In this document: positions 1-64,000 of the stretch, one piece after another
Numbering within the stretch: the stretch's first letter is position 1
Layout of the letters: each line of letters begins with the position of its first letter
NCBI GenBank assembly: GCA_014874265.1
Contig: JACWAM010000109.1
Location: 4,808 to 68,807, forward strand
Length of the DNA stretch: 64,000 nt
Direction: 5' to 3'
DNA from: Thermoleophilia bacterium
GTDB lineage: Bacteria; Actinomycetota; Thermoleophilia; BMS3ABIN01
Position numbers and translations under genes: made by a program
The notes under the pieces: model-generated
What the model saw: the letters and a program-made list of their open reading frames with translations, nothing else
What the model was told of the DNA's origin: nothing
Database searches by the model: none

Positions 1-152
1 CCGTCCACATATATCACTTCTGTCGCGAAATCAAAACTCTCGGTGTGGGCCTTGACGTTTTCCAGGGTGTGCGCCAGCAGATCGCCCTGGTTTAAACCCG
101 GTATGATCACCGACAGGTAAATGTCCGGCTGAGTCAGAGCGGCGCTCATCCC
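1..152 (-). CDS. Glycosyltransferase family 2, N-terminal fragment. The gene runs off the left edge of the window.
   Basis: The reverse strand from an ATG at about 152 reads MSAALTQPDIYLSVIIPGLNQGDLLAHTLENVKAHTESFDFATEVIYVD. This is a typical GT2 N-terminus (LSVIIP..N.., E.I.VDDGS region). It overlaps the stop of the upstream minus-strand gene. Confidence 0.5.
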
Positions 153-1501
153 CGGCTCCCTCCGGCGGCGAAGTCTAAAGTGGAATCCGGCCAGGCCGCG
201 GTTTCGCCGGCTTCGATCCGTGAAAATATGGCAGGAAAGACCAGCATCGACATTTGGGCTCCCCACAATATCAGCAGGCCCCAGCTTCCCGGATGAGCCC
301 ACCAGCCCCAGTTTTCCTGGTCAAGCAACTGCCAGACCCGCCAGTAATCCAGCTCGATGAGAATAAAAGCCAGCGTCAGCGCGCCGATCAGCGGTTCCCG
401 GTAGCGGCGCCTCAGAGCTGCCAGCGGACTCGCTATGGTCGCGGCGATCACGGAAAGAGGCAGCAGCAGCTGGATTAAATGATGGCCATAAAGATAATTG
501 GGAATCAACAAAAAAGCCGTCACCAGCAGAGCAAACGTCGGCTGGGCGGCGGCGCTGCTGCGGCGGCGGCGCCACACAGTCAGCAGCGTCGCGGCAGCGA
601 GGATGGCCCCCGCCCCCAGCGATACCGGCTCGGCCCACGCCGACCCCCGTCCGGCGATGCGCGCCAGCGCCGCCGGAAACGACTGATTGTCCCAGTAAAA
701 CAGCTTTGCGGACGTCTGGCTGAAAAGAGCCCGGGGCAGGCCCGCGTCCAGCAGGAGGCCAAAATATAACCAGGAGACCGCCTCCAGGAAGACGGCGGCG
801 GCGGCAAAACCGGCCAAGGCGCGCCAGCGGCGCCGGAAGGCAAAGTAAAACAGGAGCAGCGCCGGCGTGAATTTTATCGCCACCGCCCCCGCAAGCGAAA
901 CACCCGCCCAAAAATTCCGGCAGCGGCAAGACAGGTAGAAGCAAGCGGCCAGGAAAAACAGGATGATCCCGTTTGCCTGGGTCAGGGCGATGTTGGACCA
1001 GAAAGGCGTGGACCAGACCAGCAGCAGCACCGGCACCCACAGCGGCAGGCGGCCCGGCCCCATTTTTACCGACCGCCATATCATGACTATTGAGGCGGCC
1101 ACGGCCAGATAAGTGAGTAGCTCAAAAACCCGGTGGGCCTGCCGCAGAGAGAGTCGCAGCAGCGGCTCCAGGAACACCAGAAACGTGGAGGAGTAAAGGT
1201 ATTCCGCCATGCCGGCGCCCGCGCCCTGGACCTTCAGCTCGCCGCCCACCGCTTTCGTGCTGAAGGGATTGCCGCCACTTGCAGCTACCCGGCCGGCGGC
1301 AAAGTAAACGGCAAAGTCACTGTCGCGCCCGGGATCGGAAAAGAGGAACAGTTCATGAAAGCAAACCGCGGCTCCCAAAACAATGAGTAGCGCCGGCAGC
1401 AGCATCCTGAGGCGAAAGATGCGCTCCCGGGCTCCGGCGGCGGCAATCGCCGGCCCGGCTTGACTCACTCTTTTTTCGGCCGAGATCTCCAATGGGGTCA
1501 A
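146..1501 (-). CDS. Polytopic integral membrane protein, probably a GT87/DUF2029-like glycosyltransferase.
   Basis: 451 aa with more than 10 hydrophobic helices. It is the operon partner of the GT2 gene. No exact family motif was recognised. Confidence 0.35.
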   Translation of the reverse strand: MTPLEISAEKRVSQAGPAIAAAGARERIFRLRMLLPALLIVLGAAVCFHELFLFSDPGRDSDFAVYFAAGRVAASGGNPFSTKAVGGELKVQGAGAGMAEYLYSSTFLVFLEPLLRLSLRQAHRVFELLTYLAVAASIVMIWRSVKMGPGRLPLWVPVLLLVWSTPFWSNIALTQANGIILFFLAACFYLSCRCRNFWAGVSLAGAVAIKFTPALLLFYFAFRRRWRALAGFAAAAVFLEAVSWLYFGLLLDAGLPRALFSQTSAKLFYWDNQSFPAALARIAGRGSAWAEPVSLGAGAILAAATLLTVWRRRRSSAAAQPTFALLVTAFLLIPNYLYGHHLIQLLLPLSVIAATIASPLAALRRRYREPLIGALTLAFILIELDYWRVWQLLDQENWGWWAHPGSWGLLILWGAQMSMLVFPAIFSRIEAGETAAWPDSTLDFAAGGSRG

Positions 1502-1613
1502 GAGCGTCCCGTCAGAGGCATCTTGCTGCGGCCGGCTGCGCAGCTTATTTCCTTTTCGCTCGGCCTTGCTACGGACGGCCTGCCGGGACAGGCTCCAAAA
1601 GGTTTTCCAGCTT

Positions 1614-2972
1614 CTACCCCATTTTCGGAATTCTTGACATAGACTCCTTGATCTTCTCCTCCGGATAGGCGTAATCGGACAGATTTCCGGAAAGATAATG
1701 ATCGTAAGCGCTCATGTCAAAGTGGCCGTGACCACTCAGATTGAACAGGATGATCTTGCCTTCGCCCCTGTCGCGGCACTCAACCGCAGCGTCGATCGCG
1801 GCCTTGATCGCGTGGCAGGATTCCGGCGCCGGGATGATGCCTTCGGCTCGGGCAAACTTGATGCCGGCGTCAAATATCTCCGTCTGGCCGTAGGCAACCG
1901 CCCGCATGTGCCCCAAGTCAACCAGAGCGCTGATCAGCGGCGCCATGGCATGATAGCGCAGACCGCCGGCATGGATCCCCGGCGGGATAAAATCGTGGCC
2001 GAGGGTGTGCATCATAAACAGGGGCGTAGAGCAGAGGGTGTCGCCGTAATCATACGTGTAAGAGCCTTTCGTCACCGTAGGGCAGGCGGCCGGCTCAGCC
2101 GCGATAAACTCGATCTCCCGGCGGCCGGCAAGCTTGTCTCGCATAAAGGGAAATGCCAGCCCGGCGTAATTGCTGCCGCCGCCGATGCAGCCGATGATTA
2201 CGTCAGGATAGGCTCCCGCCATCTCCATCTGCAGGCGGCATTCTTCGCCAATGACAGTCTGGTGCGTCAAGACATGGTTTAGTACGCTGCCAAGGGAATA
2301 ATTACAGTCGTCATGGGTTGCCGCGTCCTCGCTGGCTTCACTGATAGCGATGCCGAGGCTGCCCAGGGACTCCGGATCCTGCTTTAGAATGGCGCGCCCG
2401 GAGTTGGTGCGGTCCGTCGGGCTGGCCAGCACGTCCGCTCCCCAGACCTGCATCATGCTGCGGCGGTACGGCTTCTGGTCATAGCTGATCCTGACCATGT
2501 AAACCGTGCATTCAAGGCCGAACATCTGCGTTGCCAGCGCCATGGCGCTGCCCCATTGGCCGGCGCCCGTCTCGGTGGCGATTCGCTTGGTCCCCGCCTC
2601 CCTGTTGTAAAAAGCCTGCGGCACCGAGGTGTTGGGCTTGTGCGATCCCGCCGGGCTGACGCCTTCGTATTTAAAAAAAATCTGCGCCGGCGTATCCAGC
2701 TCCTTTTCCAGCCGCATGGCGCGAATCAGCGGCGTCGGCCGCCACAGCTTGTAGACCTCCCTCACCTCTTCCGGGATATCAATGTGCCTCTCCCCGCTGA
2801 CTTCCTGCATGATAATTGACATCGGGAAGATTGGCGCCAGCGCGTCCGGCCCCACCGGCTCGCCGGTGGCCGGATCAAGCGGCGGCTTGAGACTGCCCTC
2901 CGGCATATCGGCAACGATGTTGTACCACCGGGTAGGCAGTCTGTCCTCAGAAAGCATGGTCTTGACGGTCAT
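1614..2972 (-). CDS. trpB: Tryptophan synthase beta-like protein, TrpB2 type (PLP enzyme).
   Basis: 452 aa with GGGSNYAG, a PLP-lysine region (GSHKPNT) and HTLGHD/GIHAGG motifs. Length fits TrpB2. No trpA is adjacent. Confidence 0.75.
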
Positions 2973-3087
2973 GGAAACCTCCGGTTACGGCTGATGCGTT
3001 AAGCATGACTCTAGCCTGCCGCCGCCGTTTTGACAAGAAGCACCCGGCGGCGGGCAGCGAAGAGAATTTTACATTGAAACCATGGCG

Positions 3088-3531
3088 TTATGTTAAGCTG
3101 TCAAACTCGGAGCCGGAGGCCGTCTGATGCACCAGTTTTTTCAGCTCCGGAATATGGCCGATAAGGCGCGTGTTCGCGTCTTTGGAGCAAGTAACATCAT
3201 ATCCGTGCTCCGGCTCGTTCAGCACCTGGTAATTGTCAAAAGTAAGGCCCTGGCGCTGACAGGAGCTCTGGGCCACATCGCCGGCGGCGGGATCGCTCTT
3301 GCTTTGTTTCCATTCGGCCTCGGCCGCCCTCGCGGCTACGTCTGACCCGTTATCGACGGCGCGGTAGGCATTAATCACAGAGACAATGTCCAGCGCCAGC
3401 AGGACAACGATGATAAACACGGCTCCCTTGACAAGAATGGAGAGCACCAGGCTGCCGTCTTCACGAAGAAAACCGGTCCGGCCGGATGGCCCTGCCCTTC
3501 CCGTGTCTTTTTTTGATGAAGATACTTTCAT
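3088..3531 (-). CDS. Small single-pass membrane protein, hypothetical.
   Basis: Start taken at the internal ATG (MKVSSSKK..) just after the upstream gene's stop at 3537. One TM helix (AVFIIVVLLALDIV). The track ORF 3088..3615 overlaps the upstream gene. Confidence 0.4.
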   Translation of the reverse strand: MKVSSSKKDTGRAGPSGRTGFLREDGSLVLSILVKGAVFIIVVLLALDIVSVINAYRAVDNGSDVAARAAEAEWKQSKSDPAAGDVAQSSCQRQGLTFDNYQVLNEPEHGYDVTCSKDANTRLIGHIPELKKLVHQTASGSEFDSLT

Positions 3532-3536
3532 GGTTT

Positions 3537-5561
3537 CTACCGTCGTTTCACAATCAGGAAAAAATAACCAATGCCAATTATAAGCGCCGCTCCGGCAACA
3601 CCCAGCACAATCCATACCCGGCCCGAGATGGGATGGATCGTGGCGTTATCGCCGGCAAGCACCACCCCGTTCGATTTTATCGAAGCATTCAGTCGAGACC
3701 AGCCGGCATCCCGGTAAGGAAATTTCATCACTGTCAGGCCCGGTTTGAGCTGCGTCCGCTGGTCGGAGCCGCGGGGGAAATTCACTCCGCCCGCTTCTAC
3801 TACTATATCGGCGGTTACCGGATAAGAATTGCCGTTTTTGACCGTCACGTCGGCTTCGCCGCTGCCGGATCCCTGCAGCAAGGGCAGGCTGACACCGATT
3901 GATATCCGGGAAAACTCCGAATGGACGCTATTAATAATATCGCTCAAATATGCCAGACCCTGATTCGCCGATCCGGGATCGGCTCCGGGGCCGGTCCAGT
4001 AACCGCTTTCGGCGGCGAACATCTTCCGCGACAGCGATATCATCGGCATGCTGTCCGAATCGACTGCTTCGCGGTAAGCCTCAAAGAGGCTGTGGGCCGC
4101 CGTCAGGTTCTGATAGTAGGTCTGGGATACATATCCGGAAACGGTGTCAACATACTTAAACAAGGTTGCCGGCTCGGTGCTGGGACGGTATTTATTGTTC
4201 GCATCGGCAAGGGTCATGGTGTTTAGCCAGGCTGCTCCCTTGATGGCGGCATAGATCTGGTCCCGCTGCTGAGCCGAAAGCGCCGGCGCCAGCACCTCGG
4301 GAGCGACGATGACCGGGTTTGCCTGACCGCCGGCGGCATAATCATTGGCAAGGGCGGCAAAGAAAGCTTGCGGGTCAGGCTGGCTGCCGAGCAGCGCCGC
4401 CGAGGCGTCATCGGCGGCAAAGAAAGCCGTGATTCTCTCCCCGCTTAAATCGCGGAGGCGGTAGGAGACGGCGCCGGCCAGATCAGGACCGGCCTGGACC
4501 GATCCCCGGAACGAACCGGGTAACACCGTATAATTGCTGCCGGTATCGGCCAGATAGCGCAGCGAGTCCGTCGTTACCATCAGGCCGGGCGCGAAGCCGC
4601 CCTGGGGATCCTGGCCGAGACCGAGGAGATCGGATTCAACATCCCGACCGATGCGAAACTGCCCATTGCCATCCTCCCAGCCATCCTTGGCCAGTAACGG
4701 CAAATTGGCAAATGTATACGGAGTCGCAAGGATTTCGCTGTTGCCCGAAGCCGCCAGCTGCTTGAGGCTGTCCAGGCACCCGCCGGCTGCCGTTGCTTCC
4801 GGCGAGTTTGCGGCAAGGGTCCGGACCCCGCTCCCTTCCTTAAGCTGAAACCCGCGGCTCATGGCGTCAAGCTGATCCAGCAGGGAAGGCTCGATTGCAT
4901 AGGTTGTCTTAATTTGCGGGTACTTTTGTGATAAATCCCAGTTCTGCAGGATGGAATCGGGCGCCTCGGGAGAAGCCTGGCAGCGGGTGACAAGAGCGGT
5001 GTTTTCAAACTGTCCGGCCGGATTTCGCCCCGGCGGGGAGCTTACCGGCCAGACGATCACAAGATCAAGCGGAGCATGCGCGCCCGCGTCCACCACCGCC
5101 AGCCAGGCGGTGGCGCCGGCCAGCTCCCCGCCGGGGCCCATCAGGCTCACCCGCACCGGATAGCCGCCGGCACTGACGCCCAGGCTGTCAAGCGAAGCGC
5201 CGAACTGAAGGCTCTCCTTTCCGGAAGTCTTGAAATTGTTTCTAATGCTCAGCTGGGTCAGTGGCTGGCCGCCAACGGGATTAGCCGACGCCGGCGACGC
5301 CGGCGTATAGACTTTTAAAACCAGATCGCCGGAAACGGTCTGCCCTCCGGAATCAACGGTTATATTAAAAGTTGCGGTATCCCCCGGGCGATATACCAGC
5401 TTATCGGTGACAGCAGAGACAGATGCCTGGGCCGCGGCCAGGGAGGCCGGCCGATCCCAGGCGCTGAGCGCAGCAAAACCGGCCAAAAAAATGAGCGCCA
5501 TCGCCACCGGCGCGTATCGGCGCAACCGTAATTTACATGCTTGCAGAAATTTGGTTTTCAC
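3537..5561 (-). CDS. Large secreted or surface protein with a C-terminal membrane anchor, hypothetical.
   Basis: 674 aa. It has an N-terminal signal-like hydrophobic segment and a C-terminal TM (IVLGVAGAALIIGIGYFFLIVKRR). No catalytic motif was recognised. Confidence 0.4.
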   Translation of the reverse strand: MKTKFLQACKLRLRRYAPVAMALIFLAGFAALSAWDRPASLAAAQASVSAVTDKLVYRPGDTATFNITVDSGGQTVSGDLVLKVYTPASPASANPVGGQPLTQLSIRNNFKTSGKESLQFGASLDSLGVSAGGYPVRVSLMGPGGELAGATAWLAVVDAGAHAPLDLVIVWPVSSPPGRNPAGQFENTALVTRCQASPEAPDSILQNWDLSQKYPQIKTTYAIEPSLLDQLDAMSRGFQLKEGSGVRTLAANSPEATAAGGCLDSLKQLAASGNSEILATPYTFANLPLLAKDGWEDGNGQFRIGRDVESDLLGLGQDPQGGFAPGLMVTTDSLRYLADTGSNYTVLPGSFRGSVQAGPDLAGAVSYRLRDLSGERITAFFAADDASAALLGSQPDPQAFFAALANDYAAGGQANPVIVAPEVLAPALSAQQRDQIYAAIKGAAWLNTMTLADANNKYRPSTEPATLFKYVDTVSGYVSQTYYQNLTAAHSLFEAYREAVDSDSMPMISLSRKMFAAESGYWTGPGADPGSANQGLAYLSDIINSVHSEFSRISIGVSLPLLQGSGSGEADVTVKNGNSYPVTADIVVEAGGVNFPRGSDQRTQLKPGLTVMKFPYRDAGWSRLNASIKSNGVVLAGDNATIHPISGRVWIVLGVAGAALIIGIGYFFLIVKRR

Positions 5562-5679
5562 ATCAGGAGCCCTGGACGCTGGACGCCACTTTTTACCTCT
5601 GGGCGCATCCTTGACAGAAGGCCGCTTTATTCATTTGCTGCCCACCGCCGCGTGCATATGATAGCATAGGCCAGCAACA

Positions 5680-6561
5680 GTGGCAGACGCAGGTTTTGAT
5701 AATTTCTACCAGATGACCCACAAGTCCTTGAAAGAAAAAAGGCCGGTGGCCAGCACACTCGATCAGATCCAGGAGGCTCTTGAGCCCCTGGTGAATGACC
5801 CCGGCGCCGCCGTTATTTTTCTCGACCTGGATGGCACGCTGGCTCCGATTACCCTGAAGCCTGCGGATGCGGCGGTGCCGCCCGAGATCTCCAGGCTGGT
5901 CCGGAAGCTGGAGCACCGGTTCCTGGCGGTAGCCATCGTCAGCGGCCGGCCTGCAACCGAGGCCAAGCGGATTACCGGCAATTCCGAGCTCACCTACATC
6001 GGCAACCACGGCTTTGAAACCATGCTCCCCGGCCGCGCCGTGGTCGTCTGCGATGAAGCCGCCCCGTTCATCCCCAAGATCAGGGAGCTGCTGGAATTCG
6101 CGCGCAACGTTCCTGACATGGTTGATTCAGGCATTATCGTAGAAGACAAGTCAGCAACCCTGTCATTCCATTTCCGCCGGGCGGCTGACCAGGATGAGGC
6201 GCTGTCGTTTATCCATGGCAAATTCTTTCCCATGATTGAAAAGCTGGGCCTGGCCGTCGATGAAGGACGGAAGGTCGTCGAGGTCAAGCCGCCGGTAGAG
6301 GTCAACAAAGGCGTTGCCGTCAGCCGCCTGCTGGACCGCCTGGACGCAAAGAAATCTCTCTATGCCGGGGACGACACCACCGATATCGATGCCCTCAAGG
6401 AGCTACGCAAGCGCAAGCGGCGGAAGAACACGGTGGCCGTGGGCGTCGGTGTCATCTCCAATGAGATGCCGCCGGACCTGCCTCGCTACGCCGATCTGCT
6501 CGTGGAGCGCACCAGCGGGATGGAGATGGTCCTGCAGATCCTGGCCGGGGAAGAACCGTAA
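5680..6561 (+). CDS. otsB: HAD-family trehalose-6-phosphate phosphatase-like (OtsB-like).
   Basis: DLDGTL motif I, and GDDTTDIDAL motif typical of T6PP-type HAD phosphatases. 293 aa. Confidence 0.6.
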   Translation: MADAGFDNFYQMTHKSLKEKRPVASTLDQIQEALEPLVNDPGAAVIFLDLDGTLAPITLKPADAAVPPEISRLVRKLEHRFLAVAIVSGRPATEAKRITGNSELTYIGNHGFETMLPGRAVVVCDEAAPFIPKIRELLEFARNVPDMVDSGIIVEDKSATLSFHFRRAADQDEALSFIHGKFFPMIEKLGLAVDEGRKVVEVKPPVEVNKGVAVSRLLDRLDAKKSLYAGDDTTDIDALKELRKRKRRKNTVAVGVGVISNEMPPDLPRYADLLVERTSGMEMVLQILAGEEP

Positions 6562-6565
6562 GTCA

Positions 6566-6692
6566 GAGTTCAAAGTTCAAAGTTAAAAAACACACCGCTC
6601 ATCCTATTTGGAGACTGTTATCCTGAAGGAGCAAAGCGACAAAGGATCTGTTTTTTAACCTAGTTTTCTAACCAAAACTTTTAACTTTGAAC
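6566..6692. repeat. GTTCAAAG tandem unit with an inverted partner, flanking an 85-nt spacer between the convergent otsB-like and PIG-L genes.
   Basis: gagttcaaagttcaaagttaaaa at the left. aacttttaactttgaacc at the right is its reverse complement. Confidence 0.6.
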
Positions 6693-7576
6693 CCTGGGCT
6701 AAGGGTTTGCGCTGCCCGGGCAAACTGGTCGAATTTTCCCCGTGAGTAATATTCATACGCCAGCCGGCCCGCATGCGGGCGCTTGCTGAGAACGCGGCCG
6801 GCGGGGACGGGCCTGTATGGCTCGCCCCCCAGGTGCAACAGGGCCGGCCCGCCCCGCAGCGCCAGCAGGGGATATAGAATCAGGCGCTGACTGGCGAAAA
6901 TCCGCGCCAGCTTTTGCTTGAGCAGGAGGTCTTTCAGTTTTAGCCTCGTGCGCGACTCAGGAGACGCGGCTGGTAAAAATTTCCCCACTGTCAGCACCGG
7001 TCCGGGCCGGTGATACAGGGGGAATTCGTAGAGCACCGGCTGCCCAGCATCCCCGGAAATCTTCTCAAGCGCAACCGCCGCGGCCATCTGAGCGGTATCG
7101 TGGTCCAGGTGTCCGCCCTCAAACGCCGGCACGAAAATAGCAGCGGGCCGCAGACGCAAGATCAAAGCGGCAAGCCTGTCAACGATTTCATCAAGGAAAT
7201 CCAGAGCGTGGTTATCCGGCAAAGCCAGAAACAAGAGGTTTTTTGCCGGCACTCCCAGCAGCCTCGCCGCCTGCACGGATTCGGCCCGCCGTCTCGCGCC
7301 ATGCAGGCCACCGCTGGTCAGCCAGGCAATCCTGACCTCTCCCCGGCGGGCCGCCTCCCGGATTGTCGCGGCAATAAAAAACTCGTCGTCGTGATGAGCG
7401 AAAATGAAAAGGACGGGCGTTCGCGGCGGTTCTGACAGCAAGCTTCGGCGCCGGCGGGAGATCACATTCCCTTCGTGGAGCCGGCCGGATTTTCCGCGGC
7501 GCCGAAAAACGCCAGCGGCGAGTAACTGCGGCCCTGCTGGCCGGCATCCCCACGAATTACCGAGAGCGGTTGCCAC
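6668..7576 (-). CDS. PIG-L/LmbE family N-acetylglucosaminyl deacetylase. The true start is probably internal.
   Basis: VLFIFAHHDDEFF (AHPDDE zinc-binding motif). The ORF overlaps the upstream gene by 115 nt, so the real start is likely downstream, for example the GTG at ..NVISRR. Confidence 0.65.
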   Translation of the reverse strand: MATALGNSWGCRPAGPQLLAAGVFRRRGKSGRLHEGNVISRRRRSLLSEPPRTPVLFIFAHHDDEFFIAATIREAARRGEVRIAWLTSGGLHGARRRAESVQAARLLGVPAKNLLFLALPDNHALDFLDEIVDRLAALILRLRPAAIFVPAFEGGHLDHDTAQMAAAVALEKISGDAGQPVLYEFPLYHRPGPVLTVGKFLPAASPESRTRLKLKDLLLKQKLARIFASQRLILYPLLALRGGPALLHLGGEPYRPVPAGRVLSKRPHAGRLAYEYYSRGKFDQFARAAQTLSPGFKVKSFG

Positions 7577-10011
7577 CAGTTGAGCAATTCGGCGTAACTG
7601 GCGAAAAAGCTGTCGAAGACCTTTTGCCAGGTACGGGACTGAGCCGACCTGGTCGCCTCTCGCGACATGGCGGCGCGCGCTTCCTCGTCGTCCAGCAGCC
7701 GCTCGATCTGCCGCCGGAAGCCGGCCAGGCTGCGGTTCGGCGCTGTGAGCCCGCTAATGCCCGGCATAATATTCTCGCAGGCGCCGCTTTCAGCGCACAC
7801 TATTGCTGGCAGGCCCGAGGCCTGCGCCTCCAGCACCACCTGGCCGGAAGTATCAACGCTGCTGGGGAAAACAAACAAATCGGCCGACGCGAACGCCGCG
7901 GCTAGGTCCTGCCCGTTGAGCCAGCCGGTAAACGTGGCGCTGCCTCCGAGAAGCTGCTCCAGCTGGCCGCGGTCCGGACCGTCTCCGACGATCGCCAGAT
8001 GGACGTCGTCCCGGCCGTCCAAGATGTCAAGGTAACATTCGGCCAGGAAATGCAGGTCCTTTTCCTGCGAAAGCCGGCCCACAAACAAAATAATCTTTTT
8101 GCCATCGCCGCCGCCCAGCCGCCGGCGCCAGTCATCCGAACGGGACTCCGGCGAAAACCGGTCTGTGTCGATTCCCTGATACTGGACCACCATCTGCCGG
8201 CGATCCAAACCGTGAGCATCAAGGTCGTTAACGGTGAACATCGATGGCACAAACGTCATATCAGAGCGCTGGTAAAACCAGCGGGTAAAGGTCCACGCCA
8301 CCTCTTCATTCAGCTTGTCATCGGTAATGCGGCCGATGCAGCGCGGAACATCAGTATGATAGCTGGTTACCAGCGGCACCTGCAGAATTTTCGCCGCCAG
8401 AAAAGCGGCAAAACCCATCGGTCCCGGCGTGGCGGCGTGGATGACGTCGTACTCCCTCTCTTCACAATGTTTGACAATTTCCAATAGCGGCGGCACGCCC
8501 AGGTTCAGTTCGCCATATTCAGGCAGGTTGACCGACGCCACCGCCGGAAACCGGAAAACGCGGCCTTCCCGGGCGGCGCGCTCTCCAAAACAGATAATGT
8601 CAAGCGGCCGGCTTTTGTGATCGCAATGCTCTTCCAGGCGCCGGAGGATGCTCGTCGCCCCGTTTACCTCGTCAAACGTGTCGGTGAACAGGCCCACCTT
8701 GAGCGGGCGCAAGTCGGCGTCCTCAGGCTCATCCGGAAAGATCTCCTTGTTTAACCGGATCAGAAAATGCCGCTGCCGGCTATGATAATTCGCGGCCAGC
8801 GAATGCGGCAGCAGCAGGGTCTGTAATGCCACAATCTTACCAATTTTATCAAAGTTGTCAACCAAGTTGAAAAGCGACAGATCGGAGAGACCGCCCAAGG
8901 TTGAGCGCACGCCCGCAGCCCACGCGGCGCTAACCAGCGAAAACAGGCGATTGTGATAGGTTTCTCCTCCGGCGCTGCCACCCTTCGCTGACTCCGCGAT
9001 TACGGGAATGAGAGCGTTGCGAAGGTCCGCGTCTTCCCAGGCTGCTTTAAGGACCCCGGCGGCCCGGCCGTCCCCTACCGCGAGCGCCAGCAGGCCCGTC
9101 CATTTGCGCGCGCTGGCGAAAGAGCCGTTCAGACCCGGCGTTGCCAGACTGGCGAGGCTCTTCCCCCAATGGCGTTTTTCTTTTTTGTTCATGTCTTCAA
9201 CGCTTTGAGCCAGCAGGCCCAGCATCGTGTGCGCCAGCTTGAGCGTGCTCCCGTGCGCCCCCCGGGCATGCGTGCGGCCTGCCTTCACCTCGGCAAGAAA
9301 ATCGGCGATGGAGTTTGCCGGACCGGTTTCGGTCCAGGCGCTGGCCAGGTCATAACCCGCATGATCGTCCGATCCCGCGGTAAAGCTTATCCGGTCCGTG
9401 GTGACCGGCTCCAGGTTGTGTTTCTCAGCCAGCTCCATCAGGAGCTCCGCGGAGCACCGTTCCGCCAACCGCCGGGACATCGAGTTCTCCCGCTCCAGCG
9501 TGGAGCCGTTATGGACCTCCCAGCGCGGGAATAGCAGCATCAGCCTCTCGATGTGGCCGCGGGTCAACTCGCCTCCCAGCCGCGTCAGCGGATGCGCCAG
9601 CACGTAGGTGATCTCTTCCTGGTTGAAGTACGACACCAGATCATAAAGATTGGGCCGCAGTTCCTGAATATCCCGGTGCTGATCCTCGCTGATGCCGAGA
9701 GCCAGCGCATGCAGCTTGACATCTTCGCCGGGGAAATAAGTAGTGACTTCCTCGCTGATGAAAAAATCGGGGTGATGAGCCAGCCGCAGGGCGCCTTCGA
9801 TGGTGTTGTGATCCGTCAGGGTAACATACGTCATCCCTGTGTTCTTGCAGACCTGGTAGGCTGTTTCGGGGTCCGTGTTGCTTTCTCCGACACCGGCCTG
9901 TCTGAGAATCCACAGGTCCGATTCCTGGGAGAACCGCGAATGGAGATGGAGATCAACCCTGGTGACTCCGGCGGTTTTGGCTGAACTTCGTGCCTTGCCG
10001 GTCAGGCTCAC
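7462..10011 (-). CDS. Fusion protein: N-terminal PHP-family phosphoesterase domain plus C-terminal GT4 (GT-B) glycosyltransferase.
   Basis: N-terminus has VDLHLHSRFSQESD and later HP/DH metal ligands (PHP). C-terminus has GRLSQEKDLHFL...VGDGP...FVFPS, typical of retaining GT4 enzymes. 849 aa. Confidence 0.6.
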   Translation of the reverse strand: MSLTGKARSSAKTAGVTRVDLHLHSRFSQESDLWILRQAGVGESNTDPETAYQVCKNTGMTYVTLTDHNTIEGALRLAHHPDFFISEEVTTYFPGEDVKLHALALGISEDQHRDIQELRPNLYDLVSYFNQEEITYVLAHPLTRLGGELTRGHIERLMLLFPRWEVHNGSTLERENSMSRRLAERCSAELLMELAEKHNLEPVTTDRISFTAGSDDHAGYDLASAWTETGPANSIADFLAEVKAGRTHARGAHGSTLKLAHTMLGLLAQSVEDMNKKEKRHWGKSLASLATPGLNGSFASARKWTGLLALAVGDGRAAGVLKAAWEDADLRNALIPVIAESAKGGSAGGETYHNRLFSLVSAAWAAGVRSTLGGLSDLSLFNLVDNFDKIGKIVALQTLLLPHSLAANYHSRQRHFLIRLNKEIFPDEPEDADLRPLKVGLFTDTFDEVNGATSILRRLEEHCDHKSRPLDIICFGERAAREGRVFRFPAVASVNLPEYGELNLGVPPLLEIVKHCEEREYDVIHAATPGPMGFAAFLAAKILQVPLVTSYHTDVPRCIGRITDDKLNEEVAWTFTRWFYQRSDMTFVPSMFTVNDLDAHGLDRRQMVVQYQGIDTDRFSPESRSDDWRRRLGGGDGKKIILFVGRLSQEKDLHFLAECYLDILDGRDDVHLAIVGDGPDRGQLEQLLGGSATFTGWLNGQDLAAAFASADLFVFPSSVDTSGQVVLEAQASGLPAIVCAESGACENIMPGISGLTAPNRSLAGFRRQIERLLDDEEARAAMSREATRSAQSRTWQKVFDSFFASYAELLNWWQPLSVIRGDAGQQGRSYSPLAFFGAAENPAGSTKGM

Positions 10012-10294
10012 CAGGCGCTCCGGGGCGGCCGCAAGCAGACCGCAATGGATGTAAATTTGATTTCCTTCATATTAAGGACCGCCGCCTAAGGGCACCCGAA
10101 AAGGCGATCCTCTCGGCGACCCTCTAGCTAAACATCATACTTGAAATTCAATGCCGCGGGCAAGGCCATTTAGCGGGCTTTGGACTTTGGATATTGGACT
10201 TTGGATTTTTGATTAAATAGATTAAGACTTTGGATTTAACCAAAATCCGGTTTCCGGGATCCACTTTTCTGTTTATACGGCTGGCTGGCCGGTA

Positions 10295-10546
10295 ATGTAC
10301 GATACATCGAGGGCAAAATCCGTGGAATGGAGCATTATGTGCAACCCCGAGCTTGGCGATTCTCTGGCGAGACTGGCGCGAAAACTAAACTCCCATACAA
10401 ATGAACTGCGGCTTAAATACGGCGACGTCTACGAAGGATTTCGCGAAGGCAACCTCGATGGATCTTCCTTGAGCGGTTTAAACAAGGTCATCCACGAGAT
10501 CGAGACTGACGTAGCCGATCTTGAGAAGCTGACCGAAACTCCTTAA
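10295..10546 (+). CDS. Small hypothetical protein immediately upstream of selA, abutting it.
   Basis: 83-aa ORF (or 69 aa from the internal Met). Helical and charged; no known motif. Confidence 0.3.
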   Translation: MYDTSRAKSVEWSIMCNPELGDSLARLARKLNSHTNELRLKYGDVYEGFREGNLDGSSLSGLNKVIHEIETDVADLEKLTETP

Positions 10547-11971
10547 ATGGCCCCCCCGAAAGATAAAGCGGGCAAATCCCGGCAGGCGGCGCTCCGGTCG
10601 CTGCCATCGGTGGAGGAGCTGCTCGAGACGGAGGCGCTCAAGTCAGCGATGACGGCGCATGGCCGCGGCCTGGTGGTGCAGTCGGCGCGGGCTGTCATCG
10701 GCCGGCTGCGTCAGGACATCATGTCGGGAAAAACGGTCCCGGATGAGATCCTGGCGCCGGAGCATCTGGGGCCCCTGATCCAGGATGAATCTGCCATTAT
10801 ATATAATCCTTCGCTCAAACGGCTTGTCAATGCCACGGGCGTCGTCGTCCACACCAATCTTGGCCGCTCCGTGCTGGCGCCGGAGGCGATTGAAGCCGTC
10901 GCGGCCGTGGCGGGCGCCTATTCCAATCTTGAATACAGCCTGGAAAAAGGCGCGCGCGGCTCGCGCCACAATCACATCGAACGGATCATCACGGCGCTGA
11001 CCGGCGCGGAGGCCGCCCTGGTTGTCAACAACAATGCCGCCGCCGTGCTGCTGGCCCTGTCCGCCTTTGCCGCCGACCGTGAGGTCGTTGTCTCGCGGGG
11101 AGAGTTGATCGAGATCGGCGGATCGTTCCGCATCCCGGAAATCATGGCTGCCAGTTCCGCCAGGCTGGTGGAGGTGGGCACCACCAACAAGACCAAGCTG
11201 GCTGACTATCAGAAAGCTATCGGAACATCAACATCAATGTTGCTGCACATCCACACCAGCAATTTTAAGGTTGTCGGCTTCACGGCGGAGGTTCCCATCG
11301 CCGAACTGTCTGCCCTCGCGCACGAACACGGGCTGATTGTAATGGACGACCTGGGCAGCGGCGCGCTTGCCGGGCCGCCGGTCCTCGCCGGCGAGCCTTC
11401 CGTCGCGGAAAGCCTCGCCGCCGGGGCCGACATCGTCACTTTTAGCGGTGACAAACTGCTCGGCGGGCCGCAAGCCGGCATCGTCGTCGGCAAGGCGGGA
11501 CCTGTCAAAAAAATGAAGTCCCATCCGATGGCTCGGGCCCTCCGGGTGGACAAGATGACACTGGCGGCGCTTCAAGCGACGCTATCCCTGTACCTGAAGC
11601 CGGAAGAAGCCATGAAACGGATCCCGACGCTGCGCATGCTCGGCGAGCCGGCAGCAGATATCGAAAACCGGGCAACGGAGCTGGCCGCCTGTCTGGCGGC
11701 GCTCGGAAGTGATCTTGCTACGCAAGTAGAGATGGCCGCGGCCAAGGTTGGCGGCGGGGCGTTGCCCCTGCTGGAGCTTGATTCGTATGTATGCGCTATC
11801 AGTCCGGCTTCGCTGACGGCGGAGCAACTGGCCGGCCGCCTCCGGCGAACGGACCCGCCGGTCGTCGGCCGCATTCACAAGGACCGGCTCCTGCTGGACG
11901 CGCGCACGATCCTGCCGGGGCAGACGGAAGAAATTGTCAGCGCCATGAAACAGGCGCTCAGGCAAAAATGA
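10547..11971 (+). CDS. selA: L-seryl-tRNA(Sec) selenium transferase.
   Basis: 474 aa. PLP-lysine context FSGDKLLGGPQAG. Matches SelA in length and domain order. Confidence 0.85.
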   Translation: MAPPKDKAGKSRQAALRSLPSVEELLETEALKSAMTAHGRGLVVQSARAVIGRLRQDIMSGKTVPDEILAPEHLGPLIQDESAIIYNPSLKRLVNATGVVVHTNLGRSVLAPEAIEAVAAVAGAYSNLEYSLEKGARGSRHNHIERIITALTGAEAALVVNNNAAAVLLALSAFAADREVVVSRGELIEIGGSFRIPEIMAASSARLVEVGTTNKTKLADYQKAIGTSTSMLLHIHTSNFKVVGFTAEVPIAELSALAHEHGLIVMDDLGSGALAGPPVLAGEPSVAESLAAGADIVTFSGDKLLGGPQAGIVVGKAGPVKKMKSHPMARALRVDKMTLAALQATLSLYLKPEEAMKRIPTLRMLGEPAADIENRATELAACLAALGSDLATQVEMAAAKVGGGALPLLELDSYVCAISPASLTAEQLAGRLRRTDPPVVGRIHKDRLLLDARTILPGQTEEIVSAMKQALRQK

Positions 11972-12056
11972 ATCAGCGGGGATACGCGTGAAACAGATCA
12001 ATCATCCATCATCAGGTTTTTAGGCGATTTGCCAGGATTGAAGCAAGCGGTTTGAA

Positions 12057-14000
12057 ATGGAAGAAATCCATCATCCATCATCCACCATCCACCATCTGGT
12101 TTTAGGCACCGCCGGCCACATCGATCACGGCAAAACGGCGCTCATCAAGGCGCTCACCGGTGTAGACACCGACCGCCTGCGCGAAGAGAAGGAACGGGGC
12201 ATCTCCATCGAGCTTGGCTACGCGGAGCTGGAACTGCCCTCGGGGACGACGATGAGCATCGTCGACGTCCCCGGCCATGAGAAGTTTGTCCGGAACATGG
12301 TCGCTGGGGCCAGCGGCATCGACATCTTTCTGCTGGCGGTCGCGGCCGACGACGGCGTCATGCCCCAGACGCGCGAGCACATGGCGGTCATCCAGTTGCT
12401 TGATATTCCCCAGGGTGTGGTGGCGATCACCAAAACCGATCTGGTCGATCCCGAGATGGCAGAGCTCGTCCAGACCGAGGTGGAAGACTTCCTGGCAGAG
12501 ACCCCTTACGCGGAAGCGCCGGTGGTGCCCGTCAGCTCGAAAACCGGCGAAGGCCTGCCACTGCTGCTGGGCCATCTGGAAGAGGCCGCCAGCCGGGCCA
12601 GCCGCGCGCACAAGGGGTCGCCATGGGCGCGCCTGCCAATCGACCGTGTCTTTACGCTGAAGGGGATTGGCACCGTGGTCACAGGCACGCTGTGGTCCGG
12701 CCAGATCTGCGCCGACGACAGCCTGCTCGTCCTTCCCGCGAGGCTGCCGGCGCGGGCCCGGTCAGTCCAGATCCATGACCGGAGCGTTCAATGCGCCGAG
12801 GCCGGTTACCGCGTGGCGGTAAACATGTCCGGGATCGACCGGGAGCAGCTGGCGCGCGGGCAGATGGTAACGAGGGGCGAAGGTCTTGAGACTACCTACA
12901 TGGTTGATGCGCGCGTTCGCCTGCTGGATTCGGCACCGAGGCTCAAATACGGAGCACAGGTCCGCTTCCACCATGGCACGGCGGACTACACGGCCAAGCT
13001 GATGTTCGCCGACCGGGACCGGCTGGGGCCCGGAGAGAGCTGCTTCGCGCAGATCAGGCTGAAGAAAAAGATCGTGCCGGCACCGGGTGACCGTTTCATC
13101 CTCCGGTCGCTGAGTCCAGTAAACACTATTGGCGGCGGCGTTGTCATCGATCCGGCCCCCCGGAAACACGGCCGGGGAGAAGAAATCGTCAGCCGTCTTG
13201 ACATTTTGGAAAAAGATGACCCAGTCCAGATCATCATGCTGCTGCTTCGAGAAGCGGGAGCAGACGGCATCAGCCTCGAGGAGCTGAAGCGCCGGAGTCA
13301 CCTGCAGGACACGGAAATCGATGCGGTGCTTGCCGGCAGGGAGCTTGCCTCCACCAGAGAATCAGGCGACATCGTTTACCTTTTTTTGCCGGAAATTGTC
13401 GCCGGGCTCGAAAAACAGGCTATTGAGGCGCTCTCTGAACACCAGAAAAAATTTCCCGCCGATCCCGGCATGAAGGGAGAAGAGCTTGCCCGCAGCGTGG
13501 GTCTGCCCCCCGCCGGGCCCGCCTTTAAAGCACTGATTGGAGGACTGCTCGGCCGTGGAGAGATCGCGCAAAAGCAGCAGCGCTACCTGCTCCCCAGCGC
13601 CGAGGCAAAGCTGTCACCGGCGCAGCGGGGCTACCTGGAAGCAGTACGGGAACGGCTGGCCAAAGCCGGCCCGGCGCCGCCGTCGATCCTGGAGCTGAGG
13701 GCCGCCACCGGAGCCGGCGATGTGGAGTTAAAACTGGTCCTTAAGCTTATGGAAGAGCGGGGCCAGGCGGTCAGGGTGAAGCCCGATCTTTTCTTTGCGC
13801 CGGCAGCAGTTGACAATGCGCGTAAAATAACGATTGACTGGTGCCAGGAAACAGGCAAGATCACTCTGGCTGAGCTGCGGGACCGGCTGGGAGTGAGCCG
13901 TAAATTTGCCCAGGCGCTCCTGGAGTATTTCGACCGCGCTGGCCTCACCCGCAGGATAGAGGATTACCGGGTTTTGCGAAAGTGGAAGGCGGATACTTGA
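12057..14000 (+). CDS. selB: Selenocysteine-specific translation elongation factor.
   Basis: [12 protein letters not shown]-loop, DVPGHE, an EF-Tu-like domain, and a long C-terminal winged-helix extension (647 aa). The first 12 codons run through a CATCCA repeat, so the start is uncertain. Confidence 0.85.
12070..12101. repeat. CATCCA/CCATCA hexamer tandem repeat overlapping the annotated 5' end of selB. The same motif in reverse complement lies at 26212..26256, at the 5' end of a radical SAM gene.
   Basis: catcatccatcatccaccatccaccatc (in frame it reads [10 protein letters not shown]). The reverse complement of 26221-26250 is ggtggatgatggattgtggatggtggat. Confidence 0.55.
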
Positions 14001-14084
14001 TCCTGGATGGCTGATACCGGATAAGCTAATATCATAATCCGGCCGGTTTCGCTTTAGCTTCGGTTTTAATTCCGTCTGTAACAG

Positions 14085-14180
14085 GGGAGGGCACGGGTCT
14101 GGTGGCCCAGCCGGTCTTCAAAACCGGTAAGTGGCGGTAACCCCGTCATTGGTAGGTTCGATTCCTACGCCTTCCCGCCA
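14085..14180 (+). tRNA. selC: tRNA-Sec (anticodon UCA).
   Basis: 8-bp acceptor stem (gggagggc/gccttccc with one G-U), anticodon loop cuUCAaa, long variable arm, T-loop ggTTCGAttcc, discriminator G plus CCA. 96 nt. Lies directly downstream of selA-selB. Confidence 0.8.
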
Positions 14181-14424
14181 CCCTTGTCTTATTCTCTGGG
14201 GACGCCGCAACCTTGACTCCACGGTAATATGGATAGACCCAAAGGCGCACTTCAGAGTTGAATGCGCCAAATAAATGATTTCAAATTAAAACATTCTTGA
14301 GCATCGCGTATCACGCGGCCGTTCAACAGTCAGAATGAACAAGGGCGACCCCGTCTGTCCTCTCCCAATTTCCCGGCTCTGGTGCTAGACTTAGAAAAGA
14401 AAATAAAATCCGGGGGTGTGAGCG

Positions 14425-14805
14425 ATGGGTCCTAATTCCGAGGGAGGGCGGCGTCCGGTTATCTACTGGGCATCCTGCCCTGAGTGTTTCACCTATATTT
14501 GGGTGGATGAGCGTGATCTTAAAGGTGAAAAAGTGGTGACTTGTCCGTACTGCGATACGCTCATTTCTCTCTCCGGAGGCGCCCTGCTGTCAGAAAGCTG
14601 CAACCGGCTGCAGGCTCTCCTCGAAGACATCGAGAGACAAATCGCCGCGATGCCAACCGCAATTGACGTGCACCGGTTCATTTCCGAACAGGTTGGCCAT
14701 ATCGCCGGCGCTTTTAACGACCGGCTGGATGAGATCCAGGAAAGCAAGGATGAAGCCGGCAGCGAGTCCGGCCACGTTGAATCCGGTAAAAAGCGGGCCT
14801 CGTAA
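14425..14805 (+). CDS. Zinc-ribbon protein, hypothetical.
   Basis: CPEC...(17 residues)...CPYC pair at the N-terminus. 126 aa with an acidic C-terminal tail. Confidence 0.4.
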   Translation: MGPNSEGGRRPVIYWASCPECFTYIWVDERDLKGEKVVTCPYCDTLISLSGGALLSESCNRLQALLEDIERQIAAMPTAIDVHRFISEQVGHIAGAFNDRLDEIQESKDEAGSESGHVESGKKRAS

Positions 14806-14858
14806 TCGGGTCCCACCCTCCTGTTAGAATAACGCCCCGACTGTCTCCGGAAACCAAC

Positions 14859-17072
14859 CCTGAAATCGCCGCTGTCAGCCATCAGGCGGCCAGGCGGGGC
14901 AGCTTTGCCGAAGCCCCGGCTGGGCTGCCGGCGAGCGTCAGGGAGGCGCTGGCGCGCACCGGCGTAAAGACCCTTTATAGCCACCAGGCGGCAGCGCTCA
15001 GGCTGGCCCGGGAGGGTAAGAACGTGGTTGTCACCACGGCCAGCGCCAGCGGCAAATCCCTCTGTTTCAACCTGCCGGTTCTCAGTGAGCTGGCCGGAAA
15101 CCGCCACTCGCGGTCGCTTTACCTTTATCCCACGAAAGCGCTCACGCAAGACCAGGTGCGCAAGCTGCAGTCCTTCCGGCTCCCGTTCGCCAAACCCGGG
15201 ATTTACGATGGCGATACTCCCTCGGAGCAAAGGACACAAATCAGGAAGAAAGCCAATATTGTTCTGTCAAATCCGGATATGCTCCATGTTGGCATTCTAC
15301 CGCACCATGATTCCTGGGCGGACTTCTTTTTCAACCTGAAATACGTGATCATCGACGAAGCCCATTCTTACCGCGGCGTCTTCGGCTCCCACGTCGCCAA
15401 CGTCGTCCGCCGCCTCCGGCGTGTCTGCGCCCTCTACGGCGGCGAGCCGCGCTTCTTGCTGACGACGGCCACCATCGCCAATCCCGAGGAGCTGGCCGCA
15501 GCGCTAACGGGACTGGATCATGTTCTGGTGAGCCGTGACGGCTCCCCCCGCGGAGAGCGGCAGATAGTTTTCTGGAATCCGCCATTAATCGACAAATCGC
15601 TCGGCACCCGCAAGAGCGCGTTTGGCGAAGCGTCGATGCTGCTGGCCAGGCTGCTGCGAGGCGGTTCGCGCACGATTGTCTTTGCGCGGACCCGAAAAGG
15701 CGCTGAGCTCATCTACAGCTTCGCCCGGCGGCTGCTGGAGGAGGAGCCGGCGCTGGCGGCAGCGATTTCTCCCTACCGGGGAGGCTACACTCCCCGGCAG
15801 CGCCGTGAGATTGAAAAGGCATTGTTTGAAGGACGCCTTCTCGGCGTCGTCTCCACCAGCGCCCTGGAGCTGGGAATTGATGTGGGAGGCATCGACGCCG
15901 TCATCTCCGTCACCTTTCCGGGAACCGTGGCCAGCCTCCGGCAACAGTGGGGGCGCGCCGGCCGCGGCGGCGAGCAGAGCCTCGCTGTTTTCATCGCGGG
16001 GCTGGACGCCCTTGACCAGTACTTTATGTCGCATCCGGACCAGCTGCTCGAGCGCGACCCCGAGGCGGCAATTCTGGATTTTACCAATGAGCAGATTTTT
16101 AACAGCCACCTGGGCGCCGCCGCGTTTGAAACGCCGCTGACTCCGGCCGATGAGCGGTATTTCGGACCGAAACTGCCGGCGGCTGCCGCCTCTCTGGCAA
16201 CAGCGGGCGCTCTCCGGCAAAAAGACGGCAATTTCGTGTGGGCGCGTCCGGACTTTCCCGCCGCCTCTATTTCACTGCGCTCATCATCGGCTGACTCTTT
16301 TGCCATCGTCCAGGAAGACACTGGCGCGGTCATCGGCGAGGTGGAGGCGGAGCGCGCCTTCATATTTGTGCATCCGGGAGCGATCTACCTGCATATGGGC
16401 GAGACATTTCAGGTGGTCAGCCTCGATCTGGCCGCCCGGGTGGCGCTGGTGCGGCCGGTTCTGGTTGATTTCTATACCCAGCCCAAAAAGGAGACCAGCG
16501 TGGAGATCGAGGAGCCGCTGCTGGCGCGCACGGCCGGTGACGTCAAGCTTTCTTTTGGCCGGCTGCTGGTCACCGAGCGGGTAATCGCATATCAGAAAAA
16601 ACTGTTGGCAGACAACCAGGTGCTGGAGATTGTCGACCTGGAGCTACCCCAGCAGACGTTTGCGACCGAGGGCCTCTGGTTCTGGCTGCCTGAAGAAATA
16701 TACGGTAAGATCGAGCCCCGCTGCCTGCTCGGCGCCGTGCATGCGGCCGAGCACGGGTTGATTGCTCTTTTGCCGTTATTTGCCATGTGCGACAGGTGGG
16801 ACATTGGCGGACTTTCCACGGGGATGCATTGGCAGACCGGAGGGCCCTCGATATTCGTTTACGACGGACATCCGGGAGGCATCGGCATCACCCGCGCCGG
16901 CTTTGACGAGTTTGAAGGGCTGGCCGCCGCGGCCCTGAAGCTCATCAGCTGCTGCCCGTGCGAATCCGGATGCCCGTCATGTATACAATCACCCAAATGC
17001 GGGAATCTGAATGAGCCGCTGAGCAAGGAAGGGGCGATCGCGATACTGAAGGGGATTTCAAAAAGTTTCTAG
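14859..17072 (+). CDS. DEAD/DEAH-box helicase with C-terminal DUF1998 (MrfA/YprA-like). Start codon unresolved.
   Basis: Q-motif YSHQ, Walker A TASASGKS, DEAH, and a C-terminal MCDRWDIGG...CPCESGCPSC (DUF1998 Zn finger). There is no ATG/GTG/TTG in frame between the stop at 14787 and the GTG at 15024. A 5' end near 14859 (CTG) is a guess. Confidence 0.7.
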   Translation, partial: PEIAAVSHQAARRGSFAEAPAGLPASVREALARTGVKTLYSHQAAALRLAREGKNVVVTTASASGKSLCFNLPVLSELAGNRHSRSLYLYPTKALTQDQVRKLQSFRLPFAKPGIYDGDTPSEQRTQIRKKANIVLSNPDMLHVGILPHHDSWADFFFNLKYVIIDEAHSYRGVFGSHVANVVRRLRRVCALYGGEPRFLLTTATIANPEELAAALTGLDHVLVSRDGSPRGERQIVFWNPPLIDKSLGTRKSAFGEASMLLARLLRGGSRTIVFARTRKGAELIYSFARRLLEEEPALAAAISPYRGGYTPRQRREIEKALFEGRLLGVVSTSALELGIDVGGIDAVISVTFPGTVASLRQQWGRAGRGGEQSLAVFIAGLDALDQYFMSHPDQLLERDPEAAILDFTNEQIFNSHLGAAAFETPLTPADERYFGPKLPAAAASLATAGALRQKDGNFVWARPDFPAASISLRSSSADSFAIVQEDTGAVIGEVEAERAFIFVHPGAIYLHMGETFQVVSLDLAARVALVRPVLVDFYTQPKKETSVEIEEPLLARTAGDVKLSFGRLLVTERVIAYQKKLLADNQVLEIVDLELPQQTFATEGLWFWLPEEIYGKIEPRCLLGAVHAAEHGLIALLPLFAMCDRWDIGGLSTGMHWQTGGPSIFVYDGHPGGIGITRAGFDEFEGLAAAALKLISCCPCESGCPSCIQSPKCGNLNEPLSKEGAIAILKGISKSF

Positions 17073-17179
17073 TTTCTTGTGTCTGGTTGCAGGTTTTCGT
17101 TCCAGGTTCTGATGAAAAACTATGAACCAGAAACCGGAAACGCGAAACCGGTAATTTATTTTCTTATGGATAGAAGTTA

Positions 17180-17650
17180 ATGAAAGATGTTAAGTATATT
17201 TCCGTGATTGGAGCCGGCGAGTGTGACGCAGGGACAGCCCGGATGGCGAAAGAAGTGGGCAGGCTGATCGCCCGGGCCGGCGCGGTTCTGGTTTGTGGCG
17301 GCATGGGCGGCGTCATGGAAGCGGCCTGCCGCGGAGCCAAGGGCGCGGGCGGCACCACCATTGGCATCCTGCCGGGGCTGGACCGCCGGGATGCGAATGA
17401 ATGGCTGGACTATTCTGTTTGCACCGGCATCGGGCATGCGCGCAACCTGGCTGTTGCCGCCAGCGGAGCCGCAGTCATCGCGATCGGCGGTGAATTTGGA
17501 ACGCTGTCAGAAATAGGACTTGCCCGCAAATGCGGGCGGCCGGTTATCACGCTGGAAAGCTGGGAGATTAAGAAAGACGCCGGCACCCCTCCGGGTGTGA
17601 CCCCGGCAGCGACGCCGGCAGAAGCCGTCAGGATGGCTCTTGATCAATGA
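17180..17650 (+). CDS. TIGR00725/LOG-like (SLOG) Rossmann-fold protein.
   Basis: 156 aa. GxGxxG-like CGGMGGVMEA, and a PGxxGTxxE-like GGEFGTLSEI motif typical of the LOG/DprA-like superfamily. Confidence 0.5.
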   Translation: MKDVKYISVIGAGECDAGTARMAKEVGRLIARAGAVLVCGGMGGVMEAACRGAKGAGGTTIGILPGLDRRDANEWLDYSVCTGIGHARNLAVAASGAAVIAIGGEFGTLSEIGLARKCGRPVITLESWEIKKDAGTPPGVTPAATPAEAVRMALDQ

Positions 17651-17721
17651 GGAACAAAGTCAATTTAAGTAATACAACTATTTTACCAAGTCTAGCGGCA
17701 GAGCTGGAACTTGACCCAGAT

Positions 17722-17750
17722 TTGTCAAAAGATTGTCGACATGATATGCT
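17722..17750 (+). promoter_or_regulatory. Sigma-70-like promoter for small-peptide gene 1.
   Basis: TTGTCA (17722-17727), then 17 nt, then TATGCT (17745-17750). It lies about 70 nt upstream of the GTG at 17822. Confidence 0.45.
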
Positions 17751-17821
17751 CTTTTTCTCAGACGGAAGGGGTGGGCGCCCTGGGTTTCAGAAAAAGAGGC
17801 AAGCCTGGGAGAGGAGAAAAA

Positions 17822-17944
17822 GTGGACAAGCAGCCGAAAAAACCGTATGAGAAGCCAGAATTGGTCAAGCACCTGAATCTGAAGGACATAACCTTTGAGT
17901 GCTCTGGCTGGTCTTGCAGCGTCACTGTGCCTCCGGCCCCCTAA
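17822..17944 (+). CDS. Small peptide (40 aa), paralog of the 41-aa peptide at 56649..56774. Possible RiPP precursor or small regulatory protein.
   Basis: GTG start 6 nt after the GGAGAGGAG Shine-Dalgarno. Translation: VDKQPKKPYEKPELVKHLNLKDITFECSGWSCSVTVPPAP. About 85% identical over 34 residues to the second copy. Followed by a bidirectional terminator. Confidence 0.6.
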   Translation: MDKQPKKPYEKPELVKHLNLKDITFECSGWSCSVTVPPAP

Positions 17945-17974
17945 ACACAAGCAGCGAAAGGGTCTGGAAGCTCC

Positions 17975-18002
17975 AAAAAAGGCGGCGATCAGCCGCTTTT
18001 TT
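17975..18002. terminator. Bidirectional rho-independent terminator (A6 - GC hairpin - T6).
   Basis: aaaaaa-gGCGGC-gatca-GCCGC-tttttt. It lies between the peptide gene (+) and the hemC 3' end (-). Confidence 0.7.
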
Positions 18003-18975
18003 ATGTCCAGTAACCGGTTCCTTCACCTTCTTGGGCTGCGCGCACTTCAGCCAGAATCTCCTCGCCACCGTTTTTTTCCATCCGCCTGGCCAGCGTCTCG
18101 CCCAGCTCTTCCGCGGAGCCCGACGGGCCCTCAATCGAGTCGCGGACAGAGCGGCTGCCACCAATGGAGCCCAGATAAGCGTCGAGCCTAAGACCGCCGG
18201 AGTCCACGACACCGTAGGCTCCGATGGGGACCTGGCAGCCTCCTTGGAGCTGCTTCATCAAGGCCCGCTCGGCGCGCACGGCTACTGCCCCCGCTTCGTC
18301 GTTTTCCGGCTGGACCAGCCTCCGGGTGATGCTGTCATCCCGGCGAACCTCAATCGCGATAATGCCCTGGCCTACGGCGGGAACGATCTCCTCTGTGGAG
18401 AAATAAAACCCGATATGCTCTTGCTTTTCCAGGCGCCTGACCCCGGCCGCCGCCAGAATCGCCCCCTCCAGCCCTAGCTCTTCGATCTTCCTGATCCTCG
18501 TATCAATGTTACCTCGTATGTCAACGATCTCCAGGTCAGGCCGCAACGACAGCAGTTGCGACCGCCGCCTGAGACTGCTGGTGCCCACGCGCCCGCCGGC
18601 CGGAATCTGCCTCAGGCTGCTGGCCTTGCCGATAAAGACATCCCGGGGGTCATCGCGGAAAGAAAAAGCGCCAATCGCAAGCCCCTCCGGCAAAGCCGTA
18701 GGAAGATCCTTGGCGCTGTGCACCGCCAGATCGATATCGCCCTTGATCAGCGCGTTCTCGATCTCCTTGACAAACAGGCCTTTCTCGCCAATCTTCGCCA
18801 GTGACGATTCCAGGATCCGGTCGCCGGCAGTGGAAATCTTCTCAATTTTGACGGACAGGTCGACATTGCGTTTCTGGAGATGCCAGGCTATCAAGCGAGC
18901 CTGAAACATGGCCAGCTCGCTGCCGCGGGTTCCCAGCACCAGACGTCTGGCAGCAGCCTCAGTGCTCATCTTCAC
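18001..18975 (-). CDS. hemC: Hydroxymethylbilane synthase (porphobilinogen deaminase).
   Basis: LGTRGSELA N-terminus, dipyrromethane cofactor domain. 324 aa. Confidence 0.85.
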   Translation of the reverse strand: MKMSTEAAARRLVLGTRGSELAMFQARLIAWHLQKRNVDLSVKIEKISTAGDRILESSLAKIGEKGLFVKEIENALIKGDIDLAVHSAKDLPTALPEGLAIGAFSFRDDPRDVFIGKASSLRQIPAGGRVGTSSLRRRSQLLSLRPDLEIVDIRGNIDTRIRKIEELGLEGAILAAAGVRRLEKQEHIGFYFSTEEIVPAVGQGIIAIEVRRDDSITRRLVQPENDEAGAVAVRAERALMKQLQGGCQVPIGAYGVVDSGGLRLDAYLGSIGGSRSVRDSIEGPSGSAEELGETLARRMEKNGGEEILAEVRAAQEGEGTGYWT

Positions 18976-18984
18976 TCCGGCCGG

Positions 18985-20289
18985 TCAATCCATATCCTTT
19001 TTTGACATTTTGGAAGATTTATAACCATTTAACCTGAACAGTCGCCTCATTGATTCCACGTACAGATAGCCGCCCCGTTCATTTGAGGCCCTTTTTAGCT
19101 CCACCGTAGGGCCATGCAAGATCTTGTTGACGATGCCGGACGCCATCGCTTCGATCCGGTTGCGGTCATCTTCCGAGAGCTCACCGTCAAATCTGGCCAG
19201 TGTTTTGGCCAGCTCCGCTTCCTTGACATCTTCGGCCATCGCCCTCAGCGCTGTTATCGTCGGCACCACATCCAGGCTTGAGAGCCACCGGCTGAAGCTC
19301 TCCACTTCCTCCTCGATAATCTTTTCCGCCTTCTTTGCCTCTTTTTGACGAGCGGCGGCGTTTGCCTCGGACACCTCGCTCAGATCATCAATATCATAAA
19401 GAAATGCATTGTTAACCTCGTTAACACCCGGCTCGATATCACGGGGAACAGCGATGTCAATGAAGAAGATTGCCCTGTGATGACGCCGGCGAATCGCCCG
19501 CTCCACCTCATTCTTGTGCACTACGTAACGGGAAGCGCCGGTTGAGCTGATGACAATATCCGCCAGTGGCAGGTATTTGTTTAAATCATCAAACGGAATC
19601 GCGGTGCCGTTGAATTTTTCCGCCATCTGCTCTGCATGACTGAAAGTCCGGTTTCCCACAAATATGCCGGCAATGCCATGGGAGAGAAGATGGGTGGCGG
19701 TTAACTCTCCCATCTTGCCCGCCCCCAGCAGCAGCACCGTCTTGCCCTCCAGATCGCCGAATACTTTTTTGGCCATTTCGACCGCGACGGACGAAACCGA
19801 GACGGGGTTTTCGCCAATCGCCGTCTCGGTCCGCACCCGCTTGCCCGCCTCCAGCGCATGGCGGAAAAGGCGATTGAGAAGGACGCTCGTGCTTTGCTGC
19901 TTGTGGGCCCGCCGGTATGCCTCCTTGATCTGGCCCATGATCTGCGCTTCCCCGACAACCATCGAATCAAGGCTGCTGGAGACGGTGTAAAGGTGGCGCA
20001 CAGCGGCATCGCCCTCATGAAAATAAGAGCAGCGCTTGAGTTCCCCGGGGTCGACGCCACCGATGTCAGACAGCGCCGCCACCACCTCTTTTAACCCGGT
20101 TTCCGGATGTGAAGCAACCATGTACACTTCAGTCCGGTTACAGGTAGAAAGCGGCACGACCTCAAGCACCCTGGAACCACTCAGCAGCCGTTGCGAGAGC
20201 TCGGAAGCCTGCTCCCCGCCAAGTGAAACTTTTTCCCGCAGCTCCACCGGAGCTGTCTTGTGATTTATGCCAAATACCGCGAGATGCAT
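18985..20289 (-). CDS. hemA: Glutamyl-tRNA reductase.
   Basis: LSTCNRTEVY active-site region and an NADPH-binding GAGKMGE motif. 434 aa. Confidence 0.85.
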   Translation of the reverse strand: MHLAVFGINHKTAPVELREKVSLGGEQASELSQRLLSGSRVLEVVPLSTCNRTEVYMVASHPETGLKEVVAALSDIGGVDPGELKRCSYFHEGDAAVRHLYTVSSSLDSMVVGEAQIMGQIKEAYRRAHKQQSTSVLLNRLFRHALEAGKRVRTETAIGENPVSVSSVAVEMAKKVFGDLEGKTVLLLGAGKMGELTATHLLSHGIAGIFVGNRTFSHAEQMAEKFNGTAIPFDDLNKYLPLADIVISSTGASRYVVHKNEVERAIRRRHHRAIFFIDIAVPRDIEPGVNEVNNAFLYDIDDLSEVSEANAAARQKEAKKAEKIIEEEVESFSRWLSSLDVVPTITALRAMAEDVKEAELAKTLARFDGELSEDDRNRIEAMASGIVNKILHGPTVELKRASNERGGYLYVESMRRLFRLNGYKSSKMSKKDMD

Positions 20290-20897
20290 TTGTCGATCTC
20301 CGTCTGCGCCGCCAGATCGCCGCCGGCGTCAAGAGCGGCAACGAGGTCAATCGCCGCCAGATCCGTCAGGCATTGTTTTTTTCGTTCCTGATCCTCGATC
20401 CCGGCCAGCACCCGCTGGCGCGCCTTTCCCAGCAACTCCACCGCCCGGGTCCATGCCGGCGGGAATTCTTCTTCCAGCTGCAGGCGCAGCCGTTTCGCCA
20501 GAGCTGGCAGCGCGCCGCCGGTTGACACCGTAATTAACAGGTCCCCGCGCCTGATCCGGGAGGGAATGTAGAAATTGCATTGCTCAGGCTTGTCGGCGAC
20601 GTTGAGAAGCATGCGCCGGGCGTGTGCCTCCTCCTCTACAGCCCTGTTGACAGCATCGTCATCCGTGGCGGCTATGGTCAGAAAGGAGCCCTCCAGGTCG
20701 CCCCAGCGGTAGGTACGGGCAATATACTCGTACCGGCCGCGCTGCTTTTCGAAACCTGCCGCGAGCGCCGGTGAAATCACCTTCACCCTGGCGCCACAGG
20801 CAAGGAGGTTCGTGACTTTGCGCAGCGCCACCTGCCCGCCGCCGATCACCGTGCACTGGCGGCCGTCCACCTTGAGGTTGACGGGGAAGATTGCCAT
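20265..20897 (-). CDS. sirC: Precorrin-2 dehydrogenase / siroheme synthase N-terminal domain (SirC/CysG-N-like).
   Basis: VNLKVDGRQCTVIGGGQVALRKV NAD-binding N-terminus. 210 aa. Confidence 0.7.
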   Translation of the reverse strand: MAIFPVNLKVDGRQCTVIGGGQVALRKVTNLLACGARVKVISPALAAGFEKQRGRYEYIARTYRWGDLEGSFLTIAATDDDAVNRAVEEEAHARRMLLNVADKPEQCNFYIPSRIRRGDLLITVSTGGALPALAKRLRLQLEEEFPPAWTRAVELLGKARQRVLAGIEDQERKKQCLTDLAAIDLVAALDAGGDLAAQTEIDKCISRYLA

Positions 20898-20902
20898 GAC
20901 AG

Positions 20903-21952
20903 CTACCTAACGTAAGAGTGCAAACCGGGCAGCAGGTAATTGACTCCGATGTACGTAAACAGCACCACCATCAGACCAATGATGGCAATTATTGCCGAGT
21001 GACGCCCCCGCCAGCCCCATGTCAGCCTGGTGTGCAGATAGGCGCCATAGAAGAGCCAGGTGATCAGCGACCAGGTCTCCTTGGGATCCCAGCTCCACCA
21101 GCTGCCCCAGGCTTTATCGGCCCAGATGGCACCGGTGACGATGGCGATGGTAACCATGGGAAATCCGAAGGCGATGGCGCGGTAGCTAACCTCGTCAAGC
21201 ACGTCAAGTGACGGGAGCCTGTTGGCGAAACTCGGCCTCGAAGCTCCCTTGCCGGCCAGCAGGCCCAAAAACAGCAGCCCCACGAGGCCGATGCCGCCGG
21301 CACCGAGAATCTTGTAGACATCGCCGCTGGCATACTGGTTGTAATACTGGCCGGCGGCGTTAACGGCTTCCGTCGGATTCGCCCATTCGAAGCCCATCCA
21401 GATGCCGATCGCCAGGCCGACGACGGCAAACATAAGCGTGAAGGCAATCACCACGTTCTGGTACCTCTTCTTAAGCAGATATTCCTGGACCACGTAGAAG
21501 AACCCGGCGCCGAAGGCAAGCGCAAAAAAGCCGTAAGAAAGCATGGCTATGGTGACATGGATCCAGAGCCAGCCGCTGTTGAGGATCGGCCGGAGCGGCT
21601 CGGGCCCGTTGTTGAGCACCAGAGCGATGCTCTCGATGACAAACGCGGTCGGTACCACAATGGCGCCGGCGGCGCGGATAGGGTAGATCCGCTCCGTGAT
21701 CAGATAAAAAAGAACGATGCCCCAGCTAAACAGGGACAGCGACTCATACGAATCGGTCAGCGGCGGGTGCCCGGAGTCCGCCCAGCGCATCCCCAGGGAA
21801 AGGGTGTGGGTGAACAGGCCCAGGATCAGCAGCATCGTCGCCAGGTTCGCGGCACGGCGGTTGCGGGTAATCAGAAACCAGATATAAACGGATCCCGCTA
21901 CCAGATAGGTAAGCAGCGTGACTATGGCAAAAATGCTCTCGAGCTTGTCCAT
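20903..21952 (-). CDS. ccsA: Cytochrome c-type biogenesis protein CcsA/ResC (heme-handling, WWD domain).
   Basis: Polytopic. Has a W-rich WGSWWSWDPKETW motif and conserved His residues. Confidence 0.75.
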   Translation of the reverse strand: MDKLESIFAIVTLLTYLVAGSVYIWFLITRNRRAANLATMLLILGLFTHTLSLGMRWADSGHPPLTDSYESLSLFSWGIVLFYLITERIYPIRAAGAIVVPTAFVIESIALVLNNGPEPLRPILNSGWLWIHVTIAMLSYGFFALAFGAGFFYVVQEYLLKKRYQNVVIAFTLMFAVVGLAIGIWMGFEWANPTEAVNAAGQYYNQYASGDVYKILGAGGIGLVGLLFLGLLAGKGASRPSFANRLPSLDVLDEVSYRAIAFGFPMVTIAIVTGAIWADKAWGSWWSWDPKETWSLITWLFYGAYLHTRLTWGWRGRHSAIIAIIGLMVVLFTYIGVNYLLPGLHSYVR

Positions 21953-21954
21953 CT

Positions 21955-23295
21955 TTACCGGGCCTCCTGTCCCAGTTTGAGCCGCAGTTCTTTAACAATG
22001 CGCTCAAAATCGCGCTCAAATCCCAATTTGGCCCGGTTGGTCCGTCCTCCCACCAGCAGCTGCCCGTCTTCGCCGGCCTTGATCCAGATGCGCCGCCGGG
22101 GAAGATAAAGCGCCACCATGATTGAAAGCATCATCAGCGTGCCGCCGACGTAGACCAGCGTCTTGAAAGGTTTGTGGTTCACTTCCAGAATGGATACCGG
22201 CGCGCCGGTGATTTGATCGTAATCGTAGCTCTTCTGGTAGAAGTTGGCCCCGTCGATCTCGAGGGGGTCGCCCTCTCTGATGGATTTGCGCTTGAGCGGC
22301 CGGTTATTCTCAAAAACCTGGATGTCACTGATAAAGGAAGAAGGCTGCAGATCAAAAACCTGCGTGATCTGGCTGATGTCGCCGCCGTCCTCACGCTGCA
22401 CCGTCTTCCCGTCGGCAAGCTGTTTGACCGGAACGATGCTGCCGTTCTTCAGCAGCGCTTTGCCTTCATATTCCATCTTAAACTGATAGTTGATCACCTG
22501 CAACGAAGTGTTCGGCACCGCCACCATCTGGCCATCTGGCACCGCCAGCGATTCGTCATAACCAAGCTGGCTGCTTAAGAGCGCTCCCGCGGCGATGAAG
22601 ATGAAGCTAACATGAAAAAACAGCGAAGCGAGCGGCGCAAAACGGCCTCTCTCGGCCAGCACCGATCCGGTCTTTCCCTGGTACAGCCGGTAATGATGAT
22701 CGCGGATGACCTGGCGCGCCGCATCCATCCCCGGCTCACCCGCCCCCGGAAACGCCGCCGCTTGCGGCTGGTTGGCAACAAATATGTCCTTGACATCAAC
22801 CTTTTGCCGGAAAGTGTGCCTGAGTGTCGCGGGCAAGCGGTTGGAGATGCAGAGAATCAGGCTGAGCACCAGCGTAAACAGCAGCGCCAGAAACCATCTT
22901 GACTGGTAGACATTAAACAGGCCGAGGCTGTTATAAAAATGATAAAGCGGACTTTTGATGATATCGGAGGTGAGGACGTCGTCCCCCTGGGGAAGGATCG
23001 TGCCGATGACCGAGACGATCGCGACCACAAACAGAAGCGTCACGGCCAGCTTCATCGAGATTAAAGTGTGAAAGACACGCTTTCCGGAAGCCAAGAGCAC
23101 CGCCAGCACGACGCCGATGTCCAGCACCGCCAGCAGCCAGTGCAGCCAGCTCAGATCGTGGACGCCGTTATCACGGTAATAGAAGACCGACAGATAGACG
23201 TCGAGAGCAAACAGCGAAAAAGCGACAATCGCCAAGAACATGACATCAGACGCCTTCCTTTCGATAGAAGGCTTGTTATTTGCCGCATGTGCCAT
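21955..23295 (-). CDS. resB: Cytochrome c biogenesis protein ResB/Ccs1.
   Basis: 446 aa. N-terminal TM helices, a large extracytoplasmic domain and a C-terminal TM. It is paired with ccsA. Confidence 0.7.
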   Translation of the reverse strand: MAHAANNKPSIERKASDVMFLAIVAFSLFALDVYLSVFYYRDNGVHDLSWLHWLLAVLDIGVVLAVLLASGKRVFHTLISMKLAVTLLFVVAIVSVIGTILPQGDDVLTSDIIKSPLYHFYNSLGLFNVYQSRWFLALLFTLVLSLILCISNRLPATLRHTFRQKVDVKDIFVANQPQAAAFPGAGEPGMDAARQVIRDHHYRLYQGKTGSVLAERGRFAPLASLFFHVSFIFIAAGALLSSQLGYDESLAVPDGQMVAVPNTSLQVINYQFKMEYEGKALLKNGSIVPVKQLADGKTVQREDGGDISQITQVFDLQPSSFISDIQVFENNRPLKRKSIREGDPLEIDGANFYQKSYDYDQITGAPVSILEVNHKPFKTLVYVGGTLMMLSIMVALYLPRRRIWIKAGEDGQLLVGGRTNRAKLGFERDFERIVKELRLKLGQEAR

Positions 23296-23600
23296 TGTTT
23301 CCGTTTCTGTTTAAACTCAAAATTATCGCCAAACGCGCAGGCGAAAGAAAAGTAAAAACACTTTTGCGCTTCGCTTATTCCAGCGGCGCATCCTGCCGGG
23401 ATTTTCGCTCGGTTGGTGTCGTTCTTCTTGCGAAGGCGCCCCCGATAATTATGCACGACTTCCGGCGGCGGGTCCAAACGGTCCGTCAAGAGAAAAGCGT
23501 TGTACCAGCTGAGAGCAGGCCGCGAGCGGCTTCGGCGCGATCCCGCCAGGCAGCTCAAGGAATTATAATGTTGATTATCCCAGGTAAGCTATGCGTCTGT

Positions 23601-23634
23601 AAAAAATGAGAAGAGGCACCTGACAGATGCCTCT
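23601..23634 (-). terminator. Rho-independent terminator on the minus strand, inside the heme-cluster gap.
   Basis: On the minus strand, AGAGGCA-9 nt loop-TGCCTCT is followed by UUUUUU (the plus-strand A-run is at 23601-06). Confidence 0.55.
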
Positions 23635-23677
23635 CTCAACGTTCTCTTCTACCAACCAGCCCAGCTTGGGTGGTTTT

Positions 23678-23705
23678 AAAGATTGTGAACATGATCACAA
23701 TCTTT
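23678..23705. promoter_or_regulatory. Perfect 10-bp-arm palindrome matching the Rex (or CRP/FNR-type) operator TTGTGA-N5/6-TCACAA.
   Basis: The palindrome is aaagaTTGTGAacatgaTCACAAtcttt. The core TTGTGAACATGATCACAA (23683..23700) matches 17 of 18 positions of the Firmicute Rex consensus TTGTGAAnnnnTTCACAA. Confidence 0.5.
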
Positions 23706-23933
23706 GCGGCACCCTTCCCATATTCATGCCCCGATTGATGATGGAGACGCATCTCAACACAAGACCCATCGCTTTCGCGACATTGCTTACGGGAGCGGCC
23801 CGTCAAAGGACCGTTTAATCAAAGTGCGCCTTCAACCTTCCCGTTTATGACGCTGCCAAAAAATTCCGCCTCCGTGACAACTTCCGCTACCGGAGCCCGC
23901 TTCATACCGCAGCTAATACCACCCAGGGGTATT

Positions 23934-23962
23934 ACCATAAGCTTTCGGCGACGGTTTGTCAA
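23934..23962 (-). promoter_or_regulatory. Sigma-70-like promoter on the minus strand (TTGACA-17-TATGGT), firing into the non-coding gap.
   Basis: Minus strand reads TTGACA (plus 23957-62), a 17-nt spacer, then TATGGT (plus 23934-39). It lies about 100 nt downstream of the ahbA stop. Confidence 0.4.
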
Positions 23963-24065
23963 TAATTTTTAACCCGTAAAAAGAGGAATTATTCAGGGCC
24001 CGAGCGGCTTTTCCGGCAGATTCCCAATTTACCGGAGCCCGGCCCAGCGATTCTGCCGGGCCAGC

Positions 24066-24548
24066 CTATTCGATAAAGTACTTCATGCTTATTTTCTTGA
24101 ACTCGCGGCTGCTGTACAGCAGCGAATAATTTTCGATGCCGGTCTTCCTTGCCAAATCAGCGGCCACTTTCTCGCATTCCTCCGGGCTGCCGCCATGGAT
24201 CATGGCAAACACATTAAAATCCCACTGTTCCGCCCGGGTCCGTTCATAGCAATGGCTCACTTCGGGAGCAGCCGCCAGAATGCGGCCAACCTCTTCGGAA
24301 CGGCCCTCCGGAACATCCCAGGCGCTCATGGCGTTGGCCGTGTAACCGAGGCGCTGGTGGCGCACCATGGCGCCGAAACGGCGGATTGTGCCCTCCTGCT
24401 TCCAGCGATCCACGCGCGAGATAACTTCTTCCGGGCTCATCCCTACCTGGGCGGCAATATCGACAAACGGCCGTGGCGTCAAGGGAATGCTCTCCTGGAG
24501 GAGTCGCACCAACTTTCTCTCGCGATCATTAAAAACCTTTGAGTTCAA
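24066..24548 (-). CDS. ahbA: AsnC/Lrp-like siroheme decarboxylase subunit (AhbA/AhbB family, NirD/L-like).
   Basis: 160 aa. HTH plus a ligand-binding domain. It sits beside a second paralog and two radical SAM genes in a siroheme context. Confidence 0.65.
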   Translation of the reverse strand: MNSKVFNDRERKLVRLLQESIPLTPRPFVDIAAQVGMSPEEVISRVDRWKQEGTIRRFGAMVRHQRLGYTANAMSAWDVPEGRSEEVGRILAAAPEVSHCYERTRAEQWDFNVFAMIHGGSPEECEKVAADLARKTGIENYSLLYSSREFKKISMKYFIE

Positions 24549-24640
24549 TGTTCAAAGTTCCAGGTTCAAAGTTCAAAGATTCCAGTTTCCAGTTGTCAGG
24601 TTAGGAGTTCACGCTGAACGTTAAGCATTAAACATTAGAT
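24541..24640. repeat. Degenerate tandem GTTCAAAG / TTCCAG repeats in the ahbA-ahbB intergenic region.
   Basis: gagttcaatgttcaaagttccaggttcaaagttcaaagattccagtttccagttgtcagg... Confidence 0.6.
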
Positions 24641-25084
24641 CATGGGCAGATCAACCTGAATCTTGAACAGGCGCGTTGCCGGAAGGTCGAGGACAGGACC
24701 AACGCCGGCGGCTTTCTCAATCTCCATCAGGATCTCGCCGATGCGCTCACGGCTGGGAGCAATCAGAGTAAACCAGACGTTATAGTAATGGTTGCGTTCA
24801 TAATTATGGGTGACATTGTGATATGAGTTTATCGCCGCCACCGCCTTTTCCAGTTTCTCCCGCGGCACATGCAGGGCGCAGAGGGTACTGGTGTAACCGA
24901 GCCGGCGGGAGTCAAATGACGCTCCCAGCCGCCGGATCTCACCGGATTTCATTATCTCCTCGATCCGGCTGATGACTTCCTGCTCGCTGATGCCCAGCTG
25001 CCGGCCGATGGCTGCGTAGGGACGGTCTGTTATCGGAAAATCCGACTGAATCAAAGTTATTAATTGCTTGTTAATTTCATCCAT
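24635..25084 (-). CDS. ahbB: AsnC/Lrp-like siroheme decarboxylase subunit (AhbA/AhbB family).
   Basis: 149 aa paralog of the previous gene (SDFPITDRPY.. vs ESIPLTPRPF..). Confidence 0.65.
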   Translation of the reverse strand: MDEINKQLITLIQSDFPITDRPYAAIGRQLGISEQEVISRIEEIMKSGEIRRLGASFDSRRLGYTSTLCALHVPREKLEKAVAAINSYHNVTHNYERNHYYNVWFTLIAPSRERIGEILMEIEKAAGVGPVLDLPATRLFKIQVDLPMI

Positions 25085-25096
25085 AACACAGTTCCG

Positions 25097-25192
25097 GCTT
25101 CAAAGTTTGAATTTCAAAGCTTGTCAAAAAAGTCTGGTTTCCAGAGTATCTGAAGTTACATATTTCAACTTGGAACTTTGAACTATCTTTTC
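25097..25192. repeat. TTCAAAG direct repeats with an inverted TTGGAACTTTGAAC partner, between ahbB and the radical SAM gene.
   Basis: cttcaaagtttgaatttcaaagc ... ttcaacttggaactttgaact. Confidence 0.6.
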
Positions 25193-26211
25193 GCCTTCGG
25201 CTGGTATATGCAAAACGGCTCTTCGCCGAGATAATCCCCGGTAAGTTCGTAGGCGCGAGCCCGGCAACCGCCGCAGAAACGGCGGTACTCACAGTAGCCG
25301 CAGCGCCCGTGATAGCCGTCCAGATCTCGCATCTGCCGGAAAACCGGCGAGCCGGCCCAGATATCGCCAAAGCTTTGCTCTTTCAGATCGCCGCATTCGA
25401 CGTCCAGGAAGCCGCAAATCTGAACCTTGCCCCGGTGCGAGATAAAACAAAATCCTTGCCCGCCGAGACAGCCTTTGGCCCGGGCGTCCATGCCGAAGGC
25501 CTCAGCCGTCACCTTCCTTCCCTCGGCGTGCGCCCGCTGCCGGAGAATGCGGTAGTAATGGGGAGCGCAGGTTGGCTTGAAACTGAGCGGCAGCCGGTCC
25601 CGCTGATCGTAAACCCATGCCAGTGTCTCCTCGTACTGCTCGGGAGACAGCTCCTGATCGGCAAGCTCGCGGCCGCGGCCGGTGGGCACCAGCAGAAATG
25701 GATGGAACGCCACCGCGCCCAGGTCTAACGCCAGCTGCAGGATGGCGGGAAGCTCGGCCAGGTTTCCTTTTGTCACAGTCGTATTAATTTGAAATTTAAT
25801 GCCCGCCCTCCGGGCGGCTTCGATACCTTTGATAACGTCGTCAAAAGCCCCGGGAACCTGGCGGAAATCGTCGTGGGTGGCGGCCGTGGCGCCGTCGATG
25901 CTTAAAGATATACGCTCGATGCCGGCTTCTTGCAGCCGCGCGGCGCTGACATCATCAAGGAGGCTGCCGCAAGGCGACATCACCATCTTCAGGCCCCTTT
26001 CCGTACCATAGCGGGCAATGTCATAAATGCCTTCGCGCATCATCGGGTCGCCTCCGGTGAGGATGACGATCGGCTGCCCCGTGGCGGCGATTTCATCGAT
26101 CACCTGAAAACACTTCTCCAGGGGCAACTCTCCCGGGTAGGGACCCTTCTCGGCGGCAGCGCGGCAATGACGGCAGGAGAGCCCGCAGCGGCGGGTGACT
26201 TCCCAAGCCAC
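25183..26211 (-). CDS. Radical SAM/SPASM heme-pathway enzyme (AhbC or AhbD family).
   Basis: CGLSCRHC CxxxCxxC motif and C-terminal auxiliary-cluster cysteines (CGFLDVECG...CGYCEYRRFCGGC). The track ORF extends to 26310 through a TGGATG repeat. The GTG at 26211 is a more plausible start. Confidence 0.7.
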   Translation of the reverse strand: MAWEVTRRCGLSCRHCRAAAEKGPYPGELPLEKCFQVIDEIAATGQPIVILTGGDPMMREGIYDIARYGTERGLKMVMSPCGSLLDDVSAARLQEAGIERISLSIDGATAATHDDFRQVPGAFDDVIKGIEAARRAGIKFQINTTVTKGNLAELPAILQLALDLGAVAFHPFLLVPTGRGRELADQELSPEQYEETLAWVYDQRDRLPLSFKPTCAPHYYRILRQRAHAEGRKVTAEAFGMDARAKGCLGGQGFCFISHRGKVQICGFLDVECGDLKEQSFGDIWAGSPVFRQMRDLDGYHGRCGYCEYRRFCGGCRARAYELTGDYLGEEPFCIYQPKAKR

Positions 26212-26478
26212 CAGGCGAATGGTGGATGATGGATTGTGGATGGTGGATTTTAAATGATTGTTTGTTTTTGGGGAATTAGTTGTCATAGATGGCTCAGGTG
26301 GCGTGCCCATTTCACTAAATTGATATACGTACTATTATTGTTAGTCGTTAATCGGGAGATTCAGAGCTCAAAATTCAAGGCTTCCAGCCCGAAGTTAATA
26401 ATTGCTCATACGACAAACTTTGTCCCAATCCAAATTTGTCTTTTCCCCGCTTAACAACAAGTAAATCTTACACCAGTT

Positions 26479-27702
26479 TCAACTTTGAACTTTGAACGCG
26501 AAACCTTGAACTTCCTCATCGGTCAGATAACAGGCCGGGTCCGGCGCCCAGGGGTCATTATGGACCAGATCGGCGCGCACCCGGAGCGCCCCGCCGCAGG
26601 CGTCGAACCATCTGCAGGTGCGGCAACGGCCGTGAATATGGCTCCGCCGGTCTTTAAGGCCCGCCATCAGAGGATCAGATGCGTCCATCCAGATCTCGCT
26701 GAACGGACGTTCATGCACGTTGCCAAAGCTGTAGTGCATCCAGAACTGATCCGGATGGACATTGCCGTCAAAGTCGATGTCGCCAAAGCCGACCCCGGAG
26801 CTGTACATGCCGCCGCCGTTCCATTTCAGCAGCCGCATCACCGATTCCGCCCGCGCCTCGTCCTCGGCCAGCAGTTTCAAATAAAGGTAGATGCCGTCCA
26901 CATGATTGTCCACCGTGAGGATGTCTTTCTCCAGGCCCCGGTCGTGCATATCCCTGGTCCGGGCCAGGATGATGTCCAGCGCATCGCGCGTCTCCTCATG
27001 AGTCAGGTCGTCGCTTTCCTTCCCGCGGCCGGAATAAACCAGATGGTAAAAACAGGCGCGGTCGATCTTTTCGGCCTCGATGAAATCAAAGATGCGGTGC
27101 AGGTCGCGGTAATTGTGCCTGGTCAGCGTCAGGCGCAGCCCCACGCGCTGCCCCGCCTGCTTGCAGTGGCGAAAACCGGCCATCGCTTTGGTAAAAGCGC
27201 CTGGCTGGCCCCGGAAGGCGTCGTTAACGCTGCCGATTCCGTCCAGGCTAATGCCAACGTAACTAAAACCGATTTTCTTGATCCTCCGGGCGGTCTCCTC
27301 GTTGATCAACGTCCCGTTCGTCGATAGAGTGGGCCGGATTCCCAGGCTGACGGCGTGGCCGGCCAGCTCAAACAGATCTTTTCGCATAAGCGGCTCGCCG
27401 CCGGAAAACAGCAGCGCCGGAATCCGGAACCGGGCCAGGTCATCGATCAGAGCTTTGCCTTCCTCGGTGGAAAGCTCTCCCTCGTATTTCTTGGCCTCGG
27501 AATCAGTGTAGCAATGAACGCATTTCAGGTTGCAGGTTCGGCTGACGTTCCAGGCCACCACCGGCCGCCGCTCCGCGGCTGACCGCGGCCGCCGGGGAAT
27601 GAGCGGGGCGCCCGCCATCGGCCGGCCCTGGCGCCCGTGCCCGTAGCGCAGCGAATCGGCCGGCGTATCACGGCCGCAGTAGAGGCGGGTGATGTCAATC
27701 AT
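26479..27702 (-). CDS. Radical SAM/SPASM heme-pathway enzyme (AhbC or AhbD family).
   Basis: CNLKCVHCY CxxxCxxC motif and a C-terminal HGRCRTCRWFDACGG cysteine cluster. 407 aa. Confidence 0.7.
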   Translation of the reverse strand: MIDITRLYCGRDTPADSLRYGHGRQGRPMAGAPLIPRRPRSAAERRPVVAWNVSRTCNLKCVHCYTDSEAKKYEGELSTEEGKALIDDLARFRIPALLFSGGEPLMRKDLFELAGHAVSLGIRPTLSTNGTLINEETARRIKKIGFSYVGISLDGIGSVNDAFRGQPGAFTKAMAGFRHCKQAGQRVGLRLTLTRHNYRDLHRIFDFIEAEKIDRACFYHLVYSGRGKESDDLTHEETRDALDIILARTRDMHDRGLEKDILTVDNHVDGIYLYLKLLAEDEARAESVMRLLKWNGGGMYSSGVGFGDIDFDGNVHPDQFWMHYSFGNVHERPFSEIWMDASDPLMAGLKDRRSHIHGRCRTCRWFDACGGALRVRADLVHNDPWAPDPACYLTDEEVQGFAFKVQS

Positions 27703-27729
27703 GTTATTCCTTTACAATCTTCTTGGTTT

Positions 27730-29301
27730 TCAGTTGTGGCCGGATCCGGCGGCGGCTGCTTTGACAACTGCTTCCATCAGGCCGGGAATCGTAAATTTTT
27801 CCGCCACAATATCAACGCGCAGGCCTAATCCCCTGGCCGTTTCCGCGGTCACGGGACCGATGCAGGCGATGATCACACTAGCGGGAATGCCGGCAAGATC
27901 CATGCCGTTGAGGATCGCTGCGAAATTTCGCACCGTAGAAGAACTCGTAAAAGTAATTATATCAATTTCCCCGGACGCGATCATACGGCGCATCCGGTCG
28001 GCGCCGCCGTCGTCGCGGACGGTTTCGTAAGCGGTGACTACTTTCACCCGGGCGCCCGCCGCCGCCAGACTTTCGGGAAGCACCTCCCGGGCTTCTTTAG
28101 CCCTCGGAATCAGCACCCGCTTTCCTTTTATGCCAAGCCCGAGCAATCCATCAACAATAGATTCCGCGCGGTACTCCGGGGGAACGAAATCAGGCTTCAG
28201 CCCGCGCTCGCGCAGAGACGCCGCCGTCGCCGGTCCAATCGCTCCCAGCTTTATGCCTTTCAAATCCCGGACATCGGCAACCAGGTCAAAGCGTGTGAAG
28301 AAATGATCCACGCCGTTCACGCTGGTGAATATGATCCAGTCGTACGCGGGAGCGGCTTTGCCTTTCAGCCCGCCGATGGCGGCGTCCAGGTCCGCGTAGC
28401 CGCCGGCGGGAGGAACGACCTTGATGGTGGGAAATTCCACCGGCTCGGCGCCGGCCGCGGCCAGGGCCTCGGTGAGAACGCTGGCCTGGGCGCGGGAGCG
28501 GGTGACGACGACTCTCCGGCCAAACAGGGGCCTGTCCTCAAACCAGCGCAGCTCTTCCCGCAGCTTTACGACTTCCCCCACCACCGTGATGGCGGGCGCC
28601 TGAAAGCCGCGCTCCCTGGCCTGATCAACGATGTTTGATAAATTGCCCGTAATTGTTTCCTGCCGGGGCGTAGTTCCCCAGCGAATCAGCGCCACTGGCG
28701 TCTCTGGGGACCGGCCGCTTCTGATCAGATTTTCGACTATCAGGGAAAGGTTTTTCACACCCATGAGAAAGACAAGCGTGCCGACACCAGTTGATATTTT
28801 ATCCCATTTTATCATTGACTCCGGTTTGGCCGGATCTTCATGCCCGGTGATAAAAGCCACGTCGGCGGCGACGCCGCGGTGGGTGACGGGGATGCCGGCG
28901 CAGGCAGGCACGGCGTAAGCGGAAGAAACCCCGGGGATTACTTCAAAAGGCACCCGCGCGCGCCGAAGCGCCAGCGCTTCCTCGCCGCCGCGGCCGAAGA
29001 TAAATGAGTCTCCCCCCTTCAGGCGCGCCACCGTCTTTCCGGCCAGCCCTTTGGCCACGAGCAGGTCATTGATATCTTCCTGGTTCATGGCATGGGTGCC
29101 CCCCTTCTTGCCAGCGTAAATCAGCTCTGCGCCCGCCGGGGCGTATCCGAGCAGTTCCTTGCCGGCCAGGTAATCATAGACAACAACTTGAGCGGCCCGG
29201 ATACATTCCACGCCCTTGAGAGTAATCAGGCCCGGATCCCCGGGACCGGCGCCGATTAAAAAAACTTTGCCTGTGGAGTGTGTCTCACTCATTTGTTCCA
29301 A
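27730..29301 (-). CDS. cobA-hemD: Uroporphyrinogen-III C-methyltransferase (N-terminal) fused to uroporphyrinogen-III synthase (C-terminal).
   Basis: N-terminal VFLIGAGPGDPGLITLKG (SUMT) and a C-terminal HemD-like domain. 523 aa. It is the first gene of the minus-strand heme operon. Confidence 0.8.
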   Translation of the reverse strand: MEQMSETHSTGKVFLIGAGPGDPGLITLKGVECIRAAQVVVYDYLAGKELLGYAPAGAELIYAGKKGGTHAMNQEDINDLLVAKGLAGKTVARLKGGDSFIFGRGGEEALALRRARVPFEVIPGVSSAYAVPACAGIPVTHRGVAADVAFITGHEDPAKPESMIKWDKISTGVGTLVFLMGVKNLSLIVENLIRSGRSPETPVALIRWGTTPRQETITGNLSNIVDQARERGFQAPAITVVGEVVKLREELRWFEDRPLFGRRVVVTRSRAQASVLTEALAAAGAEPVEFPTIKVVPPAGGYADLDAAIGGLKGKAAPAYDWIIFTSVNGVDHFFTRFDLVADVRDLKGIKLGAIGPATAASLRERGLKPDFVPPEYRAESIVDGLLGLGIKGKRVLIPRAKEAREVLPESLAAAGARVKVVTAYETVRDDGGADRMRRMIASGEIDIITFTSSSTVRNFAAILNGMDLAGIPASVIIACIGPVTAETARGLGLRVDIVAEKFTIPGLMEAVVKAAAAGSGHN

Positions 29302-29515
29302 GTTCCAATTTCAAAGTTTTTAAACTTGTTAATCTACCTGTTTACTCAAGCGGCAACCATCCTGAGCCGAAGGCAAGCGATCTTTTTATAAAGCCCCGGT
29401 TTCCGCAAAATTGACTCCTTAGAATGACAAATCAACAGGAAGTTGGATTCCATGCAACAAGTCTGTGTAAAACTCAAATGCTGGGATACTTTTAACGTTG
29501 ACCCGGCGCTTTGAC

Positions 29516-30175
29516 CTAGCTATTGTCAGGACAAAGCATTAGAATTTCCTCCGGCTTGTCAAAATAGTAATCCGGCTCCAGCTCTTTCAGCCTCACCGCC
29601 GGAAAGATACCCCAACCTACCGCCGCCGTGGCGATCCCCGCCGCCTGACCGGCTTCAATGTCAAAGGGGCTGTCCCCGATATAAACCGATTCACCGGCAT
29701 CCGCATCCAGACGCCGCATCGCCAGCATGATCGGTTGCGGATGGGGTTTGTGAAATTCGGTGTCATCAGTGGCCACCACCGTTTCAAAAAAATGCTCAAC
29801 CTGAATCGTCCGGAAAGCCATGTTGACCGTATCGCGGCTCTTTGACGTGACAATGGCAAGCTGGGCCCCCCGCCGTTTCAGCTCCTCCAGAACGCTCTCG
29901 ATGCCGGGAAAGGAGCGGATCAGCTGATCGTGCCGGGCGTGGTTGAATTCCCGGTAAGCATTATACATTTCCTCCGCCCGGGCCGGGCTGAGCAGCCGCA
30001 TCTGTGTTTTGAGCGGCTGGCCCACGTTCGCCATCAGCACCTCGTCGGGCAGCTGCTCTCCCAGTACGGCGCGGCTGGCATGACGGAAGGAATCCCTGAT
30101 GAGATCTATCGTGTCAACCACGGTTCCATCAAGGTCGAAGATAAAAGCCTTGAAGCATTTGTTTACCTGGTACAT
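29516..30175 (-). CDS. HAD-family hydrolase (PpaX/phosphoglycolate phosphatase-like).
   Basis: FDLDGTVVDT motif I, TSKSRD motif II, GDSPFDIEAG motif III/IV. Confidence 0.65.
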   Translation of the reverse strand: MYQVNKCFKAFIFDLDGTVVDTIDLIRDSFRHASRAVLGEQLPDEVLMANVGQPLKTQMRLLSPARAEEMYNAYREFNHARHDQLIRSFPGIESVLEELKRRGAQLAIVTSKSRDTVNMAFRTIQVEHFFETVVATDDTEFHKPHPQPIMLAMRRLDADAGESVYIGDSPFDIEAGQAAGIATAAVGWGIFPAVRLKELEPDYYFDKPEEILMLCPDNS

Positions 30176-30183
30176 AAACCCTT

Positions 30184-30990
30184 CTATTTCCCAGCCGGAA
30201 TCAGCCGGTCCAGATTCCAGTCCCTGACGATCTCCATCCCGGAAAGGTTGGTGAGCGCAAAATGGATCGGCGTCACGGAGATCATGCTCCTGCCGACCGC
30301 GTGAAAATCCGTACCTTCTTCCTTGTGATAGGAAGGATCGTCACCATAGATCATGAAGCTCTTGCCACCGGCGCCGTTTCCGCCTTCCTCCACCAGCTGA
30401 TCCCGATAGATGCGCTTGCCCAACCGGGTCACCTCGGCGCCCCGGACCTGGTCCAAGGGCAGGTTGGGCGCATTGATATTTAGCAGGATAGTGCCAGAAA
30501 GATCCGCGTGCATGATTTTTGCCGACACCCGGGCCGTGAACCCGGCCACCGCGTCAAAATGAAAGGCGCGCTCGCCAGCGGCTCCCCGCCAGCCGTCCGG
30601 CCGTTCGATCGACACGGCAATCGCCGGCAGCCCCAACATATTGCCTTCGAAAGCGGCCGCAACCGTACCTGAATAGGTGATGTCGTCACCCAGATTCGGG
30701 CCGAGATTAATCCCGGAAATGACAATATCCGGCTGCCAGTCAAGAAACCCGAGCGATGCCAAGCGAACGCAATCGACAGGCGTGCCGTCAACCGAAAATC
30801 CCCGAGAGCCGTCCACGAAGGTGACTTCCGTCACATTGAGCGACTGTCCAATGGTGATGCTGCGGCCGATGGCGCTCCGGTTCTGATCCGGAGCGATGAC
30901 CTCAACGTCTCCCTGGGTCTCCAGGGCCTTTTTGACCGCAAACAAGCCGGGGGAGTCAATGCCGTCGTCGTTGGTAACAAGTATTTTCAC
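30184..30990 (-). CDS. surE: 5'/3'-nucleotidase SurE.
   Basis: MKILVTNDDGIDSPGL N-terminus. Confidence 0.85.
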   Translation of the reverse strand: MKILVTNDDGIDSPGLFAVKKALETQGDVEVIAPDQNRSAIGRSITIGQSLNVTEVTFVDGSRGFSVDGTPVDCVRLASLGFLDWQPDIVISGINLGPNLGDDITYSGTVAAAFEGNMLGLPAIAVSIERPDGWRGAAGERAFHFDAVAGFTARVSAKIMHADLSGTILLNINAPNLPLDQVRGAEVTRLGKRIYRDQLVEEGGNGAGGKSFMIYGDDPSYHKEEGTDFHAVGRSMISVTPIHFALTNLSGMEIVRDWNLDRLIPAGK

Positions 30991-31054
30991 GAAGCAAATC
31001 TGATAACGGGAGAGCTAAGGGAAAGAGTCGGCGCCGGAAAGCGGCATCGGACAT

Positions 31055-31318
31055 TTACTTGTCCGAGCCGGCAGCGGCTTTTTTCTTGCTTTCTTTTTTC
31101 TTTTTTGGCTTCTCTTCGGACCTGGAGGCTGTTGCCGAGCGCTTGCCATAATCCGTGGTGTAAAAACCGCTTCCCTTAAAATGGATGGCCACCGGATGAA
31201 ACAGCCGGGTGACCCGGGCGCCGCACTTTTCACATTTTTTGACAGAATGGTCAGAAATATTCTGAAGCCTTTCAAACTGGTGCCCGCACTTGAGGCACCG
31301 GTATTCATAAATGGGCAA
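31055..31318 (-). CDS. FmdB-family zinc-ribbon putative regulatory protein.
   Basis: MPIYEYRCLKCGHQFE...CEKCG, and a lysine-rich C-terminal tail. Confidence 0.6.
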   Translation of the reverse strand: MPIYEYRCLKCGHQFERLQNISDHSVKKCEKCGARVTRLFHPVAIHFKGSGFYTTDYGKRSATASRSEEKPKKKKESKKKAAAGSDK

Positions 31319-31891
31319 TTGGTGTCAATCCTCCTTTCGCGCTGAGGGCGCAGAACTAAAAAACCTCGAGCCGGCCTTAGGGCCGCCCGAACAAGTCAAT
31401 TTGTTGCCAACCTGGATTATAACATCTATTTGATTGTCCCGGCTTGAGGCTGCCGCCCGGCCGGCGCACCCTGCCCGCGGTCCCTGATTTCGCGCATTAC
31501 TCTCACCGTTTCCCGCAGTTCGAACAGCACCGGCCGGAACGGCAAGTTTGACCTTCGCTGTTTTGTGAAACAATTTGAGACGCGGTCCGGCGTGTCGCAA
31601 GCCATTGGGAGCAAGTGAGCCATTTTTTAGATTTTTGTTTTGGATTTTCGGCGGCAAGAAAGTGAAGGACATTGCCCCCCGGAAAAGAATGCTCCTGTAG
31701 CCAGTCCTGGCAGGTTGTTGGCGGCGAAGGAACCGCAGAATTTCCCTGCCGGAATATGCTTGAAAAAACGCCCGTTACTGGCAAGGAGCGTCTCATTTTA
31801 GTATGATTCTGGCGGGTCGGACTCTGCCGCGAGCGGCGAGGTTAAGGCCTTAAATGTCAATAAAAAGATCTTTTTTCCTTAGAATAACAAT

Positions 31892-33079
31892 ATGAAAATA
31901 GCCCTCGTTTCCGAGTATTATTACCCGCTGCTCGGGGGAATAACCGAGCACGTTCACAATCTGGCCCTTTCCCTTGATAAGCGGGGTCACGATGTTACCG
32001 TCGTTACCCATAACCTGAAACCCCGCAAGCATCATCATTATCCCGACGGCCCCGTGAATTTCTCCGTGGTCAGGTTCGGCAAGGGCATTCCCATTTATTC
32101 AAATGGGTCGATTGCCCGGATTACCGTTGGCAAGAGGCTTGGCTCCACCCTGCAGAAATTTTTTCAGCAGGAGAAATTTGACGTCATCCACGCTCACTCG
32201 CCGCTGACGCCAATCTTGCCGGTCATCGCTCTCAGAAAATCAAACGCTCCGGTGACCGTGGGGACCTTTCACACGTATTTCGACCGGAGCCGCGGTTATG
32301 CCATGCTGCCAAAGAAGTCCGCCGCGCACATGGACAAAATGGACGGGAAGATCGTGGTGTCCGAAGCCTGCATCGAGGCGCTCTCCCGTTATTTTGAAAC
32401 CGATTACGAGGTTATTCCCAACGGCGTCGACCCGGATTACTTTACCCCGGACGCCCCCGTCCTGCCGGAATTCGATGACGGCAAACTAAATATTCTTTTT
32501 GTCGGCCGCTTCGATCCCCGCAACGGATTGCGCACCATGATCGACGCTTTCAAGATCGTCAAATCCCGGTACTCGAACTGCCGCCTGATTGTTGTCGGCG
32601 ATGGTCCCCTGCGGCCATATTACCGCTCGCTGGTAAGCAAAGAACTGGCACCGGATATTCACTTCGCCGGACTTGTCAACGGCGGCCGTCCAAGCTATTA
32701 CGCCTCCGCAGACATTTATTGCAGCCCCTGCACAAAGGCGTCTTTTGGCGTGGTGTTGCTCGAGGCGATGGCTTCCGGCAAGCCGGTGGTGGCCTCCGAC
32801 ATCAACGGCTACCGCTTGGTAATGCAGGACGGCAAGCAGGGCATCCTCGTCGGCGAAACCGGTCCGGCCGCTTTTGCCGAAGCCCTGCTCCGGCTTCTGA
32901 GAGACCCCGAGCTGCGCCATCGCATGGGGGACCACGGCCGAAAAACCGTGCTGGCAAAATATTCATGGGACCTGGTCGCGGAGCAGGTCGAGCAGCTTTA
33001 CCTGAAGCTGCTTGGCGGCGAAATAGACGAGGCTGTTGCCGCCATACCGGATCCCAAAATGGCCTTCGCATTAAAGTGA
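31892..33079 (+). CDS. Glycosyltransferase family 4 (GT-B).
   Basis: MKIALVSEYYYPLLGGITEHV N-terminus and an EAMASGKPVVASD C-terminal motif. Confidence 0.75.
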   Translation: MKIALVSEYYYPLLGGITEHVHNLALSLDKRGHDVTVVTHNLKPRKHHHYPDGPVNFSVVRFGKGIPIYSNGSIARITVGKRLGSTLQKFFQQEKFDVIHAHSPLTPILPVIALRKSNAPVTVGTFHTYFDRSRGYAMLPKKSAAHMDKMDGKIVVSEACIEALSRYFETDYEVIPNGVDPDYFTPDAPVLPEFDDGKLNILFVGRFDPRNGLRTMIDAFKIVKSRYSNCRLIVVGDGPLRPYYRSLVSKELAPDIHFAGLVNGGRPSYYASADIYCSPCTKASFGVVLLEAMASGKPVVASDINGYRLVMQDGKQGILVGETGPAAFAEALLRLLRDPELRHRMGDHGRKTVLAKYSWDLVAEQVEQLYLKLLGGEIDEAVAAIPDPKMAFALK

Positions 33080-33909
33080 CTAAAAGAAGGGCCCTGTCGA
33101 TCCTGGGCTCTCTTGGCTTCAGCGCCCTTCTGGCGGACGCATCAGTTTCGCACATTCTCTGGCATCACGGCCACAAGCGGTTGGCGGCTGCTTTGCTTAG
33201 CGGCGGGGCTGCCGCCGATGGCTTGTTTGTCTACTCTTTTCTGGTTCCCAATTTCCCTCTTCTGGGAAAGACTTTCTATTGCGGATCCGGGGCGGACAGC
33301 TCCGTCGCGCTTACCTTTGACGATGGGCCGCGGTCTCCGTATACGGAGCAGATTCTCGAAGTCCTGGAGCGCGAAGGTGTGACGGCAACCTTCTTTGTCC
33401 TGGGAGAAAATGTGCGGCGGAGCCCGGACCTGGTGCGCCGGATCGAGGCCGGGGGCCACCGGGTGGCCAACCACGGAAACGATCATGACATTCTCATGTG
33501 GGCCGGGGCGGGAGCCGCCCTGCGGCAGCTGGAGGAGGGGGAGCGGGCTCTGAAACAGGCAGGCATAACTAAACCGGCGCCGCTATTCCGGGCCCCCCAT
33601 GGCTGGTTGAGCCCGAGGGCCCACAGGGCTATTACTGGGCGCGGCTACCGGGTGGCGGGCTGGACCAAGGGAGTGTGGGATACGGCGCTTCCGGGAACGG
33701 AAGTGATTGTCTCCCGGACGACGGAGCTGCTTAATTCCGGGAGCGTTCTCCTACTTCATGACGGCTGGCAGGGACCGCAGCCGGAAGACCGCTCGCAAAC
33801 CGTCGCGGCGCTGCCGGGAATAATCAGGGAAGCCAGATCGCGGGGCCTTAAGTTTGTCACGCTCGAGGAGTTGATCCGGGAGGCAGAGGCAGTAGCCGGG
33901 CGCCGGTGA
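33076..33909 (+). CDS. Polysaccharide deacetylase (CE4/NodB family).
   Basis: TFDDGP, TFFVLGEN, HGNDHD and LLHD motifs. The GTG start overlaps the GT4 stop (GTGA). The track ORF 32719.. overlaps the upstream gene and is too long. Confidence 0.7.
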   Translation: MTKRRALSILGSLGFSALLADASVSHILWHHGHKRLAAALLSGGAAADGLFVYSFLVPNFPLLGKTFYCGSGADSSVALTFDDGPRSPYTEQILEVLEREGVTATFFVLGENVRRSPDLVRRIEAGGHRVANHGNDHDILMWAGAGAALRQLEEGERALKQAGITKPAPLFRAPHGWLSPRAHRAITGRGYRVAGWTKGVWDTALPGTEVIVSRTTELLNSGSVLLLHDGWQGPQPEDRSQTVAALPGIIREARSRGLKFVTLEELIREAEAVAGRR

Positions 33910-35018
33910 GGCTCCCGGCCATCAGCAAGATCGGCAGGCTTGTCCTTCGCCACTGGCTGCTGGCCGTCCTGCTGGCGGCGATTGTTTACGTACTTACAAA
34001 GCGAGTGAACTACAGTCAGGTCTGGTCCGCGTTTGCGGGCGTCTCCTGGCTCTTCGTCTTCCTGGCGATTATTGCCAATCTCTCCTCCATTATGCTCAAG
34101 GTCGCCAGCTGGAAAATCATCTATAATTTTACATTTCCCGGCTTCCGGGCCCGCTGGCGCGACCTGATCTCGGCGCTGATGATCGGTTTTCTGGTAAACG
34201 CTCTGGTACCGGCGCGGATTGGCGAACTGGCCCGAGCATACGTGATAACGCGTCGCGAGTCGCTTAAAGGATATTCTCTCTCCCGCTCTACCGTCTTCGG
34301 CACGATCGTGCTCGAGCGCGTGTTTGACGGAGTCATCCTGGCCGCGATCATTTTTTACGGGGTTTTCCGGATGAACCTGCCCTCCTGGGCGGACAGAGGC
34401 GCGATGGTGCTTCTCGCCATAGCATTGATATTTGGCATTTCTCTGGTAGTGCTTGAAATCAAGCGGGAAAAGATCAAGGCGGGCGCCGCCGCTGCCCAGG
34501 CGCGGCACCGCGAAGAACATCCGTGGTGGCGCAAGCAGCTTACAAAGCTGCATGGCATCGTCGCCCGTTTCAGTGAAGGCCAGCAGGTCCTGCGAAGCCC
34601 CGGACGGGTTCTAGCGATCCTCTGCACCACATCGGCCTCCTGGATATCTCAGCTGACCGCCGTTTTCCTTTCCCTGTACGCCTTTCATCTCGGGTTTACC
34701 GGCTTCCTGGGGGCGACGCTGCTGCTGATCCTGATTAATGTCGCCGGGGCGCTCCCGGCGACGCCGGGCAATGTGGGCATTTTTCAGCTGGCAACCGTCA
34801 TCCCGCTGGCAATCGCCTACGGATCCACCGCCGACGGCCATCCTTGCACGCCGGAGTTTCACTGCATCACCGAGTCCACGGCGCTGGCTTTTTCCATTGG
34901 ACTGCAGGCGATTGAGGGATCGATCGGACTGGGAGTGGGAAGCGCTTTTCTCCTCAAGGAGGGCCTTAGCTTCAAACAGGTTCGGAGGGAAAGTCTGAGA
35001 GATATACAAGCGGGGTAG
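33906..35018 (+). CDS. UPF0104/LPG-synthase-TM-like polytopic membrane protein (flippase-like).
   Basis: 370 aa with more than 8 TM helices. Translationally coupled (GTGA) to the deacetylase. The GT plus CE4 plus UPF0104 arrangement is recurrent. Confidence 0.5.
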   Translation: MRLPAISKIGRLVLRHWLLAVLLAAIVYVLTKRVNYSQVWSAFAGVSWLFVFLAIIANLSSIMLKVASWKIIYNFTFPGFRARWRDLISALMIGFLVNALVPARIGELARAYVITRRESLKGYSLSRSTVFGTIVLERVFDGVILAAIIFYGVFRMNLPSWADRGAMVLLAIALIFGISLVVLEIKREKIKAGAAAAQARHREEHPWWRKQLTKLHGIVARFSEGQQVLRSPGRVLAILCTTSASWISQLTAVFLSLYAFHLGFTGFLGATLLLILINVAGALPATPGNVGIFQLATVIPLAIAYGSTADGHPCTPEFHCITESTALAFSIGLQAIEGSIGLGVGSAFLLKEGLSFKQVRRESLRDIQAG

Positions 35019-35036
35019 CAAAGGAGTTTGCCAACC

Positions 35037-35055
35037 GGTGGCAAATCACGTTACT
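35037..35055. promoter_or_regulatory. Inverted-repeat operator-like site TTTGCCA-accgg-TGGCAAA upstream of the dehydratase-like operon.
   Basis: tttgccaaccggtggcaaa. The arms tttgcc/ggcaaa are perfect complements. It lies 118 nt upstream of the start at 35173. Confidence 0.35.
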
Positions 35056-35172
35056 ATCACTTAACCTTTCGATTAGATGTTACTGAAAAAGGGAAGTCTC
35101 TTTGGAGAAATTCCGGTGGCGCTCTGACAGCCTCCGGCGGCAAGTTACAGCAACCCTTAAAGCAAGACTTTT

Positions 35173-36165
35173 ATGCGTGTTGGCATTCCCAGATCGCTTC
35201 TTTATTACAAGTACCTGCCCTTCTGGAAGACTTTTCTGACCGGCTTGGGGCTGGAAGTGGAGACCTCTCCGCTGACCAACAAGAAAATCCTTTCCGCCGG
35301 CGTCAAAGTGGCGGAAAACGAGCTCTGCGTCCCGGTGAAAGCTTTCTATGGCCACTGCATGTCTCTTCGCGACCGCGGCGTCGACGCGCTGTTCGTACCG
35401 CGCGTGGTTAGTGTCGAAGAGCGGGCTTACACCTGCCCCAAGTTTCTCGGACTTCCTGACATGATCGGGGCCGTGGCCGACAACCTTAGCCTGCCACCGC
35501 TGCTGACGCCGAAGCTGAACCAGCGGGAGAAGCCAAGCGAATTTAAATGGCAGCTGATTAATTTTGCCCGGGAACAGTTCGGCCTCGGCTTGCTGGACGC
35601 GGTCGCGGCGCTGGAGTCGGCCAAGGTGGCGCAGCGGCGCTATGAGGAAAGCCTCGTGGCGGGCCGGCGTCCGCTGGACCTGCTCCCGGCCAGCAAGCTG
35701 AACCGGGCCCGCTGGCGGGCCCCGGTCAAGGGAAGGCCCAAACGCATCGGCCTCCTCGGCCATCCTTACAATATTTACGACGGGTATATCACCCAGAACC
35801 TGATTGCCCGCCTGGAAGAGACAGGCGTGGAGCTGATCGTTCCGGAAATGACTGACCATCACGTATTGATGGAAGCTGCAACCGATGTGCCAAAGCAGCT
35901 TTACTGGAGTTACGAAAAGGAGATCATGGGAGCGATCAACCACTGGACCGGCAACCGCTTGGTGGACGGCGTCATCTACGTCCTTGCCTTTGCCTGCGGG
36001 CCGGACTCGCTGATCCAGGTGCTGATCGAGCACCGGGCCAGGCAGCACAGGGTGCCGCTGATGTCACTGACGGTCGACGAGCATAGCGGTGAAGCGGGGC
36101 TTGTTACCCGGATCGAGGCTTTTATTGACATGCTTACCCGGAAGTCCGCCATAAGCGCCGCATAG
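35173..36165 (+). CDS. 2-hydroxyacyl-CoA dehydratase-like subunit (HgdA/B / DUF2229 family), small form.
   Basis: N-terminal MRVGIPRSLLYYKYLPFWKTF, and a C-terminal AFACGPDSL...DEHSGEAGLVTRIEAF motif shared with the next gene. Confidence 0.55.
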   Translation: MRVGIPRSLLYYKYLPFWKTFLTGLGLEVETSPLTNKKILSAGVKVAENELCVPVKAFYGHCMSLRDRGVDALFVPRVVSVEERAYTCPKFLGLPDMIGAVADNLSLPPLLTPKLNQREKPSEFKWQLINFAREQFGLGLLDAVAALESAKVAQRRYEESLVAGRRPLDLLPASKLNRARWRAPVKGRPKRIGLLGHPYNIYDGYITQNLIARLEETGVELIVPEMTDHHVLMEAATDVPKQLYWSYEKEIMGAINHWTGNRLVDGVIYVLAFACGPDSLIQVLIEHRARQHRVPLMSLTVDEHSGEAGLVTRIEAFIDMLTRKSAISAA

Positions 36166-36234
36166 CAGAATAGATGGTAGATAGTGGATGTTGGATGGCG
36201 GATGCTGGAAAAAAACCATGAATGGTGTTGAGAT

Positions 36235-37440
36235 ATGAGGCCTGTGAGTGAAATCAAGGTGACGACCCCGCATCTGGGCAACCTGCACCTGCTGCTCGAC
36301 GACCTGTTTGACCGCCTCGGAGTCGAGTATATCAAGCCGCCGCCGTCCTCCACGAAGACCCTGCAGATAGGCGTCAAGCACAGCCCTGAATTTGCCTGCC
36401 TGCCGCTTAAGATCAATTTGGGCAATTTCATCCAGGCGCTGGAGCAAGGGGCAAACACGATCGCCATGGCCGGCGGCCACGGCCCCTGTCGTTTCGGCTA
36501 TTACGGCATCGTCGAAGAGCGCATTCTCCGTGATCTCGGCTACGATTTCGACTTTATCATGCTGGAGCCTTTCCGGGACGGTCCCTGGGCCTTTTACCGG
36601 ACATTTGCTGAACTTTCTACCGGACTATCAATATTGAAACTGTGGAAAATCCTCAAGTCGTCATTTTCCAAAGGACGCGCCTTTGACCAGTTGACTTGGC
36701 GGTCGCTGCAGGTGCGCGCCTTCGAGGTAAACCGGGGGGACACCAACAAAGCCCTACGCCAGGCGGAGAAGATCCTGGCGGCGGCCCGTTCACAGGAAGA
36801 AGTTGCGGCGGCGGCGGCAGAGTCAATGGCGGTAATTAACTCCGTCGAGCAGGACCCCGGGCGGGATGTTCTCAAGATCGGGATCGTTGGTGAGTTTTAT
36901 CTGCTCCTGGAGCCATTCAGTAATTTTGATCTTGAGGAGATCCTTGGTAATATGGGAGTTTACCTGGAGCGGACCGTCTGGGTGACGGATTGGATCGCTC
37001 CCCGGAGAGACAACAAGATTTTTGGCTTTTCCAAGCATCTGCTGGCGGAGAAAGCAGAGCCTTTCCTAAGTCACAATGTCGGCGGCGAGGGCCGGGAGAC
37101 GGTTGGCAGCACGGTGCTGTTCGCCGAGCGCGGTTTCGACGGCGTCATCCAGCTGCTGCCGTTCGGCTGCATGCCGGAAAATATCGCGACCAGCATCCTG
37201 CCCAAGGTGCAGCAGCAGCACGACATCCCGGTCTTGACGCTGGCTTTTGACGAGCAGACCGGCCGCGCCGGGATGGTCACCCGGCTGGAAGCGTTCGTGG
37301 ACTTGCTTCAAGCGCGCCGCGGCTGCGCGCCGCTCGCTTCCTTGAAAAGAGCGGCAAAGCCTGAGACGATGCCAAGCGACGGCTGCGCCGGATGCGCGGT
37401 AAAATCAGCTTCGGGCGCGGCTTGCACGCCCGGCAGTTAG
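36235..37440 (+). CDS. 2-hydroxyacyl-CoA dehydratase-like subunit (HgdA/B family), paralog of the previous gene.
   Basis: LPFGCMPENIA...DEQTGRAGMVTRLEAF C-terminal motif and a GGHGPCRFGYY cysteine region. 401 aa. Confidence 0.55.
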   Translation: MRPVSEIKVTTPHLGNLHLLLDDLFDRLGVEYIKPPPSSTKTLQIGVKHSPEFACLPLKINLGNFIQALEQGANTIAMAGGHGPCRFGYYGIVEERILRDLGYDFDFIMLEPFRDGPWAFYRTFAELSTGLSILKLWKILKSSFSKGRAFDQLTWRSLQVRAFEVNRGDTNKALRQAEKILAAARSQEEVAAAAAESMAVINSVEQDPGRDVLKIGIVGEFYLLLEPFSNFDLEEILGNMGVYLERTVWVTDWIAPRRDNKIFGFSKHLLAEKAEPFLSHNVGGEGRETVGSTVLFAERGFDGVIQLLPFGCMPENIATSILPKVQQQHDIPVLTLAFDEQTGRAGMVTRLEAFVDLLQARRGCAPLASLKRAAKPETMPSDGCAGCAVKSASGAACTPGS

Positions 37441-37484
37441 CCCTTTCGCCTGGAACTTTGAACTTGGAACTTTAATTTGAGTTT

Positions 37485-38507
37485 GTGGAGGAAAAAATGA
37501 TAGACCGCAAGACCGCCTATCTTGGCATTGACGTCGGCTCCGTGAGCACGAACCTGGTCCTTCTTGATGAGCATACCGGCGTGCTGGCCGCCGTCTACCG
37601 GCGGACCCAGGGGCAGCCGATCAAGGCGGTCCAGGAAGGGCTCGTTGAGCTAACCGGAATGATCGATGTTGATGAACTGGAGATCTGCGGGGTCGGCGCC
37701 ACTGGTAGCGCCAGGCATTTGACCGGTGTCATCGTCGGCGCCGACGTGGTCAAGAACGAGATCACCGCCCACGCGGTGGCAGCATCACAAGTTATCCCTG
37801 ATGTCAACACGGTTCTGGAGATCGGCGGCCAGGATTCAAAGCTGATCGTGCTGCGCGACGGCGTCGTCACCGATTTTGCCATGAATTCGGTCTGCGCCGC
37901 CGGCACCGGCTCCTTCCTTGACCATCAGTCCGCCCGCCTGGGGATCCCCATCGAATCGTTTGGTGAATACGCGCTCCGCTCCGCGGCTCCGGCCCATATT
38001 GCCGGCCGTTGCTCCGTTTTCGCCGAATCGGATATGATCCACAAGCAGCAGGTTGGCGTCGCCGTCGATGACATAATCTACGGCCTCTGCCATGCCCTCG
38101 TTCGCAATTATCTCAACAACCTGGCCAAGGGCAAGGACCTGCTGGAGCCAATGGTATTCCAGGGCGGCGTCGCCGCGAATGCCGGCATGAAACGGGCCTT
38201 TGAGGCGGCGCTCGGCGTTGAGGTTGTGGTTCCGACATATCATCATGTAATGGGAGCAATCGGCTGCGCCATCCTGGCGATGGAGCAGGAATTGAGCCCC
38301 GGCGAAACGAACTTCAAAGGGTTCGAGGTCACCGGGCTTGTCTACGAGACTTCTACTTTCATCTGCGAGGGTTGCTCCAACACGTGTGAAGTCGTGCGCA
38401 TTAAGGTAGGAGACAAGACGCTGGCCCGCTGGGGAGGCCGCTGCGGCAAGTGGGAGATGCAGGATGGCGCCTCGGGCCGCCGGCGCCAGAAGGCGGCTGC
38501 AGGCTAG
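37485..38507 (+). CDS. BadF/BadG/BcrA/BcrD-type ATPase (HgdC-like CoA-enzyme activase).
   Basis: LGIDVGSVSTN and EIGGQDSK acetate/sugar-kinase-fold motifs. 340 aa. It is the third gene of the operon. Confidence 0.65.
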   Translation: MEEKMIDRKTAYLGIDVGSVSTNLVLLDEHTGVLAAVYRRTQGQPIKAVQEGLVELTGMIDVDELEICGVGATGSARHLTGVIVGADVVKNEITAHAVAASQVIPDVNTVLEIGGQDSKLIVLRDGVVTDFAMNSVCAAGTGSFLDHQSARLGIPIESFGEYALRSAAPAHIAGRCSVFAESDMIHKQQVGVAVDDIIYGLCHALVRNYLNNLAKGKDLLEPMVFQGGVAANAGMKRAFEAALGVEVVVPTYHHVMGAIGCAILAMEQELSPGETNFKGFEVTGLVYETSTFICEGCSNTCEVVRIKVGDKTLARWGGRCGKWEMQDGASGRRRQKAAAG

Positions 38508-38562
38508 CTCCGAAAGATTTTTGTTTAAAAAATGTCCAGTCGCGGGCGTATAGCACCAGGGG

Positions 38563-38931
38563 ATGTCATCAGCGGAAGAGGAGAAAATGGAAGGATCAGA
38601 CAATTACGATGATTTGCGGAAGGCTTTCCGATCCGATTCCGGGAAGCTCCATTTCGTGGCGACTATTTACATCAATACGCTAAAAATAGTCGGCGAGGTG
38701 GCGCTCACCATGGATACCCGCTCCACCTCCCGGCGCGCCTCGGACTTCCTGAGACACTTCCCTTCCGATTACATGACACTTTCCCACGTCAAGATCTTTG
38801 ACCGGGACTTAAACGCAGTAATTGACGAACCTGACTACATTATCGTTAACGTCAAGAAGATAGACGCAATCTACGCCCACGAGCTGGATAAGTCACAGGC
38901 TGGCGCCCCCGACGATCCATCTTTTGAATGA
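38563..38931 (+). CDS. Hypothetical acidic protein.
   Basis: 122-aa ORF with no recognised motif. Confidence 0.3.
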   Translation: MSSAEEEKMEGSDNYDDLRKAFRSDSGKLHFVATIYINTLKIVGEVALTMDTRSTSRRASDFLRHFPSDYMTLSHVKIFDRDLNAVIDEPDYIIVNVKKIDAIYAHELDKSQAGAPDDPSFE

Positions 38932-38934
38932 CCC

Positions 38935-39444
38935 TCAAGCGTTCCTTTGCCAGGCGCCGTAAGCGGCGGCCGCCATCCAAAGCAGTTTCCATACGCCCCC
39001 GAAGGCAATGACATAATTAATCGTAGGCCCTGTCATCCCGTAAGCCGAGACGCCCCACATAAAGAACGGAAAGAGGATCCCCAACGCCGCGCACCCGGCG
39101 GCCCAGGCGGCGATTTCCCGACCATGGAAACGGCCGCTGGCCCGGGAAACAGCCTCGCCCACGGCAGCGCCCAGCATAAAGGCGATGATGATGGCAAAGA
39201 AGCTGAGCGCCGAGACAAACAATCCGAACACGTACCCCCCGGCGGCGGCGGCCACCAGGCCGATGATCCCGGTAAGGGCGATCCGGTCCGGTTTTAACCT
39301 TACCAGCGCGGCCTTCGGCATCCTGGCGCACGCGGGACATTTTGCCGACACCGGCGTTTGGACCATGCAGTCGGGGCAGATGGGATTGCCGCAGGCGCTG
39401 CAGGTTACGAGGGTTTCGACAGTGGGATGGTTAACACAGTACAT
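38935..39444 (-). CDS. Membrane protein with an N-terminal 4-Cys zinc ribbon (anti-sigma-like or hypothetical).
   Basis: CVNHP..CSACGNPICPDC...CPACA, followed by 4 TM segments. 169 aa. Confidence 0.4.
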   Translation of the reverse strand: MYCVNHPTVETLVTCSACGNPICPDCMVQTPVSAKCPACARMPKAALVRLKPDRIALTGIIGLVAAAAGGYVFGLFVSALSFFAIIIAFMLGAAVGEAVSRASGRFHGREIAAWAAGCAALGILFPFFMWGVSAYGMTGPTINYVIAFGGVWKLLWMAAAAYGAWQRNA

Positions 39445-39523
39445 CTTAAGTAAAATTCTAGCAGAAACGGCCTGGGCGGGCCGAAGGCCCGCCCAATCTC
39501 CGCCCTACCTTTGAATTCTTGGA

Positions 39524-39859
39524 TTATGTCTCTTCTCCCAACTCCAGCTCTTTCAAAAGAGATTCCTTTGGCAGAGCTCCCACGACTTGCTTGACGATTT
39601 CGCCGTTCTTAAACAGGATCACTGTGGGAATGCTCATAATGTCATACTTGGAAGACGTTTCCCGATTGGCGTCAACGTTAAGCTTGGCAACTTTCAGCTT
39701 GCCGGCGAACTCCGCCGCCAGTTCTTCCAGCACCGGGGCCACCATCCGGCAGGGTGCGCACCACTCTGCCCAGAAATCAACCAGGACCGGTATCTCCGAA
39801 CTAAGCACTTCCGCTTCGAAATTCGAGTCATCAACCTCTATCGGATCCTTTTCCGCCAT
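39524..39859 (-). CDS. trxA: Thioredoxin.
   Basis: WAEWCAPCRM (WCGPC-type) active site. 111 aa. Confidence 0.85.
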   Translation of the reverse strand: MAEKDPIEVDDSNFEAEVLSSEIPVLVDFWAEWCAPCRMVAPVLEELAAEFAGKLKVAKLNVDANRETSSKYDIMSIPTVILFKNGEIVKQVVGALPKESLLKELELGEET

Positions 39860-40030
39860 GCAACACCTCCTTTCATTCCAGCTTCAACCCCGGTAAAAGC
39901 CGGGAAGCGCGCACTACGGACTGAGGGAAAGGAGTGCCTGGGCCGCACCGCGGCCCGCGGGAACCAACAACCTCAGCCTCCAGATCCTCGGAGCTCCCGC
40001 GCGCCGGAAATAAATCACGCAGCGGGCTGG

Positions 40031-41332
<1,302 letters not shown>

Positions 41333-41353
41333 TTAACATTTAACGTTAAACGT

Positions 41354-42187
41354 TTAACGTTTTGCATGCTGATAATATTCCTCCTGGCGCTCAAGCGGCA
41401 AGCTGGCGAAGTCATCCCCGTTTTCCCGGGCCAGCACCTCGGCCCGCTCCACCCGTCGTCGGAAGCGGTCCGCCGCGCTCCGGAGCGCCAGCTCCGGATC
41501 AACCTGCAGCTTCCGGGCCAGGTTGACCACGGCAAAGAGGACGTCTCCCAGCTCGTGGTAAGCCTCCGTGCCAGGTCCGCGACCGCCGACCGCCGCTTCC
41601 GGCGCCGCCTCGGCCGCGAGCGCCGCGCTCAACTCGGCGATCTCTTCCTCGATCTTGGTAAAGACGGGCTCGGGCCGGTCCCAGTCAAATCCGACGGCTG
41701 CGGCGCGTGATTGCATCCGCCTGGCAAACAGCGCCGCCGGCAACGATCCCGGCGTATCATGGAAGATGCCTTCCCTGCCCTCGCGCTCGCGCTTGATCTG
41801 CTCCCACCGCTCTACCACCTCGGCGGCGGTGCTTGCCTCTGCCTGGCCAAAGACGTGCGGATGGCGCCGCACCAGTTTCTCCGTCACCTCCGCAGCCACG
41901 CGGCTCAGATCGCCCCAGCCACGCTCTTCGGCAATCAGGGAGAGAAAGAAGATGTGAAAGAGGAGATCCCCCAGCTCGCCGGTGACCCCGGCGCCGCTGC
42001 CCGCATGAACTGCGTCGATCAGCTCGTAGGTTTCCTCAAGGGTATGGCTGACGATATCGCCAGCGTCCTGTTCGCGGTCCCAGGGACATTCACGCCGGAG
42101 GCGGCGGACGACCGCGTCCAGTGAAAGCAATGCTTCCGCCAGGCGCGCCTGATCAGAGTCGGGTAGGCTGCCGCCGGCCAATCTCAT
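41354..42187 (-). CDS. mazG: Nucleoside triphosphate pyrophosphohydrolase MazG.
   Basis: ECPWDREQ motif and tandem EExxE MazG repeats. Confidence 0.8.
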   Translation of the reverse strand: MRLAGGSLPDSDQARLAEALLSLDAVVRRLRRECPWDREQDAGDIVSHTLEETYELIDAVHAGSGAGVTGELGDLLFHIFFLSLIAEERGWGDLSRVAAEVTEKLVRRHPHVFGQAEASTAAEVVERWEQIKREREGREGIFHDTPGSLPAALFARRMQSRAAAVGFDWDRPEPVFTKIEEEIAELSAALAAEAAPEAAVGGRGPGTEAYHELGDVLFAVVNLARKLQVDPELALRSAADRFRRRVERAEVLARENGDDFASLPLERQEEYYQHAKR

Positions 42188-42202
42188 AACCCCGGCACGC
42201 GC

Positions 42203-43225
42203 TTACGATCCGGACGATGTTGTCTGCCCGTTGGATGGTTCAGTGGTTGCCGGCGCCCATCCGGGCGAGTAAGTGATGCTGTAGCGCTTGCGCGCGTCGC
42301 TTATCCAAGTGTTGAAGGTTTGCTGTTCCCTCTCCATGGCCAGGCCCTGCTTCAGGTTATCCTTGACCTGATCGAAGCTCTCAAGGCCGGCGGGCTTGAT
42401 CGACTCAACCTGGATAATATGCCAGCCAAACTGCGTCTTGACCGGATCGGAGGTCTGGCCGGCGCTTAACTTGTCCATGGCCTGCTCGAACGCGGGCACG
42501 AAGCCGCTGTTTTGGCTGGGAATGTCCGGGCTGCCGTCGGACGTGGTCAGCTCGCCGCCCTTGTCCTTGCTGCCGGGGTCGATCGAATACTGCTTGGCCA
42601 GCGTCGCGAAATCGGCGCCCGCGTCCAGCTGCGCCTTAATCTTCTGGGCCGTCGCCAGGTCGGACACGAGGATATGACGCACCCGCCGCGTCTCCGGCGC
42701 CTGGAAGGTCTGGTCATTTTTATGCTGGTTGTAATAATCCTGGGCTTCGGCGTCGGTCACCGGCGGGTCATTTTTTGTCACTTCGGCGATCAGTTTCCGG
42801 AAATAAAGGTCGTCCTTCATCATGTTCCGGAGCTGATCGCCGCTCACCCCGGCGCAGCTCTCCTGCTGCTTCAGCTTGGCCGAGCCGCCCAGAGCGTTCT
42901 GCTCCTCAGTGATGGCCTGGCTGATCTCACTGTCGCTAACGGTGATCCCTTTTTTGGCGGCCTCGGAGTTGATGATCCGCTGGCTGACCAGAACGTCAAC
43001 CATCTGGGTTTCGTAGGATTTAAACTGAGCGGTACCTGGTTTTCCGGCGGCATCGCAACCGTCCCTGAACTTCACTTCGCGGTCAACTTCCGCTTTAGTG
43101 ATGTCCTGACCGTTCACCTTGGCGAGGCTCACGGAGCTACTGCCGCAGCCAGCCAGCACAAGCAGGACGACAAGCACAGCCATGGCGGCAACTGCATATG
43201 TTACCCTTCTGGCCCTTTTTTTCAC
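42203..43225 (-). CDS. prsA: Peptidyl-prolyl cis-trans isomerase lipoprotein (PrsA/parvulin-type), copy 1.
   Basis: LAGC lipobox and a PpiC domain (FGWHIIQVE). 340 aa. Confidence 0.75.
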   Translation of the reverse strand: MKKRARRVTYAVAAMAVLVVLLVLAGCGSSSVSLAKVNGQDITKAEVDREVKFRDGCDAAGKPGTAQFKSYETQMVDVLVSQRIINSEAAKKGITVSDSEISQAITEEQNALGGSAKLKQQESCAGVSGDQLRNMMKDDLYFRKLIAEVTKNDPPVTDAEAQDYYNQHKNDQTFQAPETRRVRHILVSDLATAQKIKAQLDAGADFATLAKQYSIDPGSKDKGGELTTSDGSPDIPSQNSGFVPAFEQAMDKLSAGQTSDPVKTQFGWHIIQVESIKPAGLESFDQVKDNLKQGLAMEREQQTFNTWISDARKRYSITYSPGWAPATTEPSNGQTTSSGS

Positions 43226-43297
43226 TACGGCTCCGTCTGTCTGTCCAGCGGTTGCATTATGATGCCGGCGGTTTTGATCAGTTGCTGCCGGCCTGGA

Positions 43298-44320
43298 TCA
43301 ATGCCCCGTGGCCGGCGCCGTGGAAGCCGGTTTGCTGCTGCCTGTCGCCGGCGCGGTCTTGTAAGGATTGAACTCATCGGAGTATTTGATGTCGTAGTTT
43401 TTCTTGGTCTTGTCAAGCCATGTCATGAAAGCCTGCTGCTGGTTGTTCTGCGCCAGCTGGCTTTTGATCTCGGACTCGACCTGGCTGAAAGGCGCTACTC
43501 CAGGGGGAATGATCTGGTCGACCCGGATAATGTGATATCCATCCGTTGACTTGACCGGGTCCGATGTCTGACCGGCGCTTAGCTTGTCCATCGCCTGTTC
43601 GACTTCGGTTGGCAGGCCGCTTTGCTGGCTGGGAATCTCGCCCAGGTCACCGCCATTATTCTTGGTGCTGGTGTCGGTCGAATACTGCTTGGCCAGCGTC
43701 GCGAAATCGGCGCCGGCGTCCAGCTGGGACTTGACCTTCTGGGCCGTGGCCTGGTCCGCCACCACAATCTCGTGCACCTTCCGGGTTTCCGGCTTCTGGA
43801 AAGTCTGATCGGTTTTATGCTGGTTATAATAATTCTGGGCCTGCGCGTCGCTCACCGCCGGCTGATTCTTGGTCACCGCCGCCAGCAGCTTCTGGTAAAG
43901 CAGTCCCTTGCGGATATTATCCTTGAGGTGATCGAGTGTCATGTTTTGCTGGTTGAGCGCGTTCTGAAACTGCTGCTCACCGCCGGCCGACTGCTTGATC
44001 TGGTCAACTTCCTTGTTAATGTCGGCATCGCTGACATCAAGACCGCGCTTGTCCGCCTCAAACCACATTACTTCTTCATTGACAAGCTCTTCCGTCACCT
44101 GTTTCTCAAAATCAGTGTATTCCGGCGTGCCCTGCTGGGGAATGCCGGCTTGATTTCCGTACTGCGCCTTGATATCGGCGATCTTGCTGTCCAGATCTTC
44201 CTGGGTAATGACCTTGCCGTTCACCTCGGCTACGGCGCTCTTCGGCAAGCTGCCGCAGCCGATCGCCACGAGCGGAATAATTGCCACGACCGCAAGCGCC
44301 AGAATCAGTTTTTTTATCAT
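43298..44320 (-). CDS. prsA: Peptidyl-prolyl cis-trans isomerase lipoprotein (PrsA/parvulin-type), copy 2.
   Basis: IGC lipobox and a PpiC domain (DGYHIIRVD). About 55% identical to copy 1, including an identical nucleotide block. Confidence 0.75.
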   Translation of the reverse strand: MIKKLILALAVVAIIPLVAIGCGSLPKSAVAEVNGKVITQEDLDSKIADIKAQYGNQAGIPQQGTPEYTDFEKQVTEELVNEEVMWFEADKRGLDVSDADINKEVDQIKQSAGGEQQFQNALNQQNMTLDHLKDNIRKGLLYQKLLAAVTKNQPAVSDAQAQNYYNQHKTDQTFQKPETRKVHEIVVADQATAQKVKSQLDAGADFATLAKQYSTDTSTKNNGGDLGEIPSQQSGLPTEVEQAMDKLSAGQTSDPVKSTDGYHIIRVDQIIPPGVAPFSQVESEIKSQLAQNNQQQAFMTWLDKTKKNYDIKYSDEFNPYKTAPATGSSKPASTAPATGH

Positions 44321-44338
44321 TGTTAATCTCCCATCAGG

Positions 44339-47300
44339 CTAGAGGCTCGCCGTTGGCGTCAAAAGACGATCAATTATAACATCAAGTGTTCGTTTAACAA
44401 CAGAAAGCAATTCTCGCTGATCAGCATCGCCCGTCTGGGGCCAGAGCACCAGGATCTTCCGGAGCGGATGATAGGCAAACTTGAGGTCTGCTTCCTCGAG
44501 GGCCCGGCGGCCGGCGGCGCCGATCCTTATATCTGACAGCTCCAGGCGTCCTTCCCGGTAACTTACCGAAGCGGCCCCCACGACCGCCGCCCTGAGCCGA
44601 ATTTCCTGCATATTGAGGAGATTATACACCACTTCAGGCGGAGACCCGAAACGGTCTTCCAGCTCGGTGACGATATCTGCCAGCTCCTGCTCGTTCCGGG
44701 CTGCGGCGATGCGGTGGTGCACGTCTATCCGCGCCGCCTCAAAGCCGATGTAATCAGCGGGAATGTAGGCGTCGGCGTCGATTTCTACTCTTGCCATCGC
44801 CAGGTCTTCCAGCGGCTTGCCTTTTAGATCGGCCACGGCACGCCTGATCAGGTCGCAATACATGTCAAAACCGACGGCGGCAACATGCCCCGACTGCTCG
44901 TCTCCCAGGAGGTTGCCGGCGCCGCGAATCTCCAGGTCTCGCATCGCGATCTTGAAGCCGGAACCGAGCTCGGTATAGTCGCTTAAGGTTGACAGCCTGG
45001 CCATTGCCTCCGGAGTCAGCGATGCCGCCGGCGGATAAAACAGGTAAGCATGCGCCGTCAAGCTGGAGCGGCCGATGCGCCCGCGGATCTGGTAAAGCTG
45101 GGCCAGGCCAAGCAGCTGGGCGTGATCGACGATGAGGGTGTTCGCGGTGGGAATATCCAGACCGCTTTCGATAATCGAGGTACAAACAAGTACATCGACT
45201 TCCCGGCTTAGAAAAGCCATCATCACTGATTCAAGCTGAGTTTCCGGCATCCGGCCGTGCGCAACCAGAAAGCGCACATCCGGAAAGCGGCCCTGAAGCT
45301 CCGCCGCCCTAGCCTCGATTGTCTCGACCCGGTTATGCAGAAAAAAAACCTGGCCCCCGCGCGCCATCTCCCGCTTAATTGCCTCGCCAACCATCTCCTC
45401 GTTGTATTCGCCGACATAAGTGCGGATGGGATTGCGCCCCGGCGGGGGCGTCTCCATAACACTGATGTCGCGGATGCCCGCCAGCGACATCTGCAAGGTT
45501 CGCGGGATCGGCGTCGCCGACAGGCTGAGCACGTCCACCTTCAGTCGCATCTGGCGAAGCGCTTCTTTCTGAGATACCCCAAATCTCTGCTCCTCATCAA
45601 CGATCACCAGACCCAGGTCATGCGGAGCGACATCGGACGACAGCAGCCGGTGCGTGCCGATGAGAATGTCAATCTTTCCTTCCCGGAAGCCCGCCGCGAT
45701 GCGCCGGCTCTGGGCCTGGGAACGAAACCGGGAGATCATCTCCACGTTGACGGGATAATCGCGGAAACGCTCGCTGAAGGTGTTGTAATGCTGCAGGGCC
45801 AGAATCGTTGTCGGCACCAGCATCAGCACCTGCCGCCCCTGGGAAGCGGCCTTGAACGCAGCCCGCAGAGCTACCTCTGTCTTTCCATAACCGACGTCGC
45901 CGCAGATGAGCCGGTCCATTGGATGGGGCGACTCCATGTCCTCCTTGACGTCCTCGATGGCGGCTGCCTGGTCCTGCGTCTCGGCAAAAGGAAAGGATGT
46001 TTCCATCTCAATCTGCCACCGGTTGTCCGGATCGAATTCGTGCCCCGGCAGGCTTTGCCGCACCGCGTACAGCGTCATCAACTCGCCCGCCATCTCGCGG
46101 GCGGCGCTGCGGGCGCGGGCTCGGGCCAGCGTCCAGGCCCGGCCGCCAAGTTTATTTAGCGGCGGCGACCCGGCACCGGCGCCGATGTAGCGGGAAACCC
46201 TGGCAATCTGATCCTGGGGAACAAACAATCTGTCGTCGCCCTTGAAGCGCAGCAGCAGATAGTCGCGGGTGACACCGGCGACCGTACGCGTCTGGATCGA
46301 ATCAAAGATGCCAATGCCGTGATCCTCGTGGACGACGAAATCTTCCGGGCTAAGATCGCGGAAGCTCAGCACCGTCCGGCCGCCTAAAGCCAGCTGCTGG
46401 CTCCTTGAGGATCGGCTGGGCTTGAGCAGCGACCGCTCGCCAAGCACGGCGAGCTTCAGCTCCCTGTTTAAGAAACCAGCGGGTGCGGGAGAGGCGACGA
46501 GCCAGGCGCTGGCGCCTGCAGGCGGCTGTGAGCCATCCGGCAGCACCGAGGCCGCCCCCGCCAGGCCATGTTCAGCCCGCAAGGCCGCCCCGGGGGAAGC
46601 AAAACAGACAAAAACGCGGTAGCCGTCCTTTACCAGCCGGTTAAGCTGAGCCGAGGCGTCACTTACCTTGCGCGAGCCGAAGTCGATCCCAGAAACGGGA
46701 AAACGGTGGGGCTGGTTCAGAGGCAGGCTCTCCAAGGTGACGGCGGAAAAATCATCCAGCCTGTCCTCAAGCTCGCCGGGGCTAAAATAATGGCCGGCGG
46801 CCTCAGCCTCCGGCAGTTGCCCGCTAATGTCTTCCCAAAAAGAACCTGCCGATTCTGACGCTGCGGCCGGGTCGACGCGAGCCATGACGGCTTCGCTCTT
46901 TTCCAGCAGTCCCGCACCATCCAGCCCTTTTGCTTCCGGTTCGGCCGCGGCATAAACCGCGACGCTCTCGATGTCGCCCAGTGACCGCTGCGTAAACGGC
47001 GAGAAAGACCGGAGCGATTCCAACTCGTCTCCCCAGAACTCCAGCCTCGCTGGCGCCACCCAGCCGGCAGGGAACAGATCGATAATGCTGCCGCGTACTG
47101 AAAACTGGCCTGGGTCCTCAACCTGGGCCAGGCGCTCATAGCCGAGTCCGGCCAGACGGCCAACAATTTCATCGAAGCCGGCGCCGCCTTTTTTTACCAC
47201 TAACGGCTCCGGCCAGGCGCCCGGGGATAATTCCTTTTCCATCAGCGCCACGATGTCCGCAACCACGATGCAGGGCTTGCCTCCGGCCAGGCAGTCCAGA

Positions 47301-47608
47301 GCGGCGTGTCGAAGACCGGTGGACTGGCGGGAGGGCTTCAGGCCGCTTCCCCAGGGAGCGCCCCGCGCCGGCAGCTGCAGGGCGGGCACGCCGGCAAAGG
47401 TTTTCAGCTCACTGGCAAGACGGGCGGCAGCCGCCGCATCAGGCGCGGCTACCAGCAGCGTCCGCCCCGGCCAGGCTTCCGCCTGGAGAGCTGCCAGCAG
47501 GTAACCCTGAAAAGAGGCGCCCGCATAAACGCGAGGCTTGCCCGAAGAAAGCTCGCTGACAAGCTTCTGAAATTGTTGATTGTCTTTAATATATGTGATG
47601 AAATCCAT
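44339..47608 (-). CDS. mfd: Transcription-repair coupling factor.
   Basis: 1089 aa. RecG-like helicase core (GDVGYGKTEVA, DEEQRFG) and UvrB-homology plus TRG motifs. Confidence 0.9.
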   Translation of the reverse strand: MDFITYIKDNQQFQKLVSELSSGKPRVYAGASFQGYLLAALQAEAWPGRTLLVAAPDAAAAARLASELKTFAGVPALQLPARGAPWGSGLKPSRQSTGLRHAALDCLAGGKPCIVVADIVALMEKELSPGAWPEPLVVKKGGAGFDEIVGRLAGLGYERLAQVEDPGQFSVRGSIIDLFPAGWVAPARLEFWGDELESLRSFSPFTQRSLGDIESVAVYAAAEPEAKGLDGAGLLEKSEAVMARVDPAAASESAGSFWEDISGQLPEAEAAGHYFSPGELEDRLDDFSAVTLESLPLNQPHRFPVSGIDFGSRKVSDASAQLNRLVKDGYRVFVCFASPGAALRAEHGLAGAASVLPDGSQPPAGASAWLVASPAPAGFLNRELKLAVLGERSLLKPSRSSRSQQLALGGRTVLSFRDLSPEDFVVHEDHGIGIFDSIQTRTVAGVTRDYLLLRFKGDDRLFVPQDQIARVSRYIGAGAGSPPLNKLGGRAWTLARARARSAAREMAGELMTLYAVRQSLPGHEFDPDNRWQIEMETSFPFAETQDQAAAIEDVKEDMESPHPMDRLICGDVGYGKTEVALRAAFKAASQGRQVLMLVPTTILALQHYNTFSERFRDYPVNVEMISRFRSQAQSRRIAAGFREGKIDILIGTHRLLSSDVAPHDLGLVIVDEEQRFGVSQKEALRQMRLKVDVLSLSATPIPRTLQMSLAGIRDISVMETPPPGRNPIRTYVGEYNEEMVGEAIKREMARGGQVFFLHNRVETIEARAAELQGRFPDVRFLVAHGRMPETQLESVMMAFLSREVDVLVCTSIIESGLDIPTANTLIVDHAQLLGLAQLYQIRGRIGRSSLTAHAYLFYPPAASLTPEAMARLSTLSDYTELGSGFKIAMRDLEIRGAGNLLGDEQSGHVAAVGFDMYCDLIRRAVADLKGKPLEDLAMARVEIDADAYIPADYIGFEAARIDVHHRIAAARNEQELADIVTELEDRFGSPPEVVYNLLNMQEIRLRAAVVGAASVSYREGRLELSDIRIGAAGRRALEEADLKFAYHPLRKILVLWPQTGDADQRELLSVVKRTLDVIIDRLLTPTASL

Positions 47609-47632
47609 GGGGAAGAGGCTGTCTGGCGGCTT

Positions 47633-47727
47633 TGGATTCTGGATCCTGGACTCTGGATATAACTTTCAATTTGACAAGGCTAGATTTTTCAGTTTTATCC
47701 AGAATCCAGCATCTGGAATCCAGGATC
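47633..47727. repeat. Inverted repeat of CTGGAT pentamer-type units, flanking a 37-nt spacer between the pth 3' end and the mfd start.
   Basis: ggattctggatcctggactctggata ... tatccagaatccagcatctggaatccaggatc. Confidence 0.6.
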
Positions 47728-48336
47728 AATTTTATTACATTTTGTCATCGCCGCTTCGATTCCACCCGTCAGGATCTCTTCAACGCAATTTGCAGCTGCA
47801 TCAATAACTCTTTCAAGCTCGGTTTCGGAGGCCTTAAACCGGGACAGCACGTAATCGCTGATATCAAACCGGGGGTCATCGGGCCGGCCGATGCCAACCC
47901 GGACGCGGGAGAAATCCGGCGCTCCCAGACGGTGGGCGATACTCTTCAGGCCATTGTGCCCCCCGCTGCCGCCGCCGCGCCTGACGCGGACAGTTCCAAA
48001 GGGAAAGTCAAGGTCGTCGTGGACAACGATGATATTTTTTAGCGGTATCTTTCGGGACGTTACGGCCTGGACCACCGCATCCCCGGAAGCGTTCATGAAA
48101 GTCATCGGCAGCAGAACGGCAGCCCGCCGGCCGGCGGCGCTGCCTTCGGAGTAGCGGCCCGCATAGCGGCTCCGAGGACGCGGCAGCGCGTGCCGGGTCC
48201 GAAACCGCTCGGCCACCATGAAACCGGCGTTGTGCCGCGTGCGGGCGTATCGCTCACCCGGGTTACCGAGGCCAACCACGAGAAACAGCTCCCTGCCATG
48301 CGGCTCGTTCTTTAGGCTGTGTCGGAAAAACCGCAT
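47695..48336 (-). CDS. pth: Peptidyl-tRNA hydrolase.
   Basis: LVVGLGNPGERYARTRHNAGF N-terminus. Confidence 0.9.
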   Translation of the reverse strand: MRFFRHSLKNEPHGRELFLVVGLGNPGERYARTRHNAGFMVAERFRTRHALPRPRSRYAGRYSEGSAAGRRAAVLLPMTFMNASGDAVVQAVTSRKIPLKNIIVVHDDLDFPFGTVRVRRGGGSGGHNGLKSIAHRLGAPDFSRVRVGIGRPDDPRFDISDYVLSRFKASETELERVIDAAANCVEEILTGGIEAAMTKCNKIDPGFQMLDSG

Positions 48337-48419
48337 AGAGAGAAGGAGAAATAATCTAAGATGTCAATGGTGGAGGGTGCACCATCCTGATTAACCCGGC
48401 AGACGGCTCATAAAATTTT

Positions 48420-49082
48420 CTATCCGGTCGCCCCGGATTCCTCTCCGGCAGGTTGTCCGCCCTCGGGCGCCGCCTCGGCTGCTTCCGCTTCCTCCGCAGC
48501 TCCCACCGGCATCTCTTCCGGCGCCAGCGTGGGCGTCATCACGCTGGCTACCTGCGAATCGGGGTCATTGAGGATTTCGACGCCCTCAGGCGCTGTAATA
48601 CCCGCTACCTTAATCGAAGAGCCGATCTGCATCTCATCAACCGCTACGGTGATATGCTCGGGGATATCGGCAGGAAGGCAGCGGATATGCAGCTCCCGAA
48701 GCGTATGGTCCATGATGCCGCCATCGCGCACACCGATGGCGTTACCGGTTAGCTCAAGACGGACATTTGCCTCAACCGGCTGGTCCATCCGAACCTCCAT
48801 GAAATCCACGTGCAGCACTCCGGCGCCGGCGGGATTGCTCTGGTATTCCTTGAGGATAACCGGATGCTCCTTCTTCTTGCCATCAAACGAAAGCGTCAGA
48901 ATAGCGGCGCCACCCTCGTGTCCGAGCGCCTTTTTCAGAGATTTCTCCTCCACCGCGAGCGGGATGGAGACGTCTCCGGAACCGTAAAGCACTCCGGGAA
49001 TCCACCCGGTCCGGCGCAGACGCCTGGCCTCGGAGCTGCCAAAACTTTCCCTCTCTTTAACTTTCAATTCCACCTTTTTCAC
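48420..49082 (-). CDS. ctc: 50S ribosomal protein L25 / general stress protein Ctc.
   Basis: L25 N-domain plus an acidic C-terminal extension. It sits between pth and prs as in Firmicutes. Confidence 0.8.
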   Translation of the reverse strand: MKKVELKVKERESFGSSEARRLRRTGWIPGVLYGSGDVSIPLAVEEKSLKKALGHEGGAAILTLSFDGKKKEHPVILKEYQSNPAGAGVLHVDFMEVRMDQPVEANVRLELTGNAIGVRDGGIMDHTLRELHIRCLPADIPEHITVAVDEMQIGSSIKVAGITAPEGVEILNDPDSQVASVMTPTLAPEEMPVGAAEEAEAAEAAPEGGQPAGEESGATG

Positions 49083-49102
49083 TGAAACCTCAATTCATTT
49101 TG

Positions 49103-49164
49103 TTCAAAGTTCCAAGTTCAAAGTTGTGGTAACCCCAAGTTCGTTGAACTTGGAACCTTGAACT
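49103..49164. repeat. Large imperfect inverted repeat (about 23-bp arms) built from GTTCAAAG/TTGGAAC units, between ctc and prs.
   Basis: GTTCAAAGTTCCAAGTTCAAAGTTG...tggtaacccca...CGTTGAACTTGGAACCTTGAAC. The arms are 21/23 complementary. Confidence 0.7.
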
Positions 49165-50158
49165 AAAACAGCTGGTCGTCGCCCTCGAACAGCCGGCTCA
49201 CCGATTCGTCCAGAAATACCGACTGGATTGTGTCGGCGAGTGTTGAGGCCGTCGACAGCACCTTGATCTTCCCGGCGCTTTTCTCCGGGTTCAGCGACAG
49301 CGTATCGGTAACCACCACTTCCTTGATCGGCGAATCTTCCAGCCGCTCGTAGGCGGGACCGGACAGCACGGCGTGGGTGCATGCTGAATAGACCTCCCGC
49401 GCTCCCATGCCGGTCAGCGTTTCCGCTCCCGCCTTCATGGTGCCGGCGGTGTCGATCATGTCGTCGACCATGATGGCGACCTTATCTTTGACGTCGCCGA
49501 TAACCGCCATGATCTCGGCCACATTATGCTCCGGCCTTGTCTTCGTCAGAATAGCCAGATCCACCTTGGGGCCAAGCTTCTCGGCAAACTTCTTGGCCCG
49601 CTTAACGCCGCCGACATCCGGAGAAACGACAACGACTTCCTCCTCCGGTATCTGCTTGAGCCGGAAGTAGCCGGATATGATCGATAACGCCGTCATGTGA
49701 TCGACCGGTATATTGAAAAATCCCTGTACCTGGCCCTGGTGTAAATCCATGGTCAGAACCCGGTCGGCCCCCGCCACTTGCAGCAAATCCGCAACCAGCT
49801 TGGCGCTAATTGGCTCGCGGCCGGCGGATTTCTTGTCCTGGCGGCAATATCCCATCCACGGCATGACAGCCGTAATCCGCCGCGCCGAGGCCAGCCGCGC
49901 CGCCTGGATCATAATCAGTAACTCCATCAGGTTTTCATTGACGGGGTCGCTTGTGGACTGGATTAGAAAAACATCGCTGCCGCGAATGTTCTCCCGGTAC
50001 CGGACATATATCTCGCCGTTACTGAAGGTCTTGGTTTCAATGTCGCCAAGTTTGATATGAAGGGTTTCCGCTATTTTCTCCCCCAGCCCGGGGACGCTGC
50101 GGCCGCAGAAGACCATCAGGCGCTTGCTTTTCTGTGCCTGAATGCTGCTCGGAGTCAC
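49163..50158 (-). CDS. prs: Ribose-phosphate pyrophosphokinase.
   Basis: PRPP-synthetase motifs (DLHQGQVQGFF, VVSPDVGGVKRA). Confidence 0.9.
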   Translation of the reverse strand: MTPSSIQAQKSKRLMVFCGRSVPGLGEKIAETLHIKLGDIETKTFSNGEIYVRYRENIRGSDVFLIQSTSDPVNENLMELLIMIQAARLASARRITAVMPWMGYCRQDKKSAGREPISAKLVADLLQVAGADRVLTMDLHQGQVQGFFNIPVDHMTALSIISGYFRLKQIPEEEVVVVSPDVGGVKRAKKFAEKLGPKVDLAILTKTRPEHNVAEIMAVIGDVKDKVAIMVDDMIDTAGTMKAGAETLTGMGAREVYSACTHAVLSGPAYERLEDSPIKEVVVTDTLSLNPEKSAGKIKVLSTASTLADTIQSVFLDESVSRLFEGDDQLF

Positions 50159-51606
50159 TCGTTTTCCTCCTTAGGTGCAAATTTTTTTCTGGCGTACCCC
50201 TCGATGTTCATTTGCTCGGGGCGCGAAATGCCCAGCGCTCCCGGGGGAACGTCCCTGGTGATCACCGATCCGGCCCCGGTCACGGCGCCGTCTCCAACAC
50301 TGACCGGAGCTACGAACACCGTGTCGGCGCCGGTATGGACGCTGGCGCCGATAACTGTCCGCGACTTGCTCTTGCCGTCATAGTTGGCGGTGATGTTGCC
50401 CGCCCCAATATTGGTCCCGGCGCCGATCTCGGCGTCGCCAATATAGCTCAGATGAGGCACTTTCGAACCTTCATGCACGATGGAGTTCTTGATCTCCACG
50501 AAAGTCCCGACCTTGGCTCCCGGTAAAATCCGGGCGCCGGGCCTGAGATACGCAAAGGGACCAATGGTACAGCCGCTGCCGATCTCCGCCTGAAATACAC
50601 AGGACGAAACCAGCGTCACACCATCATCTATCACGGCATCAACGACGCGGCTGGAAGGCCCGATCACGCAATCTTCCCCTATCTGGGTAGTGCCGGCCAA
50701 CATCGTCATCGGCTCGAGCACCGTGTCGCGGCCGATCTTCACCTCCGCATCCACATAAGTCGAGGCGGGATCGGTCACCGTGACTCCCTGCCGCATATGA
50801 TGATCGAGGATGCGCGTGCGCATGATCCCGGCTGCCTCGGCAAGCTCCCCGCGAGAGTTTACCCCTATCGTGACGGCCGGATCCGCTACCTCATGCGCCA
50901 TCACGGGCTGGCCCCGGGAAGCAAGTATCCCGATCACGTCCGTCAGATAGACTTCTCCCTGGGCGTTCTCGCTGCCAACATCGGAAAGAGCTTCCCATAA
51001 CGCCCCCGGCTCAAAGATGTAAACGCCGGCGTTAATCTCGCAAATTTTTTTCTCGTCTTCACTGGCATCGCGATCCTCGACTATGCGAGTCACGCGGCTG
51101 TCAGCGTCGCGGCACACCCGTCCGTAATGAGACGGGTCGCCAACAGCCACCGTCATCAGCGTGCAGGCGGGCCTGTGCATCCGGTGCGCCTGGAGCAAGC
51201 CCTGAAGCTCTTCGCTGGTAATCAGGGGCGTGTCGCCATACATCACCAGAATATCGCCGCTAAAACCATCCAGCGGCCGCTTTGCCGCCCGGACTGCGTC
51301 CCCTGTTCCCAGCTGCCGCTCCTGGATGGCAACCTCCGCGTTCTGAGGCAGAACCTGGTGAACATCATCGGCGGCTTGCGGGGCGAGCACAATCAGCATC
51401 CGGTCTGGTGACAAGGCGCCAGCGGCGTCACCTACCCAGGCAATCATCGGGCGCCCGCACACATCATGGAGCACCTTGGGCCGCTTTGATTTCATCCGCG
51501 TACCCAGACCCGCCGCGAGGACGACAACGGCCAGCCGGCGGCGCGCTTCTTCAGCTGGTGAAAACTGCATTTCGCTCCGGGTTCTCGCTCGGGATTCCTT
51601 TGGCAA
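50155..51606 (-). CDS. glmU: Bifunctional UDP-N-acetylglucosamine pyrophosphorylase / glucosamine-1-phosphate N-acetyltransferase.
   Basis: LAAGLGTRMKS N-terminus and C-terminal hexapeptide (LbH) repeats. 483 aa. Confidence 0.9.
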   Translation of the reverse strand: MPKESRARTRSEMQFSPAEEARRRLAVVVLAAGLGTRMKSKRPKVLHDVCGRPMIAWVGDAAGALSPDRMLIVLAPQAADDVHQVLPQNAEVAIQERQLGTGDAVRAAKRPLDGFSGDILVMYGDTPLITSEELQGLLQAHRMHRPACTLMTVAVGDPSHYGRVCRDADSRVTRIVEDRDASEDEKKICEINAGVYIFEPGALWEALSDVGSENAQGEVYLTDVIGILASRGQPVMAHEVADPAVTIGVNSRGELAEAAGIMRTRILDHHMRQGVTVTDPASTYVDAEVKIGRDTVLEPMTMLAGTTQIGEDCVIGPSSRVVDAVIDDGVTLVSSCVFQAEIGSGCTIGPFAYLRPGARILPGAKVGTFVEIKNSIVHEGSKVPHLSYIGDAEIGAGTNIGAGNITANYDGKSKSRTVIGASVHTGADTVFVAPVSVGDGAVTGAGSVITRDVPPGALGISRPEQMNIEGYARKKFAPKEENE

Positions 51607-51669
51607 ACAGTGCTCTCCGGCAGGCAGCAGATCCCGAAAGCAGCAATATTATCCAGAATCCGATGCATG

Positions 51670-51744
51670 CTGGCTGGGGCGGGAGGATTCGAACCTCCGA
51701 ATCACGGGACCAAAACCCGTTGCCTTACCACTTGGCTACGCCCC
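51670..51744 (-). tRNA. tRNA-Gln (anticodon UUG).
   Basis: The reverse complement reads UGGGGCGUAGCCAAGUGGUAAGGCAACGGGUUUUGGUCCCGUGAUUCGGAGGUUCGAAUCCUCCCGCCCCAGCCA. It has a U1-A72 pair and the T-loop GGTTCGAAT, and closely matches E. coli tRNA-Gln. Confidence 0.8.
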
Positions 51745-51889
51745 ATGGGCAGCCAGCGAAGGCCGAAAGAGTATATCACAAAGCAGATTCTGGATGCATG
51801 ATCTGGACGCTGGATCAGAAAAGAAAAGGCGGCCGGCCAACCGTACCGGGGTTATAAATCAGGCCTGCGGATGCACCCGCGGAAAAACG

Positions 51890-52312
51890 TCAGGCCGCTC
51901 GTCCTTTGCCGGCGGCAGAGACGGGAGTAAGCTCGCGGGGGACCATCCGGCTCAGAAATTTGGCAGACTCAGACGGTATTGCCTTGCTTAATGCTTCCAG
52001 GACCGATTCAACCGCAGTGCGGGCATCACGGTAGCTCTCGTACCTGCCTGCCTGCTGCACCCTGAGAATGAAATGCCGAGGGCCCAAAGCCGCTTCGGCT
52101 GTCCTTGCCGAGCCGGCGCGAAATCCAATCGGAGCATAGCTCCAGATCTGAGAGACTTCCTCGGGCAGCGTCTTCCTCATCGCTTCGGAAGCTGCCGGAG
52201 CCATCCAGGATTTGATGGTAGCAAAAACGGAATGGGCCGCCCGCCGGGCCTCCCGTTCGAGGCTGTATCCGCCTTTTTTCTTGACTGTGCTCAAGAAACC
52301 GGTGCTGCTCAT
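51890..52312 (-). CDS. Hypothetical protein (possibly a DUF2267-like fold).
   Basis: 140-aa ORF between ispE and the tRNA. No motif identified. Confidence 0.35.
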   Translation of the reverse strand: MSSTGFLSTVKKKGGYSLEREARRAAHSVFATIKSWMAPAASEAMRKTLPEEVSQIWSYAPIGFRAGSARTAEAALGPRHFILRVQQAGRYESYRDARTAVESVLEALSKAIPSESAKFLSRMVPRELTPVSAAGKGRAA

Positions 52313-52648
52313 TTTCTTACTCCTTCCCCGGCCCAGGTTCTTATAATGTTGGCCTCACGCATTATAAAATGTTAAACAGTCCGCTAAAGCGCGGGCGGCG
52401 GGCAAAGCCAGCCGATCCTGCCGGTTCTGACTGGCCTTGCCCGCCAGGGTGGGGGTACCCAACTTTAAAAAATTTCTGCCCGGGGCTTCTCGCTCGTGAA
52501 AAAGCCTGCGCGAACATTTTACCCGGCCATTATAATTAGAGAATCGGGGAAAACGCCGAAAGCAAGGCAAGAAAATCCCTGAGGAATTTATAACCGAAAA
52601 ACGGAAACCGAAACTTCGGCAACCGGGAGAACTTTGGGGCCGTTGATT

Positions 52649-53527
52649 CTAATTGACCGGCTGAAGCGCCCAAGCTTGCGGGAAATCAAGGCGCATCTTT
52701 TCTGCGGCTGCATTCGCGCTTTTCTGGTCGGGAAAAATCCCGAAAACCGTCGGACCGCTGCCGCTGACGAGCGCTCCGGCGGCGCCGCAGGCGAGAAGCT
52801 CCCGCCGCGCAGTAACGATGTCCTCGCATAGGGAAACTGCCGCCGGTTCCAGATCATTGTGAAGCAGGGAGGCAATGCCGCCTGTACCATAGGCATTATG
52901 GAGCTCATGTCGCAGTCTGCTCTCATGCGCGGCCAGATCGCTACCGCCCGTCTCGTCGAACCTGTTATAAACCTTCCCCGACGCGAGCCGGCAATCCGGC
53001 GTTACCAGCACCAGAAAATGTTCGGGGACGCGGGTTCCTTCAAGGATCTCACCGGCGCCACTAGCCAGCTGCGGTCCCCGCGTCAGAAAAAAAGGCACGT
53101 CGGCGCCAACAGCCAGCGCCACTTGCGCCAGATCCTGGCCGTTGATATCCAGACCGAATACCGCCGCCAGCAGCTGCAAAGCCGCGGCGGCATCGGAGCT
53201 GCCGCCGCCGAGCCCGGCCGCCACCGGTATCCGTTTGACAATTTCGATCTCCACATCCAAGGAAACACTCGTTTCCCTGGAAAGCAGCCGCGCCGCCTTC
53301 ATCACGATATTCTCGGCGGCAGGAATATCCATTCCGGTCAGTGAGACGCCGCTGCCGGGTTTGGCCCGGCAAACGCGGAGGGCATCGTAGAGGCTGACCT
53401 TCTCCATTAGAGAGAAGACCGGATGATAACTGTCGCCGCGCCGGGGACCGGCAAAGAGAAACAGGTTAATCTTTGCCGGCGCCCGCGCCTCCAGCCAGTC
53501 CCTATGACAATCCTGGCTCGCCGTCAT
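52649..53527 (-). CDS. ispE: 4-diphosphocytidyl-2-C-methyl-D-erythritol kinase.
   Basis: AKINLFL N-terminus and a GHMP kinase motif (GLGGGSSDAAA). Confidence 0.85.
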   Translation of the reverse strand: MTASQDCHRDWLEARAPAKINLFLFAGPRRGDSYHPVFSLMEKVSLYDALRVCRAKPGSGVSLTGMDIPAAENIVMKAARLLSRETSVSLDVEIEIVKRIPVAAGLGGGSSDAAAALQLLAAVFGLDINGQDLAQVALAVGADVPFFLTRGPQLASGAGEILEGTRVPEHFLVLVTPDCRLASGKVYNRFDETGGSDLAAHESRLRHELHNAYGTGGIASLLHNDLEPAAVSLCEDIVTARRELLACGAAGALVSGSGPTVFGIFPDQKSANAAAEKMRLDFPQAWALQPVN

Positions 53528-54395
53528 GAGCGTCCTCCAGTAATCGCGCCAGCTGCCAGAACTGCGCCGGCGACAGCATCTGCGGCCTGACGCCGGCCGC
53601 GAGTCCCATCCGGGACAGAAGACCCAGGGTCAGCTTTTTCCGGCCTCGGGCATCGAGCCGGCCAAGGGCCGGGGGCAGCGACTTTGCCGGAACATCTGCA
53701 AGGCTGTTTACCAAAGTTTTCCGCCGGTGCCGGAAGGCGGCCTGAGCTACCTGTTTTATCAGAGGCAGCTCACCCAGCGAAGGTTCGGCGCCTTGCCGGC
53801 GGTTAAATGAAACCAGAACCGATCTCACACGCGGCTGCGGATAGAAAACGGTCCGCGGCACCTTCCGCGCGGATTTTTTTTCCGTAAACAGCTGGATTAT
53901 TACCGAGATGCTTCCATACGCGGGCAGTCCGGGAGCGGCAAACAACCGGTCGCCGATCTCCTTCTGCACCATCAGGCACCACAGCTGGATCGTGGGCGCT
54001 TCTTCAAGGCTCTTCATTACCAGCGGCGCAGCCACATGGTAGGGCAGATTGGAGACAAATTTGGTCGGCGGCGGAACCAGTGCTCCAAACGGCAGCTTCA
54101 TCGCGTCCACCTGACGCAGGCTGAAATTCGTGGCGCCGGAAAATTCCTGCTCCAGCAGCGCCGCCAGCCGCCGGTCGACTTCAACCGCATGGACGTGCCC
54201 GGAGAGCCTGACAAGCAGCTCGGTAAGCACACCAGCGCCCGGTCCGACCTCAAGGACGGTGTCCGCTGCGTTCAGTGACGCCATCCGTTCGATTACGCCC
54301 AGAATATTCGCGTCAATCAGAAAATTCTGTCCCAGCGAACGATCCGCAACGATGCCGCTTAGCCGCAGCCGTTTTAGGGGAGAGAGGCCGGTCAT
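53502..54395 (-). CDS. rsmA: 16S rRNA (adenine1518/1519-N6)-dimethyltransferase.
   Basis: LGQNFLID motif and SAM-binding EVGPGAGVLT. Confidence 0.85.
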   Translation of the reverse strand: MTGLSPLKRLRLSGIVADRSLGQNFLIDANILGVIERMASLNAADTVLEVGPGAGVLTELLVRLSGHVHAVEVDRRLAALLEQEFSGATNFSLRQVDAMKLPFGALVPPPTKFVSNLPYHVAAPLVMKSLEEAPTIQLWCLMVQKEIGDRLFAAPGLPAYGSISVIIQLFTEKKSARKVPRTVFYPQPRVRSVLVSFNRRQGAEPSLGELPLIKQVAQAAFRHRRKTLVNSLADVPAKSLPPALGRLDARGRKKLTLGLLSRMGLAAGVRPQMLSPAQFWQLARLLEDAHDGEPGLS

Positions 54396-54449
54396 CTGCT
54401 TGGGAGCCTCCAGGTTGGCGCGAGTTTCCGGCAGACGCTGCCCACGATT

Positions 54450-55208
54450 CTACTTTTCGGGACCGCTTTTAACAGTGGCGACGGCGGCCTGCCGCCGGCG
54501 TCGTCTCCAGATCGCATAAAACACAGCCAGAACTACCGCGGCCAGAACCGGGTAGTCAAGCAGATGCAGCTTGTCGTAGATGCTTTGCCAGTTCTCGCCC
54601 ACCTTATAACCAACAAACGCCAGCATCAGCGACCAGGGAATCGAGCCGGCCAAGGTGTAAGCGGAAAAACGGGCAAAAGGCATCCGTCCAATTCCCGCCG
54701 GCAGCGAAATGAACGTGCGGATGACCGGCAGCATCCGGGAAAAAAATACGGCGGGGCTACCGTATCTTGCCCACCATTTGTCCGCCATATCAAGTTTGTC
54801 ACTTGACAACAAAATATATTTACCATAACGCTCGAGCGCGCTGCGGCCACCGTATCTGCCGGCCGCGTATGCCAGCCAGGAACCGGCCATGTTTCCGGCG
54901 ACGCCCGCGGCCGTCACCTCCAGAAGCGTCATTTTGCCCTGGGCAACCTGGAAGCCGCCCAGAAGCATGATGACCTCGCTGGGAATAGGGATGCAGGCGC
55001 TCTCAAGCGCCATCAGAAGAAAAACGGCGATGACGCCGTACGGGCCGATTGTATCCGTGGCCAGATTTATAAGCGGGCCGACGATGTGCTGCAAGCTTCC
55101 TCCTGGAATAACGAACCTGATTAAAGAGTACCCTTTGCCGGCAGTCAAGTAAAATTTTCCGGTACCGGCCGCTACAGATTTTACCGTCTTCTGCCGACTA
55201 TTTCTCAT
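54450..55208 (-). CDS. DedA/SNARE-associated family membrane protein.
   Basis: Typical DedA core (LLMALESACIPIPSEVIM...GRYGG). 252 aa. Confidence 0.7.
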   Translation of the reverse strand: MRNSRQKTVKSVAAGTGKFYLTAGKGYSLIRFVIPGGSLQHIVGPLINLATDTIGPYGVIAVFLLMALESACIPIPSEVIMLLGGFQVAQGKMTLLEVTAAGVAGNMAGSWLAYAAGRYGGRSALERYGKYILLSSDKLDMADKWWARYGSPAVFFSRMLPVIRTFISLPAGIGRMPFARFSAYTLAGSIPWSLMLAFVGYKVGENWQSIYDKLHLLDYPVLAAVVLAVFYAIWRRRRRQAAVATVKSGPEK

Positions 55209-55243
55209 ATTACGGGCTAAGGGTATTCCCCGAGGGACTTTCC

Positions 55244-56197
55244 GTGAAGAACAACGCGCGCGAGAACATTATTGGTAGCGGTGCGCCCAGGCGCTCCGGC
55301 TTTACCATCGCCGGCAAAATCATGTTCGCGAACTGTGGCATCGTGGCCGTGGGCGCATTCATCGGCACCTGGCTGGCTCAGGCGCATGCCGAAGAATCCG
55401 CTTACATCCTGGGAACCGTGCTTTTCTCCGGGGGACTGCTTATCAGCCTCCCGGTTAACTATCTGGCCGCCAGAACTGCATTAAAGCCGCTCCGGCAGCT
55501 GGCCGAATCCATGGAAGCCGTGCGCCAGGGAAACCTGGAGACAGCCGTTGATATCCGGCTCGCCGACCCGCAAATAAAGAGGCTGTCGTCGAGTTACAAT
55601 ACGATGCTGCAATGGATCAGGGAGGACCGGAAGACCATTGAGAAGCTGTCCCTGATCGACCCTCTCACAGAGGTGGGAAATACCCGGGCGCTCAACCGGG
55701 GCCTGGAAACGGAAATTGCCCGCATTGACCGGTACGGCAACAACATGCCGGCAGCGTTTTCCTTTTTGATTATCGATCTGGACAACTTTAAGGAGATCAA
55801 CGATACGTACGGGCACCTGACCGGTGATGCCGTGCTAAAAGAAATGGCGGACCTGCTTCAGAAAAGTCTGCGCAAGACAGACACGACGCTGGCAGCCCTG
55901 AAACATTATCGCTTTGGCGGTGACGAATTCGTTGTCATCGCCCCCCACACCTCGGTGGCGGGCGCTCGTCTGCTTGTGGAGAGGCTTAACCGGACTATCT
56001 GCAGTTATCCGTTCCGTACGCACGACGGCGCTTTGCTCAGCAAGTCCCCTACCGGTCCCTTGAGCGCTTCGATTGGCTGCGCCAGCTATCCGGAAGAGAC
56101 CACAAATGCTGATGATCTGATGGACCTGGCTGACAAGAGAATGTACGCGATGAAGGAAGGCCGGTCCCGATCGAGGTTCTTCGAGCAGGCTGGTTAG
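55244..56197 (+). CDS. Membrane-anchored diguanylate cyclase (HAMP-like linker plus GGDEF).
   Basis: RFGGDEF active site and I-site RxxD context. N-terminal TM helices. Confidence 0.75.
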   Translation: MKNNARENIIGSGAPRRSGFTIAGKIMFANCGIVAVGAFIGTWLAQAHAEESAYILGTVLFSGGLLISLPVNYLAARTALKPLRQLAESMEAVRQGNLETAVDIRLADPQIKRLSSSYNTMLQWIREDRKTIEKLSLIDPLTEVGNTRALNRGLETEIARIDRYGNNMPAAFSFLIIDLDNFKEINDTYGHLTGDAVLKEMADLLQKSLRKTDTTLAALKHYRFGGDEFVVIAPHTSVAGARLLVERLNRTICSYPFRTHDGALLSKSPTGPLSASIGCASYPEETTNADDLMDLADKRMYAMKEGRSRSRFFEQAG

Positions 56198-56427
56198 ACC
56201 TATCCCGGTAAGAAACAACCGGAGCGAGGCCTGGCGAAAAGTATCAGAGGCGGGAAAACAGTATAAAAAAAGTCCGGAGTCGCACCTGTAGGTACATCGA
56301 GGAACTTTGCTCGATGACGCCGCCCGTGGCCCTTTTCAACCGGCCGCAGCAAGTTTGGAAGCCGTGGTATTGACTATTTGGGGCGTTTCGCGATGCGCCT
56401 GATATTCCTGCCAACCGGTTTCCATGA

Positions 56428-56487
56428 AGAAGGGGCAATTGCCGCTTCTTCTTGGCGGGGGCGCAACTTGCGCCCCCGCTTTTCAAG
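56428..56487 (+). terminator. Tandem GC-rich hairpins followed by TTTT (terminator or attenuator-like) on the plus strand.
   Basis: The palindrome aagaaggggcaattgccgcttctt is followed by gcgggggcgcaa-c-ttgcgcccccgc and then ttttcaag. Confidence 0.4.
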
Positions 56488-56648
56488 TTCAAGGTTAACA
56501 AGTTCATAATTCAAAATCCGAAAATCAAGAGCAGAGCGGATTCCTCGGTAAAGGTAGAGGCGAACACAGCGAGAGGGCGGCCCGTACGGGCCGCCCTCTC
56601 CTCCTTGAGGCGCAGCGAGCTGCGCCATTCCTGCTTTGTTTGTCGCCT

Positions 56649-56774
56649 TTACGGCGCCGGCGGAACCACTACGCTGCACTGCCAGCCCGAGCACTCGAAG
56701 GTGATTTCCTTCAGGTTCTCGTGCTTCACCAGCTCAGGCTTGGCATAGGGTTCCCGCGTTGTTTCTTTAGTCAT
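56649..56774 (-). CDS. Small peptide (41 aa), paralog of the peptide at 17822..17944.
   Basis: ATG preceded by a GAGGAG Shine-Dalgarno (6-nt spacing). Translation: MTKETTREPYAKPELVKHENLKEITFECSGWQCSVVVPPAP. Two strong palindromic hairpins (56609..56626, 56571..56600) lie just downstream on the minus strand. Confidence 0.6.
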   Translation of the reverse strand: MTKETTREPYAKPELVKHENLKEITFECSGWQCSVVVPPAP

Positions 56775-57108
56775 TGCGGTTTCTCCTCTTTTCTTTGCCT
56801 TAATTGCCATTTTCCTGGTTCAGTGCCTAGGGATACGTATACGAGTTTCCGCACTCATCCTGGGCGCTCGCGGTGACGCTTGTGTGGAACCATGTTACGC
56901 CCGAAGGGATGTTGTACTTGACAGTCACCGTGGCCGACAGGCCGGTGGCGATATTGGTCGCCGCCGAAGGTATGCCGGAGCTGACGGTGACGCCGTTGTT
57001 GCTGGCGCTGCCGGTGAACTGGGCGCCCGCCGCATTCGGGCTGGTGGCATGGCCGCTGCTTTGAAATTTAACGGCAATCCCCTCAGCTCGCGCAAAAAGC
57101 CAAGATAT

Positions 57109-58464
57109 TTATTTGCCAATCCGTCGTTCACGGGACGAAGGAATGGCTGCTTCCTCGCGGTACTTGGCGACGGTCCGGCGAGAGATGCTGATGCCATCCT
57201 GATTAAGAATTACTGTCAATTTTTGATCCGATAGCGGACGGCGGCGGTCTTCCGCCGCGACCAGCTCTTGCAGGCGTTTCTTCACGGCGGTGGCGGCCAG
57301 CGGACCTTCAGCCGCCCGGTAGCCCGCTGAGAAGAAATAACGCATCTCGAAGACCCCGTAGGGGGTGCTCATATACTTGCCGACGATGGCGCGGCTGATC
57401 GTAGAAGGATGCACATCCAGCTGCGCCGCCACATCAGCCAGACTCAACGGCGCCAGCGCGCCGGGACCGCGCTGAAAAAAATTCTGCTGCGCCGCGGCCA
57501 CAGCCCGGGCCACCTTTGTCATGGTAACCCGCCGCTGCTCGACATCGCGGATTAGTTTTCTCGCCTCGGCAATCCTGGAAGTGATGTAGCCGGCGGTTTC
57601 GGTATCGCGGTCGCTGGCGCCCGCGTCCGCCGCAATTTTTTGATACTGTTTGTTAATCCTGAGCCTGGGAAGCAACTCCCGGTTGGCCAGGACCTCAACG
57701 CCTTCGCTGCCAGGATGGACATAAACGTCCGGGATGATCGCCGCCGGCGGCTCGTCGCTGTCAAATAACGATCCCGGCGATGGATTCAGGCCGCGAATTA
57801 TTTCCATGGCTTTTTCCATCTGCGCCGGCGAAGCATTTAGTTCGCGGGCGATTTCCCTGGTTTTGCCCTTGCCGGCGGCCGCCAGATGATCTTTAACGAT
57901 TACCTGCGGAAGGCGGCCGGCGCCCATCTGGCGCAGCTGGATCAGGAGGCACTCCGGCAGCGAGCGGGCCCCGACTCCGGGAGGGTCAAAGCCCTGAACG
58001 ACGGCGAGCGATTTAAGTACGGCGGGGGCCGGGTTGCCGAGCGCCGCGGCGATATCCTCAACTGAATCGCGCAGGTAGCCGCGGCTGTCCAGGCTGGCGA
58101 TAATGGCCAGCCCCGGCCTCATTTGAGACGCCGGCAGATTTTCCAGAGCCAGTTGCAAATTCAGGTGATCCGTGAGAGTAACCGGGGTCGAGACAAGCTC
58201 GGATGAGTCTAGCGGGGGCGCTGCCGAGCGGCGGCGCTTGCCGGCACGGTTAGCGGCTTCCAGATCCTGCCAGAGCTTTCTGGCGCCGGCGGCGGTGTCA
58301 GGGCCCGCGGGCTCGGGGATTTCCAGGACGGGGTTCTCTTCCAGGTTTTTCTGAACCAGCTCCATCAGCTCGGGGGCGGCCATTCGGAGAATTTTGAGGC
58401 TTTGATAGAGGCGTGGGGAAAGCTTCTGCTCCTGCCGCGCCGATGGGGAAGGCCTGATCTTCAT
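57109..58464 (-). CDS. rpoN: RNA polymerase sigma-54 factor.
   Basis: N-terminal activator-interaction region (LSPRLYQSLKIL), and the C-terminal RpoN box ARRTVAKYRE. Confidence 0.85.
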   Translation of the reverse strand: MKIRPSPSARQEQKLSPRLYQSLKILRMAAPELMELVQKNLEENPVLEIPEPAGPDTAAGARKLWQDLEAANRAGKRRRSAAPPLDSSELVSTPVTLTDHLNLQLALENLPASQMRPGLAIIASLDSRGYLRDSVEDIAAALGNPAPAVLKSLAVVQGFDPPGVGARSLPECLLIQLRQMGAGRLPQVIVKDHLAAAGKGKTREIARELNASPAQMEKAMEIIRGLNPSPGSLFDSDEPPAAIIPDVYVHPGSEGVEVLANRELLPRLRINKQYQKIAADAGASDRDTETAGYITSRIAEARKLIRDVEQRRVTMTKVARAVAAAQQNFFQRGPGALAPLSLADVAAQLDVHPSTISRAIVGKYMSTPYGVFEMRYFFSAGYRAAEGPLAATAVKKRLQELVAAEDRRRPLSDQKLTVILNQDGISISRRTVAKYREEAAIPSSRERRIGK

Positions 58465-58616
58465 GATAATAGTTTAATCTTTCTCCGTTAATGATTCACG
58501 CTTGCACGGATTAAATGCGAGGAGTCAAATACGTGAGAGCGAATACAATCGATTGGCAAAGATCATAATCAAGCTCCCGAGTTAAATAACTTTGAACTTC
58601 GAGCGTGGAACTCAAA

Positions 58617-59435
58617 CTAGTAGTACGACAGGCTGCCGTCTTTTTTCGCCCGGCCAACCGCAAAGCTGAAGATCACCAGGCTGATGGGAAGCATAATCAG
58701 CGAGAATAAAACCAGATTGACGAGATTGCCGGCAATGGCGGTAAATCCGGCTCCTTCAAGGAGCGACAGCCGGATTGCTTCCAGCGCATAAGTGATCGGG
58801 AGCAGATGGGAAATATCCTGTAGCCAGCCGGGCATGATCGAGATCGGGTAATAGACGCCTCCGAGTAACGTTGAGGAAGTGCTGAAAATATATGCGATCG
58901 GATCTCCTCTTTTGAAAAGCATGATGAAGCTCGCGGAGATTACCCCCAGACTGCTGAAAGCGATCACGGTCAGCACCAGCGCCACCAGCGCCGGCAGGAT
59001 ATTGGCTCCGGACAAATCAAGACCAAAAGCAATCGCCCCCACAAGCAGGTAGACGCCCACTCTCAGAGCGGTGAAGGTGAAGTCCCATTGTACTGAAGAG
59101 AGGATAATATTGGAGAGCCGCGTCGGCGTTACCAGCATCGCCTCCAGCGTGCCCATCATCTGTTCGGCGCGGATGCTGGTGGAGAAACTGCCCAGGCCCA
59201 CGCCCAGGAAACTGGAAAAGGCGATGCCAATCACCACGAATGAGAAATAATTACCGCCGTACGCCTTCAAGGCATGATGGACGCTGGGAGCGCCGCCGAG
59301 CAATTTGGCGACGAAGTAAAACATTGCCACCTGGAAAAATATTCCCGTAAACTGAAGCACGAAGGAGAAACGGTAGCTGACCTCCAGCAGGAAGTCCTTC
59401 TTCAGAAAAGCCATCGGTTTGCGAAGGGCGCTCAT
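58617..59435 (-). CDS. ABC-2 type transporter permease.
   Basis: 272 aa, 6 TM helices, downstream of the ABC ATPase. Confidence 0.65.
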   Translation of the reverse strand: MSALRKPMAFLKKDFLLEVSYRFSFVLQFTGIFFQVAMFYFVAKLLGGAPSVHHALKAYGGNYFSFVVIGIAFSSFLGVGLGSFSTSIRAEQMMGTLEAMLVTPTRLSNIILSSVQWDFTFTALRVGVYLLVGAIAFGLDLSGANILPALVALVLTVIAFSSLGVISASFIMLFKRGDPIAYIFSTSSTLLGGVYYPISIMPGWLQDISHLLPITYALEAIRLSLLEGAGFTAIAGNLVNLVLFSLIMLPISLVIFSFAVGRAKKDGSLSYY

Positions 59436-60221
59436 CCTGGCTCCTGTTCCGATTCTTCGACCAGTGACAGGAAATAATCCGAGAGGGAAGCGTCGCCCGA
59501 CAGTTCGCGCACGCCGCCGCAGGCTACCATGACGCCGCCGGACATGATTCCCACCCGGTCACAAACTTCTTCCGCTTCGACCAGCTGATGTGTAGCGATC
59601 ACGACTGTCTTTCCTTGAGCGACGAGCTGCTGCTTGACAAATTCGTGAGTCTGGTGGGAGGCCAGGGGGTCCAGTCCCTTGGTCGGCTCGTCCATAAAAA
59701 AAATGTCTGGATTGGCCAGCAGGCCGCGCGCCAGCCCGAGCCGCTGCTTCATGCCGGTCGAGTACTGGTTGAAGCGGCGGTCGGCGGCCTCGGTCAATCC
59801 CACCTGGCTCAGCAGCGCCGAGATCCGCTCTTCCGCCTGCTGCCGGGGCAGCCCGTAGAGGGCGGCGAAGAACCTCAGATTTTGCCTGCCGGAAAGGCGC
59901 CAGTAGAAGCTGCGCTCCTCACTGGATATCAGCGCCATTGACCCCTTCACCTTAGCCTGCTGCTTGACCAGATCGAAGCCGTTCACCGTAGCGCTGCCGG
60001 AGGTGGGCAGCAGCAGCGTGCAGAGCATCTTTGTCAGGGTGGTCTTGCCGGCGCCGTTGGGCCCAAGCAGCCCGAAGATCTCGCCCCGCTTAACGCTCAG
60101 GTTTATTCCCTGGACCGCTGTGATAGCTTGTTTTTCAAACGGATGCCTGAGAGATGACAGGCCGCGCCGCTTGATAAACTGTTTGGTGAGATCGCGGGTT
60201 TGGATAACCGTGTCGGCCATT
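59432..60221 (-). CDS. ABC transporter ATP-binding protein.
   Basis: Walker A GPNGAGKTT, signature YSTGMKQRL, Walker B IFFMDEPT. The start was chosen at MADTVIQTRDL (60221). The track ORF extends to 60385 with no support. Confidence 0.7.
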
Positions 60222-60237
60222 GGACTGTATTCTAGCA

Positions 60238-61217
60238 TGAGCGATATTACGTCACATATTCGCGAACCCTTTAGCATCGCCGGCGTGTGCGTGGCCAACC
60301 GGCTGGTGCAGGCGCCTATGGCCGGCATCACCGGGCGAGCGTTCCGGTTGCAGGCGCGCCGGTTTGGCGCCGGGCTTCTGTGCACCGAGATGGTCAGCAG
60401 CTACGGCGTCACCTTCGGCAATGGCCGCACCGCTGACATGATGACGCTAACGCCGGCGGAGAATCCGGCGGTCGTACAGCTGTTTGGCAACAAGCCTGAT
60501 GTGATGGCGGAGGCGGCCGTCGCCGCCGAAGCTGCCGGCGCCGACATCATAGATGTCAACATGGGTTGCCCGGTGCGCAAAGTGGTCAAGACAGGGGCAG
60601 GTGTGGCGCTGATGGAGGATGAGGAGTTGGCGGCCCGGATTGTGGCGGCCATCGCCAGCGCGGTGGCGGTCCCGGTAACAGCCAAGATCAGGTCGGGGCT
60701 GCGCGGCAGAGTGACGGCGCCGTCGCTGGGCCGCCGCCTGGAAGAGGCAGGCGCGGCCGCGCTTGCCATCCATCCGCGGCTGGCAGAGCAGGGCCGCGGG
60801 GGAAAAGTGGATCATGCCGTAACAAATCTGCTGGTGAAGCAGTTGGAAATTCCGGTGATCGCCAGCGGCGGCGTGCAGGATCCGGCAGGGGCCGCGGCGG
60901 TGCTTGCCGGCGGCGCCAGCGCTGTGATGGTGGGCCAGGCAGCGCTGGGAAATCCCTGGCTGTTTGCCGATCTGCTGGCGGGAACGGAGCCACACCGGCG
61001 CCCGCTCGCCGAGGTGCTGGCGGAGATGGGACGGTTCTACACCGATCTTGTCGTGGAGCACGGTAAAGAGCGCGCCGGCCGGGCCATGCGGAAATTCTAC
61101 GGGTGGTACTTAAAGCCGTTTAAGTCGGGGACAGGGCTGACAGAAGCGCTGCGGCGGTCTGGCAGCTTTGAGGAGGCGGCAGTCATGATCAGGGAGAAGT
61201 ATCAACTGAACTACTAA
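60238..61217 (+). CDS. dus: tRNA-dihydrouridine synthase.
   Basis: NRLVQAPMAGIT FMN-binding N-terminus and a TIM-barrel Dus core. The start was taken at MSDITSHIREPF. The track ORF 59964.. is over-extended. Confidence 0.75.
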
Positions 61218-61369
61218 TCTGCTTGGTGACATAAAGCACCCGAAGCTTCTTCCGGTCACCATAAGCACTTCGCTTGGCTCAGCTTAAAAAAACTGCGCGA
61301 AGGATATGCATCTTTAAAAAGAGCAGCTTCTTCGGTCGCTGCGCTCACCAAGAATGAGAGCAACTGGAG

Positions 61370-62266
61370 TTAATGCAATGCTTTAGCCTGGTTGTCCAGC
61401 TGCTTCGCTTGCGTTTGCATCTGGTCGTAGCCGTTAAGGAGTGGAACAACATTAAGGATCATCCACTGGTCAACATCGTCCGCGGTGGACTTTAACTCCA
61501 GCAGCCTGGCCACAAGTACCTGGGCGCTGGACTCACCCTGGGACTGGCTCCCGGAGGCGACCGCCGCCGCTAAGCGGGAGGCGAGATCGGCAACATCGGC
61601 GTCGCCGCTGAATTTTTGAGACAGTTCGGTCAGCAGATCAAAACCAGTCTGGGCGCGGCGCTGGTCCAGTTGTTGCTGGATAGTGCGCATTGATTTTGAC
61701 ACATTTTCCAGAGATGTGCGCGCGGCGTCCGGATTGGCCTGTAGCTCCGCGATCGCTGTCTGCAACTGACCCAGCAGTCGATCCGTGTCATTAAGTGATT
61801 GGAAGATGACATCGCCGGACCCGTATAGCTGCTTTAACTTGGCAACCGCTTTATGGAGATTTCCAATCTGTTTGAGCCGGAGGCGCGCGACGGAGGTCTT
61901 TTTCTGAAGATAATTTCGGTAGCCGCCGGGAAGCCGGGCCAGGCCGGCGGCCGAGCTTGCCTCTCTGTCTGCCTGCCGGATTTCGGACTCGGCCCGGTTC
62001 AAATGCCGGGAGTACTGATCCAGCAAGTTCTGTTCCTGGTGAATCTCATTCACGGAACTGAAGCCGGCTGTCTTCAGGGCGCCAACATCGATAGATGCGA
62101 CGAGGCGGTTGGCCTGCCTGATACTCGAGTTGGCGGCCGCCAGGTCGTTGTTGGCCCTGGCAGTCTGAAACTGCGGGAAGAAAAGCCAGCCACCACCGGC
62201 AAGGATCACCGCCGCCGCACCGGCCCCGGCGATCATCCATCTTTCCCGTCTTGAGATGCCGGTCAT
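61370..62266 (-). CDS. Membrane-anchored coiled-coil protein, hypothetical.
   Basis: N-terminal TM followed by about 270 aa rich in Q/A/L heptads. Confidence 0.35.
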   Translation of the reverse strand: MTGISRRERWMIAGAGAAAVILAGGGWLFFPQFQTARANNDLAAANSSIRQANRLVASIDVGALKTAGFSSVNEIHQEQNLLDQYSRHLNRAESEIRQADREASSAAGLARLPGGYRNYLQKKTSVARLRLKQIGNLHKAVAKLKQLYGSGDVIFQSLNDTDRLLGQLQTAIAELQANPDAARTSLENVSKSMRTIQQQLDQRRAQTGFDLLTELSQKFSGDADVADLASRLAAAVASGSQSQGESSAQVLVARLLELKSTADDVDQWMILNVVPLLNGYDQMQTQAKQLDNQAKALH

Positions 62267-63567
62267 GCGCCGCTGCCGGAAAGAACAAAATCTTCCCAGC
62301 CCTTCTTGAAATCAGCCCAGCTCGATCCGAGAACGTCACGGAAGACTCCATCGACCAGCTTGGCCTGATCTCCTCCCTGAAGGCTGTTTTTCTGAAACGC
62401 ACGCAGCAGGTCAAACGTTTTTTGGTTGCCATATTTCTGCTCCAGGTAAAGTACGGCTGTGTCAGCCTCTTCGTACGCCAGGTCGGCGGCGGCATTGCTG
62501 AGCAGCACTTGAAAGCCGCTCGGCTGGTAGAGATCATCCAGCGTCGGATTAAAGGAAACTCCGGAGTTGAGCTTCTCGCGGATCGGTGCCGAGGCCTTCT
62601 GCCCGCCGACATAGTCAGCAAGCCCCTCCACCAGAAACGGCGGCGTCCGCGAACCCTGATAGGGAAAGGTTGCGATGTGGGTCATTTCGTGGCCGATCAT
62701 TTTTCGGTTGTAACCCGGAGTGTCTGAGTTTCCCTCCTGGTAAAGCGCCGCGTCAATGATGATTTCGCCCCCCTGGGCTGCGGTGGAACCAAGCTTCCGG
62801 GCGGCGCCGCCGGTCCACTCCTGCCACTCTCCCGGATATGCTTGATCGATCTGCTGTTTTGAATCAAACACTTTCACCGGGATCAGCGGCAATGACGTCC
62901 CCGGAATCACCTGCTGGAGCCGCGGGTAAGCGGCGTCGCCTTCCTGGATCAACTGGCGCGCCGTGGCCTCGTTGCCCGGGTGGTAGAGCACCAGCAGGTG
63001 CGCGCCCTTCATCACAGTCACCGGCCCGAAATCCCAGAGCTCGGCGTCACGAGGCTTTCCCAGCGTGTTTAAGGTGGCGTCCCCGGAAAGCCTCCAGCCA
63101 TCCTTTTCCCTGACCAGGAGGAAGGCGGCGCGCGCCGGCTCCGGCAGCCCGGTAAAACTCCCGGAAAAGGTATAGGAGATGCGGACCTTTGCGGTTTCCT
63201 GTGCGGGGTTTGACTGACTGGTTGAATCGAGGGTGATCTGGTAACGGGAAAAGGGCACAGCCTTGAGCTTGTCGAAAAGGTTAAGCTGCTGTTGGTCAAA
63301 GGCGCCGCTGGCCGGATCAAGGAGGGAGGCGAATCTGTTCCTGTCCTTGTCAACCAGAGCCTGGCCGTATGATGTCAAGACTTGCTGGATGGCACTGTCG
63401 CCGGGAGGCGGGTTGCCGGTGGATGCCGGCGCGGCCCAGTCAATATTGGCCGGCCTGGAGATTGTGCAGCCGGTCGCCAGTAGCAAAGCGGCCGCGAGAA
63501 AGATGGCCAGTAAAATTTTGCTCGCTGGACCGCTGGCGCGGATATGACTGCGGACATCCGGATTCAT
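62263..63567 (-). CDS. Lipoprotein, putative zinc metallopeptidase (HExxH).
   Basis: Lipobox LLATGC and a C-terminal HEMTH zincin motif. 434 aa. Confidence 0.45.
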   Translation of the reverse strand: MNPDVRSHIRASGPASKILLAIFLAAALLLATGCTISRPANIDWAAPASTGNPPPGDSAIQQVLTSYGQALVDKDRNRFASLLDPASGAFDQQQLNLFDKLKAVPFSRYQITLDSTSQSNPAQETAKVRISYTFSGSFTGLPEPARAAFLLVREKDGWRLSGDATLNTLGKPRDAELWDFGPVTVMKGAHLLVLYHPGNEATARQLIQEGDAAYPRLQQVIPGTSLPLIPVKVFDSKQQIDQAYPGEWQEWTGGAARKLGSTAAQGGEIIIDAALYQEGNSDTPGYNRKMIGHEMTHIATFPYQGSRTPPFLVEGLADYVGGQKASAPIREKLNSGVSFNPTLDDLYQPSGFQVLLSNAAADLAYEEADTAVLYLEQKYGNQKTFDLLRAFQKNSLQGGDQAKLVDGVFRDVLGSSWADFKKGWEDFVLSGSGA

Positions 63568-64000
63568 CGCTTTTTGCCCGGCCGTTTTGGTTTTGCCAGC
63601 AGTTTTTTCATTTGGCCCAGGGTGAGCGTATTCAGGACGGTCGCTGGTTCGATCCAGCCGCGGCGAGCGGTGGCGATGCCGTATTTGAGGTCGAGGCCTC
63701 CAGGGGTGTGGGCGTCGCTGTTTATTACCAGCCTGACGCCGGCCTCCTGGGCAGCGCGGGCATGGCGGTCGTTTAAGTCGAGCCGCTGGTAATGGGAGTT
63801 GATCTCGAGGGCGGTGCCGGTGGCGGCAGCCAGGCTGATTATGTCTTCAATGTCAACCTGATAAGACTCCCGGCGGTTGATAATCCGGCCAGTAGGGTGG
63901 CCAATGGCGCGGACGTACGGGTTCTCCATCGCCGCCTGGAGGCGTTTTAAAAGCTGCGGCGGCTTCTGGCCAAAGCCGGAATGGATGGAAACGGTAACAA
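63564..64000 (-). CDS. PHP-domain phosphoesterase, C-terminal part. The gene continues beyond the right edge.
   Basis: VINSDAHTPGGLD and GHPTGR PHP motifs. The reading frame is open to the window end upstream of the annotated Met. Confidence 0.55.
   Translation of the reverse strand, partial: VTVSIHSGFGQKPPQLLKRLQAAMENPYVRAIGHPTGRIINRRESYQVDIEDIISLAAATGTALEINSHYQRLDLNDRHARAAQEAGVRLVINSDAHTPGGLDLKYGIATARRGWIEPATVLNTLTLGQMKKLLAKPKRPGKKR

Follow-up and report, generated by a model that had tools for sequence, protein, structure and literature searches.

The window, meaning the whole stretch of 64,000 nucleotides of DNA that was analyzed, contains two genes for peptides of 40 and 41 residues, from now on referred to as copy 1 and copy 2. 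When the family HMM was run against the six-frame translation of the window, copy 1 was detected at E = 2e-24 and copy 2 at E = 3e-29, and no third peptide copy was found. The window shares ~92-94% DNA identity with contigs of the MAG FK_Sedi_B_Bin.151, of which locus L029 corresponds to the copy 1 region and locus L009 to the copy 2 region. L001 is a second locus used for comparison with the copy 2 region. A protein domain encoded next to many of these peptide genes is referred to as DOM. The two peptide genes and the features surrounding them are as follows.

17722..17750, plus strand: match to a sigma-70-like promoter, TTGTCA-17-TATGCT plus an extended -10 TG, 5' of copy 1 (consensus match only)
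17808..17816, plus strand: Shine-Dalgarno sequence of copy 1, GGAGAGGAG, 5 nt before the GTG
17822..17944, plus strand: peptide gene copy 1, stand-alone 'type B' paralogue, GTG start, 40 aa, VDKQPKKPYEKPELVKHLNLKDITFECSGWSCSVTVPPAP
17822-17896, plus strand: predicted leader of copy 1, residues 1-25
17897-17941, plus strand: predicted core of copy 1, ECSGWSCSVTVPPAP, followed by the stop codon at 17942-17944
17976..18002, both strands: A6-GCGGCGATCAGCCGC-T6 hairpin between the convergent genes peptide copy 1 and hemC
56571..56626, minus strand: two GC-rich hairpins (56626-56609 and 56600-56571) 3' of copy 2, conserved in L009 and L001
56649..56774, minus strand: peptide gene copy 2, DOM-associated paralogue, ATG start, 41 aa, MTKETTREPYAKPELVKHENLKEITFECSGWQCSVVVPPAP
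56697-56774, minus strand: predicted leader of copy 2, residues 1-26
56652-56696, minus strand: predicted core of copy 2, ECSGWQCSVVVPPAP, followed by the stop codon at 56649-56651
56783..56788, minus strand: Shine-Dalgarno sequence of copy 2, GAGGAG, 8 nt before the ATG, identical in L009 and L001
56827..57078, minus strand: start-less remnant of a DOM gene comprising the last ~70-83 codons and the stop, abutting the 3' end of rpoN

Both ORFs lie where the initial annotation had placed them, with translations exactly as quoted there. The near-identity of the two peptides from P-Y to the stop is likewise real, however, the number of identical residues is 28/33 and thus slightly lower than the claimed ~30/34. 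Shine-Dalgarno sites are present at both copies, and the promoter-like site and the A6-hairpin-T6 element of copy 1 could be confirmed as consensus matches. TTGTCA-17-TATGCT is found once in the copy 1 region versus 0.1 expected matches, while the A6-hairpin-T6 element, being located between the convergent copy 1 and hemC genes, can act as a bidirectional terminator. A hairpin in the 5'-UTR of copy 1 is not significant (z = -1.1). The two hairpins noted downstream of copy 2 are both real and very stable (-58 kcal/mol, z = -6.3), however, they do not contain a U-tract and were not called by the intrinsic-terminator scan. An Rfam search identified no RNA family.

Both ORFs are real coding genes under strong purifying selection, which is well supported by the pattern of substitutions. 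Comparing the two copies with each other, as had been proposed in the initial annotation, yielded pS = 0.69, meaning that synonymous sites are saturated, and pN = 0.13. Given these values and a median pairwise dN/dS of 0.15 across 69 family members, the similarity between copy 1 and copy 2 is not due to chance. Copy 2 differs from its L009 and L001 orthologues by synonymous changes only, and all four codons are in use at the invariant Pro, Thr, Val and Leu positions of the family. The alternative that the two ORFs are chance open frames or non-coding repeats has their small size, and nothing else, in its favor; purifying selection with saturated synonymous divergence and the presence of more than 130 homologous loci, each with a comparable Shine-Dalgarno site upstream, allow it to be practically dismissed.

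Neither peptide is covered by a Pfam or NCBIfam model and the exact sequence of the window peptide was not on record in a look-up. The Ogr_Delta zinc finger (PF04606) was considered as a possible assignment and rejected, with copy 2 scoring 15.2 bits against a threshold of 26.3 and copy 1 giving no match. A word-indexed search of 5.8 billion clusters identified 38 homologous clusters with lengths of 40-60 aa, all of them 'hypothetical' and the named ones labelled as Thermoleophilia or Actinomycetota MAG. Only 60 relatives at E <= 1e-3 emerged when 1.84 billion representative proteins were searched exhaustively with a profile, and scanning one genome per GTDB species yielded 72 loci. The full-length family is found almost exclusively in Thermoleophilia, Gaiellales or 'Actinomycetes' MAGs and in BMS3Abin01, with 3-5 or more peptide copies per genome. 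Its consensus is ...Y-A-K-P-E-L-V-K-H-E-N-L-K-E-I-T-F-E-C-P-x-W-Q-C-S-V-x-V-P-P-P-P, in which Y, P, T, F, C, W, C, S, V, V and P are invariant. In more distant paralogues found in the same MAGs, the leader and an I-T-F-x4-W-x-C-S-hydrophobic stretch are retained; the first Cys is often missing, and there are Asp/His-rich tails. No maturase is found near the Asp/His-tailed paralogues, their neighbors being Usp, a 353-386-aa lipoprotein, DUF2769 and Rieske proteins. Structure prediction for the peptide alone returned no fold. Searchable literature on SynChlorMet, PF14907, HprK-related kinases and Thermoleophilia RiPPs held no description of the family or of its pairing with DOM. The initial proposal of a new small-peptide family is thus borne out by the lack of any Pfam or NCBIfam model and by homologues across related MAGs, and it is well supported that this is an undescribed, lineage-restricted, multi-copy family of ~40-residue peptides of uncultured Thermoleophilia-like Actinomycetota.

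The initial annotation regarded the peptide gene as duplicated and monocistronic. Instead of being equivalent duplicates, the two copies represent two old paralogue types. The copy 1 orthologue in L029 is found in full synteny at ~93% nucleotide identity. Peptides of this type (MKKxAYEKPVL... in other genomes) never occur with a DOM gene and are encoded convergently with hemC-hemA-(sirohaem-synthase-like)-ccsA-resB in at least nine diverged genomes. Copy 2, in both L009 and L001, is located downstream of a gene for a 632-642-aa DOM protein, and further upstream of this unit are a kinase gene, a lipoprotein gene referred to as c4tail and a second DOM-peptide pair. A monocistronic arrangement therefore fits copy 1, whereas in relatives copy 2 comes second in a unit of two genes. 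In the window, the DOM gene has been reduced to the start-less remnant, which tblastn aligns at 72% identity with the C-terminal end of the L001 protein of 637 aa and which is recognized by the DOM HMM at E = 1e-24; its DNA homology with L009 and L001 breaks at ~57030-57070. Although the DOM gene is destroyed, the copy 2 gene, its Shine-Dalgarno site and its hairpins are ~97% conserved relative to these loci. In addition, a GGDEF gene (55244-56197) is inserted downstream of copy 2 when compared with the relatives.

All-against-all clustering of flanking ORFs revealed a DOM protein encoded directly upstream, and on the same strand, for 53-55 of 70 genome peptide copies. The same arrangement was seen again in 51 of 62 metagenome contigs. 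The gap between DOM and peptide genes in 53 pairs is 10-81 nt (median ~51) and each peptide has its own Shine-Dalgarno site. DOM proteins are 153-1009 aa long, carry N-terminal signal peptides and have only a C-terminal domain of ~110 aa in common, with the consensus ...KP-x-LSLS-x4-YWAS-x-ADY-x3-LSVD-x-x-I-x-N...TNGVT...KYNVP-x-GV-x-SF-x-T...D-x-CG-x-x-YTYP. The passengers preceding this domain are diverse and extracytoplasmic, including rhodanese (9/40), Big_13, NosD/beta-helix, FG-GAP, EB_dh and multihaem cytochromes c, while many have no Pfam match. The DOM domain itself matches no Pfam or NCBIfam family. Its structure is confidently predicted as an Ig-like beta-sandwich, and among the closest experimentally determined folds are ear, MSP and PapD-like domains that bind short peptides. 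Particular subtypes of the peptide N-terminus go together with particular subtypes of the DOM C-terminus, indicating that several DOM-peptide pairs are old and co-inherited. One of the Asp/His-tailed paralogues also adjoins a DOM protein. A fusion of DOM and peptide through frameshifting or read-through was rejected based on frame offsets that differ between loci and on the separate Shine-Dalgarno site of each peptide. Similarly, the downstream proteins of 199 aa (L001) and 203 aa (L004) were rejected as a universal partner, as they are not homologous to each other. The strong and replicated gene pairing of the peptide with a new secreted Ig-like domain is well supported and represents the strongest functional clue, one that was missed in the first reading of the locus.

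Precursors of lasso peptides carry a leader motif consisting of YxxPxL at positions -17 to -12 and, at position -2, a Thr that is only rarely replaced by Ile or Val (PMC10368454). When Glu27 of copy 2 is set as +1, Y10, P13 and L15 fall at -17, -14 and -12 and T25 at -2. Relative to E26, the corresponding residues of copy 1 (Y9, P12, L14 and T24) have the same spacing, and all four leader residues (Y, P, L and T) show little or no variation among family members. In the genome scan, peptides that match in the leader alone and have unrelated cores were also recovered from Nitrospira, Clostridia, Bacillota, Anaerolineae, Eisenbacteria and Gemmatimonadetes MAGs. Examples are MYVKPELVKHDELKQVTFSSH from Anaerolineae/Chloroflexi, ...YVKPELVKHELLRDVTAIQLSRVVYQRNA from Nitrospira, ...AYEKPELVKHETLKEVTMSSRSRGGCSTCRGDEDEDDDD from Clostridia and ...PYEKPELVRHGNLKEITMVSFTPGPPPG... 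from Eisenbacteria/Gemmatimonadetes. In these other phyla, the leader-sharing peptides are encoded beside a PqqD (B1) protein, a lasso B2 protease, an HPr-kinase-like kinase and a PF14907 nucleotidyltransferase, with some cassettes adding radical SAM (SPASM or B12-binding) or ABC exporter genes. The best match of the cassette PqqD protein is the lasso-type PqqD chaperone, and the B2 protease reaches 51.4 bits with NF033537 (cut-off 33). A cyclase of the asparagine-synthetase type was not seen among the genes of these cassettes. It is well supported that the N-terminal half of the peptides is a lasso-type leader, and that its resemblance to the peptide leaders of the B1/B2/kinase cassettes reflects homology and is more than a shared pattern. 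Leaders of this type are recognized by PqqD-type proteins and by HPr-kinase-related peptide kinases. The initial description of a leader-like N-terminal half followed by a Cys/Ser/Trp-containing core agrees with this YxxPxL...T-x motif and the conserved core. The accompanying RiPP-precursor idea gains support from the exact leader spacing and from homology to the leaders of PqqD/B2/kinase/nucleotidyltransferase cassettes.

The core comprises 15-16 residues starting at residue 26/27 and follows the conserved pattern E-C-x-x-W-x-C-S-V-x-V-P-P-x-P. It begins with E-C-(S/P)-x-W-(Q/S)-C-S-V, so that positions 7-9 are C-S-V in all members. With no Asp/Glu carboxylate available at 7-9 for a macrolactam, this core cannot form a lasso ring. 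No lasso cyclase was found among the 20 ORFs flanking both copies, among the Pfam matches of related loci or in recurrent neighbor clusters. Using PqqD and B2 proteins of Nitrospira and Clostridia, together with nucleotidyltransferases from the other phyla, as phmmer queries, all three components were detected in every other-phylum locus, while none was detected in ~65 Actinomycetota loci, in the window or in 63 independent metagenome contigs collected with a degenerate DNA pattern. Near the ~130 loci of the W-x-C-S family, no cyclase, B1, B2, nucleotidyltransferase, radical SAM or exporter gene was found, and Pfam scans identified no LanB/LanC, LanM, LanKC or LanL domains among the neighbors. 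The window contains no kinase, B1, B2 or nucleotidyltransferase gene, and scanning of the flanking ORFs agrees with the earlier remark that no tailoring enzyme is adjacent. The suggestion that a radical SAM, YcaO or LanM-type partner may be involved finds no support in any of the ~130 related loci. A genuine lasso precursor served by B1, B2 and C genes elsewhere in the genome would explain the leader motif and its spacing, as well as the presence in relatives of the kinase type known from phosphorylated lasso clusters. Such an identity is nevertheless extremely improbable, considering that the core starts with Glu (Gly, Ala or Gln in a few members) and has no Asp/Glu at positions 7-9, and that no asparagine-synthetase-type cyclase was seen near family members or in the other-phylum cassettes.

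An HPr-kinase-like kinase, found in 15 genome loci and 7 metagenome contigs, is the one enzyme that recurs. It is always located inside DOM-peptide arrays, and most family loci do not contain it. In ~15 loci the gene order is DOM-peptide-c4tail-kinase-DOM-peptide. The kinase aligns with the Nitrospira cassette kinase at E values of 1e-27 to 1e-35, and its best families are HprK_rel_A (65 bits), HprK_rel_B (48 bits) and ScmC (33 bits), all far below the curated cut-offs of 125-200 bits. An RRE-like domain was not detected in the N-terminal half (hhalign against PqqD, probability 0.2) and a profile search of the PDB with the kinase matched the HPrK P-loop core only. The c4tail protein is a lipoprotein with a long low-complexity region and the C-terminus ...GGW-x-x-GGI-x-I-x-VP-x-x-P. 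It should be noted that this C-terminus resembles the peptide tail W-x-C-S-V-x-V-P-P-x-P. In characterized systems, HPr-kinase homologues phosphorylate linear lasso precursors with the assistance of B1, and a PF14907-type enzyme glycosylates the phosphate (PMC8498205, PMC10368454).

The mechanism by which the peptides act is only partly established, and their chemistry and function are inferred. We see roughly even chances that both ORFs encode leader-bearing, RiPP-like precursor peptides working together with DOM proteins. In the proposed pathway, the unstructured peptide would be bound through its leader and then phosphorylated by the HPrK-related kinase, most likely at the invariant Ser of W-x-C-S, as suggested by homology and co-occurrence. 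This kinase would be the enzyme encoded between peptide genes in relatives and absent from the window. The leader may subsequently be removed after Thr-Phe by machinery encoded elsewhere. Once exported, the product would act stoichiometrically with the DOM of the protein encoded upstream, probably contributing an extra beta-strand to the domain in the manner of a short-peptide ligand; here, the gene pairing is observed while export and binding are proposed. Because the peptide has no export signal and DOM is extracytoplasmic, their meeting needs an exporter. Counting against the RiPP-like reading, most loci, including the window, have no kinase and no B1, B2 or exporter gene is found near the ~130 loci. 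That leader and core both hardly vary is unusual for RiPPs of the antibiotic type and would fit an unprocessed small protein equally well.

Such an unprocessed small protein forms the main rival explanation: a cytoplasmic adaptor, holdase or regulator dedicated to the upstream DOM protein, which might for example bind nascent DOM before Sec export or report its synthesis, with the 'leader' being just an extended beta-strand binding motif. Conservation of the entire sequence, leader and core alike, would be expected from a protein of this kind, which also has no signal peptide and, in ~130 loci, no protease, RRE or exporter, and whose 1:1 gene pairing with short gaps suggests co-translation. 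Given the lack of genes for processing or export in the vicinity and the conservation of the peptide over its full length, we consider this explanation no more than somewhat unlikely. Speaking against it, the leader is homologous, with exact spacing, to the leaders of B1/B2/kinase cassettes, a peptide-kinase homologue recurs in the arrays and no autonomous fold is predicted. It also fits poorly with the stand-alone type B peptide, which is conserved without a DOM gene, and with copy 2 of the window, which has stayed intact and conserved despite the destruction of its DOM gene. Going beyond the RiPP-like reading, the peptide and DOM could constitute a two-component surface system in which a leader-matured, kinase-modified peptide obligatorily pairs 1:1, as ligand, cap or anchor, with a domain that dozens of unrelated exported enzymes and cytochromes of anaerobic, uncultured Actinomycetota carry. 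RiPP machinery would then have been recruited for protein sorting or assembly and not for antibiotic production, and the membrane lipoprotein c4tail, with its W...VxVPPxP-like tail, could serve as a tether. At present, we regard this scenario as speculative and unlikely.

Two further possibilities concern the chemistry of the core. The Ser of C-S might be phosphorylated, eliminated to dehydroalanine and attacked by the second Cys, resulting in a kinase-initiated thioether or dehydro-amino-acid peptide, or the two Cys residues might form a disulfide loop. Across the wider family, no core element is better conserved than C-S, nearly all members carry a second Cys located either 5 residues before it or 10-13 residues after it, and the only recurrent enzyme is a Ser/Thr-type kinase. 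However, such products appear distinctly improbable, given that no phospholyase, LanC-like cyclase, LanB, LanM, LanKC or LanL is found among the annotated neighbors and that the chemistry is pure inference. Alternatively, the peptides could be small thiol-, metal- or haem-related peptides tied to cytochrome c biogenesis. This would account for the location of the stand-alone type beside hemC-hemA-ccsA-resB in at least nine genomes, the CX4C plus His pattern, the multihaem cytochromes, EB_dh, NosD-like and rhodanese proteins among the DOM carriers and the Asp/His-rich paralogue tails, which look metal-binding. Still, the peptide gene is convergent with the hem operon and not co-transcribed with it, a CXXCH motif is missing, conservation of the first Cys and of the His does not extend to the wider family and the only Pfam match is Ogr_Delta at 15 bits against a cut-off of 26, making a role in haem or metal handling very improbable.

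The gene link between peptide and DOM points to an unexplored peptide-protein partnership. If the RiPP-like reading is correct, the lasso-type leader and recognition logic would extend to a conserved, non-diversifying, non-lasso product tied 1:1 to DOM, and RiPP-like peptides would have a structural or assembly use, unlike their usual antibiotic or signalling roles. It would also provide a function for a multi-copy gene pair that is annotated as 'hypothetical' in a poorly known uncultured actinobacterial lineage. Further, the cyclase-less B1/B2/kinase/nucleotidyltransferase cassettes of Nitrospira, Clostridia and Anaerolineae look like an uncharacterized RiPP class.

Among known systems, the phosphorylated lasso clusters (paeninodin PadeA/PadeK, BsfA/BsfK and pseudomycoidin PsmA/PsmK/PsmN) share with the family described here the leader motif and a small unstructured precursor, and an HPrK-related kinase is associated with a subset of the family loci. 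In contrast to phosphorylated lasso precursors, the family core has no Asp/Glu at positions 7-9 and is conserved instead of variable, no cyclase, B1, B2 or N gene is found near its members, and the genes, present in multiple copies, are coupled to a secreted-protein gene. Another point of comparison is provided by the SynChlorMet-type and HprK-related-kinase A/B cassettes, named here after the NCBIfam descriptions (TIGR04248-04251, TIGR04352 and TIGR04355) and belonging to the in-silico systems of Haft. No target peptide is known to have been assigned to them. The family kinase matches HprK_rel_A, HprK_rel_B and ScmC, and the leader-sharing cassettes of other phyla resemble the SynChlorMet type in combining a PqqD-like protein, an HPrK-like kinase and a radical SAM/SPASM protein. 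However, the ScmC score of the family kinase is 33 bits against a cut-off of 125 and no ScmD/E/F is found in the Actinomycetota loci. In prochlorosin systems, many precursor genes are dispersed in the genome and served in trans by one enzyme, and the cores are hypervariable. The peptides described here are similar in having several to many paralogous precursors per genome, mostly far from any modifying enzyme, and a conserved leader, yet they differ in that the core is nearly invariant and each copy is tied to a specific neighboring protein gene. DOM, for its part, resembles the T9SS CTD, CARDB/Ig-like and WxL modules in being a beta-sandwich of ~110 aa at the extreme C-terminus of many unrelated exported passengers.

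Cassettes resembling those of lasso peptides but devoid of a cyclase gene were found in Nitrospira, Clostridia, Anaerolineales and Bacillota MAGs, at the following loci.

L078, 6685-10553
L072, 8001-13477
L077, 6668-14411
L074, 461-6926

They encode a B2 protease, PqqD, an HPr-kinase-related (HPrK-like) kinase and a PF14907 nucleotidyltransferase, optionally accompanied by radical SAM (SPASM or B12-binding), FGE-sulfatase or ABC exporter genes. The cassettes adjoin peptides with the same leader as the window peptides, some of them tiny, e.g. MYVKPELVKHDELKQVTFSSH, where the predicted core would be reduced to SSH. The cassettes look like an uncharacterised RiPP class.

The MAGs carrying the peptide family also encode paralogous peptides in which the leader and ITF-x4-W-x-C-S are retained.

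L081, 9001-9144: Asp/His-tailed peptide
L083, 9001-9168: Asp/His-tailed peptide
L084, 9001-9147: Asp/His-tailed peptide

Because their tails are rich in Asp and His (e.g. ...WTCSIGDDDDDHDHGGRDD), metal binding by these paralogues is suggested as a possibility. Nearby genes encode Usp, a conserved 353-386-aa lipoprotein, DUF2769 and Rieske proteins.

Immediately 5' of peptide copy 1, the window (15024-17650, + strand) encodes a MrfA-like DEAD-box helicase, which has a Zn-binding MZB domain at its C-terminus, and after it a SLOG cluster4/LOG-like protein. In several genomes, this pair (clusters c41 and c49) is kept 5' of peptide genes of the stand-alone type. The window also holds a complete selenocysteine-insertion locus (10547-14180).

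10547-11971: selA
12057-14000: selB
14085-14180: tRNA-Sec, anticodon TCA

Two further genes lie close to peptide copy 2.

55244-56197, + strand: HAMP-GGDEF diguanylate cyclase, between copy 2 and a VTT/DedA gene
57109-58464, - strand: full-length rpoN (sigma-54)

Two close relatives, L009 and L001, lack the diguanylate cyclase gene at this site, and the regions therefore differ by an insertion or deletion of about 1 kb. Sigma-54 is generally held to be missing from Actinobacteria; the closest relatives of the rpoN-bearing genome are labelled Actinomycetota/Thermoleophilia MAGs. Either the gene is a notable lineage trait, or it hints that there was mis-binning or that sequences were chimerically joined at the adjoining breakpoint (~57030-57110).

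Lipoprotein genes designated c4tail (L025, 2043-2618; L001, 8315-8914; 13 other loci) are invariably flanked by a peptide gene and an HPrK-like kinase gene. Their products contain a lipobox, a long Gly/Ser/Thr-rich stretch and a conserved C-terminus, GGW-x-x-GGI-x-I-x-VP-x-x-P, similar to the W-x-C-S-V-x-V-P-P-x-P tail of the peptide family.

Follow-up and report, generated by a model that had tools for sequence, protein, structure and literature searches.

What is the 770-bp stretch without an evident gene that splits an alternative-heme gene cluster in a Thermoleophilia bacterium? We addressed this question in a window of 64,000 nt, which is the whole stretch of DNA that was analyzed (assembly GCA_014874265.1, contig JACWAM010000109.1, positions 4,808-68,807 of the forward strand). 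The gap (23296..24065) lies on the gene strand (minus) between ahbA (24066..24548) and resB (21955..23295), and Pfam assignments bear out the gene order cobA/hemD, two radical-SAM/SPASM genes, ahbB, ahbA, gap, resB, ccsA, sirC and hemA. An earlier note, made from the letters of this DNA alone, described the gap as an independent small RNA or a long regulatory leader, and both halves of that description turn out to be partly right. The gap is homologous to a leader of which at least 11 distinct loci carry a conserved copy. Since its predicted transcription unit ends at a terminator-like hairpin, the gap is also laid out like a free-standing RNA gene. The leader half stands as far as homology goes, but the helix between an anti-Shine-Dalgarno (anti-SD) stretch and the SD is missing and the cognate gene, that of the first multiheme cytochrome (cyt1), is gone. 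The island is probably the remains of the first cistron of a multiheme-cytochrome, cytochrome c maturation and heme operon, from which the coding sequence was deleted in place. What is left is most likely an "mRNA shell" of ~325 nt that has no coding sequence and lacks its ancestral translational target. This deletion would account for the split of the alternative-heme cluster in the window.

Coding potential of the gap

According to the earlier note the gap holds no ORF of 60 aa or more. Mechanically this is not the case, as three longer ORFs overlap the gap:

23627..23818, plus strand: ORF of 63 aa
23280..23609, plus strand: ORF of 109 aa
23151..23558, minus strand: ORF of 135 aa that enters resB out of frame

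In substance the statement stands, as there is no conserved ORF. The gap-overlapping ORFs gave no match in a Pfam search. Two shorter minus-strand ORFs of 47 and 56 aa belong to one common frame that is interrupted by a stop codon in the window; the close relative L001 has them joined, with a different end after a 1-nt indel, and the amino-acid differences are almost all non-synonymous. The lack of a Pfam match, the broken frame and the non-synonymous differences together indicate that the gap is non-coding in substance. An upstream ORF beginning at the AUG of GUAGUAUGCG, a segment of the related leaders described below, was also rejected, since indels make this AUG open different frames among family members and it is therefore not coding. 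A coding role of the gap for one or several small proteins, as the five mechanical ORFs might suggest, is thus highly improbable.

A promoter, a predicted RNA and a terminator-like hairpin

Read along the gene strand from ahbA to resB, the gap comprises the following parts, where "family" denotes the related cyt1 leader loci:

23963..24065, minus strand: 3' flank of ahbA, with an imperfect inverted repeat (24066-24049/24023-24006) and GGGCCCTGAATAATTCC
23934..23962, minus strand: sigma-70-type promoter TTGACA-17-TATGGT, kept in L001; all family loci have TTGACA-17-TAnnCT, at constant spacing from a GGGUAG motif
23601..23927, minus strand: predicted non-coding RNA of ~325 nt, its start placed from the -10 box and its 3' end in the U-run
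23914..23928, minus strand: 5' strand of the closing helix, CCC plus UGGGUGGUAUUA, homologous to family CCCAGGGUAGUAUGC
23852..23913, minus strand: local helix GCUGC (23913-23909)/GCAGC (23856-23852) around the 5' block, from the fold and the covariance-model alignment
23865..23900, minus strand: conserved 5' block GCGGGCUC..AGCGGA..CGG..GCGGA, 25/35 nt identical to the family consensus
23720..23851, minus strand: lineage-specific middle of the RNA, without detectable homology to the family leader; neutral-like divergence from L001 (0.136)
23678..23705, minus strand: distal hairpin AAAGAUUGUGA-UCAUGU-UCACAAUCUUU of 11 bp, homologous to the hairpin located before the cyt1 ribosome-binding site in the family; matches TGTGA-N6-TCACA
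23660..23678, minus strand: 3' strand of the closing helix, UAAAACCACCCA..GGG, including the relic of the cyt1 end
23639..23673, minus strand: cyt1 stop-region relic and conserved linker CUGGGCUGGUUGGUAGAAGAGAA (family: CCGGGCCGGUUGGUAGAAGGUAGAA), from nhmmer
23601..23638, minus strand: hairpin GAGAGAGGCAUCU/AGGUGCCUCUUCUC followed by U6, intrinsic-terminator-like and homologous to the family post-cyt1 hairpin
23450..23600, minus strand: spacer without homology to the family loci, neutral-like divergence from L001 (0.132), no excess structure
23296..23476, minus strand: resB-proximal region with a candidate promoter TGGACC-17-CATAAT (23476..23448) that is kept in L001

The promoter is present at 23962..23934 as the earlier note claimed, with 10/12 matches, and so is the hairpin (23635..23611, 11 pairs, then CTCATTTTTT). 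The latter is predicted to be a GC-rich stem-loop with an 11-pair stem, a 3-nt loop and a U-run in the tail CUCAUUUUUU, as in an intrinsic terminator. The earlier reading depended on conservation of the gap in close relatives, and L001 keeps both promoter and hairpin. The L001 tail is weaker (CUCAUUUCUA), and its UUUCUA in place of U6 indicates that terminator strength is not conserved. Folding of the window RNA and of the L001 RNA recovers the closing helix, the distal hairpin and the terminator in each case. Note that a promoter and a terminator alone do not mark a classical sRNA.

A leader family in front of a multiheme cytochrome gene

The cyt1 leader family was defined from 11 distinct related loci. 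The ancestral-type operon of these relatives has the order promoter-leader-cyt1-3' element-hyp-cyt2-TPR-NHL-(resB-ccsA-sirC-hemA), in which cyt1 is a Paired_CXXCH multiheme cytochrome gene directly after the leader. Every cyt1 orthologue found in the cyt-hyp-cyt-TPR-NHL context has a gap of 400-530 nt upstream, and each of these gaps contains TTGACA-17-TAnnCT together with a leader of 280-300 nt that is conserved. Two cytochrome homologues that occur in other contexts (P0026 and P0029, 43% and 39% identity) are without the leader, indicating that the element is tied to the cyt-hyp-cyt-TPR-NHL operon. A metagenome scan with the DNA pattern GCGGRCTC..GCGGA returned, among the matches listed, mostly GC-rich coding repeats; the only true match among those listed was L013, a near-copy of L003.

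Within the leader, the anti-SD stretch ACCUCCaUUUgGCC is predicted to form 12-13 bp with the ribosome-binding site of cyt1. The helix of 12 pairs is paired in 98.6% of cells, has one compensatory pair (CG in eight members, UA in three) and six with one-sided, pairing-preserving changes, and is part of the minimum-free-energy fold in 9 of the 11 members. Over the whole leader structure 96.8% of cells are paired, versus 34-53% when the partners are slid. The 5' domain, which includes the block GGGUAGUAUGCGUUGCAG ... GCGGGCUC..AGYGGACACUCGWGCGGAAGCGGAU, shows almost no covariation; its helices A and B never vary, and the segment ACGACGC can pair with two alternative partners, the 5' GCGUUG and the downstream GCGUGGU. 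A distal hairpin of the UUGUGA-N6-UCACAA type lies ~230-250 nt from the leader start, and its lower stem covaries across the family. L128, L136 and L142 keep the position and pairing of this hairpin with other sequence (GGCCG/CGGCC, GGACCG/CGGUUCC). A GGUAG-type motif recurs at the leader 5' end, in the leader 3' domain and in the post-cyt1 element, with no enrichment of GGTAG past these conserved sites. A two-tier, possibly heme-binding G-quadruplex from four GCGG tracts was considered and rejected, as the second G of tracts 2 and 3 is A or U in L128, L140 and L146.

Each family locus also carries a conserved element directly past the cyt1 stop codon. It consists of CCGGGCCGGUUGGUAGAAGGUAGAA and a covarying hairpin GGGAGAGGC-loop-GCCUCUCCC that is 98.5% paired and has 4 compensatory pairs. 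The family hairpins have no U-run, and a U-tract follows the hairpin in the window only. The leader family and the post-cyt1 element of these related uncultured Actinomycetota appear to be previously undescribed conserved RNA elements. The literature yielded no described equivalent of the leader family, and the 11 canonical family loci gave no match in Rfam.

Homology of the window copy to the family

The window keeps three collinear gene-strand pieces of this arrangement, namely the promoter with the 5' block, the distal hairpin and the post-cyt1 element. For the last of these, an HMM built from family sequences only has a single match in the window, at 23670-23609 (nhmmer E 5.8e-9). With the family HMM the best two nhmmer matches in the 64 kb are 23964-23876 (E 0.024, promoter included) and 23718-23679 (E 1.7); the 5' block without the promoter has an E of 0.73 and is still the best match in the window, but by score the homology of this 5' part is weak. 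The distal hairpin, the second-best nhmmer match in the window, is also recovered against L002 by blastn (E 0.001). The covariance model R1 of the 5' domain scores the window copy at 9.9 bits (E 0.28, rank 2), with no separation from background, and places the GCUGC/GCAGC helix on family helix A with the inner domain shortened from 103 nt to 32 nt. Spacing is kept as well, in that GGGUGGUAU begins 11 nt past the -10 box of the window as it does in all family members (TTGACA-17-TAnnnT upstream of GGGU(A/G)GUAU). The position is syntenic, with ahbA upstream in L128, L136, L138 and L142 and resB downstream in L002 and L003.

The window has lost the ribosome-binding site, the anti-SD, cyt1 and the next four genes. 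It keeps approximately the first 90 nt of the leader, and this remnant is joined directly to the cyt1 stop-region relic. The anti-SD ACCUCCaUUUgGCC and the cyt1 SD are absent, both strands, from the window and from L001, and the family-invariant GGACACUCG is changed in the window. No relics of hyp, cyt2, TPR, NHL or PMT_2 were found in the gap, no homologues of these genes or of cyt1 occur anywhere in the 64-kb window, and the window holds no further copy of the leader or the target operon. No homology to any family locus was found for 23296-23600, and an exact-protein look-up with ResB gave no match. From these alignments, the window "terminator" would be the conserved 3'-flank hairpin of the lost cyt1 with a U-tract gained.

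Predicted pairing between the 5' and 3' ends

The extreme 5' end of the family leader, GGGUAGUAUGC, shows complementarity to the end of the cyt1 cistron (final codons and stop region), although this partner is top-ranked in only 8/11 members. The six core pairs of the helix hold in 12/12 sequences. In its 3' strand in the window, CCACCC appears to be a relic of the last two cyt1 codons CUGCCC; for 3'-strand columns 34-38, positional homology to cyt1 codons may not hold. The earlier note had proposed aligning the gap with related genomes in search of compensatory changes, and such changes were found in this helix in the window lineage. Specifically, pair 13:40 has changed from A-U in the family to G-C and pair 12:41 from U.G to U-A, pairs 18:35 and 19:34 have changed on both sides, and a single change that separates the window from L001 leaves its pair intact. 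These two sequences are not independent, and the window-lineage changes therefore count as one lineage. With the coding sequence between the strands gone, the pairing would close a small RNA in the window.

Under the preferred reading, that of a first cistron without its coding sequence, transcription from TTGACA-17-TATGGT would yield an RNA of ~325 nt, the 5' end of which would pair with the cyt1 stop-region relic to form the closing helix. This RNA would end at the former post-cyt1 hairpin, and owing to the acquired U6 many of the transcripts should terminate there. Gating of cyt1 translation, the original role, would have been lost. If active at all, the unit is now most likely a promoter-plus-attenuator module before resB-ccsA-sirC-hemA, with read-through that would add to the candidate promoter of resB itself. 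Its alternative fate would be persistence as an orphan structured RNA.

Comparison with known RNA families and systems

The covariance-model scan that the earlier note proposed was run with Rfam 15 (4227 families) at the gathering score and at E <= 10. No family matches the gap at the gathering score, and the best weak matches at E <= 10 are miRNA and snoRNA models with 12-15 bits versus cut-offs of 38-104. The search excludes 6S RNA, tmRNA and known riboswitches, and the earlier rejection of an RNase P-like match was correct, as RNase P is among the families without a match.

Several described systems resemble parts of this arrangement. Like SD-sequestering leaders and translational riboswitch platforms, the family uses ACCUCCaUUUgGCC to mask the ribosome-binding site next to a highly conserved 5' domain; unlike them, it has no Rfam match, its 5' domain is without covariation and the window copy has lost both helix strands. 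Long-range pairing between 5'-UTR and 3'-UTR is described for icaR of Staphylococcus aureus (PMC3868564) and, as a 14-bp interaction, for hbs of Bacillus subtilis (PMC5737220). The predicted pairing of the family 5' end with the stop region of the same cistron is of this kind, whereas the icaR pairing involves the SD and the pairing here does not, and in contrast to both systems the window has no coding sequence between the paired strands. EutX and Rli55 are riboswitch-derived small RNAs with AdoCbl as ligand and an ANTAR regulator as protein target (reviewed in PMC5821096). They share with the window a cis-regulatory leader that ends at a terminator as a discrete RNA unit, but their ligand and target are known, and the window unit would stem from deletion of a coding sequence and not from premature termination before an intact gene. 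The cyclic dinucleotide-sensing GEMM-I riboswitches upstream of Geobacter multiheme cytochrome genes (PMC1950547) are likewise structured leaders of multiheme c-type cytochromes linked to extracellular electron transfer; however, they show no sequence or structure match in the Rfam search, belong to another phylum and are about one third as long as the leader here.

Intercistronic stem-loops and partial terminators occur after the first, most highly expressed gene of operons. The covarying GC-rich hairpin right after cyt1 and before the rest of the operon fits this pattern. It differs in that an invariant 25-nt sequence precedes the family hairpin and in that the U-tract is present only in the window, where cyt1 is gone.

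Alternative explanations

The island could be pure evolutionary debris, that is, a functionless and decaying promoter, leader stump and hairpin whose transcript is noise, and we regard this as quite possible though not the favored explanation. The middle 130 nt of the RNA and the 150 nt past the terminator diverge from L001 at the pace of four-fold sites, indicating that much of the island may be drifting. Debris would also be congruent with the loss of invariant family positions and of the anti-SD/SD pair, with the non-significant covariance-model score and with resB having its own conserved candidate promoter. The same is true for a candidate antiterminator, 23752-23743 with 23636-23627, which was rejected: 9/10 positions pair in the window and three substitutions break the pairing in L001. 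Several observations argue against debris. Two genomes that are ~10% apart at neutral sites each have the two promoter hexamers intact, the closing helix shows compensatory changes and the one pair-preserving change relative to L001, and the predicted RNA has an unusually stable fold (minimum free energy -128 kcal/mol, more stable than 100/100 shuffles, z = -3.7) versus a z of -0.35 for a canonical family leader. Divergence from L001 is 0.071 in the 5' block and, as the lowest value inside the unit, 0.047 in the terminator region, with too few sites for significance.

A trans-acting orphan RNA that acts as a decoy, titrating a protein or ligand that recognizes the ancestral leader and 3' element in the manner of leader-derived sRNAs, is a rather doubtful alternative. 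The free-standing layout of promoter, 5'/3' closing helix and terminator would suit such an RNA, and the copy keeps those single-stranded motifs that are most conserved in the family (the GCGG..GCGGA repeats and GGUUGGUAGAAG); the recurrence of the GGUAG-type motif at three places also speaks for it. However, the window is without another leader copy or target operon, GGTAG is not enriched past the conserved sites and several invariant family positions are lost. We would give similarly little weight to a broader proposal, namely that a new riboswitch-like sensor resides in the leader family and couples translation of an extracellular-electron-transfer cytochrome, along with the maturation/heme operon, to a metabolite, with the window copy surviving because it still binds the effector. 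Candidate signals would be heme, iron, redox or a second messenger. If this were true, the window copy would be a trans-acting decoy or a transcriptional attenuator of resB-hemA, and would exemplify in nature an mRNA of which just the two regulatory ends survive.

It is unlikely that the island is a riboswitch-type attenuator of resB-ccsA-sirC-hemA in which the translational platform (anti-SD:SD) was swapped for a terminator. The same 5' block does occur with two kinds of 3' end, SD masking in relatives and a terminator in the window, the genes that follow serve heme synthesis and cytochrome c maturation, and GEMM control of Geobacter multiheme cytochromes (PMC1950547) sets a precedent. Yet the terminator is the old post-cyt1 hairpin and not a new platform, no antiterminator is conserved, the 5' domain has almost no covariation and its invariant bases are changed in the window, and ~300 nt with a second promoter-like site separate the terminator from resB.

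Just as improbable is a DNA-level control region, in which TGTGA-N6-TCACA would serve as operator for a CRP/FNR-family protein and a regulator of the flanking heme genes would bind the GCGGA repeats. An exact TGTGA-N6-TCACA is present at 23684-23699, similar half-sites occur in most family hairpins and also upstream of an unrelated cytochrome gene in L143, and the GCGG-type repeats are ~12 nt apart. Against this, the distal hairpin keeps its pairing with different sequence in L128, L136 and L142 and its lower stem covaries. The palindrome is also unsuited in position to either promoter: it follows the conserved promoter at a distance of ~230 nt and precedes, by ~125 nt, the start site expected for the only nearby promoter-like site. 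The pattern is not enriched in the window, with at least two matches in 23/100 shuffles.

Implications and flanking regions

The undescribed RNA set of the relatives comprises an RBS-masking leader of ~290 nt, an invariant 3' element with its covarying hairpin and, likely, 5'-3' end pairing, and it fronts genes for multiheme cytochromes, cytochrome c maturation and siroheme-dependent heme synthesis. To our knowledge, the regulation of multiheme cytochromes, cytochrome c maturation and heme synthesis in Gram-positive lineages is essentially unknown. With the coding part excised and the promoter and both untranslated ends still joined and pairing, the window would represent a rare evolutionary intermediate and one concrete route from a messenger to a small RNA gene or an attenuator.

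Toward resB, the last 154 nt diverge from L001 by 3.9% versus ~10% at four-fold sites, and by this measure they appear to be a region apart that is better conserved and has a candidate promoter of its own. The gap region contains 4 promoter-like sites versus 1.3 expected. A 17-nt direct repeat that flanks the unit (23516-32/23994-24010) was rejected as being at chance level, as 14/100 shuffles match it. The two copies of the 12-nt repeat TACCGGAGCCCG reported in the earlier note are present at 23888-23899 and 24030-24041. Finally, in regard to the 3' flank of ahbA, its divergence from L001 (0.147) looks neutral, and GGGCCCTGAATAATTCC occupies the place of the family palindrome AGGGGAATTCCCTGA, where L001 has a terminator-like hairpin.

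The gap between ahbA and resB

Analysis of the gap at 23296-24065 on the minus strand confirmed its position, and Pfam identified the neighboring genes as listed here, with ahbB and ahbA coding for two NirDL-like siroheme decarboxylase subunits.

Minus strand, 5' of the gap: cobA/hemD fusion, two radical-SAM/SPASM enzymes, ahbB
24066..24548, minus strand, upstream of the gap: ahbA
21955..23295, downstream of the gap: resB, then ccsA, sirC and hemA

The sirC (20265..20897) and hemA (18985..20289) frames overlap by 25 nt (20265-20289) and the ccsA-resB spacing is 2 nt, consistent with a tightly coupled operon 3' of the gap. A consensus scan recovered both signals described in the earlier note, namely the TTGACA-17-TATGGT promoter at 23962..23934 and the hairpin with its U-run (11 pairs at 23635..23611, then CUCAUUUUUU). 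The absence of any ORF of at least 60 aa does not hold literally, as the gap is overlapped by three mechanical ORFs (63, 109 and 135 aa). These ORFs have no Pfam match. The sole notable same-strand frame has a stop codon in the window and a frameshift in L001, a close relative with the same gap, with differences that are mostly non-synonymous. The predicted RNA of ~325 nt (23927..23601) has a folding energy of -128 kcal/mol, which beats dinucleotide shuffles by 3.7 sd and is equaled by 0 of 100 of them. The proposed Rfam scan gave two tRNAs as the gathering-score matches of the whole window and none in the gap, where searching at E <= 10 returned noise only. The window has a tRNA-Sec gene (14085-14176, plus strand, 70.7 bits) and an ordinary tRNA gene (51674-51745, minus strand); the host organism is a selenocysteine user.

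Relatives have a leader and a cytochrome operon

A ResB-based scan with one genome per species yielded three MAGs, labeled Actinomycetota, Actinomycetes and Thermoleophilia. In L001 (ResB identity 96%) the entire gap is retained, with about 88-93% identity. In the other two, L002 (71%) and L003 (45%), the gap before resB is absent; resB is preceded there by cyt1 (a Paired_CXXCH multiheme cytochrome), a hypothetical protein, an MtrC/MtrF-like cytochrome, a TPR protein and an NHL propeller. Located 5' of cyt1 in both are the window's promoter, GGGU.GUAU..GCGGGCUC..GCGGA block and UUGUGA-N6-UCACAA hairpin.

We then gathered cyt1 homologues with their contigs. Every cyt1 orthologue in the cyt-hyp-cyt-TPR-NHL context (11 distinct sequences once duplicates were removed) has an upstream gap of 400-530 nt, with TTGACA-17-TAnnCT at a fixed distance from a 280-300 nt leader that extends to the ribosome-binding site GAAAGGAGGUG. 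Two cytochrome homologues that are more distantly related and have other gene contexts lack this leader. The canonical leaders match no Rfam family, and we found no description of such a leader in the literature. The genes upstream in four loci are ahbA, a 74-83 aa ORF and a PMT_2 glycosyltransferase, which indicates an ancestral order of ahbA ... leader-cyt1 ... resB. The window's gap is at the exact place expected for the leader-cyt1 block. No homologues of cyt1, hyp, cyt2, TPR, NHL or PMT_2 were found within the window.

Several smaller features of these loci were also observed. The 74-83 aa ORF (L128 297-548; L136 347-571; L138 344-568; L142 369-596) is conserved in the four loci, has no Pfam family and is missing from the window. 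The 12-nt direct repeat TACCGGAGCCCG reported for the gap is real and exact (23888-23899 and 24030-24041); one copy is inside the family-conserved GCGGGCUC motif and the other is in a hairpin after the ahbA stop, with just 8 nt common to both sites in L001. A Coriobacteriia locus coding for cytochrome-cytochrome-NarJ-molybdopterin oxidoreductase (L143; also L144 and L145) is without the leader and has TTGTGACCCGATTCACG (~2350-2370 in L143) ~150 nt 5' of the cytochrome gene, beside a divergent ArsR-type regulator gene; a CRP/FNR-like site may be common to these respiratory operons.

A predicted helix masks the cyt1 Shine-Dalgarno sequence

In the family leader, RNAalifold with explicit counting of pairs finds 96.8% of cells paired; sliding the 3' partners lowers this to 34-53%, and none of 500 shuffles reaches the leader's covariation score. 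Support is best for a predicted long-range helix of ACCUCCaUUUgGCC with GGCgAAAGGAGGU, the latter being the Shine-Dalgarno region. The 12 pairs of this helix, in which 98.6% of cells are paired, include one fully compensatory pair (C-G in 8 sequences, U-A in 3) and one-sided changes in six pairs, every one a pairing-preserving wobble, and the helix is present in the minimum-free-energy fold of 9 of the 11 members. Two core pairs of the distal hairpin are compensatory, and its lower stem is paired throughout though the stem sequence varies between members. Helices A (GUUGCAGU/ACUGCAAC) and B (GCGG/CCGC) close a highly conserved 5' domain, with helix B extended in L003 only by an A-U pair where other members have G-C; as A and B are themselves invariant, they are compatible with structure yet provide no evidence for it. 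The segment ACGACGC has two possible partners, 5' GCGUUG or downstream GCGUGGU, which hints at alternative leader conformations. The folding energy of one canonical leader is not in excess (z -0.35), which fits a switching RNA but proves nothing.

The window's putative terminator derives from a post-cyt1 hairpin

A blastn comparison of the gap with the family loci revealed that in each locus the sequence immediately following the cyt1 stop matches 23670-23609 (best E 8e-7). The family alignment reads ...CUGCCC UAA nCCGGGCCGGUUGGUAGAAGGUAGAA..GGGAGAGGC-loop-GCCUCUCCC, and the window at the aligned place reads CCACCC AAG CUGGGCUGGUUGGUAGAAGAGAA..GAGAGAGGCA-loop-UGCCUCUUCUC. An HMM built from the family alone has a single window match, in the 23670-23609 region (E 5.8e-9). 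Pairing in the post-cyt1 hairpin reaches 98.5%, and four of its pairs are compensatory; the tail that follows it has no U-run in the family, U6 in the window and UUUCUA in L001. Given the alignment and the HMM match, the 'terminator' of the window is the old post-cyt1 hairpin. The junction from 23678, where the leader hairpin ends, to 23673, where CCACCC starts, marks an in-place deletion of the RBS and nearly all of the cyt1 coding sequence. Note that between the cyt1 stop and the hairpin there is an invariant 25-nt sequence, CCGGGCCGGUUGGUAGAAGGUAGAA (window 23642-23664; e.g. L124 3338-3365), containing UAG-N4-UAG. A GGUAG-type motif is found in two further places, the 5' end and the 3' domain of the leader, and may be a protein-binding repeat; no GGTAG enrichment was found elsewhere in the loci.

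The 5' homology is weaker than this 3' homology. The top two family HMM matches in a 128 kb search space are the window's 5' block (E 0.73; E 0.024 with the promoter included) and its leader hairpin (E 1.7-2.3; E 0.001 against L002 by blastn), collinear and on the right strand. In a 5'-domain covariance model the window copy does not stand out (9.9 bits, E 0.28, rank 2); the model places its local GCUGC/GCAGC helix on helix A with a much smaller inner domain. Taken together with the strong 3' block and the matching position, these sequence comparisons give good support to homology over the entire unit. The copy in the window is a truncated and divergent family member that lacks two defining features, the Shine-Dalgarno masking helix and a downstream cytochrome gene.

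Pairing of the two ends

Over its first ~20 nt, the family leader shows complementarity to the final codons and stop region of cyt1, although the stop region is among the best partners of the leader 5' end in just 8 of 11 members. Six core pairs (GGGUAG/CUGCCC) are kept in 12 of 12 sequences, with L128 having a synonymous, wobble-compatible change. The window and L001 represent a single lineage, in which A-U became G-C at pair 13:40, U.G became U-A at pair 12:41 and another two pairs changed on both strands, all of them still paired, with the proviso that part of the 3' strand may lack positional homology to cyt1 codons. Between the window and L001 one U-A pair became U.G. With the coding sequence lost, this 5'-3' pairing is predicted to close the window RNA, and a helix of 12 positions with one A.A mismatch, plus CCC:GGG, is present in the folds of both the window and L001. 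Comparable pairings between 5' and 3' UTRs are known for icaR (PMC3868564) and hbs (PMC5737220).

By kind, the family is a cis-regulatory leader combining Shine-Dalgarno sequestration, an intercistronic hairpin and 5'-3' UTR interaction; each kind is known, and the family itself is not in any library searched. The window would be an unusual variant in which the two untranslated ends of a messenger are fused after coding-sequence loss with their predicted pairing kept.

Present role of the unit

The proposed ancestral role, signal-dependent gating of cyt1 translation, cannot operate in the window. We consider it probable that the unit is a coding-sequence-less mRNA shell, now a promoter/attenuator module or an orphan RNA. 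Transcription would start near 23927, the RNA would fold with its ends paired and the hairpin-U6 would stop a large share of transcripts, with the remainder reading through towards resB. Read-through must likewise have occurred in the ancestral operon, in which the same promoter preceded resB-ccsA-sirC-hemA by five genes.

Such a shell could also have no function at all, an unlikely but serious possibility. Divergence figures for the window and L001 bear on this, but inside the unit they rest on too few sites for a decision.

Divergence between the window and L001
Four-fold degenerate sites, nine flanking genes: 0.06-0.135
Leader 5' block: 0.071
Central part of the RNA: 0.136
Hairpin region: 0.091
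Post-cyt1 element and terminator: 0.047
The 150 nt past the terminator: 0.132
Final 154 nt ahead of resB: 0.039 (versus about 10% at four-fold sites)

Some constraint is suggested by promoter hexamers that remain intact, by the compensatory changes in the closing helix and by the unusual stability of the fold. Decay is suggested by a middle part that looks neutral, by the loss of invariant bases and by a candidate antiterminator disrupted in L001. That the window RNA is a decoy, that the unit is a riboswitch-type attenuator, or that it is a DNA operator are each quite improbable.

Clearly sub-neutral divergence is confined to the last 154 nt before resB. This stretch follows a conserved TGGACC-17-CATAAT, and the resB-proximal region (23296-23476) probably provides resB with a promoter and 5' UTR of its own; there is no excess folding in 23296-23600 (z +0.55).

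Finally, a palindrome, AGGGGAATTCCCTGA, occurs once per locus 27-75 nt upstream of the leader's -35 box (L124 2094-2108; L128 2137-2151; L132 2101-2115; L138 2129-2143; L139 2103-2117; L140 2096-2110; L142 2137-2151) and could be an operator or the upstream gene's terminator. At its place the window has GGGCCCTGAATAATTCC (~23985-24000) and L001 has TTCAGGGCCCGCGCGGGTCCTGAA (4263-4288), which is terminator-like by scan.

Follow-up and report, generated by a model that had tools for sequence, protein, structure and literature searches.

Short, closely similar oligonucleotides recur between the genes of a 64,000-nucleotide stretch of a Thermoleophilia bacterium contig (the window), in places as inverted repeats as long as the one between prs and ctc. 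The question is what such sequences are: mobile elements or their remnants, transcription terminators, arrays of protein-binding sites, or simple-sequence repeats grown where they stand, and whether they do anything for the genes that they adjoin.

Repeat unit and array sites

The repeat unit is seven bases long, not eight as in the earlier note, which had not seen the period of seven. TRF finds at least 15 period-7 arrays in the window, and a lag scan at equal stringency returns 10–14 segments at lag 7 versus 0–5 at each other lag from 4 to 15, with lag 14 (2 × 7) the highest of these. The units GTTCAAA, GTTCCAA and GTTCCAG form tandem arrays in short spacers between genes; a second class, overlooked before, consists of ATCCAGA and ATCCACC (ATCCRNN; complement CTGGATN, or NNYGGAT). 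Eight to 11 of the lag-7 arrays fall in non-coding DNA, which is about 12% of the window. The 7.2 kb of non-coding DNA contain 12 of the 8-mers originally noticed, against 0.6 ± 0.8 expected from dinucleotide shuffles, and the 57 kb of coding DNA contain four, a roughly 24-fold difference that bears out a genome-style family enriched outside genes. The GTTCMAR/YTKGAAC 7-mers occur 18 times in non-coding DNA, where shuffles give 4.7 ± 2.2. The repeats are real and far beyond chance.

They do not occupy nearly every spacer, as had been thought, but 13 of the 43 longer than 30 nt. They are, as described, A/T-rich islands in a 59% GC genome (58.8% in the window, rather than the 62% given before). 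The sequences reported earlier are present at all sites listed, although those at 56485–56530 and 58588–58618 are weak and below detection thresholds. The arrays are also not purely intergenic: most are, but those at 12063–12099, 26214–26251, 26482–26514 and 47697–47727 lie inside genes, these four arrays entering the first or last ~10 codons.

In the left part of the window, (GTTCAAA)x3 (6560–6590, plus strand; period 7 by TRF) lies 6 nt past the stop of an otsB-like gene. In the same convergent spacer, the arm AACTTTTAACTTTGAAC (6672–6696, plus strand) overlaps the stop of a minus-strand PIG-L-like gene; the two arms match at 19 of 21 positions across a 91-nt loop, with a fold z of −2.4. A second-class array, (CTTTGGA)x5 (10175–10215, plus strand; TRF), is located in the divergent spacer between a GT4 gene and the selA region, folds with z −2.0 and has a small hairpin, then a T-run, downstream. 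Also of the second class, (ATCCAYC)x4 (12063–12099, plus strand) comes right after the ATG-GAA-GAA of selB and constitutes SelB codons 3–14. Past the stop of a helicase gene, GTTTCNN and NNGAAAC heptamers form a hairpin (17063–17151, plus strand; MFE −32.0, z −2.3), consistent with the symmetry reported for 17078–17155; the U-rich run TAATTTATTTTCTT that follows it makes this the best terminator candidate among the sites listed.

In the ahb region, eight units (24542–24640, minus strand; GTTCAAA/GTTCCAG/ATTCCAG on the plus strand; TRF periods 7 and 21) occupy the whole spacer between two nirD/L-like (ahb) genes, with a weak partner at 24615–24640. Mirrored arms, detected by TRF and arm pairing, follow at 25097–25187 (minus strand), the arm at 25163–25187 directly past the TAG stop of a radical-SAM gene and that at 25097–25125 preceding the next start. 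The 5' part of that radical-SAM ORF (25183–26310) contains (ATCCAYC)x4 of the second class (26214–26251, minus strand; ATGGTGG x4.3 by TRF), a sequence that is unstructured and lies just upstream of the Radical_SAM domain (Pfam domain from residue 37). A further mirrored pair with a 75-nt loop (26348–26514, minus strand) has a sense MFE of −50.5 versus −35.3 for the antisense; with the reading frame assigned by hand, its arm 26482–26514 forms the last 11 codons of the radical-SAM gene 26479–27702. The array of TTGGAAC/TTTGAAA (29294–29318, minus strand) ends 3 nt short of the likely cobA-hemD ATG, which has no Shine-Dalgarno sequence.

Two solitary arrays follow on the plus strand: (NNTGGAT)x4 (36177–36205), of the second class, 11 nt past a stop codon, and the forward array CTGGAAC TTTGAAC TTGGAAC (37449–37475; TRF), between a stop and the GGAGG-led start of a BcrAD/BadFG-type ATPase gene. 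The palindrome previously placed at 41323–41358 is confirmed as a near-palindromic (ACGTTTA)x4.9 array (41329–41362, minus strand; z −2.2) that lies between the mazG stop and the eno Shine-Dalgarno sequence; in the related genome L001, this position is taken by a TTGACA-17-CATAAT promoter together with other repeats. In the pth-mfd hairpin (47630–47727, minus strand; TRF; MFE −43.9, z −4.9), which pairs second-class arms, 27 of 32 positions are Watson-Crick pairs; its 5' arm (47697–47727) is the last 10 codons of pth, and its 3' arm (47630–47657), of ATCCAGA type in sense, ends 22 nt upstream of the mfd ATG. The tRNA-Gln gene is flanked by second-class repeats on both sides. The motif CGGATTCTGGAT (51648–51670, minus strand) is just 3' of it, and (ATCCAGN)x3–4 in tRNA sense (51783–51816, minus strand; six-genome alignment) lies between a canonical terminator (51830–51843) and the conserved extended −10 of tRNA-Gln (TGATATACT). 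The site at 58588–58618 (minus strand), after an ABC-2 permease stop and upstream of rpoN, is a weak remnant of the first class (z −0.8).

A strong fold relative to shuffles belongs to the prs-ctc array (49101–49164, minus strand), and the long inverted repeat recognised there at 49103–49164 stands: its 24 positions comprise 22 Watson-Crick pairs, one G-U pair and one mismatch, and its MFE of −36.1 kcal/mol compares with −18.7 ± 2.7 for shuffled sequences (z −6.4). The 5' arm runs from the prs TAG onward, the loop is 20–22 nt, and the 3' arm ends 18 nt ahead of the ctc GTG, leaving the GAGG Shine-Dalgarno sequence outside the stem; no T-tract comes after it. The same hairpin is present in an independent assembly, L201.

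Distribution and turnover among relatives

There are 1.8–4.3 arrays per 10 kb in the window and in the relatives L001, L002 and L003, whereas 1.07 Mb from more distant genomes has a density of 0.10 per 10 kb; L202 and L203 have two arrays each. In a genome with genes 92% identical to those of the window, the orthologous spacers have other units or arrays in the corresponding position. The prs-ctc spacer is ~74% identical there, and the ctc-pth and mazG-eno spacers cannot be aligned. At orthologous array sites the length is constant, 80 nt in both genomes, and the sequence is scrambled as if by substitutions. In more distant relatives the spacers are compact, 15–25 nt with a Shine-Dalgarno sequence only, and no insertion scar was found when filled and compact orthologous sites were compared. 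Different arrays in orthologous spacers, together with compact spacers in distant relatives, indicate in-situ turnover rather than insertion of a preformed element, and it is well supported that the arrays arise and turn over in place, through duplication in 7-nt steps and local inverted duplication, in whatever short spacer exists.

From species to species, the arrays vary in number and in the units that they contain. The selB 5' array is identical at 55 of 60 nt in L202 and L203, whose SelB proteins are 66–68% identical to that of the window, and it has four copies in all three lineages. Pairing between the two ends of selB was considered and rejected: a complementary array is found at the 3' end of L203 selB, but it is not conserved in L202 and is weak in the window. 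The L201 assembly, the only near-identical one compared, shows four mismatches to the window over 5.1 kb, every one of them at the contig end, with identical arrays and no indels. It is an exact-protein contig of the same population, essentially the same genome, so that the lack of length polymorphism in it is uninformative about variation between strains; the imperfect units and the identical arrays in L201 give no sign of ongoing slippage.

Gene ends, mirror order and transcript structure

Within the clade, 22 of 29 arrays point into the gene end closest to them. The same polarity was seen in a single metagenome scan for YTKGAAC arrays, which returned (YTKGAAC)n arrays in at least 120 unrelated contigs. 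There, solitary forward arrays are beside starts 18 times versus 7, reverse arrays after stops 13 times versus 5, and long ORFs begin 5–15 nt after a forward array 15 times versus 2 on the other side. About 28% of the metagenome arrays are inverted, and the pairs almost always keep one order: 5'-(GTTCMAR)n...(YTKGAAC)n-3' (type A) at 24–28 unrelated loci, versus 1–3 of type B. This symmetry is independent of the orientation of the flanking genes (stop/stop 6, co-directional 7, start/start 4).

Our preferred reading, for which we see roughly an even chance, is that these are lineage-enriched heptanucleotide simple-sequence-repeat arrays (of the long SSR/STRR class) kept as untranslated-region elements. 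To judge from sequence, they would be retained as working, or at least tolerated, untranslated parts of the flanking genes, which they reach and sometimes enter by a few codons. Mirrored pairs of the form 5'-(GTTCMAR or NNYGGAT)n-loop-(YTKGAAC or ATCCRNN)n-3' would form, once transcribed, long hairpins that are rich in A/U, often imperfect and start from the upstream stop codon. Such hairpins may act as intercistronic or 3' structures that block 3' exonucleases, serve as a processing site or terminate transcription in part. The arm on the side of the downstream gene, or a solitary direct array, would provide a U-rich or C/A-rich, G-poor unstructured leader abutting the start codon, compatible with initiation without a Shine-Dalgarno sequence.

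The folds agree with this picture in part. Array stems in the window are A/U-rich and 20–30 bp long, with loops of 11–91 nt. The ctc-pth spacer of L001 folds at z −7.0 into a stem in which five paired bases alternate with two open ones, again a period of seven, and in L003 the direct C/A-rich arrays preceding prs are less structured than their shuffles (z +2.3). Hairpin strength is poorly conserved between orthologues (pth-mfd of L001, z −1.8; prs-ctc of L003, z −0.5). Stem mismatches, considered as a sign of selection on the RNA, show no significant G-U bias on the sense strand (23 G-U versus 13 A-C, with 29 transversions). An Rfam 15 scan matched none of the arrays, only tRNA-Sec and tRNA-Gln reaching the gathering score, and permissive scans of the two strongest hairpins gave chance-level matches to miRNA precursors (17–24 bits versus thresholds of 70–117).

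At start codons, the forward arrays of cobA-hemD, of prs in L002 and L003 and of many metagenome loci are without a Shine-Dalgarno sequence. In L002 and L003, an insert of ~85 nt made of direct ATCCRNN arrays adjoins the prs ATG and no Shine-Dalgarno sequence remains, while all array-free prs orthologues have AAGGAGG-type sites. That arrays replace the Shine-Dalgarno sequence is true for prs in these two genomes, but it fails generally: ctc, eno and the gene at 37485 retain GGAGG or GAGG downstream of the array, and selB and mfd have no such site in array-free relatives either. Complementarity of the units to the 3' tail of 16S rRNA was also considered, using the generally conserved tail sequence as the window has no 16S gene, and gave no convincing match.

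An alternative of lesser though appreciable probability is that the arrays are neutral by-products, in which a bias of replication slippage towards 7-nt steps fills unconstrained spacers, arrays are selected against only where they harm a gene, and neither they nor the hairpins have a function. Slippage of the polymerase is a proposed cause of heptanucleotide repeats (Mrazek 2007, as cited in PMC4679880 and PMC4692102). The lack of covariation and of a G-U bias in the stems, the rapid turnover between close relatives and the extension of arrays into dispensable gene ends all suit this explanation, as does the company of many unrelated unit types in heptamer-rich genomes: the metagenome genomes with YTKGAAC arrays have ~100 further heptamer arrays of ~78 other unit types, versus 1–28 arrays at other lags. 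Slippage, however, predicts neither the strict chirality of mirrored pairs nor their polarity towards gene ends. Against neutrality also stand the nucleotide-level conservation of the selB array and the recurrence of both motif classes, at loci that differ, in species with genes only ~70–77% identical at the DNA level.

A more speculative and somewhat unlikely reading is that a grammar with constrained orientation, common to different phyla, [gene end]-(GTTCMAR)n-centre-(YTKGAAC)n-[gene end], marks an unrecognised class of cis-element that is read by a conserved machine and is not a mere slippage product. The mirror order would be fixed with each array aimed at its adjacent gene, and ATCCRNN/NNYGGAT would be the parallel version in this clade. 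This machine might be the ribosome or its protein S1, an RNase, or a protein that binds nucleic acids directionally, and the arrays could, for example, link termination at one cistron with initiation at the following one, or make up a modular terminator built of repeats. Stop-codon content was considered as a cause of the polarity, as TTTGAAC arrays carry TGA in all frames and GTTCAAA arrays none; it cannot explain it, since CTGGAAC, TTGGAAC and the second-class units are stop-free both ways yet obey the rule.

That the repeats are factor-independent, partly bidirectional terminators or attenuators appears rather unlikely. Hairpins do begin 0–20 nt past stop codons, six of 24 metagenome pairs lie between convergent genes, many enclose a G+C-rich central palindrome, and the type A order of TTTGAAC/CTTGAAC units places U-runs in and after the 3' arm. 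The earlier note had held that the arrays are not canonical terminators because T-tracts are mostly absent, and this is so: the usual G+C-rich stem of 5–14 bp with a short loop and a U-tract is not seen at the arrays, except for the U-rich tail at 17063–17151, where UAAUUUAUUUUCUU comes after the hairpin. A terminator consensus scan gave nothing strong at array hairpins, only a 5-bp stem at 47712–47724 and one at 10248–10225, whereas canonical T-run terminators are found elsewhere in the window. Most hairpins of the window are inside conserved operons (glmU-prs-ctc-pth-mfd and the ahb operon) and are without U-tracts. Richness in U of the 3' arm is also not the cause of the mirror order, which is unchanged for the U-poor arms made of CCTGGAA or of second-class units such as ATCCAGA.

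We consider it quite improbable that the arrays work at the DNA level, bound by a directional protein (nucleoid-associated or a global regulator) that recognises the heptamers, with mirrored arrays marking the centres of spacers and some arrays replacing the −35/UP region of promoters. The mirror symmetry, being indifferent to gene orientation, would fit such a role equally well, as would the A/T-rich character of the arrays. At tRNA-Gln, four genomes have ATCCRNN arrays exactly at the position of the −35 boxes of L004 and L005 (TTGAAG/TTGACC), upstream of the conserved TGnTATACT; being upstream of the predicted −10 box, these arrays would be outside that transcript, which speaks against a role in the RNA at this gene. 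Loop lengths spanning 4–114 nt and arrays with anything between 2 and more than 10 copies, however, do not suggest a defined protein complex, and no candidate binding protein was identified. Where arrays abut an ATG or enter coding sequence there is no room for a −10 box and leader; sigma-70 consensus scans of the arrays were inconsistent, with a clear promoter context only at tRNA-Gln. A sigma-54 promoter, considered as rpoN is in the window, does not fit either, its −24/−12 spacing being on inspection incompatible with the 7-nt period.

The origin as REP/BIME/REPIN or MITE-type mobile elements or their remnants, suggested before, is very improbable and already contradicted: the repeats are intercistronic, hairpin-forming and numerous in the genome, as REP/BIME are, and their fixed two-arm order is one that terminal inverted repeats would show, but the copies agree neither in boundaries nor in loop, share no consensus except the 7-nt unit and lack target-site duplications, unit types vary by site, the prs-ctc stem takes in the prs stop codon and last coding bases, and no transposase, RAYT included, is among the 30 window proteins scanned. 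Together with the differing orthologous arrays, this identifies in-situ simple-sequence repeats. Instances without shared boundaries were what the earlier note had itself named as refuting its proposal. Contingency loci, in which gain or loss of units switches genes as the heptanucleotide repeats of the Haemophilus influenzae hmw genes do in phase variation (compare PMC12721329), are scarcely credible here, for although seven is not a multiple of three and the selB and pth-end arrays could shift the frame, the units are imperfect, the genes are housekeeping genes, the selB copy number is fixed and the two assemblies of the same population show no length difference.

Relation to known repeat systems

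Heptanucleotide repeats have been a statistical oddity of bacterial genomes since 1990–2007, and the arrays described here are a new lineage and motif for this already described class. The clade offers a compact, well-delimited case, with two motif classes at housekeeping operons, orthologous spacers that in related genomes contain arrays, other arrays or none, and one array, at the selB 5' end, conserved in sequence. The fixed mirror order and gene-end polarity, shared with unrelated metagenome contigs, form a simple regularity that can be tested. If this regularity reflects function, it would point to a widespread way to organise translation or transcript ends without Shine-Dalgarno sequences. 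Even if not, they move predicted starts and stops and put tails on Pth, SelB and radical-SAM proteins, and their strong hairpins can break assemblies and mislead gene callers.

The REP/BIME (REPIN) sequences of enterobacteria and pseudomonads are intercistronic hairpins in many copies that affect mRNA stability and, near stop codons, translation; REPs have a conserved palindromic consensus of ~35 bp, defined ends and a cognate RAYT transposase. Here, only the 7-nt period and a loose unit are common, arms, loops and ends differing at every site, and the conserved internal sequence of a MITE is likewise missing. The mycobacterial interspersed repetitive units (MIRU) are actinobacterial tandem repeats in operon spacers, polar and touching the flanking stop and start codons, and in these respects the present arrays resemble them. 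MIRU units are 40–100 bp long and carry small ORFs bridging the neighbouring genes; with TGA in all three frames, forward TTTGAAC arrays allow no such bridging ORF.

A literature search for the tandem strings themselves found them in no bacterial paper among those covered. The GGGAATC repeats of Xanthomonas and GGGGA(T/C)T repeats of Nostoc (Rehm et al. 2015, PMC4692102) are likewise intergenic heptamers, some in inverted pairs between convergent genes, and at the same loci vary extensively in length and sequence between close relatives. These G-rich repeats were studied as G-quadruplex formers (PMC4692102), which the A/T-rich or C/A-rich units here cannot be. The TAACTGA repeats of marine Beggiatoaceae, some Cyanobacteria and Bacteroidetes (MacGregor 2015, PMC4679880) are forward heptamer arrays of 2–6 copies a few nucleotides from starts; as here, they occur at housekeeping genes, some inside ORFs. 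They overlap the place of the ribosome-binding site without a canonical Shine-Dalgarno sequence, like the arrays of cobA-hemD, of prs in L002 and L003 and of many metagenome loci. The motif differs, several arrays here keep a Shine-Dalgarno sequence downstream, and inversion, seen in one of 170 sets in BOGUAY (PMC4679880), is the rule in the window.

The closest relation is to the heptanucleotide long SSRs (Mrazek, Guo & Shah 2007), including the STRR of the cyanobacteria Calothrix and Nostoc; according to the accounts of that work in PMC4679880 and PMC4692102, the long SSRs of many bacteria are most often heptanucleotide repeats. As far as those accounts go, the two share tandem, mostly non-coding 7-nt units, a period of seven that stands out, sporadic occurrence across lineages and several unit types per genome. 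Differences are the lineage, an uncultured Thermoleophilia-like Actinomycetota clade, the units YTKGAAC and ATCCRNN, and arrays that are short (2–8 units) and imperfect, mostly in mirrored pairs with a fixed order and gene-end polarity, features that PMC4679880 and PMC4692102 do not describe for the class. With head-to-tail 7-nt copies, an excess in non-coding DNA and lineage-wide occurrence, the arrays of this clade belong among the long SSR/STRR repeats.

Heptanucleotide arrays and their gene surroundings

The earlier note described the repeats of the window as 8-mers, but their period is 7 nt. Tandem Repeats Finder reports about 15 period-7 arrays, among whose units are GTTCAAA, GTTCCAA, TTTGAAC, TCAAAGT, ACGTTTA, AACCGGA, TTTGGAT, ATCCACC, ATGGTGG, TGGATTC and ATCCAGA. 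When lags of 4–15 were scanned at equal stringency (12/14, 13/16 or 14/18 matches at a given lag), lag 7 gave 10, 13 and 14 segments at the three stringencies, against 0–5 at each other lag, the maximum being at lag 14 (2 × 7). Non-ORF DNA, about 12% of the window, holds 8–11 of the lag-7 segments. Every site first listed carries its reported string, and the intergenic enrichment of the 8-mers is borne out: there are 12 in the 7.2 kb of non-coding DNA (0.6 ± 0.8 expected from dinucleotide shuffles) and 4 in 57 kb of coding DNA, so the observation is real and far above chance. Of these sites, those at 56485 and 58588 are marginal. Rather than nearly every spacer, 13 of the 43 longer than 30 nt contain an array, and the GC content is 58.8%, not 62%.

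Apart from GTTCMAR units and their complement YTKGAAC (class i), there is a second class, overlooked in the earlier note, with ATCCRNN on one strand and NNYGGAT on the opposite strand (class ii). Class ii arrays are located at 10175–10215, 12063–12099, 26214–26251 and 36177–36205, as a pair at pth-mfd (47630–47657 and 47697–47727) and on either side of tRNA-Gln. Intermediate units, for example GTTCCAG/ATTCCAG and TTTGGAC/TTTGGAT, bridge the two classes.

By Pfam, the arrays sit among ordinary housekeeping genes: selA-selB-tRNA-Sec, the alternative-haem (ahb) operon (24066–29301, with arrays in every spacer), a 2-hydroxyacyl-CoA-dehydratase-activase-like cluster, mazG-eno, glmU-prs-ctc-pth-mfd and tRNA-Gln. 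Four arrays enter ORF ends, namely codons 3–14 of selB (followed by LVLGTAGH), the 5' part of the radical-SAM ORF at 25183–26310, the final 11 codons (26482–26514) of the radical-SAM gene at 26479–27702, with the tail …VQGFAFKVQS-stop, and the final 10 codons of pth (47697–47727), with the tail …DPGFQMLDSG-stop. In the last two, the array supplies both the C-terminal tail and the stop codon, as it does for SelB in the relative L203 (L203 11920–11955); repeat growth has thus moved gene ends.

Other features of the window were also observed. The sigma-54 (RpoN) gene at 57109–58464 (reverse strand) is complete, encoding the activator-interacting, core-binding and DNA-binding domains; to our knowledge, Actinomycetota are generally regarded as lacking RpoN, and a complete one is unusual under that label. 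The 770 nt at 23296–24065 contain no convincing ORF and have no Rfam match; they include several sigma-70-like promoter matches, among them TTGACA-17-TATGGT at 23962–23934, and a strong terminator at 23635–23611. Two tandem SurA-like PPIase paralogues of 340 amino acids each, about 73% identical in parts at the DNA level, lie just downstream of mfd (42203–44320, reverse strand). Ahead of the first pth ATG, within a 140-nt spacer, a polypyrimidine run (TTTCTCCTTCTCTCT; 48337–48352, reverse strand) is kept in the close relative L001; the Logan gene call places the pth start 19 codons further in, probably at an in-frame GTG preceded by AGGGAG.

Orthologous spacers and distribution of the arrays

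For the window Prs protein, there is a copy with 98% identity in L001, a sediment metagenome-assembled genome labelled Actinomycetota whose genes show about 92% DNA identity, and there are copies with 79–87% identity in metagenome-assembled genomes labelled Thermoleophilia or Actinomycetes (L002–L012). The prs-ctc spacer of L001 has the 80 nt and architecture of that in the window, but is only about 74% identical and has different units. L003 has GTTTCGC-type units, and in L002 and L004–L012 the spacer is array-free and about 15–90 nt long (just 15–25 nt, with a Shine-Dalgarno sequence, in L005, L006 and L008–L012). At ctc-pth and mazG-eno, the window and L001 spacers are too different to align, in spite of 92% identity in the genes on either side. 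Both the window and L001 have overlapping glmU and prs genes, with an AAGGAGG site for prs. In L002 and L003, about 85 nt of direct arrays, of ATCCGGA or ATCCACC units, are inserted; the insert ends in ATCCGTTTT(G/A)(C/T)C-ATG and has no Shine-Dalgarno sequence. All array-free orthologues keep the prs Shine-Dalgarno sequence.

Among the array copies, no shared ends, shared loop or duplications, including target-site duplications, were found, and the prs stop codon is part of the prs-ctc stem base. The REP/BIME-like or MITE framing of the earlier note is therefore wrong, and a mobile element is a most improbable source of the arrays. The comparisons show turnover in situ, not mobility. The window and L001–L003 hold 1.8–4.3 arrays per 10 kb, and L202 and L203 (relatives compared at selA-selB) about 1–1.5; the density is near zero in L004–L012 and L205–L207, and for other genomes it is 0.10 over 1.07 Mb. 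The trait is clade-specific.

Hairpins, polarity and mirror order

Mirrored arrays are predicted to form strong hairpins. The one noticed earlier between ctc and prs is confirmed, with 22 Watson-Crick pairs and one G-U pair out of 24 and a minimum free energy of −36.1 kcal/mol, against −18.7 ± 2.7 for shuffles (z −6.4). Values for the others are −43.9 kcal/mol (z −4.9) for the pth-mfd spacer, −37.7 (z −2.4) for 6555–6705, −32.0 (z −2.3) for 17055–17185, −12.8 (z −2.2) for 41305–41365 and −37.7 (z −2.0) for 10160–10300. A 206-nt element in the L001 ctc-pth spacer (L001 11725–11930) reaches −69 kcal/mol (z −7.0), its stem alternating five paired bases with 2 × 2 internal loops, again period 7. 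The window lacks this element, which has an outer stem of heptamers surrounding a perfect inner hairpin of 11 bp (TTAGCTCAGAG...CTCTGAGCTAG-like) and another small hairpin; it may represent a small RNA or have been inserted recently. Direct C/A-rich arrays are the opposite: the L003 leader before prs folds worse than shuffles (z +2.3), and the selB and radical-SAM leaders are predicted to be unstructured. Stem mismatches show no significant G-U bias on the sense strand (23 G-U, 13 A-C and 29 transversions), so structure alone does not prove an RNA-level role. An Rfam search of the window returned tRNA-Sec and tRNA-Gln only, and in permissive scans the strongest hairpins matched nothing but generic miRNA-hairpin models, at chance level.

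Scanning metagenome contigs for GAACYTKGAACYTKGAAC yielded at least 120 loci (31–70% GC); none of the 120 listed, to which the following counts refer, is related to the window. Chosen solely by one (YTKGAAC)3 array, they contain 217 lag-7 segments in 641 kb, against 1–28 at lags 5, 6 and 8–11, and about 100 of the 217 represent some 78 other unit types. Other heptamer arrays, such as GGTCAAT, AATCCGC, CTTACGG and CATTTAAC, often lie side by side, and many array ends read ...GAACTAT(G). Mirrored pairs are ordered 5'-(GTTCMAR)n-loop-(YTKGAAC)n-3' at 24 loci and reversed at one (28 against 3 with a looser partner search), whether flanking genes are convergent (6), co-directional (7) or divergent (4), and are usually 0–20 nt from a stop or start. 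Solitary arrays point their GAAC end toward the nearest gene end, being forward before starts (18 against 7) and, after stops, having GTTCMAR in the sense of the gene (13 against 5). A long ORF starts 5–15 nt past a forward array in 15 cases, against 2 on the opposite side, and recognisable N-termini directly follow ...GGAACTATG, for instance MLVLGIETSCDET, which we take to be TsaD-like. In the window clade, 22 of 29 arrays, of both unit classes, follow the polarity rule, most exceptions being artefacts of crude gene calls. Stop-codon content and U-richness of the 3' arm were considered as sources of the polarity, but neither accounts for CTGGAAC-type or class ii units. The rule looks general enough to merit testing.

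Possible role and relation to known repeats

The arrays may be retained as parts of untranslated regions, a reading in which we have about even confidence. Hairpins starting from an upstream stop codon would be intercistronic or 3' structures, and a start-proximal arm or solitary array would be an unstructured leader on which initiation could do without a Shine-Dalgarno sequence. Against this stand the lack of G-U bias in the stems, the weak conservation of hairpin strength among orthologues, the restriction of the Shine-Dalgarno correlation to prs and the position of the tRNA-Gln arrays upstream of a predicted promoter.

A neutral slippage product is possible but unlikely. The first 60 nt of selB, ATG GAA RAA, (ATCCAYC)4 and CTGGTTTTAGGCACCGCCGGCC, agree at 55/60 positions in the window (12057–12116), L202 and L203 (10001–10060 in both), with the four units translated as MEE/KIHHPP/SSTIHH, although the L202 and L203 SelB proteins are only 66–68% identical to that of the window and the DNA upstream is unrelated. 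Other clade lineages lack the array, SelB starting there with M-x(3-6)-[RQ]HLVLGT. Such conservation is difficult to explain if the repeat is purely neutral; constraints on the protein or on the reading frame may play a part. The selenocysteine insertion set of this locus (10547–14180) is complete (selA, selB and tRNA-Sec) and syntenic in L202–L207, and several genomes have an unannotated ORF of 69–83 amino acids upstream of selA.

Repeat-built terminators or attenuators, which overlap with a role in untranslated regions, are a rather doubtful explanation, and DNA-level binding arrays or promoter architecture are slightly more doubtful still. The tRNA-Gln promoter bears on the latter, being legible across an alignment of six genomes (window 51768–51845, reverse strand) as TGnTATACT, situated some 24 nt ahead of the mature 5' end. 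In four genomes, ATCCRNN arrays lie between a canonical terminator and this conserved motif; where these have arrays, L004 and L005 have TTGAAG or TTGACC, the only canonical −35 boxes of the six. In the window, a textbook terminator (CGGTTGGCCGGCCG and TTTTCTTTT) is immediately upstream of the promoter. Phase-variation loci are very improbable.

PMC4679880 and PMC4692102 credit Mrazek et al. (2007) with finding that, in many prokaryotic genomes, heptanucleotide repeats outnumber every other long simple-sequence class, with three Actinobacteria within the ten richest, and with proposing that 7 nt reflects the stretch of DNA that the polymerase holds, favouring slippage. Cyanobacterial STRR heptamers have been known since 1990. 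The intergenic GGGAATC repeats of Xanthomonas, described by Rehm et al. (2015), are in some cases inverted pairs and are highly variable among close relatives at conserved loci (PMC4692102). MacGregor (2015) described TAACTGA repeats of 2–6 copies, most forward and just upstream of start codons, without a canonical ribosome-binding site, and suggested S1, Csp or CsrA-type binders (PMC4679880). Our literature search found no bacterial paper containing the present tandem strings. The window arrays are a real and statistically robust feature and belong to this known class, sharing with it tandem 7-nt units, above-chance excess, non-coding bias and lineage-wide spread; they differ in their lineage, their units and their dominant mirrored, polar arrangement.
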